Shown here: positions 1 through 60,420 of the stretch, piece by piece
Position numbering within the stretch: position 1 is the first letter of the stretch
Layout: the number at the start of each line of letters is the position of its first letter
IMG/VR virus record: IMGVR_UViG_3300042549_004702
Span: 1-60,420 of that record
DNA from: a virus
Lineage: Duplodnaviria; Caudoviricetes
Direction: 5' to 3' (one strand)
DNA: 60,420 bases
Position numbers and translations under genes: made by a program
Notes under the pieces: model-generated
Seen by the model: only the letters and a program-made list of their open reading frames with translations
Told to the model about the DNA's origin: nothing
The model's database searches: none

Positions 1-138
1 AGCGGCTGCTGTGTGGTGATCGTTTCCGGCCGATAGACGCACACCGGCCCTCCGGGTGCATCGAATGACTGGGCGTGGGCGGGAATAGCCAGTGCGACTA
101 TCCCAAGTATCGTTGCGAGTATTGCTTTCATAGTCCTC
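1..138. repeat. Terminal overlap, copy 1 (circular assembly)
   Basis: 1-138 matches 60283-60420 except at positions 9 and 12. Confidence 0.95.
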
Positions 139-151
139 CTGTTGTGGCCAT

Positions 152-235
152 CTACCAGATAGCCAGAAAATAGACGAGCAGCGCAAGTCCTGTGCAAAAA
201 AGGAAAATCGGGAATGGGTGTTCCTGTTTGGTCAC
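152..235 (-). CDS. 27-aa membrane micropeptide
   Basis: GTG overlaps the upstream stop; hydrophobic FPIFLFCTGLALLVYFLAIW. Confidence 0.4.
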   Translation of the reverse strand: MTKQEHPFPIFLFCTGLALLVYFLAIW

Positions 236-390
236 GCGCCACCTCCGAATCTGACCCAGCCCAGCCAACCGATGAGGGCCATCGTGACGAGCGCAAACAG
301 CTTCCAGCCTGTGGTTTCGCTTTTCCGTGTTAGGATGAATATCCCCATCGGAAACGTCGTTGCCAGTAGGTATATGATCACGTAATCCAT
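232..390 (-). CDS. Small two-TM membrane protein
   Basis: ATG in TAATG overlap with the upstream stop; two hydrophobic segments (MDYVIIYLL..., LFALVTMALIGWLGWV). Confidence 0.55.
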   Translation of the reverse strand: MDYVIIYLLATTFPMGIFILTRKSETTGWKLFALVTMALIGWLGWVRFGGGA

Positions 391-533
391 TAGCGCACAC
401 CTCCAAGCGTGGCAAGAATCGTCTGACCTGCGATGATGCCAATGATTACCGCAATCCAAATCAGCGTGCGCATCTGTATTCGGATCACGCGCTCTGGTTT
501 CTGGTTGTTGTTGTCTTGGTCGTTGTTCTGCAT
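390..533 (-). CDS. 47-aa single-TM protein (not in ORF track)
   Basis: AAGGAG RBS; translated by hand MQNNDQDNNQKPERVIRIQMRTLIWIAVIIGIIAGQTILATLGGVR. Confidence 0.55.
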   Translation of the reverse strand: MQNNDQDNNNQKPERVIRIQMRTLIWIAVIIGIIAGQTILATLGGVR

Positions 534-548
534 AATACTCCTTTGTTG

Positions 549-863
549 TTATGGCTTTCGAGCCTTGTTGATCTTGTCCGCCTCGACCTTAGCGTCGATA
601 TGCGTTGGCTTGACGCCACGCTGCTTCAGATCGGCGGCGCGCTCTCGTGAGTATCCCATCAGCATCTCACGGACGCTGCACGATGACTCCGGTTTCGATG
701 CGTCAAATGGCTTGCGCTCGCTGGCCATCTTGCGACGGCACCAATTTACCGCGCCGTCGCGGACTGTCGGTGTCACGTCGTCAAGCGAACTGGGCACGTA
801 ATCCTGAGCGGTCACGATTGTTGACGCGACCAGTACCAGTGCGGGTAGTATTGTGGCTTTCAT
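549..863 (-). CDS. Secreted hypothetical protein
   Basis: GGAGGA RBS; signal peptide MKATILPALVLVASTIVTA-Q. Confidence 0.65.
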   Translation of the reverse strand: MKATILPALVLVASTIVTAQDYVPSSLDDVTPTVRDGAVNWCRRKMASERKPFDASKPESSCSVREMLMGYSRERAADLKQRGVKPTHIDAKVEADKINKARKP

Positions 864-910
864 CGTTCCTCCTGATTTTGTGGAGCCTGAAAAGCGTTTC
901 AAACTCCGTT

Positions 911-966
911 AATTAAACACGAAATGAAACACGGAATTAGACACGAAATTGCGAGCGTGTTTAATT
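911..966. promoter_or_regulatory. Operator-like array: three 12-bp direct repeats plus an inverted copy
   Basis: TAAACACGAAAT/GAAACACGGAAT/TAGACACGAAAT at 914, 926, 938; CGTGTTTAATT at 956 is the reverse complement of 911-921. Confidence 0.55.
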
Positions 967-975
967 GCGCGCGAA

Positions 976-1251
976 TCACTCCCCCTCCGCCGCTGCGATC
1001 GCGGCAACTATGCGTTCCGTCACATCAGCCTCTGGCACGATACAGAATTGCCGTGATACCTCGATAATATAGTCATACGCCTTACGTAAGGCGCTATTAA
1101 GCAATGGCACAGCAGCCATTTGTCGGGCGTCCTCTTCCCAGAAATGCACAGATACCGTTTCATAGGATTCATCGTATACCGCATATCGCAACTGAGTTTC
1201 TGGAAACTCGTTTGACGCCAGCTCTCGTATTTCCCACTTCTCACCCATCAC
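976..1251 (-). CDS. Hypothetical phage protein, paralog of 1248-1523
   Basis: Coupled ORF; shares the KWE N-terminus and IAAAEGE C-terminus. Confidence 0.7.
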   Translation of the reverse strand: MMGEKWEIRELASNEFPETQLRYAVYDESYETVSVHFWEEDARQMAAVPLLNSALRKAYDYIIEVSRQFCIVPEADVTERIVAAIAAAEGE

Positions 1252-1523
1252 TCCCCCTCCGCCGCTGCGATTGCGTTACGTGCTTGGTCAAATGCCTCTT
1301 GCACCGCGGCTTTATTGGCGACGATTGGCGTCAGTCCAATCACAGCCGTCAGCGTCTCCAACGCTTCCAGCATCAGCGGCGCAGCTGCGATTAACTTTGC
1401 ATCTTTACGGCTGGTGACGTTGGCTACCAGCTCTTTGCCATTTTTCGCAAAGACGCCATATTCAACGGTGCGCACTATTTCGCGCTCAAACGGTTGTTTC
1501 ACCACTTCCCACTTTTTAGCCAT
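1248..1523 (-). CDS. Hypothetical phage protein (A-x-LIAAAP family)
   Basis: DAKLIAAAPLMLEAL motif typical of small phage early proteins. Confidence 0.7.
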   Translation of the reverse strand: MAKKWEVVKQPFEREIVRTVEYGVFAKNGKELVANVTSRKDAKLIAAAPLMLEALETLTAVIGLTPIVANKAAVQEAFDQARNAIAAAEGE

Positions 1524-1531
1524 CGCTCCCC

Positions 1532-2131
1532 CTATAATCTCGCGGTGACAATGCCTTGCTGATCTTGGTATTTGCCCTGACGGTCACCGTAAGTGACAGC
1601 AGGACGCTCGTCGAGTGCGAGCATAAGCAGCTGGCCGATGCCTTCGTGCGCGTAAACACGCATCGGTAGAGGCGTGGCGTTGGAAAGCTCAAGCACAAGC
1701 TGGCCCGTCCACCCCGGCTCAAGTGGTGTCGTGTTGAGGATGAGTCCACACCGCGCGTAGGTCGATTTGCCAATCACGAGCCCGATGTGATTATCCGGCA
1801 TCGTGATCCGCTCGTGGGTCACGCCCAGCGCGTACGAGTGCGGCGGCAGTGTGTAGTAGGTATCAGGGCTGTTACGATAGTCATACTCGGCATCGAGCGT
1901 GATCAGGCATCGCTCATCGAAACGCTTCGGATCAATGACTGCATCGTTGACCCGTCCATGGACAGCCGTAAACAGCTGCATCCCAGACGCACTCAGCGAC
2001 AGGTCATACCCTGCCGACGACGTGCCAAAGCTGATAACGCGATCGCCGTGGTACTGGCGCACCTGCCCAGCGTGAAAGACATCGAGTATCTCCGGCCCGT
2101 ACTTCTGCCACCATTTGTCACTGCGGATCAT
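1532..2131 (-). CDS. dcd: dCTP deaminase
   Basis: ISFGTSSAGYDL, GKSTYARCG, TPLEPGWTGQLVLE, GKYQDQQG motifs. Confidence 0.95.
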   Translation of the reverse strand: MIRSDKWWQKYGPEILDVFHAGQVRQYHGDRVISFGTSSAGYDLSLSASGMQLFTAVHGRVNDAVIDPKRFDERCLITLDAEYDYRNSPDTYYTLPPHSYALGVTHERITMPDNHIGLVIGKSTYARCGLILNTTPLEPGWTGQLVLELSNATPLPMRVYAHEGIGQLLMLALDERPAVTYGDRQGKYQDQQGIVTARL

Positions 2132-2472
2132 CGCGCCTCCTTCGTGATGGCGACCAACTCGGTCACGATGTCAGGAGCCAACGCTATATATGCGTGACTG
2201 TACATGCTGATGGCATCCAGCGTGTCCACTACGACGTAACCAGGATTCTCACTGGCCAAGATCGCGCGCGCAATCACCAGCAGTGCGCGATCACACTCCA
2301 GCTGCGCCTGATTTACCGCTCCAAGGAGCTCGTAGTATTTGGCAAGCTCAGCGTCTTGGTCGGTGACGAGGGCGTCCTGTACAGTCTGCGATTGCCGGTT
2401 GCCTGCGCGAGTCAATGCCTCAAGGATAAGGCGACACTGCGCGTACTGAGTGAAAGCTGTTACGTCAATCAT
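2128..2472 (-). CDS. Hypothetical protein
   Basis: AAAGGA RBS; stop overlaps the dcd start. Confidence 0.65.
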   Translation of the reverse strand: MIDVTAFTQYAQCRLILEALTRAGNRQSQTVQDALVTDQDAELAKYYELLGAVNQAQLECDRALLVIARAILASENPGYVVVDTLDAISMYSHAYIALAPDIVTELVAITKEAR

Positions 2473-2517
2473 TTTTGTCCTTTCGGGGAGGGCGCCCTCC
2501 CCTGATAGCGTGGTTAG

Positions 2518-2778
2518 TTAATCGGTCACGTCTTCTGCGCGAACGCGAACCGCGCGTCCATCGTGAGCCACGAGCCATGTCAGGTAATATGGCCCCATGT
2601 TGCCGGTTTTTGTGATGATCGAATCGCACTCCATCAGTCCATTGTGATCAGCTACGATATAGAGTCGTTCATCTTCGATGACATCCTGTATCGACCTGCC
2701 AGCGGTCAATGGCAGCTGGATTGCGCGTCCATTGGCAATGTGCCGGGCAAAGATGACATGAGCTTGTTTGTCAGTCAT
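2518..2778 (-). CDS. Hypothetical protein
   Basis: ORF overlapping the bet stop in the same operon. Confidence 0.6.
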   Translation of the reverse strand: MTDKQAHVIFARHIANGRAIQLPLTAGRSIQDVIEDERLYIVADHNGLMECDSIITKTGNMGPYYLTWLVAHDGRAVRVRAEDVTD

Positions 2779-3817
2779 ACATCATGTCATCCACATCATT
2801 AGAATTTGCAGATGCGTAGTGCGGCTGTATTTTCGCACGAGCTGGAGTCGGACTAATATCTGATTCAGAGAATGCCTGACGGTCAGGCTGACCATCGCGC
2901 TCTGCATCGAGCTGATTGAGGCGCGTGCCGTAGCGCGTTATCAGCTTCTCCAGCTCCTCCGGCGACAGCAGCGCAAGTGAATGGTCGAAGAGGTCGGGCA
3001 ATTGCTGGCCGGTCATATTCGCGATGCCTTGCAGGATCAGCGCGTCGGCGACTCCGAATCCTGACAGCCCGTCGAGGATCTGCGAAAGCTGCTCGACCAG
3101 TCCGGTATCAGCTGCGGTCACAATAGGCGCAGGAGCCTCAGAAATGGCGCGTGGTGCTTTTTTGGGTGCGGGTGCTGGTGTTGCAGGAACTGCGACGGCT
3201 GAGGGCGTTACGTCGATGACGTTCGACGCCTGACCCATTTCCTCGCTGGTATAAATGCCGCTCATCTCAGCCGGAAACGCTTTGCGAAGCGAGAGAGCCT
3301 CGGCGCATTTTGCCAGCTGCGCGGCAGGCATACGCGCCCACATCGGATTCGGCCTGACCTGACCAGACGACTTATCCTTGTACGTCTGGCAGTACTCGCT
3401 AAAAAGCGCGACGCCCCAAAATGGCTCACGGCATCCAGCGCGCCATACTCCTACTTTGGCTGCGCGTGGCGGCTCGGTCGCCAGCCACACATCGACCCAC
3501 TGGCCATCTGCGCCACACCAGAACGGGCCAGACTGGCCCTCATAACGTCCGGTCCGATCGGCGATGAGGCGATAGCCATCGATGCCGGTCTGGATCTCGC
3601 ATACCTCACGCTGGGCTTTTGCGTCCCAGCGTTTCACCAAGTGGATCTGGCGGGACAGGATGTCGAGACCCTTTTTCTGCGCTACGGCAAGAAACAATTG
3701 AAACTCGCTCTCGCTGGCCCCTTTGGCGAATGTGTCCCGGATTAATTTTACCTGATCCTGAGAGTACGACTCGGCCATCTGGCCGGGTGTCGTGATCGTA
3801 ATTGCTGTGCTGCTCAT
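2771..3817 (-). CDS. bet: Single-strand annealing protein (Redbeta/RecT family)
   Basis: QTGIDGYRLIADRTG, W-x-x-MP-x-x-QLAKCAEALSLRKAFP, GIYTSEEM. Confidence 0.9.
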   Translation of the reverse strand: MSSTAITITTPGQMAESYSQDQVKLIRDTFAKGASESEFQLFLAVAQKKGLDILSRQIHLVKRWDAKAQREVCEIQTGIDGYRLIADRTGRYEGQSGPFWCGADGQWVDVWLATEPPRAAKVGVWRAGCREPFWGVALFSEYCQTYKDKSSGQVRPNPMWARMPAAQLAKCAEALSLRKAFPAEMSGIYTSEEMGQASNVIDVTPSAVAVPATPAPAPKKAPRAISEAPAPIVTAADTGLVEQLSQILDGLSGFGVADALILQGIANMTGQQLPDLFDHSLALLSPEELEKLITRYGTRLNQLDAERDGQPDRQAFSESDISPTPARAKIQPHYASANSNDVDDMMYD

Positions 3818-3825
3818 ATGTCCTC

Positions 3826-3978
3826 CTACCAGGTGCTGCGGCTGCGTCGCAGCCAGTCGTTGATTGAATCGGCATTGTCGCGCCGAAGCGTATCGTCCGG
3901 TGCGCGTTCGTCGTGCTCGTCGTCGCAGTCGTCACGATCAAGGTCGTAGTCGTCGTCTCGTCGATTGTCGTCGATCAT
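3826..3978 (-). CDS. 50-aa very acidic protein (not in ORF track)
   Basis: GGAGG RBS; MIDDNRRDDDYDLDRDDCDDEHDERAPDDTLRRDNADSINDWLRRSRSTW. Confidence 0.6.
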   Translation of the reverse strand: MIDDNRRDDDYDLDRDDCDDEHDERAPDDTLRRDNADSINDWLRRSRSTW

Positions 3979-3994
3979 TGCTAATCCTCCACGC

Positions 3995-4028
3995 AAGAAA
4001 AGCCACTCCGATGTAGATCAGAGTGGCT
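3995..4028 (-). terminator. Intrinsic terminator
   Basis: Minus strand AGCCACTCTGAT-CTAC-ATCGGAGTGGCT followed by TTTCTT. Confidence 0.65.
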
Positions 4029-4034
4029 CGAAAT

Positions 4035-4763
4035 TTAGAAACGGTACACGATGCCGTTCAGCAAAACGGCAGAGATCTCGGCAGTCTTGCCGATGCTGAG
4101 GTATCCCTCAGCAGACCAACTGCCTACCAGCCCATCCGCCGACAGCTCAAGATTATAAGCGTCGTCGGACGCCGCCATCTTATCGAAAAGCGCGGTGACG
4201 CTCTCCGCCGTGGTTTTGTGCATTGATCGCCACTCGTCGGTGGCGAAAGCAACGGTCTCGATCAGCTGGGCAGCGCGGCCCACTGGCAACTCCTCGATCG
4301 TCTCAGGTTCGTCCTCCTCGCAGCCGACGAAACCAGCGTGCCGGAACACGGCAACCTTGCGGACGCTGCCGTCCGGCTGCGTCTGATCAACGCTCTCCCG
4401 GACGCTGAAAGCGTACATAGGCGTGATCCCGTGCGCACGAAGGGCGGACTCGAGTGGGGCCATCAGGTACGGCGCGCCGCCGATCATGGCGTATTCGAAG
4501 CAGTTAGCCTCAGTGTGGAGCGGCTCTCCGGCCCACTCCTGGGCGTACGGCAACGCCGATTTTTCGCGCCAAATCGCGCAGCTCGCTATCTTGGCGATCT
4601 GCTGTGCCCTTTGCGCAACCTCGCTTGAGCTGGGCAGAGTCTCAAATGTCAGTAGTGAGCGAATTTCCATGATCTGCTCTGGGGATAGCTCCCCTGAGGT
4701 CACTCCGGCGGCGATCTGCTCAGTAGTGGCGGTGTGCTGGGTAAGGTTGAGTATTCGGTTCAT
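4035..4763 (-). CDS. Csx20/Csx15-like Rossmann-fold protein (putative cOA ring nuclease) with C-terminal extension
   Basis: ILNLTQH...EQI, AMIGG, GITPMYAFSVRES...DGSVRKVAVFRHAGF resembles my recollection of the Csx20 consensus. Confidence 0.55.
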   Translation of the reverse strand: MNRILNLTQHTATTEQIAAGVTSGELSPEQIMEIRSLLTFETLPSSSEVAQRAQQIAKIASCAIWREKSALPYAQEWAGEPLHTEANCFEYAMIGGAPYLMAPLESALRAHGITPMYAFSVRESVDQTQPDGSVRKVAVFRHAGFVGCEEDEPETIEELPVGRAAQLIETVAFATDEWRSMHKTTAESVTALFDKMAASDDAYNLELSADGLVGSWSAEGYLSIGKTAEISAVLLNGIVYRF

Positions 4764-4802
4764 TGTTTCTCCTGTTGTGGGGCCGTGCCCCTGATAGCTG
4801 CG

Positions 4803-4964
4803 TTAGAAAGGGATAGTCTCGTCACCCTCAGCATCGGCGTCAGTGACGATTGGTATCATGCAGAGTCCGCACGGGACACCGTGCCACTCAGGAGAGCCAT
4901 CGCTGGCCATATACGGCCCAGTGACGATGACTCCGTTTTCGCATCGTGGGTCAATGCAGGTCAT
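4803..4964 (-). CDS. 53-aa Cys-rich protein ending DETIPF (not in ORF track)
   Basis: ATGA overlap with the upstream stop; CIDPRC...CGLC; acidic IPF tail. Confidence 0.6.
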   Translation of the reverse strand: MTCIDPRCENGVIVTGPYMASDGSPEWHGVPCGLCMIPIVTDADAEGDETIPF

Positions 4965-5191
4965 CGGCTCACGCGCCAGTTCTTGGCCGTCCGCGCACTG
5001 ATGACGAACTCAACGACGCGAGGCATACCAAATGCCGAAGTACCAGCTGACTCGTCCCACGTCAGCTCGAGAATGCGGCCATCGGCCAATCGATACTCCT
5101 CGCGGCAGCGAGGACCAGCGACGCGCCCCGACTCTGAGTTGACGATGGTTGCGGTGCGCACTAAGGACGCAATTTCGGTCTGGTTGATCAT
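4961..5191 (-). CDS. Hypothetical early protein
   Basis: AGGAG RBS inside the repeated leader; starts MINQTEIA. Confidence 0.65.
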   Translation of the reverse strand: MINQTEIASLVRTATIVNSESGRVAGPRCREEYRLADGRILELTWDESAGTSAFGMPRVVEFVISARTAKNWRVSR

Positions 5192-5255
5192 TGTCGTTTC
5201 TCCTGTTAGCTGCGTTTGCGTCTCCGAGAGCCTCACTGCCCCCGTCGACGATGCG

Positions 5256-5284
5256 AATATATCGCGAGTAATAGTTATTGTCAA
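5256..5284 (-). promoter_or_regulatory. Sigma70-type early promoter
   Basis: TTGACA-17 bp-TATATT on the minus strand. Confidence 0.8.
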
Positions 5285-5847
5285 CAGTTATTTTGCAAGT
5301 CGTTTACTTTTTTCTCGTCCACGACTGGATCATCCCAAACGCGCACTCCGTGAGACTCCGACCTGACGTGAAGCCCGATCTCTACCGCCAGCTCGTGCGC
5401 AGTCCGTGAGCACACGTCGATCGAGCCGCGCGTTGTCGCCGAGAAGCGAATGTACACGCGCTGAGTAGCTGGCACGTCCGTCAAACCGCGCACCAGGCAC
5501 AGCGTACACGTCCCGACGGATCGCACGTCGTAATTGACGTCGTCGATGCGCGGCCACACCTCGACGATAGCGATAGGCTCGAAGGAATACCCAGCGGTGA
5601 TAGCAGCGACCGCCTCTGTGCGTGTCTCCCAGCACTCCGGAGAGCGTCGGGGGAACTGCCCCCCCTGCTCTATGCGCCATCCATCAGCGGCGCGCACGAC
5701 GCGCTGAGCCGTGCTGGCTGCTGCTTCTCTCGCCGCTAGACGCGCATCTAGCGCGCGGTCATTGCGCTTCTTCAGCTGTGTCGGAGTCGCCGACACGCTC
5801 GACGACAGCGACATTGGCCGCAGTCTATTTTCGATTTTGGGCTTCAC
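5281..5847 (-). CDS. Hypothetical protein
   Basis: GTG after AGGAG; long ORF in the early operon. Confidence 0.5.
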   Translation of the reverse strand: MKPKIENRLRPMSLSSSVSATPTQLKKRNDRALDARLAAREAAASTAQRVVRAADGWRIEQGGQFPRRSPECWETRTEAVAAITAGYSFEPIAIVEVWPRIDDVNYDVRSVGTCTLCLVRGLTDVPATQRVYIRFSATTRGSIDVCSRTAHELAVEIGLHVRSESHGVRVWDDPVVDEKKVNDLQNNC

Positions 5848-5854
5848 ATTGCTC

Positions 5855-6064
5855 CTAAATGTCAATCGCCCCTGATCGGGGCGTATCGGTGGGTTGCGGC
5901 TTGCGAAGCTGACTAGTCTCCCGCTCTCGCAATAGGTCGCAATGAATGCACCGGCGACCGAGTGATTGCCGGTGCGTAAAATGCGTTACCGGGGCGCATA
6001 TCGCGCATACCGGATAGTCGCCGAGGTGATCGTCACCGCACCTCTGGCAGATGGCGTCGTTCAC
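5855..6064 (-). CDS. Small Zn-finger-like protein
   Basis: Three CxxC pairs; GTGA overlap with a 35-aa upstream ORF. Confidence 0.45.
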   Translation of the reverse strand: MNDAICQRCGDDHLGDYPVCAICAPVTHFTHRQSLGRRCIHCDLLRERETSQLRKPQPTDTPRSGAIDI

Positions 6065-6167
6065 AATGGCATCTCCCATCCGCGCCACGGGCGAACAACA
6101 GAGTCCGGCGTAAAGCCGGACTCGTAGTGCAGATGGCATAGTGCCGCGACGAGTGTGTCTCTTTTCA

Positions 6168-6815
6168 TTATGCCACCTCCAGCTTAGTCCGCCGAAACGG
6201 CGTGACCATTGATGCGCCGGTTGTCCGACCGCAAGATGCCTCGTAGATGAGGCCAAATGACGTCCATGGGCCGATAGGCTCATCATTCGTAATCTCCATC
6301 GGCAGGTGTGGCTCACCCGCCCACTGACCGGAGGGATAACGCTTAATCGGCCACGAGAAATTTAGCCACCGCCAAATAAACGGATCAGCTGTTTGTAGCT
6401 GAGACTCGACCCGCAAAGCGGAAGTCCCCGCCATATCAAGCACTCGCGGCAAAGCCATCGCCGCCGCTAACTCTGACCAGACGGTGCCCTCAAATAGCCC
6501 GTCGTCACCCTGATGGGTGGCTGCGTAGAGCGCGCGCCAGTGGCTGCGCTCCGAGTAGGATCGGGGCTCAAATGTCTCCGTAAACGTCAGCGTGTCGCCC
6601 TCAAGCGCAAGCGTCGCGCGTCGGTAAAGCTGGGGACGCTCATGAGAGCTCCACTCGAAAGTGCAAGTATGCTCGATGCGACGAATTCTCATTGACGTTT
6701 CGTTGTTGGTCAGAGTCTGGAATAAATCCATACTCTCCGGGACATTGGCGGCAAATCCGCCGTATCCGAGGTGCTTCAAAATTGCGATGATGTGCTTGCT
6801 GTCGATCTGGTTCAT
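6168..6815 (-). CDS. Hypothetical protein
   Basis: AGGAG RBS in the repeat; 215 aa ORF. Confidence 0.7.
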   Translation of the reverse strand: MNQIDSKHIIAILKHLGYGGFAANVPESMDLFQTLTNNETSMRIRRIEHTCTFEWSSHERPQLYRRATLALEGDTLTFTETFEPRSYSERSHWRALYAATHQGDDGLFEGTVWSELAAAMALPRVLDMAGTSALRVESQLQTADPFIWRWLNFSWPIKRYPSGQWAGEPHLPMEITNDEPIGPWTSFGLIYEASCGRTTGASMVTPFRRTKLEVA

Positions 6816-6866
6816 GTCGTCTCCTGTGGTTGCGCGGCCCGATCACGAGCCGCTGATAGTTGATAG

Positions 6867-7085
6867 TTATTTTGTAAAAATCCACGCGCGCTTATCGGTA
6901 AGGTCTGCGTCCGACATATCCCCACCGCCGAAGCAATCCTCGCTATTGGCGCAGCCCGTGTGATATGCGACGTACTGACCGTCGGCAGGGATCGGCTCAG
7001 ACTGGGGGTGAATATCGTTGAGGTTGACTGCGTACCCGCAAACTGCGCACCGTTGCGGGGCGTTGATCTGGTTCATTTTACTCAT
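6867..7085 (-). CDS. Small Zn-binding hypothetical protein
   Basis: CAVC...HTGC; lies between two repeat copies. Confidence 0.65.
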   Translation of the reverse strand: MSKMNQINAPQRCAVCGYAVNLNDIHPQSEPIPADGQYVAYHTGCANSEDCFGGGDMSDADLTDKRAWIFTK

Positions 7086-7139
7086 TGTTTCTCCTGTGGT
7101 TGCGCGGCCCGATCACGAGCCGCTGGTTGTGGTGAATGG

Positions 7140-7337
7140 TTAGGCTGCGTCTTCGAGATCCTCGATAGTGAGACTTTCGAGTGCCGGCGACCAGTCGTCG
7201 CCATACTCAAGGCCCATATCGTGAGCCGTGTCCACGACGAGAGCGACAGCGGCTTCGAAGGTCGCCGGTGTGACTTCATTTTGAAAGCAGCCGTCAACCC
7301 AGTTTTGGACATCTCGTCTACTATTCATCTTACGCAT
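7140..7337 (-). CDS. Small acidic hypothetical protein
   Basis: Starts MRKMNSRR after the repeat RBS; acidic C-terminus. Confidence 0.65.
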   Translation of the reverse strand: MRKMNSRRDVQNWVDGCFQNEVTPATFEAAVALVVDTAHDMGLEYGDDWSPALESLTIEDLEDAA

Positions 7338-7395
7338 TGTTTCTCCTGTGGTTGTGCGGCTCGTCGCAGGACAAGCCGCTGATTGTGGTGGGTGA

Positions 7396-7632
7396 TTAGC
7401 GAGAGACTCGCACGGCCCAGGCGTTGCGGCGGCTGCCGTCACCGCCGACGAGTACGACGCGACCCTGAGCGTCACGGCACTCAATCAGGCCGTCGCCGTG
7501 ATCGGCCACCACGGTCAGCCCTGCTTCCGCGATCTCGTCAGTGACGAGCGCGTTCTCGCTGCCCGTGAGCGCGAATCCGCGCCCGTCGTTGTTCAAAGCT
7601 GAGTAAAGGTTGCGTGCTTCTGTGCTGGTCAT
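7396..7632 (-). CDS. First gene of the leftward early operon, hypothetical
   Basis: AGGAG RBS; starts MTSTEARN. Confidence 0.65.
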   Translation of the reverse strand: MTSTEARNLYSALNNDGRGFALTGSENALVTDEIAEAGLTVVADHGDGLIECRDAQGRVVLVGGDGSRRNAWAVRVSR

Positions 7633-7695
7633 TGCGTTTCTCCTGTTAGCTGCGTTTGCGTCTTCGGAAGCCTCATTGCCCCCGTCGATAAATGC

Positions 7696-7725
7696 ACTAT
7701 ACCGGAGACCGTGAATTATTGTCAA
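7696..7725 (-). promoter_or_regulatory. Sigma70-type leftward early promoter
   Basis: TTGACA-18 bp-TATAGT; flanks duplicated at 5189-5299. Confidence 0.8.
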
Positions 7726-7770
7726 CAGTTATTTTGCAAATAAATTATTAAAATTCGTTTACTTTTATTC

Positions 7771-7799
7771 TTGACAAGTCGGCGCGTTCGTTCGAATGT
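7771..7799 (+). promoter_or_regulatory. Divergent rightward promoter
   Basis: Perfect TTGACA at 7771 after an AT-rich tract; the -10 element is weak. Confidence 0.45.
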
Positions 7800-7806
7800 C
7801 CTCTTC

Positions 7807-8052
7807 GTGAACGAAATTGATCTTTTGACAATCCGACAGGCCGCCGAGCTCAAGCGCGTCGCAATCAGCACTATCTATCACTGGTTGCGCTCTGGCCGTC
7901 TCACTCCCTACTCTCTGTCTACTGTGACTGGTAGCTATCGTGCCGTCAGTCGGGCAGAGGTCGAGCAGACGCAGATACTCAAGCGCGGCCGGCCTGCAAG
8001 AATATCGTCGATACCAGATCTGACACCAGATCTGACTATCGACCAGGTGTAG
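7807..8052 (+). CDS. Xis/MerR-like HTH DNA-binding protein
   Basis: LLTIRQAAELKRVAISTIYHWLRSGRL. Confidence 0.8.
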   Translation: MNEIDLLTIRQAAELKRVAISTIYHWLRSGRLTPYSLSTVTGSYRAVSRAEVEQTQILKRGRPARISSIPDLTPDLTIDQV

Positions 8053-8413
8053 GTGGACTGATCACCCGCAGGCGCGATCTAACGATCGCTTACCACCGAT
8101 TACCCGGTATGGCTCCGGGTCAGGTGGAGAGATACTTCCCACGCTCTCCACCTCCTACCAAGTTATTACGGGTTTCCGCTGCCTCTCCTGTCGGCGGAAT
8201 GTGGGGATGGGTCGCTATCGCATTGACGGCCCTTCCCCGCTGCGTTTTTTGAAGTTTTGCTCGTTGTTCTTTGTGCAAGGAAGGTCTTGATAGATTCGAA
8301 GCTGGGGCATCGAACGCAACTACTACCAAGGCCCGATCTGGAAATCAGCACCAAATCGTAGCGATCCTACGTCGAGCAAATAGCCGGTCAGTGGCAGAGA
8401 TTGACCGGCATCT

Positions 8414-8481
8414 GGGATGGATAGGTAGCGCAAAGGTCTGGCCCGATCTGACGCGCACGGGTTCGATTCCCGGCCATCCCC
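8414..8481 (+). ncRNA. tRNA-like RNA 1 (acceptor and T arm, no normal D or anticodon arm)
   Basis: GGGATGG/CCATCCC 7-bp stem; CGGG-TTCGATT-CCCG T arm. Confidence 0.55.
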
Positions 8482-8571
8482 TTACTGGCAGTCGTAGCCA
8501 GAGATCACGCGATCTGAAGCCACGGGGCATCGACACCGGTTCATGTTATTTTCTCCAATAGCTGGTTATTC

Positions 8572-8598
8572 GGGAGTGCCCGCGACTCCCACTTTTTT
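8572..8598 (+). terminator. Intrinsic terminator-like hairpin
   Basis: GGGAGT-GCCCGCG-ACTCCC followed by ACTTTTTT. Confidence 0.55.
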
Positions 8599-8683
8599 GT
8601 GGGCGTGGTCTAACTGGTCACGACGGTCAGAGGAAGCGCGCAAGTATCTCTGACAAACGCTGGTTCGAAGCCAGCCGCCTGCA
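8599..8683 (+). ncRNA. tRNA-like RNA 2 (cloverleaf with enlarged anticodon arm)
   Basis: GTGGGCG/CGCCTGC acceptor, GTC/GAC D arm with GG, GTCAGAG/CTCTGAC stem with 15-nt loop, GCTGG-TTCGAAG-CCAGC T arm. Confidence 0.65.
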
Positions 8684-8692
8684 TTGCTAGTG

Positions 8693-8864
8693 TGGTATAA
8701 TGTATCTGGCCGCTGGGGTGACGCTCAGTAGTAGCAGGCCGAAATGGGAAACTGGGATAACTACAACATCAATGAGCCTTTTGAGAAGGCGGGTCAGGCA
8801 ACCGATAGGCCGTCAACCTATCACCAGTTTCCCACCTGCCCGTTTTCTCAAAGGGCTTTTTGTT
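8693..8864 (+). promoter_or_regulatory. Extended -10 promoter and attenuator-like leader
   Basis: TGgTATAAT at 8693; long stem 8774-8793/8839-8858 followed by a T tract. Confidence 0.55.
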
Positions 8865-8923
8865 CGTCAATTCAGCTATAACAACAGAACGTAAATCACG
8901 AATCACAGAGGAGCACATTAACG

Positions 8924-10318
8924 ATGAACCAATTTGAGACAAGCGACTACACTGAGTTTCTATGGAAAAAAACTCAGCTTAACGACGGTGACGGATTTGA
9001 TCCGTTATGGATGCCTGAGTTTTTGTTCGACTTTCAATCTCACCTTGTAGACTGGGCTATCCGTCGCGGTCGTGCTGCGATCTTTGCCGATTGCGGTATG
9101 GGCAAGACACCGATGCAGTTAGTGTGGGCAGAGAATGTCCACAGGCACACAAACAAACCAGTGTTGATACTCACACCATTGGCCGTCTCGACTCAGACGG
9201 TGGAAGAGGCTCAGAAGTTCGGGATCGAAGCGAAGGTCAGCAGGGATGGATCAATCGACTCACCTATCATCGTCACCAATTACGAGCGGCTGCACCATTT
9301 CAATTCGTCAGACTTCGGCGGGGTTGTGTGCGACGAATCGAGCGCGATCAAGTCGTTTAATGGTAGTACCCGGATAGCTGTTACCGAATTTATGCGCAAG
9401 CATCGTTACCGACTTCTGTGCACGGCCACGGCTGCCCCTAATGACTATATCGAACTGGGCACCTCAAGCGAAGCTCTCGGCGAAATGGGAGCGCGGGATA
9501 TGCTGTCACAATTTTTCAAGAACGATCAGAATACGGGCGCGGCTGATGCTGGTCGAAGAGCCTGGTCAGGTCATGGAGCTACGATAAAATGGAGATTCAA
9601 AGGTCACGCTGAGGTTCCATTCTGGCGGTGGGTGTCATCCTGGGCGAGGGCAATCCGCAAGCCATCGGACTTCGGATTCAATGATGATCGATTCAAGTTG
9701 CCAAAACTGACAGAGTCTGAGCATTTGGTAAAAGCCGCCACACTTCCCGATGGATGTTTGTTCGAGATGACCGCTCAAGGGTTGACAATGATCAGAGAAG
9801 AGCAGCGACGTACGATTAACGAGCGTTGTGAAAAACTAGCAGAGCTTTGCCAGACTGATCAGCCTGTTGTCGTCTGGTGCAATCTCAACGATGAGGGCTC
9901 GTTGCTGTCAAAGCTATTGCCTGACTTTGTTGAGGTGTCTGGCAGTAGCTCTCCGGAGTTTAAGGAAGAAGCGTTTAACGGATTCCGTCACGGGCAACTT
10001 CGCGGACTGATCACGAAGAGCAAGATTGGCGCGTGGGGTATGAACTGGCAACACTGCGCGCATACAGTTCTTTTTCCGTCTTACTCATATGAGCAGTATT
10101 ACCAGCTGGTTAGACGTTTCTGGCGATTTGGTCAGGAGCGTAACGTTCAGGTCGATATAGTAACGACAGAAAGTGGTCACGACATTATGGAAGCCTTGAA
10201 ACGCAAGGCTGATCAAACTGACCGAATGTTTTCCTCACTGGTTGAGCATATGAACCAGTCACGGAAGATGACAATAACAACGAAATCAACAAATATGGAG
10301 TTACCAACATGGCTGTAA
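8924..10318 (+). CDS. SNF2-like SF2 helicase
   Basis: ADCGMGKT, CDES, TATAAPN, QLVRRFWRFGQ. Confidence 0.9.
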   Translation: MNQFETSDYTEFLWKKTQLNDGDGFDPLWMPEFLFDFQSHLVDWAIRRGRAAIFADCGMGKTPMQLVWAENVHRHTNKPVLILTPLAVSTQTVEEAQKFGIEAKVSRDGSIDSPIIVTNYERLHHFNSSDFGGVVCDESSAIKSFNGSTRIAVTEFMRKHRYRLLCTATAAPNDYIELGTSSEALGEMGARDMLSQFFKNDQNTGAADAGRRAWSGHGATIKWRFKGHAEVPFWRWVSSWARAIRKPSDFGFNDDRFKLPKLTESEHLVKAATLPDGCLFEMTAQGLTMIREEQRRTINERCEKLAELCQTDQPVVVWCNLNDEGSLLSKLLPDFVEVSGSSSPEFKEEAFNGFRHGQLRGLITKSKIGAWGMNWQHCAHTVLFPSYSYEQYYQLVRRFWRFGQERNVQVDIVTTESGHDIMEALKRKADQTDRMFSSLVEHMNQSRKMTITTKSTNMELPTWL

Positions 10319-11265
10319 GCAATCAGGTTATCACTAATGATTATGCGATTTATAACGGCGACTGCATCGAAGTGATGCGAGCTATGCCAGCTCAGTCTAT
10401 ACACCTTTCAGTATACTCACCGCCATTTGGCGGTCTATACAACTATTCAAGCAACGAGCGCGACCTCAGCAATTGCATTTCGTATGATCAGTTTTTTGAG
10501 CATTACGATTTTGTAGTCAAAGAACTTCATCGGATTACCTTGCCAGGTAGAATGACGGCTGTTCATTGCACTGATATCACATCTGGTAATACTGGGTGCG
10601 ATTCGTATTACGACTTTTCAGGCGACATCATCCGCCAGCATCAACGGCTTGGATTTGATTACGTTGCGCGTTATTGCGTATGGAAGGAACCACTGGCCGT
10701 GCGTAATCGCACAATGATGAAATCGCTGGCTCACAAGTCGATCGTTGAGGATTCGTCAAGATGCAGCAATGCAATGGCGGATTACCTTCTGATCTTTCGT
10801 CGTCGTGGTGAGAACAAGATACCGATTGCTCACCCTAATGGATTGTTTGAGTACTACGGCGAGCGGTCAATGCCTGCGGATCTTTTGCCCTATCGAGGTT
10901 GGAAGGGTAACCAGATCGAGAACAAATACTCTCACTGGATCTGGCGTCAGTATGCGTCAGCCTTTTGGGATGACGTTAGGGTTGATCGCGTTTTGCCGTA
11001 TAGGGAAGCGCGCGGTGAGGATGACGAGAAACACGTTCACCCGTTACAGCTTGATGTAATCGACCGGTGCTTGACCTTGTGGTCAAATCCGAATGAAACA
11101 GTATTCACGCCGTTTATGGGCGTAGGCAGTGAGGTATACGCTTCAGTTGTTCAGGGTAGGCGAGGTATTGGTGCGGAGCTGAAAGAGACGTACTTTAATC
11201 AGGCAGTCAGAAATCTGGAAGACGCTTTAACCAAAAAGCCAAACCAGACACAGCTTTTCGAGTAG
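10309..11265 (+). CDS. DNA amino-methyltransferase (beta class, probably N4-C)
   Basis: SPPF catalytic motif precedes the PFMGVGS SAM-binding motif. Confidence 0.88.
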   Translation: MAVSNQVITNDYAIYNGDCIEVMRAMPAQSIHLSVYSPPFGGLYNYSSNERDLSNCISYDQFFEHYDFVVKELHRITLPGRMTAVHCTDITSGNTGCDSYYDFSGDIIRQHQRLGFDYVARYCVWKEPLAVRNRTMMKSLAHKSIVEDSSRCSNAMADYLLIFRRRGENKIPIAHPNGLFEYYGERSMPADLLPYRGWKGNQIENKYSHWIWRQYASAFWDDVRVDRVLPYREARGEDDEKHVHPLQLDVIDRCLTLWSNPNETVFTPFMGVGSEVYASVVQGRRGIGAELKETYFNQAVRNLEDALTKKPNQTQLFE

Positions 11266-11344
11266 GTATTCATAACAGGTATATGACGAGCTGAACACCT
11301 TGTCATATACCTGTTTCTCAAAGGGCTTTTTGTTTGGAGATGCA

Positions 11345-11662
11345 ATGATGAAATTGACAGAAATTGATCCTCTGATGATAGCGCGTCCGACTGTTGCGGT
11401 AGTAGATGGCAATTTGAATCAAGCATATCTTCTTAGTCAATTAATTTGGACGGTAAACGATCGTTCAGAAGATGCTGAATGGCATAATTTTGACGCTGAA
11501 GACTTTGCCAATCAAATCGGGATGTCTTATGAGTGGCTTCGTTCTCAGGCACAAGATTTAGCCAGGTATGTGTTTTTTGGTTGGCGTACTTGGAATAGGC
11601 CACGACCGATAATTCAGTTTAATTTGCACTTATTCTATCAGTCCCTTGAGGAGAGCAAATGA
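11345..11662 (+). CDS. Initiator-like N-terminal wHTH protein
   Basis: Similar to the N-terminus of the next gene (MKLT..., LLSQLIW versus MLSQAVYW). Confidence 0.55.
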   Translation: MMKLTEIDPLMIARPTVAVVDGNLNQAYLLSQLIWTVNDRSEDAEWHNFDAEDFANQIGMSYEWLRSQAQDLARYVFFGWRTWNRPRPIIQFNLHLFYQSLEESK

Positions 11663-12534
11663 AGCTAACCAAGATCCTTAGCAGTCCGATTGCTTTTCAT
11701 CGATGCCTTGCAGAGTTGGCCGGGTCGGTGACATCTGGCTTGATGCTCAGTCAGGCCGTGTATTGGATGGGAAAGACCAAAGATCCGGATGGATGGTTCT
11801 GGAAGACTCAGGACGACTGGTTGGAAGAGACGATGCTCAGTCGAAAAGAGCAGGAATCTGCTCGTCGTCGGCTGAGAGAGATCACTTTTGAGGGGGAATC
11901 TTTGTGGTGTGAGCAGCTGCGTGGCGTACCGGCAAAGCTTTATTATCGAGTCGATATGGACATACTAGAACGCCTCTTAACGGCAGACCAGTATGCCCAA
12001 AAGGAGCAATCCAGTATGCCCAAAAGGGGCATACTAGAAAGCCCAAAAGGGGCATACAAGAACGCCCAAAAGGGGCATACATTCTTATTAGCAGAGACTA
12101 CTACAGAGACTACATCAGAGAGTACGGCAGAGAGTACGACAGAAACCACGGAACCGGCGCGCGCGCCGAGACCTCTTCACGTAGTCGAGAGTGCAGACAT
12201 TGACAGCTTAGGCGACGCATTCGACGAAGCCTACCCTGGCATGTTCAATCAGTGGGGAAAGCTGAAAGACATGCGTGAGCTTGTCAAACGCCTGAATGCG
12301 AATGCATCGCACGTACGAGAGTTTCCATCATGGCTCAAAAGAGCCTACCCCCTAAAAGCGAACAATCACTTTGCGTTCATGGATCTCTTCCCCGAGTTCG
12401 TGAAGCAGTCACCAAAGAAAGCGACTAAGCCTGTCTCCACTTGCGGCAAGTGTGATGCCGGGTACGTCGTCAACGATCAGGGGCTTGCGGCTAAATGCCC
12501 TTGCCAGTCACCACGTCAGGCCAAAGCAGTCTGA
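11659..12534 (+). CDS. Phage replication initiator (lambda O-like)
   Basis: LSQAVYW...WFWKTQDDWLEET wHTH; internal iterons; directly upstream of dnaB. Confidence 0.85.
   Translation: MKLTKILSSPIAFHRCLAELAGSVTSGLMLSQAVYWMGKTKDPDGWFWKTQDDWLEETMLSRKEQESARRRLREITFEGESLWCEQLRGVPAKLYYRVDMDILERLLTADQYAQKEQSSMPKRGILESPKGAYKNAQKGHTFLLAETTTETTSESTAESTTETTEPARAPRPLHVVESADIDSLGDAFDEAYPGMFNQWGKLKDMRELVKRLNANASHVREFPSWLKRAYPLKANNHFAFMDLFPEFVKQSPKKATKPVSTCGKCDAGYVVNDQGLAAKCPCQSPRQAKAV
11991..12080. repeat. Four 23-bp-period iterons, probable replication origin
   Basis: GCCCAAAAGG(G/A)GCA at 11995, 12018, 12041, 12064 inside the initiator gene. Confidence 0.85.
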
Positions 12535-12567
12535 CACGGTAAAATATAACCACTACGAGGAATAACG

Positions 12568-13929
12568 ATGAACGACGACGAACTAATCCAAACACCACGC
12601 GATAACTCAGCAGAGCGTCTCATCCTGGGATGCTTGCTCTTTAATGGCGACCTCGCTTCAGAGCTTGTCAGCGATCTTTCATCCGACGACTTTTTCCACC
12701 CGACTCACAAGCAGATATGGCGCGCTATCCGTCATCTCGAATCACAGCGTCAGACTATCGACTTGCTCACTGTTCCCCGCACTATCCAGTCATTCAACGA
12801 AGCTGCAGATATCGCTTACATCTGCGCTCTCGTTGACAGCATTCCCCGATACTCCCGCGCTTCTTACCTCTCAACTCACGTCAAGCTGGTCAAGTCAGCG
12901 GCTGCACGTCGCGATCTGCTCAAGGTCAGCTCGTGGATGATGGCCAATGCAAACGCCAACGACACCACTATCGACGACTTGCTTGCCGAGTCGATCCGCA
13001 AGCTGCAGTCAATCGAGCTGCTGAGCGAAACGAAGGATGAGCTGATCCACTCGTCAGACGCAGTGACGCGCACGTTTCAGGATCTCGAGGAACGATGGGC
13101 GCGTGGCGATAAGATGCTCGGACTATCGACAGGACTAAGCCAGCTTGATGACGTCACCGGCGGATTGCGTGGCGGTCGCTACTACGTCATCGCAGCCGGC
13201 ACGGGAATGGGTAAGACCACACTGGCCTTGAACTTCGTCAACTCGATTATGACTCACCGTCGCGCCGAGAATGCGCGATGTGCCGGACTTGTCATATCCC
13301 TCGAGATGTCCGTTCCTGAACTTACTGTCAAGATGCTTGGCATCAATACGCGCATCGACACCTGGCGGATTGAGACTGGACGACTCGACAACGATGAGCG
13401 ACGCAAGCTCATCATTGCCGGTGACGTGCTCTCAGGTCTGGACATCGAATACTGCGAGGGCTTCTCACAGGTCACGCCTGCCAGCCTTCAGTCGATGGTT
13501 GAGCGCGTTAAAACCCGTCGCGGCCAGATCGACTTTCTCGTTATCGACTACCTCCAGCTTGTGGACAGCAACGGCAAGAACCGCAACGAGAGCGAGCACC
13601 AGAAGATCAGCGAAGTCAGCCGCGAGCTGAAGCGGATTGCGATCAGATACAATATCCCTGTAATTGCTCTCAGCCAGCTCAACCGCAAGTCCGCCGATCG
13701 AACGACGCGCGACTACCAGCTATCCGACCTTCGCGGATCCGGATCAATCGAGCAGGACGCCGACTGCGTGTTCTTCCTCCAGCCGGACGACTGGAACGAT
13801 GAAACGAACATGAAGCGCAAATTCCGAATTGCCAAGCATCGCGCCGGCAAAAAGGACGTCACCGTAGAGCTTATGTTTTTCCCGGCACATTCGCGATTCG
13901 CACAGTTCGCGGATGTCAACGAGTACTAA
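12568..13929 (+). CDS. dnaB: Replicative helicase
   Basis: AGTGMGKT, SLEM, IDYLQL, LSQLNR, DLRGSGSIEQDAD, KHR. Confidence 0.96.
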   Translation: MNDDELIQTPRDNSAERLILGCLLFNGDLASELVSDLSSDDFFHPTHKQIWRAIRHLESQRQTIDLLTVPRTIQSFNEAADIAYICALVDSIPRYSRASYLSTHVKLVKSAAARRDLLKVSSWMMANANANDTTIDDLLAESIRKLQSIELLSETKDELIHSSDAVTRTFQDLEERWARGDKMLGLSTGLSQLDDVTGGLRGGRYYVIAAGTGMGKTTLALNFVNSIMTHRRAENARCAGLVISLEMSVPELTVKMLGINTRIDTWRIETGRLDNDERRKLIIAGDVLSGLDIEYCEGFSQVTPASLQSMVERVKTRRGQIDFLVIDYLQLVDSNGKNRNESEHQKISEVSRELKRIAIRYNIPVIALSQLNRKSADRTTRDYQLSDLRGSGSIEQDADCVFFLQPDDWNDETNMKRKFRIAKHRAGKKDVTVELMFFPAHSRFAQFADVNEY

Positions 13930-13959
13930 CCACACCATCACAGAAAGGGACTATCGCAA

Positions 13960-14202
13960 ATGCGAAACCATCACCGCCAGTACACGGCCATCCTCGAGGA
14001 TAGCCATCAGACGCTCGACTTGCTGAAGAAGACAATTCAGATCGACATCGAGAAGTGCGCACACACTGATCCGCCAATGGCCGATCAGCTTGTGCTTCTC
14101 AAATTGACCATTGCTAGATTTCAGCGTGACATGTTGCACCAGATTGCCCTACAACGAGACGAAGCGTTCAAGGTAGGGCAAAGTATAGGGGGTGCAGCTT
14201 GA
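13960..14202 (+). CDS. Hypothetical protein
   Basis: RBS present; coupled to the next gene. Confidence 0.6.
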   Translation: MRNHHRQYTAILEDSHQTLDLLKKTIQIDIEKCAHTDPPMADQLVLLKLTIARFQRDMLHQIALQRDEAFKVGQSIGGAA

Positions 14203-14564
14203 AGGGCCTTAGAAGCCTTCCTGTGGCTCGTGGGCGCACCGTCAGACGCCAGTCAGGACAGATGAACCTGACCGAAGCGCGCTACGAAGCCGAAATGCTC
14301 AGACCGCGACTGATGGCTGGCGACTACTGCGCCATCTGGTTTGAGCGATTCACTTTTCGCGTCGCCGATGATTGCCGGTACACACCCGACTTTGTCGTGC
14401 AGCTGGCGAATGGCGAACTCGAGGTGCACGAGGTCAAAGGATTCTGGGAAGATGACGCACTGGTCAAAATCAAGGTCGCTGCCGACCTCTTCCCTTTTCG
14501 ATTTGTCGCAGTACAAGCCATCCCGAAGAAAAGCGGCGGTGGCTGGAAGGAGCGTGAATTTTGA
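14199..14564 (+). CDS. PD-(D/E)XK endonuclease (DUF1064-like)
   Basis: YTPDF...HEVKG. Confidence 0.8.
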   Translation: MKGLRSLPVARGRTVRRQSGQMNLTEARYEAEMLRPRLMAGDYCAIWFERFTFRVADDCRYTPDFVVQLANGELEVHEVKGFWEDDALVKIKVAADLFPFRFVAVQAIPKKSGGGWKEREF

Positions 14565-14755
14565 GATTTGCCGAAATACTACAGGGCATCTTTTTTCTGA
14601 CTATCAGCTTGTTGATTCTGATGGTCGTATCGTTTCGACTAAACTATGTGTCGTGGGAAGAGCTTCAGCTTCCCGTTATCGCGGTGACAGTAGTGGCACT
14701 GGTCGCGGGTGCGGTCGCTGCTATCTCAGACGCAATCACCGGACGGCGCAATTAA
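14561..14755 (+). CDS. Small two-TM protein
   Basis: Two hydrophobic helices; TTGA overlap. Confidence 0.55.
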   Translation: MRFAEILQGIFFLTISLLILMVVSFRLNYVSWEELQLPVIAVTVVALVAGAVAAISDAITGRRN

Positions 14756-14782
14756 CCACACAGCACGAAAGGGATAATCACA

Positions 14783-15613
14783 ATGGGACTTTTTGACCTA
14801 AACAAACTTCTCGACAAGGACGACAAGACCAGAGGCGAATCGTTGATGGAAGAGGCGCGATCCTTCGATCTTGCCGGCACTGGCGGCTTCCTGGCAATCG
14901 TCAAGTATTTGATCTTCGCGATTCTGGCCAGTCTCAACTTTCATCTGTTCTACTCGCACGTGCCTGGCATCTGGGGAGTAGCACTCGGGTCTGTCGCGCT
15001 TCTCTTTGAGGCGTGCTGCGTCTACTTCTGGAACAAACAGAACAAGAGCGCAGGTGCGCACAAGATTGCGCTGCAGTCATTCGCGGTGCTGTTCACGACG
15101 ATCAGCTTCGTTCACGGATGCGCGGCACTCTACCAGATCAGCGGCGTCGGGCCGACGCTCGAGAACACGATCTACAACTATTCCAAGTACGTTGCCTTCC
15201 CGCTTCTCTTTGGCCTGATGGTTCTTGCCGTTTGCGTTCTCCACGCTTTCCACTGGTCAACGGCGATCAGCGAATCACGCGCGGATTCTCTTCTCGCGGC
15301 TGAACGTGGACGTGCCCAACTTGTGACTCAGGCTTTGGAGCTTGAGCACCAGTCGGAAATCGAGAATTCGCGGTTGGCCTACTTTGAGCACAAGTCCGTG
15401 CTCGAGGAAAAACTCGTGGGCGCAATGGAGAATTACATCCAGATCAAAGAGCGGTCACGACGTGCAATGGACTCTGTGAGCGATCCAGAGCTTCGTCAGT
15501 CGCTCCTGAATGCGATGGGCAGGACTAGCACGTCCGCACCTACCCAGCGACGAATCAACCCGCTTCCGGCGGCGGCACAGGCGTCAGACCCAAAAGACAA
15601 TCCCCCGAGTTAG
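14783..15613 (+). CDS. Four-TM membrane protein with C-terminal coiled coil
   Basis: Hydrophobic segments in aa 30-160, then a charged helical tail. Confidence 0.75.
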   Translation: MGLFDLNKLLDKDDKTRGESLMEEARSFDLAGTGGFLAIVKYLIFAILASLNFHLFYSHVPGIWGVALGSVALLFEACCVYFWNKQNKSAGAHKIALQSFAVLFTTISFVHGCAALYQISGVGPTLENTIYNYSKYVAFPLLFGLMVLAVCVLHAFHWSTAISESRADSLLAAERGRAQLVTQALELEHQSEIENSRLAYFEHKSVLEEKLVGAMENYIQIKERSRRAMDSVSDPELRQSLLNAMGRTSTSAPTQRRINPLPAAAQASDPKDNPPS

Positions 15614-15630
15614 ATCGGGGGGATGCCGAG

Positions 15631-16218
15631 ATGGTGCGCGTGATTCGCGATCAGGATATCGACGATCCGACCATCGAAGAATACGTGCACTTCCCAACGC
15701 CCGGACGCCTCGCGCCGTCTGTGCCAGTAGTGGCACAAGATCAGTCACAACCAGTGGCACAGTCAGTGGCACAAGCTCAGAATATCGAGTCTGTGCCCGT
15801 GACTGACTCGGTGGCACAAGGCCAAAATTCCGACCGTGTGACCAGCCCGTCACCGGTGGCACAATCGCCAATAATGCCGCCTGTGCCCGTGACACAACCA
15901 GTGGCACAGATACGTGTGTCACTAGTGGCACAACGGCCAAATCGGAGGTCATGTGCCACTAGTGGCACATTGGCGTTAAGGTCTGCTAAAATCAACAACT
16001 TACCGAAAGGCAAGTCTCACACTGTGCCACCACCAAAAATAGCGGGGCACGAGTGGCGACAAGCCGGTGCGGGATGGTCACTCTGGCGACGTGTGCCCAC
16101 AATTTCGGCGACAGGCAAGCGCACTTCTGAGCGCAAATATGTGCGATACATTACTCAGTCTGCAATCGAAAGGATCTACAATCGGAATGGAAAATCGAAA
16201 CCACAAACCAAGTCTTGA
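15631..16218 (+). CDS. Hypothetical protein with VAQ repeats and a basic C-terminal domain
   Basis: RBS present; the repeats coincide with a DNA 8-mer cluster. Confidence 0.6.
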   Translation: MVRVIRDQDIDDPTIEEYVHFPTPGRLAPSVPVVAQDQSQPVAQSVAQAQNIESVPVTDSVAQGQNSDRVTSPSPVAQSPIMPPVPVTQPVAQIRVSLVAQRPNRRSCATSGTLALRSAKINNLPKGKSHTVPPPKIAGHEWRQAGAGWSLWRRVPTISATGKRTSERKYVRYITQSAIERIYNRNGKSKPQTKS

Positions 16219-16412
16219 GGAGGTGCAAAGTTGGCCTGTGCCACTTCAGCAGCTCGAACTTGCAATGCTCTGTGACTCGCCCGTGCCACTAGTGGCACAG
16301 CAGGCACAAGATCACCTATTCGTGGAAATCTCCATCGACACACCACAGCTCATATGCCAATTATGGGAGGAACAAGAGAGAGCTCAGGCCGTCATTTGAC
16401 GGCCCGTGCCAC
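15720..16412. repeat. GTGGCACA/TGTGCCAC cluster with 18-bp palindromes
   Basis: 9 forward and 3 reverse exact copies; perfect TGTGCCACTAGTGGCACA at 15952-15969. Confidence 0.85.
16187..16399 (+). CDS. Hypothetical protein
   Basis: ATG in the 16067 frame; fills the gap in the operon. Confidence 0.4.
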   Translation: MENRNHKPSLEEVQSWPVPLQQLELAMLCDSPVPLVAQQAQDHLFVEISIDTPQLICQLWEEQERAQAVI

Positions 16413-16430
16413 AACAAAAGGACAATCACT

Positions 16431-17357
16431 TTGAGCGAAAACGGATTGATTCAGAAAGACTCAGCATCTAGTCAGATCGACTGGATGTACGCCATCGACG
16501 GATCTGCAGACCAAATTGTGCACAGCCTGCCATCGCGCACAGACGAGGAGGTATCAGAGATCCGCAACTCAGCGCGCGCACTCGGAAGGGCAGCGTGGAG
16601 AATCGAGGCGGCTTGTGATGCGGTCATCCTCGACCGTGTCAAGCTTCGCGGCGGACGTGGGCAGAAGGACATCGAAGGCGTAGGCGTCGATGCCGCTGTG
16701 CGCCAGGTAGCACACGACCTCAACGTCACGCCCCGAACGATCTACCAGAACGCAGCCATTCACAAAACATTCTTTGCCGAACAACCAGGCGAAGACGGAA
16801 CGTCTGAACGCGCGATCAGTAGTTTTGATCACCTCGAAGAGAAGGAGTTCTTCAAGGCTGCATTACGGTCACCTGACCCACACGAGACGATCGAGCTGCT
16901 GGCACGAAAGAAAGCCGAAGACCCAAACTTCTCGACGCGCGATGCGTGGCAGCTGGTCAAGCCGCGTCACGTGCCAGACCTGACAGCGATACTCCCGGCA
17001 ATTACTCTCGACGACGACGGCCAGCGCATATGGTCGAATATCTGGGAGCACGTGAAAGCGTTTGCCACGAAGTATCCGGCAACGCGCCAGACACTCTTCG
17101 ACGCGCTCGATGAGGTCAAATACATCGTAGAGATCCCCGCTCAAGCCGTTCAGGAAAGGATCATCAATGTCATTCAGAATCTGGGCATCAACGAACTTGA
17201 TCCGATTGCTGACTTTCTGCGAGAAGATCGCGAGGTGGTGCGGGTATGGCTGAGCAGGATGATTGATGACGACGTGCTCACATCGCGCATTCAGACAATG
17301 GAAGAGCGCGTACCAGGCGCACGAGGCCCGGCGCGCACTTACTACGACATCGCCTAA
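16431..17357 (+). CDS. HTH DNA-binding protein (ParB/KorB-like central HTH, C-terminal winged helix)
   Basis: VRQVAHDLNVTPRTIYQ; LDPIADFLREDREVVRVWLSRM...GPARTYY. Confidence 0.6.
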   Translation: MSENGLIQKDSASSQIDWMYAIDGSADQIVHSLPSRTDEEVSEIRNSARALGRAAWRIEAACDAVILDRVKLRGGRGQKDIEGVGVDAAVRQVAHDLNVTPRTIYQNAAIHKTFFAEQPGEDGTSERAISSFDHLEEKEFFKAALRSPDPHETIELLARKKAEDPNFSTRDAWQLVKPRHVPDLTAILPAITLDDDGQRIWSNIWEHVKAFATKYPATRQTLFDALDEVKYIVEIPAQAVQERIINVIQNLGINELDPIADFLREDREVVRVWLSRMIDDDVLTSRIQTMEERVPGARGPARTYYDIA

Positions 17358-17376
17358 TCACGGAAGGGGACAACGA

Positions 17377-18180
17377 ATGGAAAGCAAAAGCACAACAACT
17401 ATCAAGAGTTACGGATCGGCAAAAATGGTCGAAAGTTGGGGAGACGATTACTCGATTGCCAAGATTGCCAGAGTATCGACGGGATCAGAGAACAAAGGCA
17501 AAGCCGCCAATCGCCGACTGATCAAGACTCTACTCGAGCACGACCACGGATCGCCGCTTGAGTTTGGTGGGATGATATTTCGGATGCATATGCCGCTATA
17601 CCTTGTGGCACAACTGCAACGTCACCGGATGGCCAGCTACTCTCAGCGATCCGGCCGATACGTCGAAATGGATCTGACATTCCACAAGCCGTCCGGATGG
17701 CGGCGACAATCGCTTGTAAACCGTCAGATGTCCGACACCCTTATCACCGACCAGCAAGCGGCTGAAAATGCTTACCTGGGGGCAATAGAAGCGTCTGTGA
17801 CGGCATATCAGAAGCTGCTGTCACTTGGCGTGAGCAGGGAGCAGGCGCGAACGGTGCTACCAGTATGCACGGAGACCGAACTGTACGCGCAGTTCAATAT
17901 CCGATCACTGATGAACTTCTTGCGACTACGAAAGGCGCACGACGCACAAGGCGAGATACAGCTATACGCGCAGGAAATGGAGGATCACTTTGTGCGCCAA
18001 TTCCCGCTTATCGGCGAGCTGCATCAGATATTGTGTGAGGTTGAGTCGGATCTTGCGTCGCAACGTAAGCAGCTCTGGCAGCGCAAGGTAGACGACCTTA
18101 CCGAGTTTGAGGTCAAACGACTCGAGCATTGGACAGAGCAGGCAAGGACGAACGAAGGCGTCGATCCGGAAGAGTACTAA
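17377..18180 (+). CDS. thyX: FAD-dependent thymidylate synthase
   Basis: HGSPLEF, QLQRHRMASYSQRSGRY, EQARTVLP, AQGEI. Confidence 0.95.
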   Translation: MESKSTTTIKSYGSAKMVESWGDDYSIAKIARVSTGSENKGKAANRRLIKTLLEHDHGSPLEFGGMIFRMHMPLYLVAQLQRHRMASYSQRSGRYVEMDLTFHKPSGWRRQSLVNRQMSDTLITDQQAAENAYLGAIEASVTAYQKLLSLGVSREQARTVLPVCTETELYAQFNIRSLMNFLRLRKAHDAQGEIQLYAQEMEDHFVRQFPLIGELHQILCEVESDLASQRKQLWQRKVDDLTEFEVKRLEHWTEQARTNEGVDPEEY

Positions 18181-18515
18181 GCTCGATCCGCATTCTCTTC
18201 ACGCCTCAATATGCGCGTAGCCCAACGTAAGCCAGCATCCCCGCCCCAAAGATCCCACGCAACACGACCAGCCGAAGGAAAGCCTGTCTCACCCTGACGT
18301 GCTCCTTCGGCTTTGAGGTCTACTGCGTGACGCGCAAAGTAACTGACCATTCGCTTGATTGTCTCGATCGGTATTCCCTTCCCGTTGCTGAGATCTCGTG
18401 CACGTGCTACTCCGATCTCAGTACCTCCACGTCCATACTCTCGACGCCATTCAAGGGCGCGTTTTGCTGTCGATTGAACGTCTATTGGCGGAACTGCTGG
18501 CATTGGCATAATCAA
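18177..18515 (-). CDS. Conserved phage domain protein (AWDLWGGDAG)
   Basis: RMVSYFARH...AWDLWGGDAG, a motif I recall from head-module fusion proteins. Confidence 0.7.
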   Translation of the reverse strand: MIMPMPAVPPIDVQSTAKRALEWRREYGRGGTEIGVARARDLSNGKGIPIETIKRMVSYFARHAVDLKAEGARQGETGFPSAGRVAWDLWGGDAGLRWATRILRREENADRA

Positions 18516-18583
18516 CCCTCCAATAAAATATTTGCACTCGAGACTATATCTTTGGGCGATTTAGAAAAAATTCAGCGAGGTGA

Positions 18584-19147
18584 TTGATGATTACGATAGG
18601 AATATTACGAGCAGTCTTTCCACGAGTTGAGGCGCACAAGCTGCAGCTATTTGCTATCTGGTTTGGTCGTTATTGCGATGAGTACCAGATCAACGACAAC
18701 AAGCGTCAGGCGGCATTCTTTGCGCAGATCGGACACGAGAGCGGCGACCTTCGATGGATGGCTGAGATATGGGGGCCAACGGCGCAACAGCTGCGCTACG
18801 AGCGACCGACCACGCTTGCAGCGTCTCTCGGCAATACAGAAGCTGGCGATGGGTCACGCTTTCGTGGTCGCGGGCTGATCCAGATCACTGGACGCGCCAA
18901 TTACACAGAGGCCAGCATTGCGCTATCAGTGGACTTTGTGGGACAGCCGGCACTTCTGCAGCGACCACAATACGCGGTGCAGTCTGCTTGCTGGTGGTGG
19001 AAGAATCGCGGACTAAACGAGATTGCTGATATCGACACTGAAGACTCATTCAAGGCAATGACCAAGAAAATCAACGGCGGACTGAATGGATACCCTGACC
19101 GATTGGCTCGATGGATGAGATTGCGCGAAGTGTTCAAACTCGACTAA
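18584..19147 (+). CDS. Endolysin, glycoside hydrolase family 19
   Basis: FFAQIGHES, FRGRGLIQITGRANY, TKKINGG. Confidence 0.93.
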   Translation: MMITIGILRAVFPRVEAHKLQLFAIWFGRYCDEYQINDNKRQAAFFAQIGHESGDLRWMAEIWGPTAQQLRYERPTTLAASLGNTEAGDGSRFRGRGLIQITGRANYTEASIALSVDFVGQPALLQRPQYAVQSACWWWKNRGLNEIADIDTEDSFKAMTKKINGGLNGYPDRLARWMRLREVFKLD

Positions 19148-19287
19148 CAGAAAAGCCGAATGAAAAATTTTTCAAAATTTCGCGGCATAATCGAGACTCT
19201 CGACAACCATATGTTGCGAGGCTTTATGTCAGGTGGTCAGAGTACGTGACTCTGGTTACTTTCAGATCTGAAACAATTGGAGGATCG

Positions 19288-20100
19288 ATGCAGAAAATAA
19301 TCTCAATTCTTGGCGTGATCAGCTCGGTAACATTTGCCGTAGCTCCACAGTTTACCTCTCTTCAGCCCAAGACGGCGGCGTGGCTTGTGCTTATCGGCAC
19401 GACTGTTACTTCGGCTTCAGGGGCATTGATGAAGTTTGGCGAAGATAACAAGGTCATTACAGCTATCGGCGTTGCCGTTGCGGTGTTGACGGTTCTTGCC
19501 GGAGCTGCGGATCTGTTGCCTACCAATGCAGTTTTTATTCTGACCGTGGCCGGCACCGCGCTTGCTGCAGTAGGTAAGTCGCTGTTCAACTTTTCGAGTA
19601 ACGACGACGACTTTCCCGGCAATGGTGGCAAGGGTTTTATCATTCTCCTGATGCTTGTCGCTGGTGTCGGGAGTCTGACAGCTTGCGAGAAGGATAAAGA
19701 GTACGCAAAGACGCTTGATCGCGTCTCCGGATACGTCAACGCTGGCATCCAGCTTGTCGATCGTCAGACCGGAACGGGCGAGATGTCGAAAGATACCGGC
19801 ATCGTCATCACGACGTCGCTTGTACAGATCAACGAGCTAAATCGACAGTTGATCACCGTGTCTCAGTCGTACATATCGAAGGACGGTCAGCGTCTCGAAC
19901 TGACGGGAGACGGCAAGACTAAGATCCTGTCAATCCTGATCAGCTCGCGAACGATCGCCAATGAGCTGGTAAACAATCCCGTATTCAAGGCCATTCCCGA
20001 CGCGAAACGACGTCAGTACACAATCCTGATTGATGACCTGGTTGGCACGATCGCGTCAATCACAGAGCTTGTCACAGTCGCAAAAGAGGTGAAAAAGTAA
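19288..20100 (+). CDS. Multi-TM lysis protein with internal lipobox (holin/spanin-like)
   Basis: GGAGG RBS; four N-terminal TMs; LLMLVAGVGSLTA-C. Confidence 0.55.
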   Translation: MQKIISILGVISSVTFAVAPQFTSLQPKTAAWLVLIGTTVTSASGALMKFGEDNKVITAIGVAVAVLTVLAGAADLLPTNAVFILTVAGTALAAVGKSLFNFSSNDDDFPGNGGKGFIILLMLVAGVGSLTACEKDKEYAKTLDRVSGYVNAGIQLVDRQTGTGEMSKDTGIVITTSLVQINELNRQLITVSQSYISKDGQRLELTGDGKTKILSILISSRTIANELVNNPVFKAIPDAKRRQYTILIDDLVGTIASITELVTVAKEVKK

Positions 20101-20303
20101 TGAACAATCAGATCATTCAGAACCCGGTAACGGGATATCTCAACTTTATTTCGTATGCCGCGCTTGCCATCCTGAAAGAGATTCTTGCCGAATCTGCACG
20201 GTCTGGCAAAAGCGTGGAAGAGCTTCTCGACGCTGCTATGATTCAGACAAACACCAACGCTGATCAGGCTGCTGCGCTCTTGGCACGGCTGAAGGGAGAG
20301 TGA
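20100..20303 (+). CDS. Small lysis-module protein
   Basis: TAATG coupling. Confidence 0.6.
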   Translation: MNNQIIQNPVTGYLNFISYAALAILKEILAESARSGKSVEELLDAAMIQTNTNADQAAALLARLKGE

Positions 20304-20403
20304 TCCATCATCTACCGTGCGCCATTGCCATCATCGAGGCCGACCATCTAACAGGCTCGAAGATACCGGCAATGGCGCACATATCAGCCCCACGAGGAAC
20401 GCT

Positions 20404-20709
20404 ATGAACGAAATAATGAATCAGGCCATAGGAACGATCGTAGTATCAGTAGTTAGTGTCCTTGTCGGGTGGATGATGAGTGCACTCAAAATGACATCGC
20501 GCGTCGAATTTACGCGGCGAATCAGTGAGATCAATGAGCGACTTAAGCAGATCGAGACCGAACAGAAGACCTTTGTGACGCACGCGGAATTTCGAAACAC
20601 AATGCAGGACTTAAAGGAGTCACTCGAGAAGCAGCACGATCAACTTCGTGATCAGCTCAATCAAATCAATGCCACGCTGCTCTCCCGGCGAGGCCCAACG
20701 CAGGGGTAA
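20404..20709 (+). CDS. Single-TM coiled-coil protein (holin-like)
   Basis: N-terminal TM followed by a heptad-rich helix. Confidence 0.55.
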   Translation: MNEIMNQAIGTIVVSVVSVLVGWMMSALKMTSRVEFTRRISEINERLKQIETEQKTFVTHAEFRNTMQDLKESLEKQHDQLRDQLNQINATLLSRRGPTQG

Positions 20710-20711
20710 TT

Positions 20712-22460
20712 ATGGCAATTGGAGTTGTGAATTTTCCTACAACGCTTGACACGCTCGACACGCTCATCAAAGCCACTGACAACGCAACTACCACGCTCAC
20801 CAGTGCGGTCAACAGTACAACTGATGTGATTACCGTGGCGTCAACAGCCACGTTTGCCTCAAGTGGACTACTGGCAATCGATAACGAGCTGATCACGTAC
20901 ACGGGCAAGACAAGCCTGACCTTCACCGGATGCGTTCGCGGCTTTAATGGCACGACTGGCGCATCCCACGGCAACAGCTCACTCGTTGAGAATGTCGATT
21001 CATCGGCATATCACAACACTCTGGCCGCGGCCTTAGTTGCGACGCAGACCAAGCTGGGAGCCGGTGCTACAACCAATCGCGCTATCGTCTCTGATGGATC
21101 GGGCAACTATACGGCATCAGCGATGACCTTCAACTCGACCGATACAGCCTTCGGCAACGTCGGCGCGATCGATTTTGATACTACGCCTGCCGGAACCGTC
21201 ACGACTGCTCGATACATATGGGACGATATCGATGGCACGGTCAATCTTGGGTTAAAAGGCGGAAACGTCACACTGCACGTCGGCCAGCAAAACATCACGC
21301 GAGTTGTCAATAAGACTGGAGCACAACTCACCAAAGCTGCATACAAGATAGTCAGAGCGGGCGGAGCGCAGGGACAGCGATTGTCAGCACTGCTGGCGCA
21401 GGGAAACAGCGAGATTAACTCAACTGACATCCTTGGGCTGGTGGCTGAGACAATCGACAACAATCAGGAAGGATTCGTTGTACAGCTCGGACTTGTCGAA
21501 GGCATCAATACTACGGGAAGCTTGCAGAGTGAGACGTGGGCCGACGGAGACGTGATATACCTGTCGCCAACGGTTGCAGGCGGACTCACAAAGGTCAAGC
21601 CGGTCGCACCGAATCACTTAGTCATCGTAGGATACGTGGTATACGCTCACGCCAACAACGGCAAGATCTTTGTCCATCACGCCTCAAGCTGGGAGCTTGA
21701 CGAGCTTCACAGCGTGCTGATCAGCTCTCCAACTAACGGTCAGTCGCTGGTGTACGAATCAGCTACTGGTCTGTGGAAGAATCAGGCAGTGGTCGCGACA
21801 CCTGCCGGCACGTCAGGCAGCTACCAGTACAACAACGCTGGAGCACTTGGCGGGGGAAGCCTAAGCGAAGGCTCAAGCCTCGTCACCAGCTCAGTCAACT
21901 TTCGAGTGCCAACTGGTGGATCTGCGTCATCGACGACATTGCAATTAGGTTCTGCCAATACAGGCTTCTACCTGTTGTCCGGATCCGTTGCGGTATCAAG
22001 CCAAAACGCAGCAATGATGCTGTGGAATGGATCGAATGGCCATGTCACAATTCCCGCAGGGTATCAGTACTCATTCGGTTCATCGGGATTATCATCGCCG
22101 GATCTTGGGATGATTCGTCACGCTGCCGGAGTACTACGCATTACCAATGCCGATGGATCGTCGGGTCAGTTGCTGATCGGCGCAAGCGGCGCAACTGCCG
22201 GTGGACAGGCTCACGTCATATCAAGTGCCGCAGGTACAACCGGACTGCGTGTAGATTCAGCAGCGTCGCCAACGTCACCCATTCTTGACGTGCGCGTCAA
22301 TGGCACAGCCGATAGCGGCATCAAGGTTGACGCCTCAACGACAACGGGTGACACTCGATTCTTTCTATACGACGCCACGGCCGGCACGATCAAGCGAGTG
22401 CTAGTTGGTGCAGCCGATTCAGGTGGCTCAGGCTTCAAGGTGCTTCGAGTCGCTAACTAA
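20712..22460 (+). CDS. Virion fibre or decoration-like protein
   Basis: T/G/S-rich beta repeats; shares a domain with the 46864 tail protein. Confidence 0.65.
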   Translation: MAIGVVNFPTTLDTLDTLIKATDNATTTLTSAVNSTTDVITVASTATFASSGLLAIDNELITYTGKTSLTFTGCVRGFNGTTGASHGNSSLVENVDSSAYHNTLAAALVATQTKLGAGATTNRAIVSDGSGNYTASAMTFNSTDTAFGNVGAIDFDTTPAGTVTTARYIWDDIDGTVNLGLKGGNVTLHVGQQNITRVVNKTGAQLTKAAYKIVRAGGAQGQRLSALLAQGNSEINSTDILGLVAETIDNNQEGFVVQLGLVEGINTTGSLQSETWADGDVIYLSPTVAGGLTKVKPVAPNHLVIVGYVVYAHANNGKIFVHHASSWELDELHSVLISSPTNGQSLVYESATGLWKNQAVVATPAGTSGSYQYNNAGALGGGSLSEGSSLVTSSVNFRVPTGGSASSTTLQLGSANTGFYLLSGSVAVSSQNAAMMLWNGSNGHVTIPAGYQYSFGSSGLSSPDLGMIRHAAGVLRITNADGSSGQLLIGASGATAGGQAHVISSAAGTTGLRVDSAASPTSPILDVRVNGTADSGIKVDASTTTGDTRFFLYDATAGTIKRVLVGAADSGGSGFKVLRVAN

Positions 22461-22475
22461 ACAGAAAAGGGAACA

Positions 22476-23081
22476 ATGAAACTTGCCACAATCACATTTT
22501 TGATCGTCACTGCTTGTCCGGTTATGTCAGCCGGACAAAGCATTACCAGTATATATGCGCGGATCGCTCCGCCTTCGCCGTCATCCGGCAACTCTGCGCA
22601 AATTGGCGCAGGTGTGGATGGAATCTACTCACTTGGTGGTGGAATTTACGCAGACATTGACCTGAGTGCCGTTCAGGAGACCAAGACGTATGTTGGTAAC
22701 GGTTGGAGCCTTCGAGGCCAGTCAGAAGCCTTGTATCGCGTAAATCGGGCATTCCTGATTGGTGGCGGAATCACAGCAGCCCGTCACACTAATAGCCAGT
22801 ACACGAAGTACCAGTATCAGCCCATAGCTACAGGCCACTATCGACGATCAGCGGCAACCGATGTTTACGCCAGCTACCTATTCAAGGCTTCCGGCAACGA
22901 TAACCAGTTGCACGGATACCGCCTCGGATATCGCGGGACATATGCCGCAACCAATAGTCCACGCACTGGACTATTCTTTCAGGTAGAATATACACACTTT
23001 CGATTCCTGACCGCCTTTCGGGAGCAGAGATCGGGCGGCGTCGTTGTTCTTGGCGTCGGAATCAGTCGCATAGGCAAGTAA
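22476..23081 (+). CDS. Signal-peptide protein, outer-membrane beta-barrel-like
   Basis: Signal peptide; alternating aromatic/Gly strands; ends VVLGVGIS. Confidence 0.5.
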   Translation: MKLATITFLIVTACPVMSAGQSITSIYARIAPPSPSSGNSAQIGAGVDGIYSLGGGIYADIDLSAVQETKTYVGNGWSLRGQSEALYRVNRAFLIGGGITAARHTNSQYTKYQYQPIATGHYRRSAATDVYASYLFKASGNDNQLHGYRLGYRGTYAATNSPRTGLFFQVEYTHFRFLTAFREQRSGGVVVLGVGISRIGK

Positions 23082-23102
23082 TATTTACACAGAGGATCAA
23101 CC

Positions 23103-23486
23103 ATGAAAATCAAATTGCACCAATTGTTCACAAGCTGGGCCATACTCAAAAAAGTCTCTCAGTTCGAGATCGAAGCAAGTCAGGCCATTCGCCTCAATCG
23201 CTTTATGCAGTCAGCCGAGAAGGAGCACGCGCTCATCGAAACGCAGCGACTCCGCCTTGTTCAGCAATTCGGCGAAGAGTCGAAGGACTTACTAGGTGAG
23301 TCGGTGTGGTCAGTGCCAAAAGAAAAAGAGTCCGAGTTCTGGGCGGCATTCTCGCCGATACTCGCCGAAGAGATCGAGATATACAATCCCGCATTATCCG
23401 CCGATACTCTGGCCGGTCAGAAGATATCAGCAATCGACTTCTTTGCTATTGCGTTTCTATTCAAGAACGAAAGCGAGTCTGAATAA
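23103..23486 (+). CDS. Hypothetical phage protein
   Basis: GAGG RBS; coupled to the next gene. Confidence 0.65.
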   Translation: MKIKLHQLFTSWAILKKVSQFEIEASQAIRLNRFMQSAEKEHALIETQRLRLVQQFGEESKDLLGESVWSVPKEKESEFWAAFSPILAEEIEIYNPALSADTLAGQKISAIDFFAIAFLFKNESESE

Positions 23487-23917
23487 TGGCCGTGTGGGGC
23501 GAGTTCAAATGGGGAGTGCGTCGATTCTGGGAGCAGTACTCGCCGATCTTTGGCGCAACCGTTACCATCTCGACATCACAAGTCACCGTCGCCACAATCT
23601 CACATATCATCGAAGGTGGATCTACTATGCCAGAATATGTCGTCGGTAACGTCCTCAAGCTTGCGGCCAATTTCAAGAACGGATCTACCGATGTCGATCC
23701 CGGATCGATCGTACTCAAGATCAAGTCGCCACTCGGTACTATCCAGACATACACCTACGGAGACGATGCCGACCTGGTGAAAGACTCGACAGGTGACTAT
23801 AGCTTCAACTACTCGCCCGCATACGAAGGGCGATACTCTTTCCGGTGGGCAGGACTCGGCACGAACGCCAGCGCGGCTGAATCGTCGTTTGTCGTCACCG
23901 AAAGCCAGTTCAACTAA
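23486..23917 (+). CDS. Ig-like virion protein
   Basis: DSTGDYSFNY...GRYSFRW beta-sandwich pattern. Confidence 0.55.
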   Translation: MAVWGEFKWGVRRFWEQYSPIFGATVTISTSQVTVATISHIIEGGSTMPEYVVGNVLKLAANFKNGSTDVDPGSIVLKIKSPLGTIQTYTYGDDADLVKDSTGDYSFNYSPAYEGRYSFRWAGLGTNASAAESSFVVTESQFN

Positions 23918-23994
23918 GTCGCCAGATAGCCAAGATACGCGCACAGTTGACCGCTGACGCGTTTTTCTGCTTCAGGTGCTAGATAGGGTAGGGT

Positions 23995-25092
23995 ATGCCG
24001 CCAAAACCGACTACAAGCCAAATTGCCGCAATGGCCGAACAGTTCAAGGAAGACTTGCTCAACCTCGAACGTCAGTCAGCGTCACGTCTTGTCCGGCATT
24101 ACGGGGCGGCCTACAAGCGTATGCAGTCACGCATTCGCGCCCTTACCAATCAGATCGAGCGCGCGCGAACCACCGGCACTCGCATCAGTCCCGCATGGCT
24201 TTTCCAGATCGAGCGGTATCAGGAGCTAATGCGCCAGGTCGAAGCCGAAACGTCACGCTTTGCCGGCATTGTTGAGTCCACAATCAAAACCAATCAACGC
24301 AAAGCCGGACTATCAGGTATCGCTAACGCGCAAGCCATCGGCACGGCCAGCATCGAAGCGGCTGATCTCTCCGTCAGCTTCTCGACACTCAATCCATCAG
24401 CCGTCGAATCAATGGTCGGATATCTGGCCGACGGTTCCCCGCTCACGCGCATACTCAGCCGACTGCCCGCAATGGCCGCTCAGTCCGTCACAGACGCACT
24501 CGTTGAAGGTGTGACGCTTGGCTACAACCCCGAGAAGACGGCACGACTTGTTCGTAATGCACTGGGCGGCGACCTGAACCGCGCACTAACAATCACTCGC
24601 ACCGAAACACTGCGCGCATATCGTGAGGCTACATACCAAACCAACCTCAAGAACTCATCGATCGGCTCAAGCTGGGTGTGGATCGCCAGCTACAGTCGCC
24701 GCACGTGCGCAAGCTGTCTCGCACTTGCCGGATCCGTTCACCCACTGTCCGAACGGATGGAGTCACACCCACGATGCCGATGTACTCAGATGTTTCTCGT
24801 CAACGGGCTACCCAATCGCGTGGAACCCGGCAACGAATGGTTCGCCAAACAGGACGAGCCAACGCAAAGAGCCATCATTGGCACAAACGCAGGTTACGAG
24901 GCATACCAGCAAGGCAACCTCAAGTTGACCGACCTTGTAGGCCGAAAGAATGATCCCCAATGGGGCAATCAATACCATCAGCTATCCGTCAGGAAAGCAT
25001 TGCAACAGCAAGGCCAATTTCCCGGATACAATCGCCAGCAGCAGGACGCTGTCGGCGACTTACTGACAAGGCTCGGCGGGATGCCTGAGTAA
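23995..25092 (+). CDS. MuF/SPP1 gp7-like minor head protein
   Basis: TITRTETLRAY, RTCASC, HPRCRC. Confidence 0.9.
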   Translation: MPPKPTTSQIAAMAEQFKEDLLNLERQSASRLVRHYGAAYKRMQSRIRALTNQIERARTTGTRISPAWLFQIERYQELMRQVEAETSRFAGIVESTIKTNQRKAGLSGIANAQAIGTASIEAADLSVSFSTLNPSAVESMVGYLADGSPLTRILSRLPAMAAQSVTDALVEGVTLGYNPEKTARLVRNALGGDLNRALTITRTETLRAYREATYQTNLKNSSIGSSWVWIASYSRRTCASCLALAGSVHPLSERMESHPRCRCTQMFLVNGLPNRVEPGNEWFAKQDEPTQRAIIGTNAGYEAYQQGNLKLTDLVGRKNDPQWGNQYHQLSVRKALQQQGQFPGYNRQQQDAVGDLLTRLGGMPE

Positions 25093-25706
25093 TGACGAAA
25101 GGTAATCAACAAATGAAAAAGAAATCAGGCAAGGATACTGGTGCGTGGAAGAATCGAATAGTCTCCCACGGTGAGCAGCCAGCAAACCAATTTTTAGCTC
25201 ACGAACTGAACGCCCGACGTCATCCAAGCAAGCAACGCAATGCTCTGCGTGGATCATTGAACGATGTGGGATGGATTGCGCCTGTAATTGTATCTGCTAA
25301 AACTGGTAAAATTCTTGATGGTCACGCCAGAGTAGAAGAATCGTTATCTCAAGATGAAAATTCGCTCGTGCCATTTATAGAAGTGGATGTCAGCGAAAAT
25401 GAAGAGCGAACCATTCTTGCCACATTTGATCCAATTACCGGGTTAGCAATATACGAGCGAGAGTCTCTTGATGCATTATTACAAGAAGTGAATACTAGCG
25501 AAATGGCGCTTCAAGAATTGCTAGCCGATCTTGCTCAAAAAGAAGGTATTATTATACCTGATGATGTTAATGTTCCGGATGTATCGTCTCAGATACAAGG
25601 ATTAGAATATCGCGTTATTGTGATTTGTGATTCTGAGTCTCATCAATCTCAATTATTAGAACAATTCGAATCGGAGGGTCTGCAATGTCAAGCATTGATA
25701 TCGTAG
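25092..25706 (+). CDS. ParB/Srx N-terminal domain protein
   Basis: NARRH...GWIAPVIV...ILDGHAR. Confidence 0.8.
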   Translation: MTKGNQQMKKKSGKDTGAWKNRIVSHGEQPANQFLAHELNARRHPSKQRNALRGSLNDVGWIAPVIVSAKTGKILDGHARVEESLSQDENSLVPFIEVDVSENEERTILATFDPITGLAIYERESLDALLQEVNTSEMALQELLADLAQKEGIIIPDDVNVPDVSSQIQGLEYRVIVICDSESHQSQLLEQFESEGLQCQALIS

Positions 25707-26797
25707 TAAAGTCAGATATATCAAATTCGTCACGAGTAAAGCAATTAAGCGCAATGTTCGATGTTCCCCCTCAAGAAGTTTCAACTTTACGGTGGCAAGG
25801 CGAATTTAAATACAACGATCAACCGTGGAATGTTGGGTTAATTGTTGGACCATCTGGATGCGGTAAAAGTACCATTGCGCAAAAAGTATTTGGGAAAATG
25901 CCAGATCTGAAATGGCGAGGTAAAAGCGTAATTGATGATTTTGCATCATCTCTTTCGATCTCAGAGATTTCAGAGATGTGTCAAAGCGTAGGGTTTAATA
26001 CAATTCCTGCATGGATGAGACCTTATGCAGTATTGAGCAACGGCGAAAAGTTCAGAGTTGAAATGGCTCGTCGATTGCTTGAGCTGTCTGATCCTGTCTT
26101 TGTCGATGAGTTTACGAGCGTAGTAGATCGACAAGTGGCGCAAATAGGATCGTACGCTATTCAAAAATACGTGAGAAAAAATGGGCGGAAGTTTGTCGCT
26201 GCGAGTTGTCATTATGACATCATTGACTGGTTACAACCCGATTGGATATTCGAGCCAGCCACGATGACATTGACTAGGAGGTTACTTCAACGACGCCCAA
26301 ACTTACAGATTGAAATTTCAAGAGTTCCATATGAAACGTGGAAAATCTTTGCCTCCTATCACTATTTAAGTGCAAATTTGCATAAAGCTGCTCGATGTTT
26401 TGGGTTGTTTGTAAATGGTCAATTAGCTAGCTTTGCTGGGGTATTGCATCGCCCACATCCTAAAGTTCGCGATATAGTAGGCATTTCTCGAAACGTAACT
26501 CTTCCTGATTGGCAAGGTTTAGGATTAGCTATGATTTTAAGCGATAATTTAGGATCGGCTTATAAAGCAATCGGAAAACGACTTCATCATTATCCCGCGC
26601 ATCCTGGATTTATTCGGTCATTCGATAAATCGAAAAACTGGAAAATGGAGAAGCGTCCCGGTATGTTTTCATCGTTAGACGGGAAGACATCAAGTCTAAA
26701 GAATGTTAGTAAATCTCGTCCTTGCGCAGTATTTAGCTATCAAGGACCGTCGATTGATTATTCAATTGCCAATACGTTTATAAATAGCAATGTCTAA
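25685..26797 (+). CDS. ABC-type ATPase fused to a GNAT acetyltransferase
   Basis: GPSGCGKS, LSNGE, VDEFTS; ISRNVTLPDWQGLGL acetyl-CoA motif. Confidence 0.85.
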   Translation: MSSIDIVVKSDISNSSRVKQLSAMFDVPPQEVSTLRWQGEFKYNDQPWNVGLIVGPSGCGKSTIAQKVFGKMPDLKWRGKSVIDDFASSLSISEISEMCQSVGFNTIPAWMRPYAVLSNGEKFRVEMARRLLELSDPVFVDEFTSVVDRQVAQIGSYAIQKYVRKNGRKFVAASCHYDIIDWLQPDWIFEPATMTLTRRLLQRRPNLQIEISRVPYETWKIFASYHYLSANLHKAARCFGLFVNGQLASFAGVLHRPHPKVRDIVGISRNVTLPDWQGLGLAMILSDNLGSAYKAIGKRLHHYPAHPGFIRSFDKSKNWKMEKRPGMFSSLDGKTSSLKNVSKSRPCAVFSYQGPSIDYSIANTFINSNV

Positions 26798-27218
26798 AAA
26801 GAAAGCTACAAAAGCAACGCCTAAAAAAGCAAAAGAAGCTCCGTGGCAAGATAGATTCTTGGAACTATTTGCTATCTCTTTAAACGTGGCTCTTTCTGCT
26901 CAAGGTGCTGGCGTAAATCGAACTACAGTTTATCGTGAAGCTGAACGCAACAACGATTTTGCTGATAAGTGGAACGAAGCTAAACAGTCAGCAATTGAAC
27001 GCCTTGAGGCCTCGGCTTATGATCGAGCGCATAAAACATCAGATACTCTCTTGATTTTTCTTCTCAAGTCTCACAAGCCGGGAATTTATCGAGAGACTCA
27101 TCACATACAGACAACTCAACTAAACATCAACTACGCAGACCTGACACAGCCGCAACTTGAGAGGCTCGCCAATGGTGAAGACCCAGCAACAGTCATATCA
27201 ACAAAACGCGATAGCTGA
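26790..27218 (+). CDS. terS: Terminase small subunit
   Basis: HTH GVNRTTVY, SDTLLIFLLK; directly upstream of terL. Confidence 0.8.
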   Translation: MSKKKATKATPKKAKEAPWQDRFLELFAISLNVALSAQGAGVNRTTVYREAERNNDFADKWNEAKQSAIERLEASAYDRAHKTSDTLLIFLLKSHKPGIYRETHHIQTTQLNINYADLTQPQLERLANGEDPATVISTKRDS

Positions 27219-28599
27219 GTTGGCGCGGCGCGAGTTGCTGAGGCGTGGTCGAGACGAAAGCTTCATCGATTTTGTCAACCGGATCAATCGTCGTTACGTG
27301 TGGTACAAGCACTGTCAGGTAATCGCAAACGTAGTCGAGCGCGTCGAGCGTGGCGATATTAAGCGGCTGATGCTATTCGTTCCGCCACGTCACAGCAAAA
27401 GCGAGACAATCAGCCGACTATTCACGGCATACTACCTGCGCAAACATCCGGATCAGTGGGTTGGCCTGACAAGCTATTCGGCCGATCTGGCATACGTTCT
27501 CAGCAAGGCGTCTCAAGAAAACTTCGTCGAGTCTGGCGGTGTACTCGATAGTCGGGCCGGAGCGGTGAAGCACTGGCAGACAAGCGCAGGCGGCGGACTG
27601 TGGGCGACTGGTATAGGTGGGCCTATCACCGGCAAAGGCGCAAATCTTGCGCTTATCGATGACCCACTCAAGAACGCTGAAGACGCCTCAAGCGAGGTCA
27701 TCCGCGAGAAGCAGAAGGAATGGTACAACTCCACGCTATACTCCCGACTTGAGCCAGGTGGCGCGGTAATCGTCATTCAAACTCGCTGGCATGAGTCGGA
27801 CATCAGCGGCTGGTTGCTCGATCAGGAAAGCGAAAGCCCGGAACACTGGCACGTTGTGAACCTGCCGGCCATCGCTGAGGAGCCGCGCCTATTGCCTGAT
27901 ACGTGCACGTCTGAGCCGGACTGGCGCAACATTGGCGAGGCTCTATGTCCTGAGCGATACCCGCTTCACCGACTCGAGCAGATACGCTCACAGATCGGCG
28001 GATACTTCTTTGATGCGCTATACCAGCAGAGGCCAAGCGCGAAAGAGGGTAGTCATTTCAAGGTAGGTCAGCTGCAGATTGAAGACGCTCATCCGGTGCT
28101 ACTACGCGAATGCCGAGCGTGGGATCTGGCCGCGAGTGCCGGCAAAGGTGACTACACGGCAGGCGTCAGACTTGGTGTTGATGCTGATGGCGTCTGGCAT
28201 ATCGTTGACGTGCGGCGCGGTCAGTGGGCACCTGATGAACGCGACAACGAGATGCGGCAAGCGTCACAGCTCGACGGGCCAAAGGTGCGCATCAGGCTTG
28301 CTCAGGATCCGGGGCAAGCTGGCGTCGATCAGTCACAGCGATTAACACGTATGCTCTCAGGCTTCCCAGTGCGGTCAGAGCGCGTCAGTGGCGACAAGTC
28401 TACACGTGCATCAGGCTTGGCATCTCAGATCAATGCAGGCAACGTAAAGCTCGTAAAGGGTGCGTGGAATGCGGCATTTATCGAAGAGTTCCGCCAGTTC
28501 CCACACGGCAAGAATGATGATCTTGTCGATTCTACTGCAGACGCATTCAACGAACTATCGCTGGCGAATCAGTTCTCACAAGGCAAGCTGCTTCGATAG
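27172..28599 (+). CDS. terL: Terminase large subunit
   Basis: PPRHSKS Walker A, LIDDP, QTRWH, WDLA, NDDLVD nuclease motifs. Confidence 0.95.
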   Translation: MVKTQQQSYQQNAIAELARRELLRRGRDESFIDFVNRINRRYVWYKHCQVIANVVERVERGDIKRLMLFVPPRHSKSETISRLFTAYYLRKHPDQWVGLTSYSADLAYVLSKASQENFVESGGVLDSRAGAVKHWQTSAGGGLWATGIGGPITGKGANLALIDDPLKNAEDASSEVIREKQKEWYNSTLYSRLEPGGAVIVIQTRWHESDISGWLLDQESESPEHWHVVNLPAIAEEPRLLPDTCTSEPDWRNIGEALCPERYPLHRLEQIRSQIGGYFFDALYQQRPSAKEGSHFKVGQLQIEDAHPVLLRECRAWDLAASAGKGDYTAGVRLGVDADGVWHIVDVRRGQWAPDERDNEMRQASQLDGPKVRIRLAQDPGQAGVDQSQRLTRMLSGFPVRSERVSGDKSTRASGLASQINAGNVKLVKGAWNAAFIEEFRQFPHGKNDDLVDSTADAFNELSLANQFSQGKLLR

Positions 28600-28676
28600 T
28601 TAATAGCTGATTGTCGAAAAGTTTCGATGTGCTATGATGCATCATCTGGTCGTGGTTCGTTGTTCCTTTCTGTGCG

Positions 28677-28710
28677 GCGGGGGTCTATGGAGACTCCCGC
28701 TTTTCCTTTT
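28677..28710 (+). terminator. Intrinsic terminator
   Basis: GCGGGGGTCT-ATGG-AGACTCCCGC followed by TTTTCCTTTT. Confidence 0.75.
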
Positions 28711-28806
28711 GGTACTTGCTTATCCGGCAACCTCATACTTATTGTAAATAAATAAACCGTCGAATAACTGATACTTGCCAAGCCCTGTCGGAAAAGAAAG
28801 GAGCTT

Positions 28807-30084
28807 ATGGCGTATCCAAGTTTTTCAGACGAGAAGATTGCGCGAATCATCGAGTGTTACCTGCGCAATAATCGAAACATTCAAAACACCAGCATCCAGC
28901 TTGAGGTGGGCTACAATGCAGTATCAAAGTATGTCCGCAAATGGCAAATGGGCCAGCTGTCCCACATCCAACTCCCACCATATTCAGACGCGCCGGTAGA
29001 AGTACGAGCGCAAATCGAGAACGTCGAGAGCATCAGCACTGGCGATATGCGACGGCAAATTGTATCGCTTCGAAAAGAACGTGATGATCTGATGCGAGAG
29101 CGTGAACAGCTGCAGAAGGTTGCAGCCTTCTTTGAGTTCGTCAAGGAAGCAAGGATGGTTGTGCCTGAGTGGGTGAGCAAGCGACCATCACGAGGCAGCA
29201 AATCGGCAATACCAACGGCTCTATTCTCAGACGTGCATCTTGATGAGGTAGTGAAGCCGGAGCAGGTCAACTTTGTCAACGCATACAATCGAGCCATCGC
29301 CGAAGAGCGCGTGAAGCTGTTCTTCGATAACACGCTTGAACTATCAAAAGACTACTTGCAAGGCTTCAAGTACGAAGGCTTCGTAATGCCACTTGGCGGC
29401 GATCTCTTCAGCGGCATCATTCACGAAGAGCTTGCAGAGACCAATGCAGCCACGATCTTTGAGAGCTTGCTTTACTGGGCGGAACCGATAGCATCAGGCA
29501 TTCGCAAACTTCGCGATACCTTCGGGCGAGTCTTCCTGCCCTGCGTGGTCGGCAATCACGGACGACGCAAGCACAAGCCGCACGCAAAGAATCGCGCGCA
29601 GGACAACTTTGATTACTTCTTTTGCCACCTGCTGAACAAGTTGCTTGCCAACGAAAAGGGCATTACTTTTGCCATATCAGAAGCCAGCGATCAGCCGTAC
29701 AATGTCTTCGATACTCGATACCTTCTCACGCACGGCGACCAGTTCAGAGGCGGCAGTGGCATTGCCGGAATGCTGTCACCGCTGATGATTGGTGACGCGC
29801 GTAAACGAGAGCGTGAAAGCGCAGTCCAGCGGCCTTACGACTACCTGGTGATGGGACACTGGCATCAGCTGGCATTCCTTCGCGGACTCATCGTCAACGG
29901 ATCGGTCAAGGGATATTGCGAGTACGCCTTTCAGTCGAACTTTCGATATGAGCCACCACGTCAGGCATTCTGGATCACTGACGCCCACCACGGTGTAACG
30001 ATTCAGGCACCGATTCACGTTGCCGCCAAGAACGAAAAGTACTCAGCCAGCACCGGCAATCAAGCGATAGTCTCTATGGGGTGA
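28807..30084 (+). CDS. Calcineurin-like metallophosphoesterase with N-terminal HTH and coiled coil
   Basis: SDVH, GGD, GNHG, THGD, GHWH. Confidence 0.85.
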   Translation: MAYPSFSDEKIARIIECYLRNNRNIQNTSIQLEVGYNAVSKYVRKWQMGQLSHIQLPPYSDAPVEVRAQIENVESISTGDMRRQIVSLRKERDDLMREREQLQKVAAFFEFVKEARMVVPEWVSKRPSRGSKSAIPTALFSDVHLDEVVKPEQVNFVNAYNRAIAEERVKLFFDNTLELSKDYLQGFKYEGFVMPLGGDLFSGIIHEELAETNAATIFESLLYWAEPIASGIRKLRDTFGRVFLPCVVGNHGRRKHKPHAKNRAQDNFDYFFCHLLNKLLANEKGITFAISEASDQPYNVFDTRYLLTHGDQFRGGSGIAGMLSPLMIGDARKRERESAVQRPYDYLVMGHWHQLAFLRGLIVNGSVKGYCEYAFQSNFRYEPPRQAFWITDAHHGVTIQAPIHVAAKNEKYSASTGNQAIVSMG

Positions 30085-30527
30085 AAATGACATCGAGGAG
30101 CAAAATTACAACCATCGAATCCGACGATCTCTTGACGTTTCGCGTATATCCAGAAAACAAGCGACTACACTTCGATGTATTTGTGTGGCCAAGTAGACGC
30201 AGGATGCGCGAGTACCTGAGAGAAGCAAGTCCTGGACTAAGCGTCTACCAGATACTGGCTTGTGTGCTATGGCCAACCAACGAAGCAGACCGTGCACGGA
30301 AGACTCAGCTTGGCGAGATCCATTTCAATAGACAGGACCTGGGGTCGGACACGATCTGTCACGAGGCTACCCACGCAGCCTTGAGATGGGCACGATATAT
30401 CGGCATTGATGTTGGCGAAGCAGGGGATGGCTCATCGGCTCCTGACTCCGAAGAGCTTGTCGCATACGCAGTCGGTACGATCGCGCACCAACTCGAGACT
30501 GTACTTGTCGATAAAAAGTACAAGTAA
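30081..30527 (+). CDS. HExxH metalloprotein
   Basis: CHEATH...EELVAY. Confidence 0.65.
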   Translation: MKMTSRSKITTIESDDLLTFRVYPENKRLHFDVFVWPSRRRMREYLREASPGLSVYQILACVLWPTNEADRARKTQLGEIHFNRQDLGSDTICHEATHAALRWARYIGIDVGEAGDGSSAPDSEELVAYAVGTIAHQLETVLVDKKYK

Positions 30528-30605
30528 CTTGTGGATTTTTATCAACGATGTCCTTGTGATGTAGTAATATCACAGAGCCTCATATGTTGAGGCGGAAAGG
30601 ACAAA

Positions 30606-31286
30606 ATGGAACTGACCACGTCACGACTGATATACCCAGACGCGCCTTCGGGATTGCTGTCTGGGTATTGTTCTATTTGCGGCCAGTACGACATCACGCA
30701 CTTCCACCGCAACGACCTACTGACTCCCACCTCGGCCAACCTCACGGCCATCTTCGACTTTCACCACGAGCACGTTTGCCGCTTCTGTTCCGCTATATGG
30801 CGAGAACCGAAGAAGTATCACCGTGCAATTTACGCCGATCACGAATCGGTGCTATTCCCCGTGATATCTGCGGAGACCGCATCATCGGAGCGTCCGTTAT
30901 GGGCCGACGTTATCCGGCAAATGCCGACAGACCGAGAGCGCGTTATCGTGCTCACCACAGATCCTAAGAAGCGAGTGTGGCCATTTGCGCGCATCAGCTC
31001 CGGTAATGTGGCGTGCATATACCTTCACGATCCATCGCGTGGAGTGTCGGGCAATACCTGGGTAGAGATAGCACGGCTGAGAGAATGCCTTGTGATCATC
31101 GAAGAGGCTTACGAGCTTGGATTTTCGAAGCCAGCGATCGAGGAGTCGCTATTCACGTCCTACAATCAACTACAGGCCGTAGGATTGGCCACAACAACAC
31201 GAATGGAGAAAGCCATATCATCGTATAGGGCCACTCCTGAATTCCTGCCTGCGCTCATTGTGGCGCAAAGAAAGGTAACACTATGA
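30606..31286 (+). CDS. csf1: Type IV Cas8-like large subunit
   Basis: Zn finger CSIC...CRFC, KKRVWP motif; first gene of the csf operon. Confidence 0.72.
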   Translation: MELTTSRLIYPDAPSGLLSGYCSICGQYDITHFHRNDLLTPTSANLTAIFDFHHEHVCRFCSAIWREPKKYHRAIYADHESVLFPVISAETASSERPLWADVIRQMPTDRERVIVLTTDPKKRVWPFARISSGNVACIYLHDPSRGVSGNTWVEIARLRECLVIIEEAYELGFSKPAIEESLFTSYNQLQAVGLATTTRMEKAISSYRATPEFLPALIVAQRKVTL

Positions 31287-32719
31287 CCACATCAAACACT
31301 GGGATAATCGCGCCGTACCGATTCACGGCAAAGGCCACATCCACGGTTGCCCACGGAGAAGCCGGAGCCAACTCGACCGGGGCCAATAACACGACACTCT
31401 TTGCCCGGGAGTTGACATTGCTTCAGCGTGACCAGCTCTCGTACAGCAGCGACAAGGCGCAAGCGGCGATTGAATCACTGATGAACGTGATGCCGATCAC
31501 CGAGTCGTCTGTCGAGTTCCTTCGAACGCTATCAGGCGGCGAATTGATCGCGACACTATTTGCTGCTCAATTTCCGATCATTTATCGCGGCGAAGGAGAA
31601 GGACTATTCGCCGGACTCGAGCGTTACCAGTACCTGACAACGCGCCTGACTGACTCAGCCGTAGCTTGCACTACGCTTGCAACTGCGTGGGCGTACGTCT
31701 CGCGAAAGCTGAATCTGACCGCGCCATCAGCCTCGGCGCATATGCCGTTGATGGCACTCTTTGCACTGCCGAAGCCGATACAGGCGGCTGCGCTTGCGTC
31801 AGTCCTGAAAGCTCCTGAGATGGTCGTTATGGGCGCGCGAATGCTAGCCGAAGGACTCAAGGCCACTAACTGGAAATACGCAGAAGCCGCAGATCGAGAG
31901 ACCGAAGAGAAGGCTCAGTACAACGTGACATCTACGCAGCTTCTCGAGTTGTCGGCGAATAGGGGCAGCGTGCTAGCCGTGCGAATCCCTGCGATATCGG
32001 GCAACTCGCTTCGCCACAACATACTACGCGCACCAGGTGCGACGCGCCTTTTGTCGCATCTTGGACTTGGGCCGAATCAAACAATGGTACCGATCGCCGT
32101 TGAGCGGTTCCTGTACTCTGGCGGCAACACCGTCAAGGGCGCGAAGGCTCCGGGGGCGGCGGATCTACTAGAAGCAAAGGTGCGTAGTCACTATCCGATC
32201 GTTGACGCACTTGGCGGATCGTTCGATATGTTCCTGCTCACTCGGTCGCAGGTCAGCGTAAATAGCTGGATAGTATGCCGGGAGAATAACTGGATCACGG
32301 AGCGTAAGACAGAGGGAAGCATCGGATCCGATGTATCGATCTTCGATCTTATCAGCGAGGTGACACGTACTCGGTCAGGCATTGGCGGCAAGGACAAGGA
32401 GTCGGGACAGATGATCTTTGCCTACGAAGCTTTGGCCGCTCAGACAGAGATACTTGTAGAGGTCAGCTTCCAGCCATACACGCAGTTTGTCACGATTGGC
32501 GCGGTGATGCAGGCGTTGACGGACTGGAACACGGAAGGCGCGTTTCTTGGCGCGAAGTCGGCGCAGGGGCACTCGCAGTGGTTGCCAGACTTCCCGGATG
32601 ATGATCGATGGGCACTTGCTGCCGACTACATCGCACACCTCGACAAGAACCGAGAGACGTTGCGCGATGGACTCATCAAGGCCACATTCGGAACGGAGGT
32701 GCAGCTTTGTGGAGCGTAA
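31283..32719 (+). CDS. csf2: Type IV Cas7 backbone with a ~180-aa insertion
   Basis: STVAHG...NTTLFARE, IPAISGNSLRH, LYSGG, TRTR, QMIFAYE, LGAKSAQGH. Confidence 0.88.
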   Translation: MTTSNTGIIAPYRFTAKATSTVAHGEAGANSTGANNTTLFARELTLLQRDQLSYSSDKAQAAIESLMNVMPITESSVEFLRTLSGGELIATLFAAQFPIIYRGEGEGLFAGLERYQYLTTRLTDSAVACTTLATAWAYVSRKLNLTAPSASAHMPLMALFALPKPIQAAALASVLKAPEMVVMGARMLAEGLKATNWKYAEAADRETEEKAQYNVTSTQLLELSANRGSVLAVRIPAISGNSLRHNILRAPGATRLLSHLGLGPNQTMVPIAVERFLYSGGNTVKGAKAPGAADLLEAKVRSHYPIVDALGGSFDMFLLTRSQVSVNSWIVCRENNWITERKTEGSIGSDVSIFDLISEVTRTRSGIGGKDKESGQMIFAYEALAAQTEILVEVSFQPYTQFVTIGAVMQALTDWNTEGAFLGAKSAQGHSQWLPDFPDDDRWALAADYIAHLDKNRETLRDGLIKATFGTEVQLCGA

Positions 32720-33447
32720 TGCACATTCCAGAGCTTGACGAGTATGGCGATCGTATAGCGGCTCTCGAGTATGAGCCGCTCAAGGTCACGGTGACGACGG
32801 ACTCGCCCGTCAGCTGCAATGATCCGATATCGCTTGACGGAGTGTTGGCATACGCAATGGTCACGGATGCACTCAAGGGACGGCCTTTTCCGCAAGGAAA
32901 GGGCCCATACTGGCAGCCGCTTCCGCTCCATTGCGCAAAGCTGATTGAGGGTTTGCCGCTATGGTCAAGTACCGACTTTGTACCGACCAACCTTCACAAG
33001 CGAATGACTCACATCCACAGACGGACGGCGGATAACCCGTACGCAATGATCGGCCTGATGCGATCTGCCTACGACAAGCGACCGCGCCGCTTCCCGTCTT
33101 CGGCCGCGGGGCCGTATATGGACTATCGAGTACCAGAGCGTCGTTACGTCGCGGAGTCGTGGTCGGCATTGTGTCTCGGCAATCTTGAAGAGGTGCGACG
33201 ACTTCTCACGCTTGTTGCGACTTTTGGCAAAGGCGGCAAGCGTGGGTCGGGATACGTTCGGCAATGGACGGTTGAGCCGGTCGCAGACTTTTCATTCTAC
33301 ACGCACGATGGCCGCGCTTTGCGCCCAGTGCCTATTGGTGCCACTGAAACAGCGTGGGCAGGGGTAAGGCAAGGGTGGACTCCTCCCTACTGGCTCAAGG
33401 AAACGTGGCTGCTTTGTCAGCCGTCAGATGTGGCATCGATATTATGA
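32719..33447 (+). CDS. csf3: Type IV Cas5
   Basis: LDGVLAYA, PLPL, Gly-rich FGKGGKRGSGYV, RPVP, PPYW. Confidence 0.85.
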   Translation: MHIPELDEYGDRIAALEYEPLKVTVTTDSPVSCNDPISLDGVLAYAMVTDALKGRPFPQGKGPYWQPLPLHCAKLIEGLPLWSSTDFVPTNLHKRMTHIHRRTADNPYAMIGLMRSAYDKRPRRFPSSAAGPYMDYRVPERRYVAESWSALCLGNLEEVRRLLTLVATFGKGGKRGSGYVRQWTVEPVADFSFYTHDGRALRPVPIGATETAWAGVRQGWTPPYWLKETWLLCQPSDVASIL

Positions 33448-34247
33448 GCATTGTGAGCTGGGCCGATTACGGAATTACGGGTGAGGTCACGGTTGGACGA
33501 CCGGCAGCGGCAGCACCCTACAAGCGTCAGATTCAGCGACGCATCGACAAGGCATTGTCGGACATTGACCGCTTGGCCGTCTCCACAGACGGCCATTTTT
33601 ACTCGGCAATATCATTCGGTGCTGATTCGCTGGTCGCTGATCATCTGATGCGCCGCTACTATCCCGATCATCCGGCAATGTGGGTCAATCAAGGGCCGCT
33701 TGCTGAATGGCCTGACTGCCTGGCACTCAAGGATCAGATGGTAGCCAACGGTCTGCCGCTGGTCGAGTTGACACCGGACGTCACGCTCTACGATTGGTAT
33801 CGATTACACGGCATCCCGACGTCTTCGGCAATGGATAGCAAGGACGACAAGGAGCTGAACGAAGCGTTGATGTACGCGCCTATCCGGCGATACCAGGAGT
33901 CATCGGCGGCGCGTGGCTACTTGTGGGGGCTGAGGTATGATGGCGAAGGCAACCATCGTCGGATACTGATCCAAAGTCGAGGCACGCTATATCATCGAAA
34001 GACCGATGGTCAGTATGTGTGCTCTCCCGTCGGTCACTGGAGCAAGCACGAGATATGGGCATACATCGACCTGTTTGCGCTGCCCTACGCGAAGATGTAC
34101 GACATTGACCGACTCGAGATCCGCAACGGGCCGCCAATCGGCACAAGCGCGTTGAATATGGGGCGAATCGTGAAGCTGAAGCACAACTTCCCGCATATTT
34201 GGCGAGTAGCTGTCAGTGAGTTTCCCGAGTTGCAGAGGTACACGTGA
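33444..34247 (+). CDS. cysH: CysH/PAPS-reductase-like protein (type IV-B signature)
   Basis: SFGADS PP-loop variant, WGLR, SPVGHWSKHEIWAYI, LPYAKMYD. Confidence 0.85.
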   Translation: MSIVSWADYGITGEVTVGRPAAAAPYKRQIQRRIDKALSDIDRLAVSTDGHFYSAISFGADSLVADHLMRRYYPDHPAMWVNQGPLAEWPDCLALKDQMVANGLPLVELTPDVTLYDWYRLHGIPTSSAMDSKDDKELNEALMYAPIRRYQESSAARGYLWGLRYDGEGNHRRILIQSRGTLYHRKTDGQYVCSPVGHWSKHEIWAYIDLFALPYAKMYDIDRLEIRNGPPIGTSALNMGRIVKLKHNFPHIWRVAVSEFPELQRYT

Positions 34248-34813
34248 CGCCACCGTACAAAATCATAATGCGATCGCATCCGGATAGAGATGACCTTGTT
34301 GAGCAGATAAAGCCGCTACTGCCTGAAGATTCGATGTATAGCAGAGATTCCGCTCGTGAAGGTGGACGAGTAAACTTCATCCGCGCTATGACTATGGCTG
34401 AGGGTGACGCTTGCTTGCATCTTGAGGACGATATCATCCTTTGCCATGACTTCATCGACAACGTGAACCGTGTAGTAGAGTATCGCCCAGGTACGGTGAT
34501 TCAGTTCTTTTCGCGAAGATCGGCAGACATTGACATAGGGTCGCGATACGAATCAGGACGCACCTTTTTAGGCGCGCTTTGCTTTTTCTTGCCGTGTGGA
34601 ATGTCACGCGATTTGTTGAACCATTGGCCAGCGTGGAAGGACAAGGACAAACACTTCGACGCGGTCGATTTATTCGTTGCCGACTACCTGAAAAACCAAA
34701 AGCTCAAGTACTGGATCGAGATTCCTTGCTTGGTTCAGCATCGACAGGTCGTGTCAGTCGTCGATAGTCGTCGATCCAAGTACCGCCAGACATCTACCTT
34801 TCTTGGCGAATAG
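34244..34813 (+). CDS. GT-A fold glycosyltransferase-like protein
   Basis: CLHLEDD, PCLVQH; GTGA overlap with the cysH stop. Confidence 0.7.
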   Translation: MTPPYKIIMRSHPDRDDLVEQIKPLLPEDSMYSRDSAREGGRVNFIRAMTMAEGDACLHLEDDIILCHDFIDNVNRVVEYRPGTVIQFFSRRSADIDIGSRYESGRTFLGALCFFLPCGMSRDLLNHWPAWKDKDKHFDAVDLFVADYLKNQKLKYWIEIPCLVQHRQVVSVVDSRRSKYRQTSTFLGE

Positions 34814-34863
34814 CTCACCACTCGCCCGAAAAATTATTCTCGCGACTATCGCAATCTTGCGAT

Positions 34864-36294
34864 ATGAACAGCGAGAGCAACAAAAATTCACCCGCCTATC
34901 ACAACGAAGCTCACGACGAGATGGAGCGTCGGTGGGACATCATCGAAGCCGTATCAGGTGGTACGCTTGAGTTACGCGATGGTGGCGCAAAGTGGCTACC
35001 GCTCGAGCCTGCCGAAGACCAGCGCGATTACGCTATCCGGCTTCGTCGGGCAATATTCTTCAACGCCTTCGAGCGCACGTTGCACGGACTTGTTGGACTC
35101 GTGTTTCGCAAAGATCCCGAGCTTGCCGATGATAATCCCGATCGAATCAAAGAGCTCTGGGAGAACATCGACAATGCCGGAACACACGGCGCAGTCTTTG
35201 CCAAGGAAGCGTTCACGATTGCGTGTAAGTACGGTCATTCGCTGATCTATGTCGATATGCCGCCAGCACTGCCGGAAGGCGCAACGCTTGCCGATGAGCG
35301 CGCCGCCAATCGTCGCCCTTACTGGGTGATGTATGAGCCGGATCAGATCGTCAACTGGCGCGTCGAGTCAGTCAACGGGCAGTCAATGGTGACACTGCTT
35401 GTGCTAGAGGAAGAGACAAACGAGCCTGACGGTCTGTACGGTGAAGAGGAAGTGACGCGGTACCGAGTACTTAGACCGGGATACTGGGAGCTGTTCCGCG
35501 AAGTCAAGAATGATCTGACAGGGGCTACAGAGTACTTGCTCGAGGCTACTGGCGCGTCAAGCCTGCCGTATATCCCCGTCTCAGTGATCTATGCTCGAAA
35601 GACTGGCACACTGACCAGCACCCCGCCATTGCTTGATCTGGCACTGATCAATCTCGCGCATTACCAGAAATACTCAGACTACTCAACGTACCTGCATATC
35701 AGTAGTCGTCCGATCCTATGGTTTCGTGGACGCGATATCAGCAAGGGAGTTGAGGCCATCGGCCCGTACACGTTCTTTGACGTTGACGGCACCAACGGCA
35801 ACGTCGGATTCGCAGAGACCAGCGGCGCGGCACTTGGCGCAGCTAAGGCGGACATTGACCATCTTGAGAAGCAGATGGCAATGCTTGGATTGACGCTACT
35901 TGCCGGCAACAAACCAGTACAGCAAACAGCTACTGAAGCATTGCTCGACTCAGTCAAGGAAGAGTCGGACTTGGCAACCGCTGCCAGATCGCTACAGGAC
36001 GCGCTAGAACTGGCTTTGCATTGCACGGCAGCCTATGAGGGCATCGAGTCCGGCAGCGTGGCTCTTGGCTCAACTATGACCGATTTGACGCTATCGCCTG
36101 AAGAGATGCGAGTGTGGATTGACAGCGCAGACAAGGTGTTCTCGAAGAACACGATCTACGAGGTATTCAAGCAGGCCGGTAAGTTGCCTGATGGCTTCAA
36201 CGCAGATCAGGAACGGATTGCTATTGAAGCGGATGCCTCAACGATGGGCGATCAGCTACTCGCAGCTTTCGACCAAGGTAAACCGATAGCGTAG
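34864..36294 (+). CDS. Portal protein (DUF4055 type)
   Basis: WLPLEPAE...Y-x-x-RL-x-RA, PPLLDLALINLAHYQ; position before the scaffold gene. Confidence 0.9.
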   Translation: MNSESNKNSPAYHNEAHDEMERRWDIIEAVSGGTLELRDGGAKWLPLEPAEDQRDYAIRLRRAIFFNAFERTLHGLVGLVFRKDPELADDNPDRIKELWENIDNAGTHGAVFAKEAFTIACKYGHSLIYVDMPPALPEGATLADERAANRRPYWVMYEPDQIVNWRVESVNGQSMVTLLVLEEETNEPDGLYGEEEVTRYRVLRPGYWELFREVKNDLTGATEYLLEATGASSLPYIPVSVIYARKTGTLTSTPPLLDLALINLAHYQKYSDYSTYLHISSRPILWFRGRDISKGVEAIGPYTFFDVDGTNGNVGFAETSGAALGAAKADIDHLEKQMAMLGLTLLAGNKPVQQTATEALLDSVKEESDLATAARSLQDALELALHCTAAYEGIESGSVALGSTMTDLTLSPEEMRVWIDSADKVFSKNTIYEVFKQAGKLPDGFNADQERIAIEADASTMGDQLLAAFDQGKPIA

Positions 36295-36386
36295 AAAAGT
36301 TATCGACCTGACGTGACGTAACCTTCAACCCATAACCCACGAAGCGGGATGCTTCGTAATCACTCATCCGGGAGGGATGATTCCAA

Positions 36387-37172
36387 ATGCCAATAGAACA
36401 GATATTTGATACTCGCGATGATGCGCCGGAGTTTCTCAGAGGATCTTTGCTCGAGACCGAAGACGGGAAGTTCAAGTTTCAGGCAGAGCTACCACAAGAG
36501 GTCGGCGGACTGAAGAAGGCACTCGACGCAGAGCGCAAAGCACGCGCCGAATTCGAAGGCAAGCTGAAGCAGTATGACGGCGTAGACGTTGAAAAGTACC
36601 AGTCGATACTCAAGCAGCAGGAAGAGGCCAAGGCGCAGCAGGCGCGATCTGCCGGAGACTGGGAGACGCGAGAGACACAGCTAAAAGCGCAGCTCGAAGC
36701 GGATCTACGCAAACGAGAAGCGCACTACACATCAGAGTTAACTGGACGTGACGCGAAGATTACGTTGATGCAGTCAGCCCTTGAGAAGTCGCTGATCGAA
36801 GCGCAGGCAACATCCGCGATCTCGGCGGCCAAGGGAACACCAGAGTTGCTGCTGCCTCACGTAATGCAGCGAGTCAGGATTGTTGAGGAGGACGGCGATT
36901 ATCAGGTGCGAGTGATCGATCAGAACGGTCAGCCGCGCATCGCCGACATAAAAGGCACTCCATTCACGATCAAGCATTTGATCGAAGAGATGAAGGCCGA
37001 TGCGATTTATGGACGGGCTTTTGAGGCGTCCGGAGCGGGAGGCTCTGGTGCGTATAACAGTAACAAAGCGGGCGGCAACGCCAAGACAATGAGCCGTGGA
37101 GCTTTTGACGCACTCTCACCAGAAACTAAAATGGAGTTCATCAAAGCAAAGGGGCAAATTTCAGATCAGTAG
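36387..37172 (+). CDS. Capsid scaffolding protein
   Basis: GLKKALDAER coiled coil, GAGGSG tail; precedes the capsid gene. Confidence 0.8.
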   Translation: MPIEQIFDTRDDAPEFLRGSLLETEDGKFKFQAELPQEVGGLKKALDAERKARAEFEGKLKQYDGVDVEKYQSILKQQEEAKAQQARSAGDWETRETQLKAQLEADLRKREAHYTSELTGRDAKITLMQSALEKSLIEAQATSAISAAKGTPELLLPHVMQRVRIVEEDGDYQVRVIDQNGQPRIADIKGTPFTIKHLIEEMKADAIYGRAFEASGAGGSGAYNSNKAGGNAKTMSRGAFDALSPETKMEFIKAKGQISDQ

Positions 37173-37187
37173 GATCGAAGGAGATCA

Positions 37188-38351
37188 ATGGCTAACACCC
37201 TTTCCTCAGTTCTGCCGGTGATCTACGAGGCGGCGGATGTCGTTTCGCGAGAGTTGACCGGTTTCATTCCAGCATCGTTTCGTAACTCGACCGCAGAGCG
37301 TGCGGCGAAGGATCAGACAGTCACTTACCCGATCGTCCCGACGATGGCTGCGGCGGATATTGCGCCTGGTGCCACGTCTTCGACTGGCACGGATATGACC
37401 GTGGGGTCAGGCTCTATGACCATCTCAAAGAGCCGCAAGGTCAGTTTCAATTGGACTGGTGAGGAGCAGACGGCACTCAGCAATGGCGATCGCCCGCAGC
37501 TTACCAACATTCTTCGTGATCAGTTCGCTCAGGCGATGCGCACGTTGTGCAACGAGATCGAGGCCGATCTGTGGGCGGCTGCTTACAAGGGATCGTCTCG
37601 CGCTTATGGTACGGCTGCTACTGCGCCGTTCGGCACTGCTGGCGACCTCAGCGACTTTGCGGGCGTTCGGCAGATCCTTGACGACAACGGCGCGCCACAG
37701 ACGGATCTTCACCTTGTGCTTGGGTCGGCTGCTATGGCCAACCTTCGCGGCAAGCAGTCGGTGCTCTTCAAGGTCAACGAGGCGGGCACGTCGGACTTCC
37801 TGCGACGTGGTGTTATCGGTGACGTAATGGGGCTGATGCTGCATAACAGCTACCCTGTCACCGTCCACACCAAAGGCGGCGGTTCCGCCTACGCGCTCAA
37901 CCTTGTGGCTGGGTATCCTGTGGGTTCGACAACTTTTGCCGTCGATACTGGATCAGGCACCATCCTTGCGGGCGACATCCTGACCAACTCGCAGAGTGGT
38001 CGCGATGCCAACAAGTATGTCGTCAATACTGCGCTTGCTGGTGGTTCACTGTCGATCGGCGCGCCGGGTAACCGTGTGGCGTGGGTCGATAACGATACGG
38101 TGGCGGTCGGCAACAGCTACACTCCGAACGTCGCGTTCCATCGTAACGCGCTGCACCTGATTACGCGCTCACCTGCTATGCCGGCGGGCGGTGACAGTGC
38201 GGTTGACGTTACTGAGGTCGTCGATCCGACGAGCGGATTGGCCTTCCAGGTTGCGCTCTACCGTCAGTATCGCCAGATCTCTTACGAGGTCGGTATGGCG
38301 TGGGGCGTCAAGGCTGTCAAGCCTGCTCACATAGCTACTCTGATCGGATAG
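37188..38351 (+). CDS. Major capsid protein (P22 coat-like)
   Basis: DVVSRELTGFIP, AFHRNA, YRQYRQ...AWGVKAVKP. Confidence 0.88.
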   Translation: MANTLSSVLPVIYEAADVVSRELTGFIPASFRNSTAERAAKDQTVTYPIVPTMAAADIAPGATSSTGTDMTVGSGSMTISKSRKVSFNWTGEEQTALSNGDRPQLTNILRDQFAQAMRTLCNEIEADLWAAAYKGSSRAYGTAATAPFGTAGDLSDFAGVRQILDDNGAPQTDLHLVLGSAAMANLRGKQSVLFKVNEAGTSDFLRRGVIGDVMGLMLHNSYPVTVHTKGGGSAYALNLVAGYPVGSTTFAVDTGSGTILAGDILTNSQSGRDANKYVVNTALAGGSLSIGAPGNRVAWVDNDTVAVGNSYTPNVAFHRNALHLITRSPAMPAGGDSAVDVTEVVDPTSGLAFQVALYRQYRQISYEVGMAWGVKAVKPAHIATLIG

Positions 38352-38491
38352 TGATTACGCACGGTGGCGGGTCAGATGTAACGGCTCGCCACTGTGCGGT
38401 AAATCTTGAAAGGGTGCTAACCCTTAGGCAAGCGGCCAAAAATGCAGCACAGGGCAAGCCACGCATCGAGAATAATCACAAGGATCAGCAA

Positions 38492-38698
38492 ATGAAGTCG
38501 GAAAGCACGGTAGCAATGTATCGAGAAGACCTGGGGGCAAATGGTGGGCCGACAACGGCAGACGTCCACGTCAACGAGGTCGAGATGATGCAGTCATTCG
38601 GATGGCGCATCGCTGACGCCAAAGACACGGCACCATTCCCGAAAGAGGAGGAGTCCGAGATGGGATATAGCAAACCAAAGCCAAAACCGAAGAAGTAA
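38492..38698 (+). CDS. Small head-associated protein
   Basis: AAGGA RBS; ADVHVNEV motif. Confidence 0.55.
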   Translation: MKSESTVAMYREDLGANGGPTTADVHVNEVEMMQSFGWRIADAKDTAPFPKEEESEMGYSKPKPKPKK

Positions 38699-38725
38699 CG
38701 CACACGTGACGGGATGTGATCTGAT

Positions 38726-39283
38726 ATGGCAATCGACGCAAACAGCCTGATAACCACGATCGGCGATTCAACCAGCAACTCATATGTGACGCTGGAAGAG
38801 TTCGCCGATTATCGCGATTTGAACAGAATCAACGCTGATGCTTTTGACGGCGCGACGGCTGATAACAAGGTACGCGCGCTGATTATGGCTGCGCGTCGGC
38901 TGAGTAGGCTTAACTGGCGAGGCGGCAAGGTCAGCGGCAATCAGGCTCTGTCGTGGCCACGCATTGAGGTGCCGGTACGAGACTCGAGCCTTGATGGTAT
39001 ATCGCTTTACGGCACGATGTCTGAGAGTCGCTACAGAGGCGGCTTCTATGGTGACTACTACGAAAGCACGATCATTCCCGAGATTATCAAGAATGCACAG
39101 TGCGAGCTTGCCATAGCGTACCTTGAAGGATTCGAGCAAAGCGAAGGACAACAGATCAAGTCGTTCTCGGCCGACGGTGTCCGCATCGATTACGTAACCA
39201 GTTCGAAGGGGGGCGCGCTACCTGCGACGGTACAGCAGATGATCAGCGGATTATTGACGGGCGAAAGGTTGGTGCGAGGGTGA
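38726..39283 (+). CDS. Head-tail adaptor (DnaT-like family)
   Basis: NSYVTL, QALSWPR, IKNAQCELA. Confidence 0.8.
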   Translation: MAIDANSLITTIGDSTSNSYVTLEEFADYRDLNRINADAFDGATADNKVRALIMAARRLSRLNWRGGKVSGNQALSWPRIEVPVRDSSLDGISLYGTMSESRYRGGFYGDYYESTIIPEIIKNAQCELAIAYLEGFEQSEGQQIKSFSADGVRIDYVTSSKGGALPATVQQMISGLLTGERLVRG

Positions 39284-39657
39284 ACAACCTACTATCGGCC
39301 AAAGCTCTCAACACGCTTCGTCGGTCACTCTATGGCGGATCCGCGTCATTGACCTTCTACAAGATGACTCCGGCAGATGGTGAGGTCGAGATTCACACGA
39401 CTACATCAGGCTGGCACATCCAACGCGATAACAGCGATATCGATAGAACGGGACTGGTCAACATTTGGATGTCATCAGAGAGCGTACCGTGGAAGCTTGA
39501 TAGCAAGTTGCATACTGGCAGCAAGATCAAAGTGACCACGAATAACAGATCTCAGTCGTACCGCATATCATCGATACGTCCAATGCAGCAACTCGGCAGT
39601 GGTTGGTATTTCAAATGCGATCCAATCGAGAACAGCACGGAGCCTGACAATGGCTAA
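39280..39657 (+). CDS. Probable head closure protein
   Basis: Position and size in the neck module. Confidence 0.5.
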   Translation: MNNLLSAKALNTLRRSLYGGSASLTFYKMTPADGEVEIHTTTSGWHIQRDNSDIDRTGLVNIWMSSESVPWKLDSKLHTGSKIKVTTNNRSQSYRISSIRPMQQLGSGWYFKCDPIENSTEPDNG

Positions 39658-40060
39658 TAACCTTCTCACGATAGACGTAAAGGTGATGCCCGACGTTGTG
39701 CCAGGACTGACCGATCAGGCAAGCAGGATCATCAATCAGGTCGGCAATGGCATCGTTGCGGAGATGAAGCGAATAATGGCACTCCCGAAGACTGGGCGCA
39801 CCTATCGCAAAAAAGGCGGTGTGCTTCACGTCGCATCGTCTCCGGGTCAGCCTCCGGCAATGGACACAGGCAACCTGACAAACTCTATCAACATGCAGAT
39901 GATCGGCCCACTTCAGGGAAGGGTAAGTATCAACGCAGAGTACGCGGCATATCTCGAGTATGGAACCGTGCGAATGGCAGCTCGTCCGTACCTGCAGCCA
40001 GCGATTGATCAGACGCGTCAGGACTTTCTTGCAGCTGGCATACTGAGGTCTGCTCGATGA
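39650..40060 (+). CDS. HK97 gp10-like tail completion protein
   Basis: DTGNLTNSI, YAAYLEYGT, RPYLQPA. Confidence 0.88.
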   Translation: MANNLLTIDVKVMPDVVPGLTDQASRIINQVGNGIVAEMKRIMALPKTGRTYRKKGGVLHVASSPGQPPAMDTGNLTNSINMQMIGPLQGRVSINAEYAAYLEYGTVRMAARPYLQPAIDQTRQDFLAAGILRSAR

Positions 40061-40512
40061 CGTATACCGAATCAAACGTAAGATCAGCTATTGAGAGCCT
40101 GATACATACAGCAGCCCCGAACGCTGTAGTCTTCCCTTGGTGGGTGCTTGGATATCAACGCGACGTGTGGCCGGGACTGCTTCGAAGCGATGCCGACGGC
40201 GGCAAGGTTCACGGATACGTGATCACGCGATCGATGAGTGACGGCACAGAAACCGGAATGCGATGTGTGCGTCGTTACTGGTCATACGAGATCTGGGCCT
40301 TCCACTACTACGCGACCGGCAACAAAACATCGAATACTGATCTGACCTTTAACGCGGAGTTGGACGCGATTACCACGGCTTTTGACGACGTATCAACGCT
40401 GGCTGCATCACTGCAGCGCAGGCAACCGCCTAAGTGGAATGTGGATCTTGGCGTATATGGCGGCGAACTGCTTCATTTCGCTGTCGGGACAATAACGATT
40501 GAGGCCTGTTAA
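40057..40512 (+). CDS. Probable tail terminator
   Basis: Position before the tail tube gene; size. Confidence 0.6.
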   Translation: MTYTESNVRSAIESLIHTAAPNAVVFPWWVLGYQRDVWPGLLRSDADGGKVHGYVITRSMSDGTETGMRCVRRYWSYEIWAFHYYATGNKTSNTDLTFNAELDAITTAFDDVSTLAASLQRRQPPKWNVDLGVYGGELLHFAVGTITIEAC

Positions 40513-40523
40513 GGAGACAGACA

Positions 40524-41600
40524 ATGGCAACATTTTTGACAAACGACGTCGCCCTATACGTCAGCAAAACTAGGGAAAGCGCGTACAACACGGATGAGAC
40601 GACCGGCACGAACTACCTGAAGGTGCGAACGCAGCAGCCCGGATATGTGTTACCGCAGGTCGAGTTCATCAACGATGCGGGAGTGCCAGGTAACGGTCAC
40701 GAGTTCGCGACCGAGTGGTGCGCTACGTATATCGCGCATCCGGCGATCACGTTTACCGACGACATCAACTTTGGTGTGGCTGGTCGGCTGGCCTTGCGCG
40801 CGCTCGGTGGCGCAGTGACGACCGCTCAGCTTGGGTCTACGACGGCATACAAGCATTCGTGTTCGATGCTGCCTATTGCCAGTGGTCGCCAGCTTCCATC
40901 GACGACTATTGCTGCGTTACTTGGCGGTGCAAGCTTCAGGATGGCGGGAATGGTTGTCGATCGTTACCGCATTTCGCAGAACAGAGCCGATCGTCCGCAG
41001 TATTCGTGCGATATGGTAGGGTCTGGTGACTTCACGACTCCGCACGGACTGACCAGCTTGCCATCTACGGTAGACACGGCTGCGTGCCTGAACGGCAACT
41101 CAACGTCGGTATACTGGACGGATGCTGATGGTACTACGACGTTCTCTGGTGCAACGTGTACGCTTCGTTCGTGGTTTGTCGAAGTGGCAAACAGTCTCAG
41201 GCTGAATGACCGATGTCCGGGAGACTCGACCAAAACTCTCACGTACGATTCGACGACGACTAATCCGGCATTTGCTGGCAAGCTGCTTCGCGGATCGCGC
41301 GCGGTGACGGCTCAGATCGTGATATTGCTTGACTCGACCATCGTACCGTGGGAACGCTTCGTTACTGGTCAGGAGTTGACCGACGTTACTTTCAAGGCGC
41401 AGTCGGGCACGGAAGCCGGAACCGGACACAAGTTCACGGTCAACTACATCATCCCGAAGGCGCGCATCACGTCAGTAGAGCCGACCGACAATGACGGCGA
41501 CGCGGCACTTACTATCAACCTGGTTGGGATGTATGACTCAACGTCGGGCGGTGCGCTCAATTGCGAAGTGATCAATGCGGAGACTAGCGCGTATGTCTAA
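40524..41600 (+). CDS. Major tail tube protein
   Basis: Strong RBS; beta-rich; no sheath gene nearby. Confidence 0.75.
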   Translation: MATFLTNDVALYVSKTRESAYNTDETTGTNYLKVRTQQPGYVLPQVEFINDAGVPGNGHEFATEWCATYIAHPAITFTDDINFGVAGRLALRALGGAVTTAQLGSTTAYKHSCSMLPIASGRQLPSTTIAALLGGASFRMAGMVVDRYRISQNRADRPQYSCDMVGSGDFTTPHGLTSLPSTVDTAACLNGNSTSVYWTDADGTTTFSGATCTLRSWFVEVANSLRLNDRCPGDSTKTLTYDSTTTNPAFAGKLLRGSRAVTAQIVILLDSTIVPWERFVTGQELTDVTFKAQSGTEAGTGHKFTVNYIIPKARITSVEPTDNDGDAALTINLVGMYDSTSGGALNCEVINAETSAYV

Positions 41601-41853
41601 ATACAAGCGTGATTTTACTGACGATGTGACGATCGAAGAGGCTCCAACCGTGGAGTCCTTCGACTTCACCGTTGATGAGTCTGTGATGCCAGCACGTACA
41701 CGTCTGGCATACTACAGGCTGCGACGTGCGGCATTGACTCGCAATGATCCGTCGGCCTTCCCTGAAGGCAAGACGATGACGCTCGACGAGGTTGAGTCGT
41801 TGCTTGGCTTCGAACTTGGGGATGCCGAAGGGCCGCGTCAATGTTGCGTATAA
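41593..41853 (+). CDS. Hypothetical protein
   Basis: ATG overlaps the tail tube end. Confidence 0.5.
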   Translation: MSKYKRDFTDDVTIEEAPTVESFDFTVDESVMPARTRLAYYRLRRAALTRNDPSAFPEGKTMTLDEVESLLGFELGDAEGPRQCCV

Positions 41854-42071
41854 TCAAGTTTATTCGAGTACTGTGGTCATTCTTCGTGTACGGCGATGTG
41901 AAGCTGAACGTCTACAACGCGAGGTTTACACGATGCGAAGGATGCCCACAGATTCGAGTTACCAAGCGTGGTCTGTTTTGTGACGCTTGCGGATGCCCGG
42001 AAACGTCACTATCAGATCTTCGAACAAAAGCACGGATGAGGCTTTCAGCCTGTCCAAAGGAACAATGGTAA
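41841..42071 (+). CDS. Small Cys-rich protein
   Basis: CEGCP...CDACGC...CPKEQW. Confidence 0.6.
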   Translation: MLRIIKFIRVLWSFFVYGDVKLNVYNARFTRCEGCPQIRVTKRGLFCDACGCPETSLSDLRTKARMRLSACPKEQW

Positions 42072-42082
42072 GAGGAACAATT

Positions 42083-42832
42083 ATGACTGAGAGTAATCTT
42101 TACCCATTCGACGCTGCCGAAGTTGCAGTGTCATTTAATGCGCGACCGGGAGCGGACAATCCGGTGATCGTCTCGCACAAGCTACGCAAGCCAACGCTGA
42201 TGGAGCTGGTAGCACGCGATCGAGACGTCAATCTTGAGATCGTTGAGATATCACCACGAGAAGAGCAGATCGTCACCGACGATGAAGCAGCTAATGCACG
42301 CCTTTGGGACAAGCTGATACTCGGCGTCAAGGGCTATGCCGGTAATGCTCAGTGGGCTGAGATTCCCGACGGTGACAAGGCCGGAGTACGCACGGGACAC
42401 AAGACGACCGCAATCAAGGCTATGTATATTGGCGATTGCAGTATCGTCGGAGACATTGATTCAGAGGTCAGCCTGACGTCTGATACCTGGGTGATACGCC
42501 AGTCGATTGGCGATGTGGACAATCCGCAGTTCGTGATCGATCACACGTTGCGAGAGCCTACGGAATCGGAGCGCATTCAGTTCAAGCGATCTGCTAGCAA
42601 AGTGTCGTTTATTCGCGGCGGCAAGAAAACGCGTACGCGCATCGGTCAGGATCTGACAGCCTTCGTGAAGATGTACGACTTGCTGGTAGAGAGCATCATT
42701 GGCGGATCAGTCAATAGCGCAGAGTACACGTCATCGAACCGTCAGGCGTTTCTTGCGGCCATTGATCCGACGTGGAAGCGATTGATCGTGCAGACGCTGA
42801 TGAACGCAATTGAGGCGGCATTGCTGGACTGA
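42083..42832 (+). CDS. Tail assembly chaperone (G-like)
   Basis: GAGG RBS; lies between tail tube and tape measure genes. Confidence 0.7.
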   Translation: MTESNLYPFDAAEVAVSFNARPGADNPVIVSHKLRKPTLMELVARDRDVNLEIVEISPREEQIVTDDEAANARLWDKLILGVKGYAGNAQWAEIPDGDKAGVRTGHKTTAIKAMYIGDCSIVGDIDSEVSLTSDTWVIRQSIGDVDNPQFVIDHTLREPTESERIQFKRSASKVSFIRGGKKTRTRIGQDLTAFVKMYDLLVESIIGGSVNSAEYTSSNRQAFLAAIDPTWKRLIVQTLMNAIEAALLD

Positions 42833-43230
42833 GTAACGCTCTGGAGGCTTACTTTGATCGACAGATCCAAGCGTCAAAGCGAGTTGGTACGCAGCCCTGC
42901 CCGGGTGAAGAGGTCTGTCAGGTCATCGGCCCATTGGCACAACATCCTAACGAGCCAGTGGAAGCGGTCTGCGGAGCTTGCGCCAAGCGTGAGACGAAGC
43001 CGGGAATGCAGCCGCGAAACATTGCGGACGCGATCGGCGAGGCGTTGCAGTTGGACGAGCTACACGCACTCGGGGCCACGTTCCCGTATCCGGCAAGCCT
43101 GACCACGTACCAGTGGACTTGCTTACGAGCGTTGGAACGAGCCAGACAGAAAGAGCGTGATCGAGTACAGGTGCAGCAAACGCAGCACGCTGAAACAGAG
43201 CGAATGAAGGCAAGACTCGGAAGGGGGTAA
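42814..43230 (+). CDS. Tail assembly chaperone T-like frame, start unresolved
   Basis: The -1 frame is open from 42814 with no ATG near its start; ends 1 bp before the tape measure gene. Confidence 0.55.
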   Translation, partial: GGIAGLSNALEAYFDRQIQASKRVGTQPCPGEEVCQVIGPLAQHPNEPVEAVCGACAKRETKPGMQPRNIADAIGEALQLDELHALGATFPYPASLTTYQWTCLRALERARQKERDRVQVQQTQHAETERMKARLGRG

Positions 43231-43231
43231 G

Positions 43232-46200
43232 ATGGCAGGAACTCTTGAGCTAAACTTGGTCATCAACACATCGCAGATCGACGGCGCGGCAAACGATGCT
43301 GCTCGTAAGATCAAGAGTGCTCTTGATAGTACTGCCGTCAATGCTCAGGCGTCAGGACGTCGCATTGGTGATGCGCTATCGTCGAGCTTCACCGATGCGG
43401 CACGGCGCATATCGTCAACGCTATCAGATGTCGGGACTAAGCTGTCAGTGGGATTGACCGTACCGCTTGCAGGGCTAGCGGCAGCGTCAATCAAAGCGGC
43501 GGCTGATGTGGATAAGACGCGGCAGACGCTTGTTGCCCTCACTGGGAGCGTAGGCGCGGCAAATGCCAAGCTGTCAGAGCTGCGCAAGCTGGCGGCAACT
43601 TCACCTGGCGTTACCACGTCGTTTGCCTCGTCACTATTCGGCCAGTTCAAGGCACTCGGTACGGTGGCGGATGAGTCGATCAATCGGATTATCAAGAGCA
43701 TCGGGCGTCTTAATGCGGTATTCACGCTACCAGATCCGAATCAGTTTGCACGTAATCTTCAGCAGATCTTCACTCAGGGATTTGAGCGCGCCGACATCAA
43801 AGAAGCCATTGGGCAGGTGCCGATCTTTGAACAGATACTTGAGCAAGCTTTTGGCACCAAAGATGCAGCTAAACTTCGAAAACTCAAGGATACTGGCAAG
43901 CTCACTATATCGACTTTTCTCGATGGCATATCAAACGCTGTCGATACTGACCAGCGATTCGCCAACGTGCAAGAGTCGATAGCATCGAAGTTCGCGAAGA
44001 CCAAAGATCAGATACTCGTGGCACTTGCCCCACTGGGTGAGAGCTTGCTGCGAACACTGACGCCAGCGTTGGAGCGAATCATACCAAAGATCATCGAGCT
44101 TCTTGACGCATTCGCGAAGCTTCCGGCGGGAGTGCAAGAGGCGATCGTCATCTTCGGATTGCTGAATATCGCGCTCGGTCCAGTATTGAAAGGATTTGCT
44201 TCGCTGCTGTCACTGGTGACGTCTATATCCGGCGCTGTGGCTGGAGCTGGTGGTATAACCGCAGCCATCGCGGGGCTGAATCCCGTGGTGCTCGCGATAG
44301 GTGGCATACTAACAGCCGGCGCGATTGGATGGTACGCGTATCGGAAAGCGGTACAGGACGGCACGGACGCAATAGATCAGGCACTTGCAAAGGTAGAAAG
44401 AAGTCAGGGCATATTCACCGATCTTCAAGGCAACAAGGTCAATAGACTCGGTGGCAAGGTGCTTACACCTGAACAGCAAGCAGCGTTGTCAGGATTGCAG
44501 TCAGGCGGCGGGGGGGTGGTCAGTGGTCAGTCTGTGAATATAAATGCAGCCACAGGCAAGCCTGACGCTTCTGCGCCTATCGTGGGAGCGTTAGCAGCAA
44601 CTGCGACCGGATCAAGCGCGGCTCTCAACAATGCCAGAAAGCTGAAAGAGGCTCTCGTGTCTTTGGAGCGTGAACGAGTCGAGCAGACCAACCGAATATT
44701 GAAAGCCGAAGGTGACGCGCGATCAGCCGCTCTCACACGTCAATTTGACGCGGGGCTGATATCCTATCGCGAGTACAACGACGCAAGATTCAAGATTCAG
44801 GAAGAGAGCATCAAGCGTGAGATTGCGCTATCGCAGACCGAAGCGGCGCAACTTGAGACAGCGAGAAGCACGGCCAAAGGCGCGGAGAAGATCAAGATCG
44901 AAGATCAGCTTCTCAAGCTGTACGCTGATCAGAAGATCAAGATTATCGACCTGACCAGCGCACTCGAAGAGAACTTTGACGAGTACAAGAAGCGCAATGC
45001 ATTGCCGAATCTGGATCTTCAGAGACAGTCGCAGGAGCAGGTTGTATCAGTAGTCGAAGATCCGCGAGTTGTAGCGGCGCGTAAGAAGATGCAATCCGAG
45101 AAGGACGCTATCATCGCGCAAGATATCAAGCTCATAGATATTCGTCGTCAGCAGCTCGAAGTCGAGAACGCTATTGAGCTTGGCGTTATCAGTCAGGCTG
45201 ATGGACGACAAGCCATCAATGCGCTGTTACGCGAAGAGCGAGACCTGAGAACGGCGGCACTTGAGGCGGAGAAGTTGACCGAAGGCATATCGGCAAAGCG
45301 TGTAGCAGAGATCAACGCAGAGATTGCGTCGATCCGTAACCTGGGCGTCGAGCTTACTGCTACCCAGCGTTTTATGCGTGGCTTTAACTCGGCGATCGAG
45401 ACCACTGGCGACGCCTTCGAGCGACTCGGTCAGGGCATCAGTCAGTCATTCGGCAAGGTCGGCGGATTGCTGTCAAACCTCAAGAACGCGTTTAAGCAGT
45501 TCTTTAACGATCTTCTCGGACTCGGCATTCAGCGAATATTCCAGCAGCTATTCGGCGGCATAACAGCGGCGATCGGTGGCGGTGCGACAGGTGGTCGAGC
45601 TGGTGGCGGCGGCATTGCTGGCGGCATCGGTGGAGCTATCACGAACATTGCCGGCGGTGGCAGGTCTGGCGGTAGTGGCGGTGGTGGCTTGCTGGGTAAC
45701 ATCTTCGGTGGTGGCGGTGGTGGCGGTGGATTCATCACTCCGGGATTTGGTGGCGGGTTTGCCGGGTTTGGCGGAGTAGAAGGCCCATCGTCAGCCGGTC
45801 CTCCCGGCGGAGTGCCAGCTGTCGGACAGTTTGGCGGATTAAGTGGACTTTCGAACATATTCAAGGGTGCCGGCGGACTGTTCAAGGGCATAGGCTTTGG
45901 ACTCAAACCGGGGTCAGGTACAGGCGCACTCGCCGCAGCTGCGCCATTACTCGGGTTATCGCTTGGCGCGAGTGCTGGCGGCTCATCGAGCTTCGGCAAG
46001 ATACTAGGCGGCGCAGGTGGAGCGCTTCTCGGTATCGGACTGACAGCAGCTCCTGCCGCACTGCTTGCCGGTGGCTCACTGGCGTCACTCGGTAGTCTGG
46101 CCGCACTATTCAGCAATCCGATTACCGCTGGCGTTGGTGCGGCATTGCTTGTTGGCGCGGTTCTGCTAGGTCGAAGTAAGCAGCGAAAATCAGACGAAGA

Positions 46201-46864
46201 GCAAGCTGGTATATGGCTTCAGGATGCGGTCAACCAGATTGCTGATCTCAAGTCGCAAGCATCGCAAGGCCAGGTAACGGTCGATCAGGCGCGCGCGATC
46301 TTCGAAGGTCAGATACTGACATCGTTTACTTCGCAGATCAGTACACTCAAAACCAAAAGCGTCAGGGACTCGCGACTGACGAATCAGGTACGTGACCTTC
46401 GCAACCTCTTCGAGACGACTGTCATACCAGCGGCTCAAGGCGCGGCAAAGAGAACGACTGCATCGCGCGACATCATCCCCGAATTTGCCACTGGCGGAAT
46501 CGTAATGGGCCGCGATCGTGGCTACGACTCGGTGCTTGCAATGGTGCGACCTGGTGAGATGGTTCTTACTCGCCAGCATCAGGACGCGATTGCTCAGATC
46601 GCAGGGCCGAACGTCTTTTCGCGGGTCGGAGTACCTGACGCGCCTCAATCGACGGTCAATGGTATGCCAGCATTTGCGGCAGGGGGCGTTGTCCCGATGC
46701 GTGGCGGCAATCCTGATCAGCCGCTCGAAGTCAATCTCGTTGTAGACCTTCGAATGGGCACGAGTGCCGCTACTCAGATCTTTGCGGCTGGTGGGTCAAC
46801 CAATGCTGGTCGGCGAGTAGTTGTAGGCAACGTGCGCAGGGCGCGCATTGATGGAGACTTGTAA
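43232..46864 (+). CDS. Tape measure protein
   Basis: 1210 aa; Ala-rich helical, TM and Gly-rich segments; FATGG motifs. Confidence 0.92.
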   Translation: MAGTLELNLVINTSQIDGAANDAARKIKSALDSTAVNAQASGRRIGDALSSSFTDAARRISSTLSDVGTKLSVGLTVPLAGLAAASIKAAADVDKTRQTLVALTGSVGAANAKLSELRKLAATSPGVTTSFASSLFGQFKALGTVADESINRIIKSIGRLNAVFTLPDPNQFARNLQQIFTQGFERADIKEAIGQVPIFEQILEQAFGTKDAAKLRKLKDTGKLTISTFLDGISNAVDTDQRFANVQESIASKFAKTKDQILVALAPLGESLLRTLTPALERIIPKIIELLDAFAKLPAGVQEAIVIFGLLNIALGPVLKGFASLLSLVTSISGAVAGAGGITAAIAGLNPVVLAIGGILTAGAIGWYAYRKAVQDGTDAIDQALAKVERSQGIFTDLQGNKVNRLGGKVLTPEQQAALSGLQSGGGGVVSGQSVNINAATGKPDASAPIVGALAATATGSSAALNNARKLKEALVSLERERVEQTNRILKAEGDARSAALTRQFDAGLISYREYNDARFKIQEESIKREIALSQTEAAQLETARSTAKGAEKIKIEDQLLKLYADQKIKIIDLTSALEENFDEYKKRNALPNLDLQRQSQEQVVSVVEDPRVVAARKKMQSEKDAIIAQDIKLIDIRRQQLEVENAIELGVISQADGRQAINALLREERDLRTAALEAEKLTEGISAKRVAEINAEIASIRNLGVELTATQRFMRGFNSAIETTGDAFERLGQGISQSFGKVGGLLSNLKNAFKQFFNDLLGLGIQRIFQQLFGGITAAIGGGATGGRAGGGGIAGGIGGAITNIAGGGRSGGSGGGGLLGNIFGGGGGGGGFITPGFGGGFAGFGGVEGPSSAGPPGGVPAVGQFGGLSGLSNIFKGAGGLFKGIGFGLKPGSGTGALAAAAPLLGLSLGASAGGSSSFGKILGGAGGALLGIGLTAAPAALLAGGSLASLGSLAALFSNPITAGVGAALLVGAVLLGRSKQRKSDEEQAGIWLQDAVNQIADLKSQASQGQVTVDQARAIFEGQILTSFTSQISTLKTKSVRDSRLTNQVRDLRNLFETTVIPAAQGAAKRTTASRDIIPEFATGGIVMGRDRGYDSVLAMVRPGEMVLTRQHQDAIAQIAGPNVFSRVGVPDAPQSTVNGMPAFAAGGVVPMRGGNPDQPLEVNLVVDLRMGTSAATQIFAAGGSTNAGRRVVVGNVRRARIDGDL

Positions 46865-49341
46865 TGTCACGTGGTGGAATTGAGGACGATTACAATATTC
46901 TGGTGGGACTGCCTGACGAGTTCCCGAATACCATACTTGCGGCCCAGATCCTTAAGCCTGAGCGACCGGATACACCGACAAGGAATGTGTATTACGCTAC
47001 TCAATCGATTACGCACCTGACCAGGGCATACGAAAACAGGCTCAAGCGTGCTACGCCAATATCAGCAAAGCTCGATGATGGGCTGTCATCCGTCACGATC
47101 ACGATTATCAACGCAGACCTCGATCAGCGATCGGAGGTCTACCCGTATCCAGACCGTTACATCGGATCATTCCTGACGCTGTATCACATCCTTGAAGCTG
47201 AAGATCAGGGCGGATACCTGACTATCTTTGAGGGAATATGCGTTGCTATTCGATACTCGGAGATGTCGATTGATCTTGATTTTGTCGCGGAGACGAATCG
47301 ATCAAAGAATCTCACGTTGCGCACGGTTGGGCACAAATGCCCGTGGGAGTTCAAGGGCGCAGAATGCGGATATAGCGGCGCAGAGACGGTCTGCAACAAG
47401 CTCTACACTGATGCTGGCGGATGTTCCGGCCGAAGCAATCAGCATCGGTTTGGGGGCTTTCCGGGGCGGCCTGACGTAGCAGCGATTGGCAAGTACTCGG
47501 GGCTGGGCGCGTCACCGTCTTACCAGTTGCTTCAGTCCGGAGACAGCATCGTTACGCAGCGAGTGACAACGTCGTTCGACGACACATTCAGCGTTGCCGA
47601 CGACTCCGCCAACAATCGCACGGTAGTTAGCTCGATTACGCCTGACTGGGTCAACGTGCGCGCGCCAAAGTACAAGGCTGCGGCGAGTCTGACCACGACG
47701 ACAGGTACGATAGCGTCAGGGTCGTCTTCGCTTGTTGTCGCAAATGCAAGCGGATGGGAAGTCGGTCACGGTGTGCGCGTGATTGGTGCGGGTACTGTAG
47801 CAGGTACGTCAACGCTTAACGGCGCGATCAATTCGAGCGTTACGACGATCACGCTTGCCAGTACCGCCAACTTTGACGAATACGGAATGGCCAGAATAGG
47901 CAGTGAGATTGTCTACTACTACGGGAAGACATCGACTCAGCTTCAGAACGTGAGCAGAGCATACGAGGGGACATCAGCCGCAAGCCACTTGAACGGCGCG
48001 ACCGTCACACCTTACGAAGATCTGGTCACGACGGTCACGGCGATCAGTGGCACGACATTGACGCTTGCGGCGGCGGCTGGCACAACGGCGACAGGACGCA
48101 CGGTTTACCACGATGATACCTACGCCATAGGGGAAGCACTTAACGACGCTCTGACGGGCATCAGGCCGCTTTATTTGGGGTCTGGCTCATACTACTCAGG
48201 GCCGATTATCATTGATGGCGAAGATCCGGTGACGATTCTTGGCGACGGGCCGGGACGATCAACTATCTACTCGATCCATCCTACTCCGGCAATCATCGTA
48301 GACACCGCGACAGGATCAAGCGGCACGATCCTTTTTCAGGATCTCGGCTTTTACGGTGCTGGCGGTGGAGCTGTCAATCACGGTCTGCGATTTCGCGATA
48401 CCGGAGCGAATGGTATCTACGGTGTGACGCTGCGTAATTTGAAGCTTGAGAACTTTGGCGGAAGTGGCGTAAAGATGGAGTCTGGCACATATGCCACGTC
48501 TACGATACTGATAGAGTCGGTCGATGTTGATCAATCAGTGTATGCGATTGGCGACGCCTTCGATCTCTGGGGCGCGAAAGATCTGACGCTTCTTCGATGC
48601 CAGGTGCGATTCGTACCTGATGGCAAGTCGGGGTATCGAGTGCGATCCGGATCGCCTGTATTCATTGGGTGCACCGGCATATCAAGCGGCACTGATACGC
48701 GATGGGCCACGCTTGGGAACAACGTCACCGATGATGGCGTTGCCAGTTACGTGAAGGCATCGCTCATCGGATGCAGCGTCGCTGAGTTCTCCGGAATTGG
48801 CGTACACTGCAAGTCGGAGTCGGTCGCGAGCTTCTACTCGACGACGATATCCCCGTCTACGACGGGCACGTTGCGCGCGCTCAAGTTTGATTACGTCACC
48901 GCTGATCAGGCCGGCATCTTTGACGCTCAGAGCACTATAGACACTGGTGGTCGCACGTTCACCAATAGTCAGCCAATACACTCGTATAATGCGCCCTTTG
49001 TTCAGATCGGCCATCGCGAGTTTACCCAGTACTACGACACGAATGTGAGCACGGCTGTCAGCTTCCCGGCGATCCGCACCACATCCATCGGATCAGGTGC
49101 AACGATTCAGCAAGCTACCACGCTTGCCGGATATAGCAGGGTCAGCGGCCATACCCTCTACGACGAGCAATCAACACCAGGCACCCCGCCAAGTAATACC
49201 GGATACCTTTACGCAAAAGACATTGGCGGTGTGACGGGGTTATACTGGAAGGCTGATGGAGTTGCGGAACGTCGAATTGACACCCAGACATCGTCAGGCT
49301 CGGCGTCAGGCGATAGAGCCTATGCGTGGTTTATCAGTTAG
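46864..49341 (+). CDS. Tail tip protein (lambda gpL-like Cys domain) fused to a beta-helix tailspike
   Basis: CPWEFKGAECGY...CNK...GC...RFGGFPG; DDTYAI...LYLGSGSY pectin-lyase-like start. Confidence 0.75.
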   Translation: MSRGGIEDDYNILVGLPDEFPNTILAAQILKPERPDTPTRNVYYATQSITHLTRAYENRLKRATPISAKLDDGLSSVTITIINADLDQRSEVYPYPDRYIGSFLTLYHILEAEDQGGYLTIFEGICVAIRYSEMSIDLDFVAETNRSKNLTLRTVGHKCPWEFKGAECGYSGAETVCNKLYTDAGGCSGRSNQHRFGGFPGRPDVAAIGKYSGLGASPSYQLLQSGDSIVTQRVTTSFDDTFSVADDSANNRTVVSSITPDWVNVRAPKYKAAASLTTTTGTIASGSSSLVVANASGWEVGHGVRVIGAGTVAGTSTLNGAINSSVTTITLASTANFDEYGMARIGSEIVYYYGKTSTQLQNVSRAYEGTSAASHLNGATVTPYEDLVTTVTAISGTTLTLAAAAGTTATGRTVYHDDTYAIGEALNDALTGIRPLYLGSGSYYSGPIIIDGEDPVTILGDGPGRSTIYSIHPTPAIIVDTATGSSGTILFQDLGFYGAGGGAVNHGLRFRDTGANGIYGVTLRNLKLENFGGSGVKMESGTYATSTILIESVDVDQSVYAIGDAFDLWGAKDLTLLRCQVRFVPDGKSGYRVRSGSPVFIGCTGISSGTDTRWATLGNNVTDDGVASYVKASLIGCSVAEFSGIGVHCKSESVASFYSTTISPSTTGTLRALKFDYVTADQAGIFDAQSTIDTGGRTFTNSQPIHSYNAPFVQIGHREFTQYYDTNVSTAVSFPAIRTTSIGSGATIQQATTLAGYSRVSGHTLYDEQSTPGTPPSNTGYLYAKDIGGVTGLYWKADGVAERRIDTQTSSGSASGDRAYAWFIS

Positions 49342-49353
49342 GAGTCCTTCAAT

Positions 49354-52300
49354 ATGCTTATCGTCCTTGATTCTACTACTCGAAAACTTCAAGCCAAGAT
49401 GTCTATGGCTGCGATGGATCTTAATTGCTCAGTGACGTGCACGTATGGCGACAGCACATCAAGCACGTTCGTTGAAGGCATCTATCCGTCAACCTTAAAT
49501 GGAACAACACTGGTAGACATCCTGCCGGCTCCTGCTGCGTCTACTCGGCGAGTCGTCAAGTCGATTATTCTGTTCAACGACGATACTGACACGCACACTA
49601 TTACTTTGTATCTCGCAGATGGCGCAGCAAGTTACCCTATCACGAAGGTAACTTTAGCTCCGGGTGCAAGTTGGGCCAGCGATGATCAGAGTGGCATAAA
49701 TATTGGCGGAGCAGTCACCGACGGAAGCAAGGGCGATATCAATGTCAGCGGCGGTGGTACGACATGGACGATTGCAACTGGTGCTGTCAGTACCAGTAAG
49801 ATGGGCGGCGACATTACCGCGGCGGGTAAAGCGTTACTCGATGATGCTAATGCGTCGGCTCAACGAACGACGCTAGGGTTGGGGTCTATTGCAACTCAGA
49901 ATTCGAGCAGTGTTAGTATTACGGGTGGCTCGATTGCAGGTATCACCGATCTTGCCATTGCTGATGGTGGCACGGGACAATCGACGCGACAATCCGCAAT
50001 GGATGCGTTGGCCGGATCTGTCACTAATGGTCAATTTTTGCGGGGCGATGGTGCTAATGTCTTAATGGCCGCAATCAAAGCGTCAGACGTCCCCACGCTT
50101 AATCAGAACACGACAGGTACGGCATCGAACGTAACAGGTACGGTCGCAGTTGTGAATGGTGGCACAGGCGCAACGACTGCGAGCGATGCGAGAACGAACT
50201 TGGGACTTGGCACTATCGCAACTCAGAGTTCGGCGAGTGTCAGCATCACAGGCGGATCGATTGCCGGTATTACGGATCTCGCAGTGGCCGACGGTGGAAC
50301 GGGCGCATCTACAGCCGCCAACGCTTTGACCAATCTTGGGGCATATCCGGCAAGCAATCCAAGCGGATATACCAGTAATACGGGAACCGTCACGTCAGTA
50401 GGTGGCACGGGAACGGTCAACGGCATTACCTTGACTGGCTCAGTTACCACATCGGGCAACCTGACGCTTGGCGGGACATTGAGCAATGTGAGCTTAACAT
50501 CGCAAGTAACAGGTACTCTACCGATCGCTAATGGTGGCACGGGGCTAACTGCTACGCCAACAAATGGTCAAATCGATATCGGCAATGGAACCGGTTTTGC
50601 GCGAACAACCTTAACAGCTGGATCAAATATTACGATCACCAATGGCGCAGGCACTATTACTATTGCCTCGACGTCATCAGGAGTGACAGATACTGATAAG
50701 GGCGACATTGTTGTTAGCGGTGGTGGTACCGTTTGGACAATCGACTCGGCTGTAGTGTCGAATGCAAAACTTGCCACGATGAACGCAAATACGATTAAAG
50801 CTCGTGTTGCTGGATCTACAGGCGCACCTGAAGACGCGACGCTAACTCAGGTACTTGATCTTACGGGCGGATCTGCTCAGGGTAGTATTCTATATCGAGG
50901 TGCTAGTACGTGGACGACTTTGGCACCTGGCACCACTGGTCAGTTTCTGAGAACGAACGGATTTGCGGGTAACCCTGAATGGAATACTATTCCCACATAC
51001 GACGTTACAGGCACAAATACTGGCGATCAGAATGTATTCAGCGTCGTTGCCGTTGCTGGTCAATCTAATATTGTCGCCGACACTACGTCGGATACACTGA
51101 CTATTGCAGCTGGTAGTAACATTACAATTACGACAAACGCGACATCGGATACGCTCACTATTGCTTCGACAGCCGCAGGCGTCACGAATGGCGATAAGGG
51201 CGACATTGTAGTATCAGGTAGCGGTGATGTTTGGACGATTGATTCTGGCGTAGTGTCGAATGCAAAACTAGCTACTATGAATGCGAGCACGATCAAAGCT
51301 CGAATCACCGGTTCAACGGGCGCACCTGAAGATGCAACAATGACGCAAGTACTTGATCTTACCGGCGGATCGGCGCAGGGTAGTATTTTGTATCGAGGGG
51401 CTAGTACGTGGACAGCCTTAGCCCCTGGTACTTCTGGTCAGTTACTGCAAACTCAAGGAGCAGGCGCGAATCCTGCGTGGGCTGGCTTAACTGTCGGAAC
51501 ATCGGCAATATCTAATGGTAGTTCAGGTCGCGTACTATACAATAATAGTGGAGTGCTTGGAGAGTTGGGCACAACGGGTAGCGGTAACGTAGTGCTTGCA
51601 ACTGGGGCAAATGTTGTAAACTTGGTACTATCAGGCACATTGTCAGCGAGTGGTGGAATCGGCACAAGCGGTCAGGTATTGCAAAGTACAGGCTCTGGTG
51701 TTCAGTGGGCGGCTGGCGGTGGCGGTGGTGTTAGTGCTAATTTTTTAATCAATGCTGACTTTGCTGTTAGTCAACGTGGAACCTCTTTTACCAACTCGAC
51801 AACTAATAACGCAACCCCCAATACTGATGGCAACTATTTATTAGATCGCTGGGTGTTGTTGAGTAATGGTAATAATATTGTCAATGTGACCCAAGGTTCC
51901 GCGTCAACCAATACACTAAATATTGCTACGGATGTCACCTTCACGGCGGTATCAGCTCAAAAATTTGGTTTCTTTCAGCCTATTGAAAACATCAATTGCC
52001 GTAGTTTGCGAAGCACGACGGTTACCTTTAGTTTTTATGCACAGGTATCCAATACCCGAATGGGTAATATTAAAGCGGCTATTGTGCAATGGACTGGTAC
52101 GACTGATAGTATTACTCGCGATATTGTTTCAGCATGGGATACAGAAGGCACTAATCCTACGTTAGTTACATCTTGGTCATATGTAAACTCTTCGCCAACT
52201 GATTTAGGTGTTACCACTTCATGGGTAAGGTATTCAGTGACGGGTACTATCAGCGCGTCTGCAAATAATATTGGCGTGTTTATTTGGTGCGATGATACCA

Positions 52301-52773
52301 CGTTTGACGCAAGTGATACCCTAACCATAGCTGCGGCAAAATTGGAAACAGGCACTACACCAACCTCTTTTGAGGCGTTGGATTATGCAAGCAATATAGC
52401 TCAGTGTCAGCGATATTACTATCGACGGGTAGCTGATAGAATAGATGACGTTATCTGCATGATTACAATTTATAGTATAACTTCAGGCGGTGTATGGGGC
52501 ACACTAGTAAATATGCCAGTTGAGTTGCGCATAGGTAATCCCACCTGTAGATATTCCTCGGTCACACATATGTCGATTGTGTCAATTACCGGTACGGCGA
52601 GGTTTGCCATTACCTCTGGCGGCAGTCTTAGCGGCAGTAAAAGGTCACTTACCGCCTTTGGTGGTTTAACGTCATCGTCATTTATTAACGCGGCTAATTA
52701 CGCAAACGGTATGGCCTTATTTATTGTTTTTAATACAGCTAGTGGATGGTTTGATGCTGCGGCTGAATTATGA
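49354..52773 (+). CDS. Long tail fibre
   Basis: Repeated LAIADGGTG and KGDIVVSG...WTID units; C-terminal NFLINADF...CQRYY domain. Confidence 0.85.
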   Translation: MLIVLDSTTRKLQAKMSMAAMDLNCSVTCTYGDSTSSTFVEGIYPSTLNGTTLVDILPAPAASTRRVVKSIILFNDDTDTHTITLYLADGAASYPITKVTLAPGASWASDDQSGINIGGAVTDGSKGDINVSGGGTTWTIATGAVSTSKMGGDITAAGKALLDDANASAQRTTLGLGSIATQNSSSVSITGGSIAGITDLAIADGGTGQSTRQSAMDALAGSVTNGQFLRGDGANVLMAAIKASDVPTLNQNTTGTASNVTGTVAVVNGGTGATTASDARTNLGLGTIATQSSASVSITGGSIAGITDLAVADGGTGASTAANALTNLGAYPASNPSGYTSNTGTVTSVGGTGTVNGITLTGSVTTSGNLTLGGTLSNVSLTSQVTGTLPIANGGTGLTATPTNGQIDIGNGTGFARTTLTAGSNITITNGAGTITIASTSSGVTDTDKGDIVVSGGGTVWTIDSAVVSNAKLATMNANTIKARVAGSTGAPEDATLTQVLDLTGGSAQGSILYRGASTWTTLAPGTTGQFLRTNGFAGNPEWNTIPTYDVTGTNTGDQNVFSVVAVAGQSNIVADTTSDTLTIAAGSNITITTNATSDTLTIASTAAGVTNGDKGDIVVSGSGDVWTIDSGVVSNAKLATMNASTIKARITGSTGAPEDATMTQVLDLTGGSAQGSILYRGASTWTALAPGTSGQLLQTQGAGANPAWAGLTVGTSAISNGSSGRVLYNNSGVLGELGTTGSGNVVLATGANVVNLVLSGTLSASGGIGTSGQVLQSTGSGVQWAAGGGGGVSANFLINADFAVSQRGTSFTNSTTNNATPNTDGNYLLDRWVLLSNGNNIVNVTQGSASTNTLNIATDVTFTAVSAQKFGFFQPIENINCRSLRSTTVTFSFYAQVSNTRMGNIKAAIVQWTGTTDSITRDIVSAWDTEGTNPTLVTSWSYVNSSPTDLGVTTSWVRYSVTGTISASANNIGVFIWCDDTTFDASDTLTIAAAKLETGTTPTSFEALDYASNIAQCQRYYYRRVADRIDDVICMITIYSITSGGVWGTLVNMPVELRIGNPTCRYSSVTHMSIVSITGTARFAITSGGSLSGSKRSLTAFGGLTSSSFINAANYANGMALFIVFNTASGWFDAAAEL

Positions 52774-52779
52774 GGAGCC

Positions 52780-53022
52780 ATGATGTACCAATACACAGAA
52801 TCAGATACAATAATAAAACGACTTACAGATAACGCCTATATTCCATGCAACTTAGAGAATCCTGACTATCGTCTTTTTTTGTTGTGGCTAGATGAGGGTA
52901 ATATACCAACTCCGGCTCCCGTAGTTGCTCCTGAGATTGCCGCACCCTCAATCAACGAACGCCTTGAAGCCGCAGAACTGATGATTGACCTAATGCTCGA
53001 CACTCAACAGGGAGGCGCGTAA
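52780..53022 (+). CDS. Tail fibre-associated small protein
   Basis: AYIP...NPDY...WL-x-EGN-x-P motif common after fibre genes. Confidence 0.7.
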   Translation: MMYQYTESDTIIKRLTDNAYIPCNLENPDYRLFLLWLDEGNIPTPAPVVAPEIAAPSINERLEAAELMIDLMLDTQQGGA

Positions 53023-53267
53023 TGGCAGAGATAGCGATCACCCCGCAGTATCGATTGATACTGAATCGCTGGACGGCTGGCACTATCACGATTCGACAAG
53101 TAGAGTTGTTCGTAAAAACAAAATGGCTGACGCGCGAACAGGCTGACGACATATACACGCACGATCGAGCGCAGACACCGCTTGTGATTGCCGATCCGTA
53201 CAGCCCCGAGACCGTCACCACGTACCGCATAGCTTTTGACGATAATCTGATCCATAGTGAGGTATAG
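53022..53267 (+). CDS. XkdX-like small protein
   Basis: FVKTKWLTREQADDI. Confidence 0.55.
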   Translation: MAEIAITPQYRLILNRWTAGTITIRQVELFVKTKWLTREQADDIYTHDRAQTPLVIADPYSPETVTTYRIAFDDNLIHSEV

Positions 53268-53315
53268 GTCGCGACCTAAAAACGCGCTACAGGTCAATTG
53301 TGGGGCTTGATTTTT

Positions 53316-54728
53316 ATGTTTGATAGCACCAATCTGTACTACGATCCGTCTGATCCGAATCAACCATACGATCCATCACTTCCGCCTGGCGGTGGAGGCT
53401 CAGGCAGTGGTGGGCCGCCGTCACCTGTACCACCATCACCAGACAAGACCCTGACCGAACTGCAGATCGACGAGAATGCCACGCTTGCTCTTGCCTATGG
53501 CCAGCACGTGGTAGCGGGTAACCTTGTCGAGTATGAGCACACGTCCGGCCCTCCGCCTTCGTGCAAGTTTATCGTTGCGCTTGGTAATGGCCCGTGGAAC
53601 GCGATATCACGCGCCTGGTATGCGGGCGAGTCGATTTCAGCGTCTGCAAGCTCGACTACTCCGGGATACAAGTTTCATCCTGGCACGTTGTCCACAGGTA
53701 CGGGAGACGCTGTGCAAGGATTGCCGATGTTCTTTCCGTCGTCACCGACGTACTCGCGCACGGCATATTCTGAGGTACTGCTGTCAACGGATCAGTCAGT
53801 AGAGGAGCGGCCAGATAAGTTCCGCGCTGTGTGCGAATGCCTAAAGGTTGCGGATTATGACAGCGTTGGTAACCTCGTTGATGCCGGATCCTACTCGACG
53901 AATCCGGCGCGTATTGCGGCTGATCTGCTTCAGCGTGCGGGGCTTCTGACTCGCGTTGACTGGGCAAGCTGGACGACGTGGAAGAACTATTGCGACGTGC
54001 TTATTGCGTGGGGTGGATCGACCATCAAGCGGTTTGAGTCGAACCTTGTGCTAACTCAGTCGATGTCGATACTGAATGCGTTGACGATTGTATGTCAGTC
54101 AAGCTGCACGTATTGGCAGGACAACGGCCAGTCGATCGAGTTCTTGCCGGTACTGAGTTCGTCGAATGTCGTGCTTGAAACTCACGCCTTCACCGAGTCG
54201 AATTGCCGAAGTGTGAGTCTGTACGTGGCGGATCAGCGAAGCCTTCCGACTGGGTACAAGGCGACGTTTCGTGATGTGGATACCGAGTACCTTGAAGAGG
54301 TGTCGGTCGAGTATTTCGATGCTGATCTTGAGGAGTACACGAGCGGCCAGAATCGCGTAGAGATACAGCTACCGCCGATGAAGCGATCGCAGGCAGAGCG
54401 CATTTGCTATTGGCGCACGCAGCTTGACGGAGTGTGTAATGCTGGCATCGAGCTGATAGCGTTTGGCGATGCTTACGCCTTGCTTCCGGGTGACTTGATT
54501 ACGATCGCGCACGAGTTACTGCTGCCGTCGAATGCAGTAGAAAGCTCGTTGTTCGGATCTCACGTGTTTGGGTCAACTCGCTTTTGGGAGAGGTCAAGTC
54601 CGATCTATCGCGCAATGGTGACAGAGACTGAGGAGCTTGAGGAAGGGCCGCAGCTCAAGCGCATTCGGGCAAAGATCCTAGTAACTACTCCATACTCAGA
54701 CACCGCGCACTCAGTACCTGTGCCATAA
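53316..54728 (+). CDS. Tail tip/hub protein (gpJ-like core)
   Basis: LAYGQH, YSTNPA, YCD, LLPGDLITI. Confidence 0.75.
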   Translation: MFDSTNLYYDPSDPNQPYDPSLPPGGGGSGSGGPPSPVPPSPDKTLTELQIDENATLALAYGQHVVAGNLVEYEHTSGPPPSCKFIVALGNGPWNAISRAWYAGESISASASSTTPGYKFHPGTLSTGTGDAVQGLPMFFPSSPTYSRTAYSEVLLSTDQSVEERPDKFRAVCECLKVADYDSVGNLVDAGSYSTNPARIAADLLQRAGLLTRVDWASWTTWKNYCDVLIAWGGSTIKRFESNLVLTQSMSILNALTIVCQSSCTYWQDNGQSIEFLPVLSSSNVVLETHAFTESNCRSVSLYVADQRSLPTGYKATFRDVDTEYLEEVSVEYFDADLEEYTSGQNRVEIQLPPMKRSQAERICYWRTQLDGVCNAGIELIAFGDAYALLPGDLITIAHELLLPSNAVESSLFGSHVFGSTRFWERSSPIYRAMVTETEELEEGPQLKRIRAKILVTTPYSDTAHSVPVP

Positions 54729-54740
54729 GGAGACTTGATT

Positions 54741-55073
54741 ATGCCGACATTGCCATATCAGCCCAGCTACGTGATATCAGGACGACAACTTCAGAATGCC
54801 GTTGTGGACTACTCCGATGATCGTACTCGATTCGGCCGCACGAAGGCGGGACGATACTTTGAGTACGACTTGGAATTCAAGAATCGCCAGCTTGACGAGT
54901 TCCAGGCATTCCAGACCTTCTACAACCAGAACTTTCCGGCGACCGCCTTTGACTGGCTTGAGCCATATCAGAACGTGACGCATACTGGCTACTTCATTTC
55001 AGCGTTAGAGTATCAGATCAATTTCGACAATTCGATTGATTACAAGGTGCGAATTCAGACGACGACTACTTGA
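54741..55073 (+). CDS. Distal tail/gpM-like minor tail protein
   Basis: 110 aa; F-x-x-FY...AFDW-x-x-P pattern. Confidence 0.6.
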   Translation: MPTLPYQPSYVISGRQLQNAVVDYSDDRTRFGRTKAGRYFEYDLEFKNRQLDEFQAFQTFYNQNFPATAFDWLEPYQNVTHTGYFISALEYQINFDNSIDYKVRIQTTTT

Positions 55074-55204
55074 CGAGGATGTTGGTTCTTGGTATCCTTT
55101 ACTCGAAATTTGAGGCTATCAAGTTTTGGGACTATCCCTGAGAACATGTAACTTTTGCCAAGACGCATGTTCTCAGGGTACTAAAATTCTCCCTGGCAAA
55201 AACG

Positions 55205-55237
55205 AAAAGGCCGCGCCATTATTGACGCGGCCTTTTT
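55205..55237. terminator. Bidirectional intrinsic terminator
   Basis: AAAAGGCCGCG-N10-CGCGGCCTTTTT between the convergent arms. Confidence 0.85.
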
Positions 55238-55262
55238 GCTTTGTTGGTCGATAGCTACTATC

Positions 55263-56360
55263 TCAGATCCTCATCGGCATCACGATATACTGGTAATCGT
55301 AGTCACCGTCATCTGTGGGTCTCATCACGATCTGTGACGCACTGTCCTTGTAGTCGATGGTCATATTTACAGCATTGCAAGCGGTGAAGAAGTCGGCCAC
55401 GTACCCAGACTTCAGCCCTATCGACTGACCTATCAACGCTTCCGGGACGTTTGACGGCACATCCTCGCCAGCGTCTCCCACGTCCTGAGATGCAGCCGAT
55501 ATACTCACGAGGTCGCGATTCATCGTCAGCTTGACCGACGATGACTGAGCGTCTGCAACCAACGCAACTCGACGTAACGCAGACGCAAACTCTTGAGCGT
55601 TGACTGCGATCCGCTCAGGATGATTCGCCATCACAAGCCGATAGTTAGGGAACTGACCAGCAAGTACACGGCTGGCAATGACGCGCTTGCCGACCTCAAA
55701 GAACACCGTAGTGTCTTCGTATCCGATCGATATAGTGTCCGATGACGACGCCAGTTTTGACACAAGGTCGAGTGTCTTGGCGGGAATCAGCACGTCAATA
55801 GGCGCGCCTTCGTAGTACACGTCACGCTCGATGTATGCCATTCGGTGACTGTCTGTGGCGACCATTCGCGCCTTGCCTTCGGCCAGTTCAAACTTGACGC
55901 CATTGAGCGCGTATCGCGATTCTTCCTTCGATGCGGCGAACTGTACGCGATCAATCATTGTGCTGAGAATCGATGCAGATATCGGTAGCAGGGAAGAAGG
56001 AGCAGTGCGCCTGTCGGGATATCCGTCAGGGTGAGTTGTCGAAAGCCTAAATCGGCTGCGCTGGCACTTGATCACGGCTTCGGTGTCGTTCGTGGTAATC
56101 GTGATCTCAGCGTCTGGCAGTGCCTTTACGATGTCGTGAAAACGCTTTGCGGGAATGCACGCTGATCCTTCGCTATCGATCGTCGCATCAGCGAAGGTCG
56201 CGATATGCACGTCAAGGTCTGTAGCTCGAAGATTCAATCCCCCACTCGTTGAGGATATATGCACATTTTGGAGTATCGGAATTGAGGACTTGCGCTCAAC
56301 TGCGCCTTGCAGGAATGCGAGTTCTTTGAGGAGTGATGATTTGCCTATTCTGAAGTTCAT
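55263..56360 (-). CDS. dnaN: DNA polymerase III beta sliding clamp
   Basis: IPIL, ATDLD, SRYALNG, ATDSHR, GQFPNY, IVMPMRI. Confidence 0.96.
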   Translation of the reverse strand: MNFRIGKSSLLKELAFLQGAVERKSSIPILQNVHISSTSGGLNLRATDLDVHIATFADATIDSEGSACIPAKRFHDIVKALPDAEITITTNDTEAVIKCQRSRFRLSTTHPDGYPDRRTAPSSLLPISASILSTMIDRVQFAASKEESRYALNGVKFELAEGKARMVATDSHRMAYIERDVYYEGAPIDVLIPAKTLDLVSKLASSSDTISIGYEDTTVFFEVGKRVIASRVLAGQFPNYRLVMANHPERIAVNAQEFASALRRVALVADAQSSSVKLTMNRDLVSISAASQDVGDAGEDVPSNVPEALIGQSIGLKSGYVADFFTACNAVNMTIDYKDSASQIVMRPTDDGDYDYQYIVMPMRI

Positions 56361-56587
56361 TTGTTGTCGTTTCCTTTTGTGTTGTTGAGGTTGTCGGTGT
56401 CGAGTGAGTCCGGCCAGTCGGTATCAGATATCTCGATACCTGGCATTGTCGATATGTTGACCGCCGGTTCGGACTCGTTGTAGGTCTGAGTGATCGTCAC
56501 TCCGTTGCCCTTGCCGTGATTGATCAGTAGCCCCGTGATTACGCCCATTGCGTAAATAAAGATCAGGGCTGCGGTAGTTGTGTCCAT
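56357..56587 (-). CDS. Small single-TM protein with acidic tail
   Basis: MDTTTAALIFIYAMGVITGLLI; stop overlaps the dnaN start. Confidence 0.55.
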   Translation of the reverse strand: MDTTTAALIFIYAMGVITGLLINHGKGNGVTITQTYNESEPAVNISTMPGIEISDTDWPDSLDTDNLNNTKGNDNK

Positions 56588-56616
56588 AGTGAATAGCCTT
56601 TCGTGTAGTGGCCGTT

Positions 56617-57291
56617 TTAGACCAGCAGCAGCCCGTAGCCAAACGCTTTGCCCGTGCCTATACCATCGCATAGGGCAAGCCTGAAGTCGTCAGCGTTGGT
56701 GACGCGAAGTGTTCCGGCAAAGTCGATGCTGGTGAAGGTCATTCGACGGTCGCCATATCCGCTGAGGCTCGATGCGGTCACGAGCTGGCGACCGATCTTG
56801 TGTTCAGGCTGTCCGCACTTGCTGAGATGGAGAACCTCAAAGCCTGACTGTTCAGACTTGCGCTTGAGCCAGTCGTGCCAGCCGGACTCGTCTCTGATGG
56901 CGACTCGCTTTCCGTTGATGCCGTTCTTGCTGGATAGTCGCTTGGTGGGATTGCCGCGAAGGAGGAAGGGCATTACCTCGTCAGTGGTGATAGCGTCGTA
57001 CCTGGAAGCGATGCTGGCGCACGACGACTCTTCGATATTGTCGAAGTAGTCGAACGGTATACCATTGGCAGACCAGTCAGGCAGGATGCGTGACTGGACG
57101 ATGATCCGCGGGCGGTGGAGAGTGTCGTCGGTCTCGAGTCGATAGAGGACTCCGAAGTGGCGGCGTGACTCTTCGATGTTCGGCATCTCCGGGAAGGCGC
57201 GCATCAGTCGCCGATGAAGCGCGTGACAGTCTTCAAGCTCCATCTGTACGATGCGCCGTGTGTGGTTTGGGTATAAAACCGAGACGAACAA
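56617..57291 (-). CDS. cas6e: Type I-E-like Cas6 (Cse3/CasE) endoribonuclease
   Basis: HALHRRLMRAFP, VLYRLE, VQS-x-x-x-PDW, LRGNPTKR, WLKRK, G-loop GIGTGKAFGYGLL. Confidence 0.92.
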   Translation of the reverse strand: MFVSVLYPNHTRRIVQMELEDCHALHRRLMRAFPEMPNIEESRRHFGVLYRLETDDTLHRPRIIVQSRILPDWSANGIPFDYFDNIEESSCASIASRYDAITTDEVMPFLLRGNPTKRLSSKNGINGKRVAIRDESGWHDWLKRKSEQSGFEVLHLSKCGQPEHKIGRQLVTASSLSGYGDRRMTFTSIDFAGTLRVTNADDFRLALCDGIGTGKAFGYGLLLV

Positions 57292-57355
57292 TGTGGTGAT
57301 CCTTTCTGTGTGAGAGGCTGGAAGTCCTGATTTTACTGCATTATTGTCATTTCCC

Positions 57356-57434
57356 TATTTACTAAATAGTGGTTTAGTAATACTAGGTTGTTTTGGTTTA
57401 GATATGGCTTAGTAAAGTCATTTAGTAAAGTCAT
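57356..57434. promoter_or_regulatory. 11-6-11 inverted repeat plus a 13-bp tandem repeat (recombination site or operator)
   Basis: TATTTACTAAA-TAGTGG-TTTAGTAATAC; TTAGTAAAGTCAT twice at 57409 and 57422. Confidence 0.55.
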
Positions 57435-57720
57435 CCCGCGACACATTGGATCTGCTCAGCACCTCACGGGCCTTGCTTATCCAGATCTCATCTTTGATGG
57501 CTTTGCTTACTAATGCCTCAGCCAGCAAACAGTGAAGATCGTACGACGACGCAAAGAGTGTCGCGTTCTCCAAGTGTGGCACGCTTCCACTCCTAGAGCT
57601 GAAGTTGTCGCCGCACCATCCAATCGGCTCTCCCTTCGGCCCTTCGATAGCAGTGCCCCAACCTCTAGGTCGAACAACGTATGGGCCAGTCGTGCACGGT
57701 CTTTTTGTTTTCTTTGCCAT
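57418..57720 (-). CDS. Hypothetical phage protein
   Basis: GAGG RBS; TTGPY...ENATLFASSYDL. Confidence 0.6.
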   Translation of the reverse strand: MAKKTKRPCTTGPYVVRPRGWGTAIEGPKGEPIGWCGDNFSSRSGSVPHLENATLFASSYDLHCLLAEALVSKAIKDEIWISKAREVLSRSNVSRDDFTK

Positions 57721-57721
57721 A

Positions 57722-57919
57722 CTACCTCGTCCTTTCGTTTTCATACTCAATCGGCCAGTTCGTAAGCTCTCGCTCCAACTCGGCAATCCGCGACTTCAAC
57801 GATGCGATCTCTGCCGCTTGCATCTCAACCACGCTTTCAAGATAGTCAATCGCCATCCACGGGTTGAGCTTCTTGGCTAGTGCCATTCGCTTTGCCGCTT
57901 CCTCTTCGATCGTTGCCAT
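57722..57919 (-). CDS. Small coiled-coil protein
   Basis: GGAG RBS; EIASLKSRIAELE. Confidence 0.6.
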   Translation of the reverse strand: MATIEEEAAKRMALAKKLNPWMAIDYLESVVEMQAAEIASLKSRIAELERELTNWPIEYENERTR

Positions 57920-57946
57920 TGCGTCACGTCTCCCGACTCGGTAAGT

Positions 57947-58834
57947 CTAGCCAACTTTGAGAAAATCACCGGACGACTCGTCCGGCCTATTGTGCAAGTA
58001 TCGATCGGTGATTGAGATCGACGAATGACCCAGCGTTGAGCTGACTAGCTTCAGCGGCGCGCCGTGGTCGAGTGAGTGTGTGGCGTGGCTATGCCTGAAC
58101 CAGTGCGGCGAGAGCTTGTCCGTGATGCCTGCGCGCTTCGCCGTAGCCTTGACGATACTCCACGCCCTCTGACGGGTGATCGGAAAGATACGCTCGCTAT
58201 TCTCTGCCCCGTCACGAATATCCTGCAACGCTGACACAAGCGTTAGCGGTATCTGTACCACTCGCGTCTTGCCGCCTTTGCCGAATAGCGTGACTTGGCC
58301 TTGCTCCGGCTTGACGACCAGATCCGCCCAGGTGATCGTTACCACTTCCGATATGCGGCCTGCCGTGCGATACATCATACGGATGAGTGCCTTGTCGCGA
58401 GGACTCCAAGCCGCCATCGTAAGCCTCAGTACCTCCTCTTCGGTCAGGATGCGTTCGTTGAGGGTATCCTTGCTTTGAGGTGCTCTCAGCAAAGCTGCCA
58501 CGTTGACGCGCACATATCCGATCTTGTGGCAGAAGCTGTACAACGACTTGACCGACGCTATCCGCTGCGCCTGAGTTGCCGGACGCATCGACGAGAGCGA
58601 CTCGGTGAAAATCAGCAGGTCATTCAGCGTCATCTCGCAGATCTGGCGACCAGTCACTTCGAAGAGGCGACGCACTGATAACTGGTACTGGTACACGGTC
58701 TTTGCGTTGCGCTTCGTCGCCAGCCATAGCGCGATGACCTGATCGTCATTCGCGGCATCAGCTACGGACATATCACCTGCATTGCGGATGAGCTGCCGTG
58801 GCTGTTCTGGTTCGTATCTCTGGATATTCGACAT
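57947..58834 (-). CDS. Tyrosine recombinase (XerC/D-like size)
   Basis: GRISE, GKGGK, HWFRH, LGH, TDRY catalytic residues. Confidence 0.93.
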   Translation of the reverse strand: MSNIQRYEPEQPRQLIRNAGDMSVADAANDDQVIALWLATKRNAKTVYQYQLSVRRLFEVTGRQICEMTLNDLLIFTESLSSMRPATQAQRIASVKSLYSFCHKIGYVRVNVAALLRAPQSKDTLNERILTEEEVLRLTMAAWSPRDKALIRMMYRTAGRISEVVTITWADLVVKPEQGQVTLFGKGGKTRVVQIPLTLVSALQDIRDGAENSERIFPITRQRAWSIVKATAKRAGITDKLSPHWFRHSHATHSLDHGAPLKLVSSTLGHSSISITDRYLHNRPDESSGDFLKVG

Positions 58835-58837
58835 AGC

Positions 58838-59461
58838 TCAGTTCCCTTTTCCCAAGATATCCGTAACTGTCTTCTCGACATCCGCATAGACAACGTCGTA
58901 TGGTCGATCGGCATCGATGAACATCAGTTCGCCTGTCCACGAATGCGTATACTTCGCCGGATCGCGTCGAATAGCTTCGTACGCTCCCCACGCTCGAAAC
59001 AGTTCTTCACGTTCACGATCCGTCATTGATCGCTTCTCGCGATCCTCAATGCGTCTGCATATCGTGTCAAAAGGCGCGTAGAATATGATCGTAGCTGACA
59101 CTGATACGCTGTTCATCGCCACGTCGTTCAGTTCGATCAGCCAGTCAAGATCGACGTTGCCAGACTTGCCCTTCGCGCTTCCCTGGTAGACCATCGTTGA
59201 CAGCGGCCCACGGTCGCAGATGATGTGGTCGTCTTCGAGCCATTCGCGGACCTCCGCCATATGCAGACGGCGATCAGCGCAATAGAGCATCGTCTGCGTC
59301 GTCACGTCAGCGTGTCGCGAGGTGGCCAGATCGCGTATTGAGCCGTCAAATGGCTCACTTGTTGTTTCCACATCTAGCGCGATGTAGACAGCACCGATAA
59401 CGCTCGACTTGCCGATGCCATCCGGCCCTTCAAAGAATATGAGTTTATGCTTCTGGTTCAT
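58838..59461 (-). CDS. tmk: Thymidylate kinase
   Basis: FEGPDGIGKS, LYCADR, ICDRGPLSTMVYQG. Confidence 0.9.
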   Translation of the reverse strand: MNQKHKLIFFEGPDGIGKSSVIGAVYIALDVETTSEPFDGSIRDLATSRHADVTTQTMLYCADRRLHMAEVREWLEDDHIICDRGPLSTMVYQGSAKGKSGNVDLDWLIELNDVAMNSVSVSATIIFYAPFDTICRRIEDREKRSMTDREREELFRAWGAYEAIRRDPAKYTHSWTGELMFIDADRPYDVVYADVEKTVTDILGKGN

Positions 59462-59768
59462 TGCGATCCTTTCTTGCTTGTGAGCGTTCGATTGCCTTGG
59501 TGAGCAAGATACGCGTATCGTCGTCTGTTGCGTCAACAGGCATTTTGTGACCATCGAGAAGTCTGACGATTTGCGCCACGTCTCGATCTTCATTGAGGTC
59601 GTAAAGACCTGCGTAGAATGACGGAATAGTAACGGTCACTGAAGAGCTTGAGTCAGTGTCTGGCGACACCGCGAAGTGAAATCGAAGTTCGTATGCAGTG
59701 CCGGATTCGGTCAGATCGCGCACCGGATCAAGCGTGTAAGTTGTGGTTGTTTGCATTGTGATAGTCAT
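59445..59768 (-). CDS. Hypothetical protein
   Basis: AGGA RBS; overlaps the tmk start. Confidence 0.6.
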   Translation of the reverse strand: MTITMQTTTTYTLDPVRDLTESGTAYELRFHFAVSPDTDSSSSVTVTIPSFYAGLYDLNEDRDVAQIVRLLDGHKMPVDATDDDTRILLTKAIERSQARKDRNEPEA

Positions 59769-59868
59769 TGTGCTTCCTGTTTTCTCGTCGTCAGGATGGC
59801 CTACAATCGATTATTGCAAGCCATCCCAGTGGTTAGTATGAGCGGCCAAACTGGCCACGCGCTCAACC

Positions 59869-59952
59869 TCAGTATCCTCCACCGTCGCTGCCGTCATCTC
59901 TCGTCCACCACATCCACAGAAGCGCAACGATAAATCCACCGATGATGATCAT
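59869..59952 (-). CDS. 27-aa membrane micropeptide (not in ORF track)
   Basis: ATGA overlap; MIIIGGFIVALLWMWWTRDDGSDGGGY. Confidence 0.4.
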   Translation of the reverse strand: MIIIGGFIVALLWMWWTRDDGSDGGGY

Positions 59953-60413
59953 CTTGCACCTCCGTTGCAGCCGTCGTTAAATGCCGACTCGACGACGCGC
60001 ACCAACCACATCCCAAAGTACGCGCGCTGATGAGGATTGCCGCTGATCGAGTACGCGCGCACGAGTCCAGCCAACGTCATATTCGGGGCTTCGTCGTGCC
60101 ACGCTGCCAACCTGATGTCACCGATGATCGATGATCCGGCAATCGAGTACTGCACCGCAGCCGATGCGGACTCGTGGACGAAAAACGCATCACGCGATCC
60201 GCCGACGACGCGCAGGTATTGCACAGCGTCTACCGGCTGGAGGTATCCGTATGCTCTGCCCTGGACGATCACAGATCGGCGAAGCGGCTGATGCGTGGTG
60301 ATCGTTTCCGGCCGATAGACGCACACCGGCCCTCCGGGTGCATCGAATGACTGGGCGTGGGCGGGAATAGCCAGTGCGACTATCCCAAGTATCGTTGCGA
60401 GTATTGCTTTCAT
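59949..60413 (-). CDS. Secreted hypothetical protein
   Basis: Signal peptide MKAILATILGIVALAIPAHA-Q; GAGG RBS. Confidence 0.7.
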   Translation of the reverse strand: MKAILATILGIVALAIPAHAQSFDAPGGPVCVYRPETITTHQPLRRSVIVQGRAYGYLQPVDAVQYLRVVGGSRDAFFVHESASAAVQYSIAGSSIIGDIRLAAWHDEAPNMTLAGLVRAYSISGNPHQRAYFGMWLVRVVESAFNDGCNGGAR

Positions 60414-60420
60414 AGTCCTC
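60283..60420. repeat. Terminal overlap, copy 2
   Basis: Matches 1-138. Confidence 0.95.

Follow-up and report, generated by a model that had tools for sequence, protein, structure and literature searches.

A putative orphan type I-E-like Cas6e endoribonuclease in a freshwater phage with a type IV-B csf cassette

Type IV-B is the one CRISPR-Cas subtype for which both the source of the RNA and the function are open, and the ideas voiced in passages of two papers are that it scavenges or sponges the crRNAs of other systems (PMC8175902, PMC7038947). Type IV-A systems, as described in a section of the review (PMC8175902), have their own arrays and use Csf5, Cas6 or Cas6e-like enzymes, and a passage by Pinilla-Redondo et al. 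mentions 12 IV-B loci with a Cas6 (PMC7038947). An earlier inspection of the present DNA (hereafter, the sequence-only reading) had stated that IV-A loci employ Cas6e-like enzymes and that IV-B loci lack them, in agreement with these passages of PMC8175902 and PMC7038947. Phages are known to carry parts of CRISPR systems as well: RNA anti-CRISPRs (Racrs) are isolated repeat units carried by phages, which sequester the Cas proteins of the host (PMC10651486). For the gene studied here, the closest described enzymes are Cas6e/Cse3/CasE of type I-E, with structures from Thermus thermophilus (TTHB192; 1wj9, 2y8w, 3qrp) and Escherichia coli (CasE, 4dzd), and for the second locus of the same phage it is the type IV-B complex of Mycobacterium sp. 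JS623 (PDB 7jhy).

The gene, cas6e, lies on the minus strand at 56617..57291 of the analysed DNA (the whole stretch of 60,420 nt, which we call the window) and encodes a protein of 224 residues from a TTG start. By family, residues and fold, the product is an I-E-type Cas6e/Cse3/CasE endoribonuclease: it aligns to PF08798 over its entire length, residues 1-224, against model positions 1-221 of 223 (143.4 bits, cut-off 25; E 1.6e-41), TIGR01907 casE_Cse3 with 79.8 bits (cut-off 45.2) and the PADLOC Cas6e model with E 1.8e-40; the general Cas6e models of PADLOC give 137 bits, and two type-IV Cas6 models give 33 and 25 bits. T. thermophilus Cse3 was found by a PDB sequence search (1wj9, 2y8w; E 1.3e-13), and in the alignment to these structures H26 of the phage protein falls on the catalytic His26 and H23 falls on Tyr23. 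Thus, the position three residues before the catalytic histidine is His in the phage and Tyr in Thermus, while His or Gln is usual in closer relatives. H26 and the glycine-rich loop residues G210, G212, K215, G218 and G220, which are part of the C-terminal stretch GIGTGKAFGYGLL, are invariant in 26 homologues. An AF2 model (pLDDT 84.6, pTM 0.82, with low confidence for residues 166-183) predicts the two-lobed, two-domain ferredoxin-like fold of Cse3, and the best Foldseek matches of this model are the Cse3-RNA complexes 3qrp, 2y9h and 2y8w (E ~1e-17, TM 0.71-0.76). The viral structures in BFVD contributed, at E<=0.001, a single match to a 187-aa viral protein without a name (TM ~0.5), and PHROGs has no family for the protein. 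Many gene callers begin the gene at M17, resulting in 208 aa; the TTG start restores the N-terminal strand of the family (MFVSVL as compared to MYLSRL), which is modelled as strand E2-6 with a block mean pLDDT of 93, and it is preceded at a distance of 8 nt by the Shine-Dalgarno-like GAAAGGA (57300..57306, minus strand), as read off the sequence. In contrast to the type I-E enzymes, the phage gene has neither a cas operon nor an array with the 29-nt hairpin repeat, it has changes at 10 of 53 conserved columns, and it has lost the usual C-terminal tail, the protein ending at GLLLV. A full-length Cas6e with an N-terminal histidine and a C-terminal G-loop, a ribosome-binding site of its own and an isolated position between a recombinase region and dnaN had all been proposed by the sequence-only reading, and each of these points held; we therefore consider the gene confirmed as a real, orphan, full-length I-E-type Cas6e, as judged from sequence and a predicted structure.

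No cas gene is located next to cas6e. A tyrosine integrase (57947-58834) is encoded upstream, as are two ORFs of 122 and 65 aa that have no family match, PHROGs included; the ORFs at 59445-59768 and 59949-60413 are without a PHROGs family as well. Immediately before cas6e lies an A+T-rich intergenic leader (57307..57417, minus strand) with the 13-nt tandem TTAGTAAAGTCAT present twice at 57409-57434 and with more TTAGTAA-like words. This leader differs among strains (joints at 57384/57452 and 57417/57440), and a sigma-70 scan of the minus strand upstream of cas6e found no promoter-like site. The contigs of one sequencing run (X3) leave 56720-57463 uncovered, a gap from which we infer nothing. 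Downstream, a small hydrophobic and probably membrane-bound protein is encoded between cas6e and dnaN (56357..56590, minus strand; 77 aa from the ATG at 56590); a 104-aa form would start at 56671 and overlap cas6e, the 77-aa start was chosen by reading the sequence, and neither PHROGs nor the other family collections contain a match. The same-strand run headed by cas6e ends with dnaN for the DNA polymerase III beta clamp (55263..56360, minus strand) and is closed by an intrinsic-terminator-like hairpin (55205..55236, minus strand) of 14 pairs followed by a T-run.

The window stems from a freshwater phage and is taken as its complete genome of ~60.3 kb: positions 1-138 are repeated at 60283-60420 with 99% identity, a terminal repeat for which we take the record to be a complete, circularly permuted genome. 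A CRISPR array can thus not be hidden in a missing part. Among GenBank phages, megablast found no match to 55000-60420. For DnaN, 120 homologous matches were listed, and six of the eight that carry an organism name belong to Blastocatellia or Blastocatellales (40-45% identity); Blastocatellia MAGs also provide seven of the 80 cellular Cas6e loci, and an I-E-type repeat array was seen in all seven (29-nt repeat; only a 14-nt stretch for L089). The dnaN sequence is therefore a hint, from one gene, that the host may belong to the Blastocatellia. When 2,466 I-E spacers from the fetched I-E arrays were compared to five phages, the matches listed were only chance matches of 13-21 nt, so there is no sign of I-E targeting of this phage.

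The second locus, the csf cassette, occupies 30606-34813 on the plus strand. It starts with csf1 for a type IV Cas8-like protein (30606..31286; 226 aa; PADLOC PDLC01721, E 7.1e-10), which has a homologue in the unrelated phage G001. The next gene is a putative cas11-csf2 fusion (31283..32719; 478 aa) with the Csf2 (type IV Cas7) core at residues 232-464 (PADLOC E 2.1e-26); our csf2 profile A2 matches the Csf2 of 7jhy with E 6.7e-8, and residues ~75-199 may be Cas11-like, with a weak match (A2 positions 114-199 against 7jhy Cas11, E 0.038), this stretch being a separate 147-aa ORF in G001. csf3 (type IV Cas5; 32608..33447) is recognized by PDLC01727 of PADLOC (E 5.7e-28) and, under the curated cut-off, by TIGR03116 (E 4e-12); judging by the 245 aa of the homologue in the related phage G008, translation probably begins near 32710. 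Directly after csf3 follows a cysH-like gene of the PAPS reductase family (33354..34247; PF01507 with 37.9 bits, cut-off 22.5), an ancillary gene typical of type IV-B. The last gene (34244..34813; 189 aa) is conserved in the cassette, matches a "glucosyltransferase" PHROG weakly (phrog_854, E 5.4e-10), and has its homologue between csf3 and cysH in G001. The NCBIfam equivalog scores of csf1, csf2 and csf3 are under the curated cut-offs. Neither an array nor a Cas6 gene is present at the cassette, PF10040 is absent from the window, and the sole Cas6-family gene is cas6e, 21.8 kb away. As for DinG, no cassette ORF has a helicase match, and the one ORF with a helicase domain among those scanned is ~20 kb distant (8924-10318). 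Judged by this gene content, the cassette is a real type IV-B cassette, as had been suggested together with its distance from cas6e. As in type IV-B systems such as that of Mycobacterium, csf1, csf2, csf3 and a cysH-like gene stand without an array and without an adjacent Cas6; the phage differs in the apparent fusion of cas11 to csf2, in the position of the cassette between the terminase and portal genes of a tailed phage, and in the distant I-E-type Cas6 on the other strand. With type IV-A, the phage has in common a type IV effector and a Cas6e-family RNase, whereas DinG, an array and a type-IV-specific Cas6 are lacking.

Do cas6e and the csf-cysH genes belong together? The answer depends on the side from which the question is asked. 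The sequence-only reading had expected them to co-occur across related phages. Starting from csf2, this was rarely the case: only two of the 32 viral records with a relative of the csf2 of the window encode a Cas6e, the window among them, so that PF08798 is found in one of the 31 others, and in none of the five other csf2-bearing viral records that are at least 90% complete. Moreover, the syntenic relative G008, which has 78 ORF matches with the window and the entire cassette at the corresponding position, has other genes and no cas6e in the slot between integrase and dnaN; Cas6e is therefore not a required part of type IV-B. Starting from Cas6e, the association is striking. A scan of viral contigs with a single Cas6e protein found no relative, and alignment-based patterns were needed; two pattern scans of IMG/VR then added 21 viral loci that encode a relative of Cas6e to that of the window. 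At 18 of these, an I-E array is present within the flank, and two contigs that end ~1.9 kb past cas6e (L222, L223) are both syntenic with the I-E locus L219. Viral Cas6e outside an I-E locus thus occurs in two of 22 records, the window and G001, and these are exactly the two with csf-cysH. In G001, a single strand carries homologues of csf1, csf2, csf3, the 189-aa gene and cysH, then genes for a methylase and a PF10040 Cas6 and, as the last gene of the operon, cas6e, with a terminator hairpin at the end. In agreement, the csf2 profile A2 matches one of the 21 other viral Cas6e records, G001, and a tblastn search with 12 csf-module proteins against 162 other Cas6e loci (1.78 Mb) found no match. 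The PF10040 matches in two other viral records (G025 and G026; 13.8 bits, in the G-loop region only) were rejected as Cas6; they lie just downstream of csf2 and are read as csf3. Seen from the Cas6e side, the pairing with csf-cysH is strikingly non-random, and it is made up of two phages. Loci like the window or G001 may be among the 12 that are mentioned as IV-B with a Cas6 in PMC7038947.

The two phage enzymes have diverged to very different degrees. Among the homologues found outside its own lineage, the Cas6e of the window has at most ~41-42% identity to any. At 53 columns conserved to at least 85%, it departs at 10, as compared to one in G001 and to a median of 2, and never more than 7, among 149 comparators. 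The changes include A113G and S223L at positions that are 100% conserved elsewhere, in addition to the loss of the C-terminal tail, and so divergent an enzyme may have come to recognize RNA other than the canonical repeat. In a 63-row tree, the protein and its 96% twin stand alone on a branch of length 1.56, whereas the Cas6e of G001 pairs with L104, a Chloroflexi I-E Cas6e (54% identity, SH-aLRT 88, unstarred). The rows were taken from the even-numbered genome loci L052-L130 below 300 aa and from 21 of 36 P-proteins, with the metagenome loci L132-L211 left out, and it is a quick tree with an unresolved backbone. As G001 pairs with L104 and no grouping of the two phage proteins appears, they are not sisters in this tree, and they would be independent captures of Cas6e.

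As a functional Cas6e of I-E descent, the gene product would be a hairpin-binding, metal-independent RNA endonuclease. The phage itself offers no RNA of the type that such enzymes cut: in all 60,420 bases, neither Tandem Repeats Finder nor a direct-repeat scan detected a CRISPR array, a search of Rfam (E<=1) yielded no CRISPR-DR entry, and no sequence matched the 26-nt repeat consensus within 8 mismatches. A covariance model of 18 I-E repeats (R1) reached at best 10.3 bits in the window (E 1.2) and 12.9 bits in G001, as compared to 46.7 bits (E 5e-12) for the control array of locus L004. The cellular relatives do have such a repeat. Arrays are present within the fetched flanks at 52 of the 80 genome Cas6e loci, with near-identical 29-nt repeats in several phyla; the repeat is almost invariant, GTCCCCAC-NNNN-GTGGGG-GTGAACCG, and corresponds to the I-E repeat RNA type GTCCCCAC...GTGGGGGTGAACCG. 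Since the phage has no CRISPR repeat, the likeliest substrate of its Cas6e would be the repeat hairpin of the host type I-E pre-crRNA. This is the reverse of the Racrs (PMC10651486): according to the passages on these elements, Racr phages also carry only one half of the Cas6-repeat pair, but theirs is the repeat RNA without a Cas6, whereas the phage studied here has the Cas6 without the repeat.

We suggest, tentatively and with somewhat less than even confidence, that the phage Cas6e is an accessory RNase acting on host I-E repeat RNA in the same pathway as the type IV-B cassette. Phages of one freshwater lineage with genomes of ~60 kb retain cas6e, an accessory gene that opens the cas6e/small ORF/dnaN run, and the enzyme would cut or hold host I-E repeat RNA. 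From here, two courses are conceivable: Cas6e may pass host crRNA on to the Csf complex after processing, or it may keep host repeat RNA from the host Cascade, with the Csf complex acting as a sink for RNA. This proposal presumes RNase activity, a host I-E substrate and a physical or functional hand-over to Csf. In its most specific form, an I-E Cas6e would have been captured and combined with an array-less type IV-B cassette on at least two occasions in phages, which would thus exploit the CRISPR transcripts of their hosts: Cas6e would cut host I-E pre-crRNA and the Csf-CysH complex would take the products, either draining guides, as an anti-CRISPR of several proteins, or re-using spacers against rival mobile elements; we regard this form as unlikely. 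The supply of RNA to the IV-B complex by Cas6e, as already proposed from the sequence, is in part supported by the orphan gene, the cassette and the pairing seen from the Cas6e side, but the cassette does not require Cas6e and the phage hairpins discussed below are not specific. Moreover, cas6e and the cassette are on opposite strands, the former among replication and the latter among packaging genes, so that with 21.8 kb between them co-expression is not evident. Further points against this reading are the divergence of the enzyme, the lack of I-E spacer matches to the phage, the number of phages (two) behind the pairing seen from the Cas6e side, and the report in a review that I-E crRNAs expressed together with a Mycobacterium IV-B complex were not taken up by it (PMC8175902).

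It is also conceivable that the csf-cysH genes are unrelated cargo that is favoured in the same hosts, and that Cas6e is an anti-CRISPR protein in its own right: the diverged phage enzyme would compete with the host Cas6e for the I-E repeat hairpins and, being unfit for Cascade, cause crRNA loading to fail. Cas6e enzymes cut repeat RNA at the 3' base of its hairpin and stay bound to their cleavage product. The ribosome-binding site of cas6e and its place at the head of a run with dnaN, on the strand opposite to the cassette and far from it, are in line with such an independent role, as are the absence of a repeat in the phage and the presence of the cassette without Cas6e in 30 of 32 records. 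Similarly, a long branch, changes at family-invariant positions and a short C-terminus are expected if the contacts with Cascade are dispensable. However, an enzyme acting alone leaves unexplained why both orphan viral Cas6e proteins occur in csf-cysH phages and why the G001 gene is located inside that very operon; in addition, the ORFs next to cas6e have no family match and include no known acr or aca gene, and no host spacer match indicates I-E pressure on the phage. Taken together, we judge this explanation to be rather improbable.

A third proposal, that Cas6e cuts stem-loops of the phage itself, comes from intergenic hairpins located in front of ribosome-binding sites, e.g. at 7123-7104, 6853-6834, 7379-7356 and 4791-4779 (minus strand); early mRNAs would be trimmed or stabilised in this way, or guides of a non-CRISPR kind would be produced for Csf. 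Two of these elements (7123-7096 and 6853-6826, minus strand) are identical over 28 nt, with an 8-bp G+C stem and a tetraloop followed by GCAACCAC and AGGAGA, a third copy covaries and has a 10-bp stem, and several hairpins of the window have the left flank CTATCA / CAATCA in common. By analogy, the order of a stem, ~8 nt and downstream RNA may resemble a Cas6e cleavage site, and the enzyme is divergent enough for a changed specificity. Yet the phage G007, which is 100% complete and has no Cas6e, contains a hairpin followed by ACAACCAC and a ribosome-binding site at 3374-3391, and hairpin-then-RBS elements are also present in G008 and G012. Furthermore, the R1 model at E<=10 lists none of the hairpins in the window, those singled out by the sequence-only reading included, and the distances between the copies (270 and 252 nt) are those of small genes rather than of spacers. 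The Cas6e of G001, finally, keeps 52 of the 53 conserved columns and thus probably recognizes the canonical repeat, which G001 lacks. As specific Cas6e substrates, the hairpins at 6820 and 7090 are therefore not supported, and the processing of phage RNA seems a distinctly poor candidate for the role of the enzyme.

That cas6e is an inert fragment of a host I-E locus, acquired by chance and without a role in the phage, is hardly credible: the gene does sit in a variable slot, occupied by other genes in G008, and other Cas6e genes in "viral" records sit in host-like I-E loci, but it is under purifying selection (24 synonymous and one non-synonymous codon differences to the 96.2% identical strain fragment L132, one strain pair), its identity of no more than ~41-42% outside its lineage marks it as long resident rather than recently acquired, it is kept in the 28 members of a 90%-identity cluster (contigs up to 67.8 kb) and in contigs from runs of three further studies (X4 record 13; X5 records 18 and 19; X6 records 25-27), and its catalytic residues are intact, H26 and the G-loop being invariant in 14 aligned rows of the phage lineage.

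A narrow literature search, judged by titles and the beginnings of abstracts, returned no report of a phage Cas6e or an orphan Cas6; as far as this search shows, a phage with a Cas6 but without its repeat would be the first case. A phage of ~60 kb with a IV-B cassette, a lone I-E-type Cas6e and no repeat is a compact natural system for the ideas on the source of the IV-B RNA, and so is the unrelated phage G001 with its cas6e in the operon. If Cas6e does feed Csf-CysH from host pre-crRNA, type IV-B would gain its long-sought RNA source; if the link to csf is spurious, the phage cas6e would still be a candidate for a protein anti-CRISPR derived from a Cas protein.

The window encodes a full-length orphan Cas6e. 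Its gene (56617-57291, minus strand) specifies 224 amino acids from a TTG start codon, and a Shine-Dalgarno-like GAAAGGA, as read from the sequence, lies 8 nt upstream of this codon. The profile PF08798 matches the entire protein with 143.4 bits, TIGR01907 exceeds its cut-off with 79.8 bits, and the PADLOC Cas6e models reach an E-value of 1.8e-40 as compared to only 33 and 25 bits for the type-IV-specific Cas6 models. The alignment with Cse3 of T. thermophilus runs from end to end (E 1.3e-13) and places H26 on His26 and H23 on Tyr23, which we take to be the catalytic residues of Cse3. H26 as well as the glycines and the lysine of the G-loop are unchanged across 26 homologues, and H23 is normal for this branch of the family since the closer relatives have His or Gln three residues before the catalytic His. 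An AlphaFold2 model (pLDDT 84.6, pTM 0.82, low confidence at residues 166-183 only) has Cse3-RNA complexes as its top structural matches (E about 1e-17, TM 0.71-0.76). Sequence, residues and fold all place the protein in the Cas6e family. A type I-E Cas6e sits in an I-E operon with an array, whereas no cas genes were found among the neighbours of the window gene, and neither a CRISPR array nor a solitary repeat in the whole window genome: A covariance model built from 18 I-E repeats, which gives 46.7 bits for every repeat of a control array, reached at best 10.3 bits in the window. The family scores, the residues, the fold, the ribosome-binding site and the lack of cas neighbours and repeats therefore confirm, as written, the orphan Cas6e described in the sequence-only reading.

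The record of 60,420 bases, a single IMG/VR virus record, ends in a 138-nt direct terminal repeat (1-138 and 60283-60420, 99% identity); on account of this repeat we regard the phage genome as complete and circularly permuted; more cautiously, it is probably complete, with either circular permutation or terminal redundancy. The IMG/VR annotation nevertheless reads 'linear', with 94% completeness. Genes for replication (helicase, methylase, DnaB, ThyX) lie on the plus strand, together with a block for packaging and structure (small and large terminase, portal, P22-like coat and tail genes), and an arm spanning the ends encodes dnaN, a tyrosine integrase, thymidylate kinase, dCTP deaminase and RecT on the minus strand; tRNA genes are absent from the window. 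The promoter-like element TTGCAAAATAACTGTTGACAATAA occurs three times on the minus strand (7739-7716, 6877-6854, 5298-5275), and behind two of them comes a leader of 54 nt that is conserved at 93% identity (7688-7635 and 5248-5195); the repeated elements probably act as early promoters. About four tandem copies of the 23-nt GGCATACCAGAATGCCCAAAAGG within the ORF 11659-12534 (region 11958-12150), and four copies of the palindrome GTGCCACTAGTGGCAC with 45-nt repeats around 15720-16304, could represent iterons or an origin in the vicinity of the DnaB gene. Among the homologues of dnaN (55263-56360) with an organism name, the nearest belong to Blastocatellia (Acidobacteriota): Eight of the 120 matches listed are organism-named, and six of these eight are Blastocatellia or Blastocatellales (40-45% identity). 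Blastocatellia MAGs contribute seven of 80 cellular Cas6e loci, and an array of the I-E repeat type given below is listed for all seven (29 nt in six, only a 14-nt stretch in locus L089). This host clade is only a lead from one gene; none of the fetched I-E spacers matches the window phage.

The csf operon is real as well. On the plus strand, PADLOC identifies Csf1 (30606-31286, E 7.1e-10), a type IV Cas7 of 478 amino acids (csf2, 31283-32719, E 2.1e-26) and Csf3 (32608-33447, E 5.7e-28), followed by a cysH-like gene for a PAPS-reductase-family protein (33354-34247) and a 189-aa gene (34244-34813) with a weak match to a PHROG 'glucosyltransferase' (E 5.4e-10). A csf2-family profile compared to the Mycobacterium type IV-B complex structure 7jhy matches Csf2 (E 6.7e-8) and, weakly, Cas11 (E 0.038, profile positions 114-199). 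The Cas11-like stretch of the window Csf2 (about residues 75-199) is a separate 147-aa ORF in G001, an unrelated csf-cysH phage (C1:42963-43319 and 41898-42860); we therefore read the 478-aa protein as what looks like a cas11-csf2 fusion, common to a family of about 470 amino acids with 59 database matches. The cassette is of type IV-B, with cas11 weakly seen. The large terminase gene lies on one side of it and the portal gene on the other (region 28807-34813), as in the syntenic relative G008 (C1:35493-40935); the genes around it are expected to be late. A 148-aa and a 425-aa ORF precede csf1; the latter, directly upstream of the cassette, was rejected as Csf1 and matches the phage exonuclease family phrog_284. 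A protein of 189-204 amino acids is kept in the cassette of both unrelated phages (window 34244-34813; G001, locus L002, 7155-7769), where its gene follows cysH in the window and is placed in G001 between csf3 and cysH; it may be a further component of csf-cysH cassettes.

The proposed co-occurrence of cas6e and csf-cysH is rare when viewed from the csf side and striking when viewed from the Cas6e side. A csf2-family profile search yielded 31 viral records, and Cas6e is present in one of them (G001) and in none of the five that are at least 90% complete. G008 shares 78 matching ORFs with the window in the same order (30-90% identity) and has the cassette, but its integrase-dnaN slot, which harbours cas6e in the window, contains a 322-aa gene, a 167-aa gene and a dCTP-deaminase-like gene in two reading frames. 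Thus, the cassette does not need Cas6e. Conversely, two pattern scans, which detect only Cas6e proteins retaining the chosen motifs, found 21 other viral Cas6e loci: 18 have an I-E array in the flank, the loci L222 and L223 break off some 1.9 kb beyond cas6e and share synteny with a locus that has an array, and the remaining one, G001, is without an array. This leaves two displaced viral Cas6e genes, both in csf-cysH phages. G001 has only 12 ORF matches to the window, yet it possesses homologues of csf1, csf2, csf3, the 189-aa gene and cysH. On one strand, its csf-cysH genes are followed by an N6/N4 DNA methylase (268 aa) and a second Cas6 (282 aa, PF10040, 51.7 bits) in the region L002 8437-10001, then directly by cas6e and by a strong terminator hairpin. 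The record, estimated to be 77% complete, thus holds two different Cas6 enzymes and no array. Its Cas6e shares 54% identity with an I-E Cas6e from Chloroflexi and conforms to the family in 52 of the 53 conserved columns. A phylogeny had also been proposed as a check; in our quick tree of 63 rows from thinned sampling, the two phage proteins are not sisters, and that of the window sits in an unresolved backbone. No csf-module homologues were found at the 162 other Cas6e loci. That both viral Cas6e genes outside I-E loci belong to csf-cysH phages, which seem to have captured them separately, is suggestive, though no proof, in a sample of two phages.

What might the enzyme cut? No I-E-type repeat was found in the window or in the G001 record at its estimated 77% completeness, and with the phage hairpins set aside (see below), host I-E pre-crRNA would by elimination be the canonical substrate in infection. 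Our proposal starts from an intact Cas6e under selection, in a genome with a IV-B cassette and without a repeat, and from a non-random pairing of orphan Cas6e and cassette: The phage Cas6e would bind and cut host I-E repeat hairpins, and the resulting RNA-protein complexes would either seed or feed the phage Csf-CysH complex, as the sequence-only reading had envisaged, or simply be withheld from the host Cascade. We tentatively favour a Cas6e that is linked to the IV-B cassette and directed at the host, at somewhat less than an even chance. It fits the published ideas of IV-B as a scavenger or sponge of crRNAs made by other systems (PMC8175902, PMC7038947). Against it, a Mycobacterium IV-B complex is reported not to take up co-expressed I-E crRNAs (PMC8175902). 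A stand-alone anti-CRISPR, acting without the cassette, seems unlikely to us; the cassette's independence of Cas6e speaks for this explanation, the pairing in two phages against it.

That Cas6e instead processes phage RNA is less probable still. The hairpins at 6820 and 7090, put forward earlier as substrates, are real; on the minus strand, 28 nt are identical between them and comprise an 8-bp stem with a UGAU loop, followed by GCAACCAC and a ribosome-binding site. A third, covarying copy lies at 7379-7356, and the weaker copies have the same flanks; the G+C-rich stem-loops before ribosome-binding sites (7379-7356, 7123-7104, 6853-6834, 4791-4779 and 2502-2485, minus strand) are flanked by CTATCA or CAATCA on the left and ACAAC(CAC) on the right. 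As substrates, the hairpins fared worse: The complete, Cas6e-free viral genome G007 has a hairpin followed by ACAACCAC and a ribosome-binding site, similar elements occur in G008 and G012, and none of the window hairpins is among the matches of the I-E repeat model at E<=10. We take them to be ordinary intergenic elements of these phages, and possible but unsupported substrates.

An inert passenger gene is hardly credible in view of its conservation. Compared to a 1,238-base metagenome contig (96.2% DNA identity), cas6e differs in 25 codons, 24 of them silent and one S136A; at 90% identity the protein clusters with others into a group of 28 members, on contigs of up to 67.8 kb, and run contigs of three further studies, from freshwater habitats according to the records, cover it at 85-99% likeness. 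These findings indicate that selection maintains cas6e in a phage lineage found repeatedly. H26 and the G-loop are constant in 14 of 14 aligned rows of this lineage. The A+T-rich leader directly upstream is rearranged in two of the three studies: in run X4, 67 nt are swapped for 25 other letters (57384-57452), and an insertion of 394 letters separates 57417 from 57440 in run X5. Outside the lineage, the best matches (33-42% identity) are Cas6e proteins from I-E loci, among them loci of Chloroflexota, Acidobacteriota and Bacillota as well as further phyla; 52 of the 80 cellular genome loci have arrays within the fetched flanks, with the almost fixed repeat GTyGTCCCCACGCnCGTGGGGGTGAACCG. In the tree, a branch of 1.56 changes per site leads to the window protein and its 96% twin, compared to a median of 0.5 for end branches, and among the 53 columns with a conservation of at least 85% the protein deviates at 10 (149 comparators: median 2, maximum 7). 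Judged from these comparisons, it is an old, fast-evolving resident rather than a fresh capture. The changes at family-invariant positions and the shortened C-terminus could reflect release from Cascade contacts or a new RNA target, and we choose neither.

IV-B loci with a Cas6 are described as rare exceptions, with 12 instances (PMC7038947). For archaeal viruses, a IV-B cassette with a mini-array has been described, without mention of a Cas6 (PMC10848311). A literature search with set phrases found no published account of a lone phage Cas6e. The window does not show a new mechanism; it offers a compact, natural pairing of Cas6e with a IV-B cassette that makes the RNA source of type IV-B directly testable.
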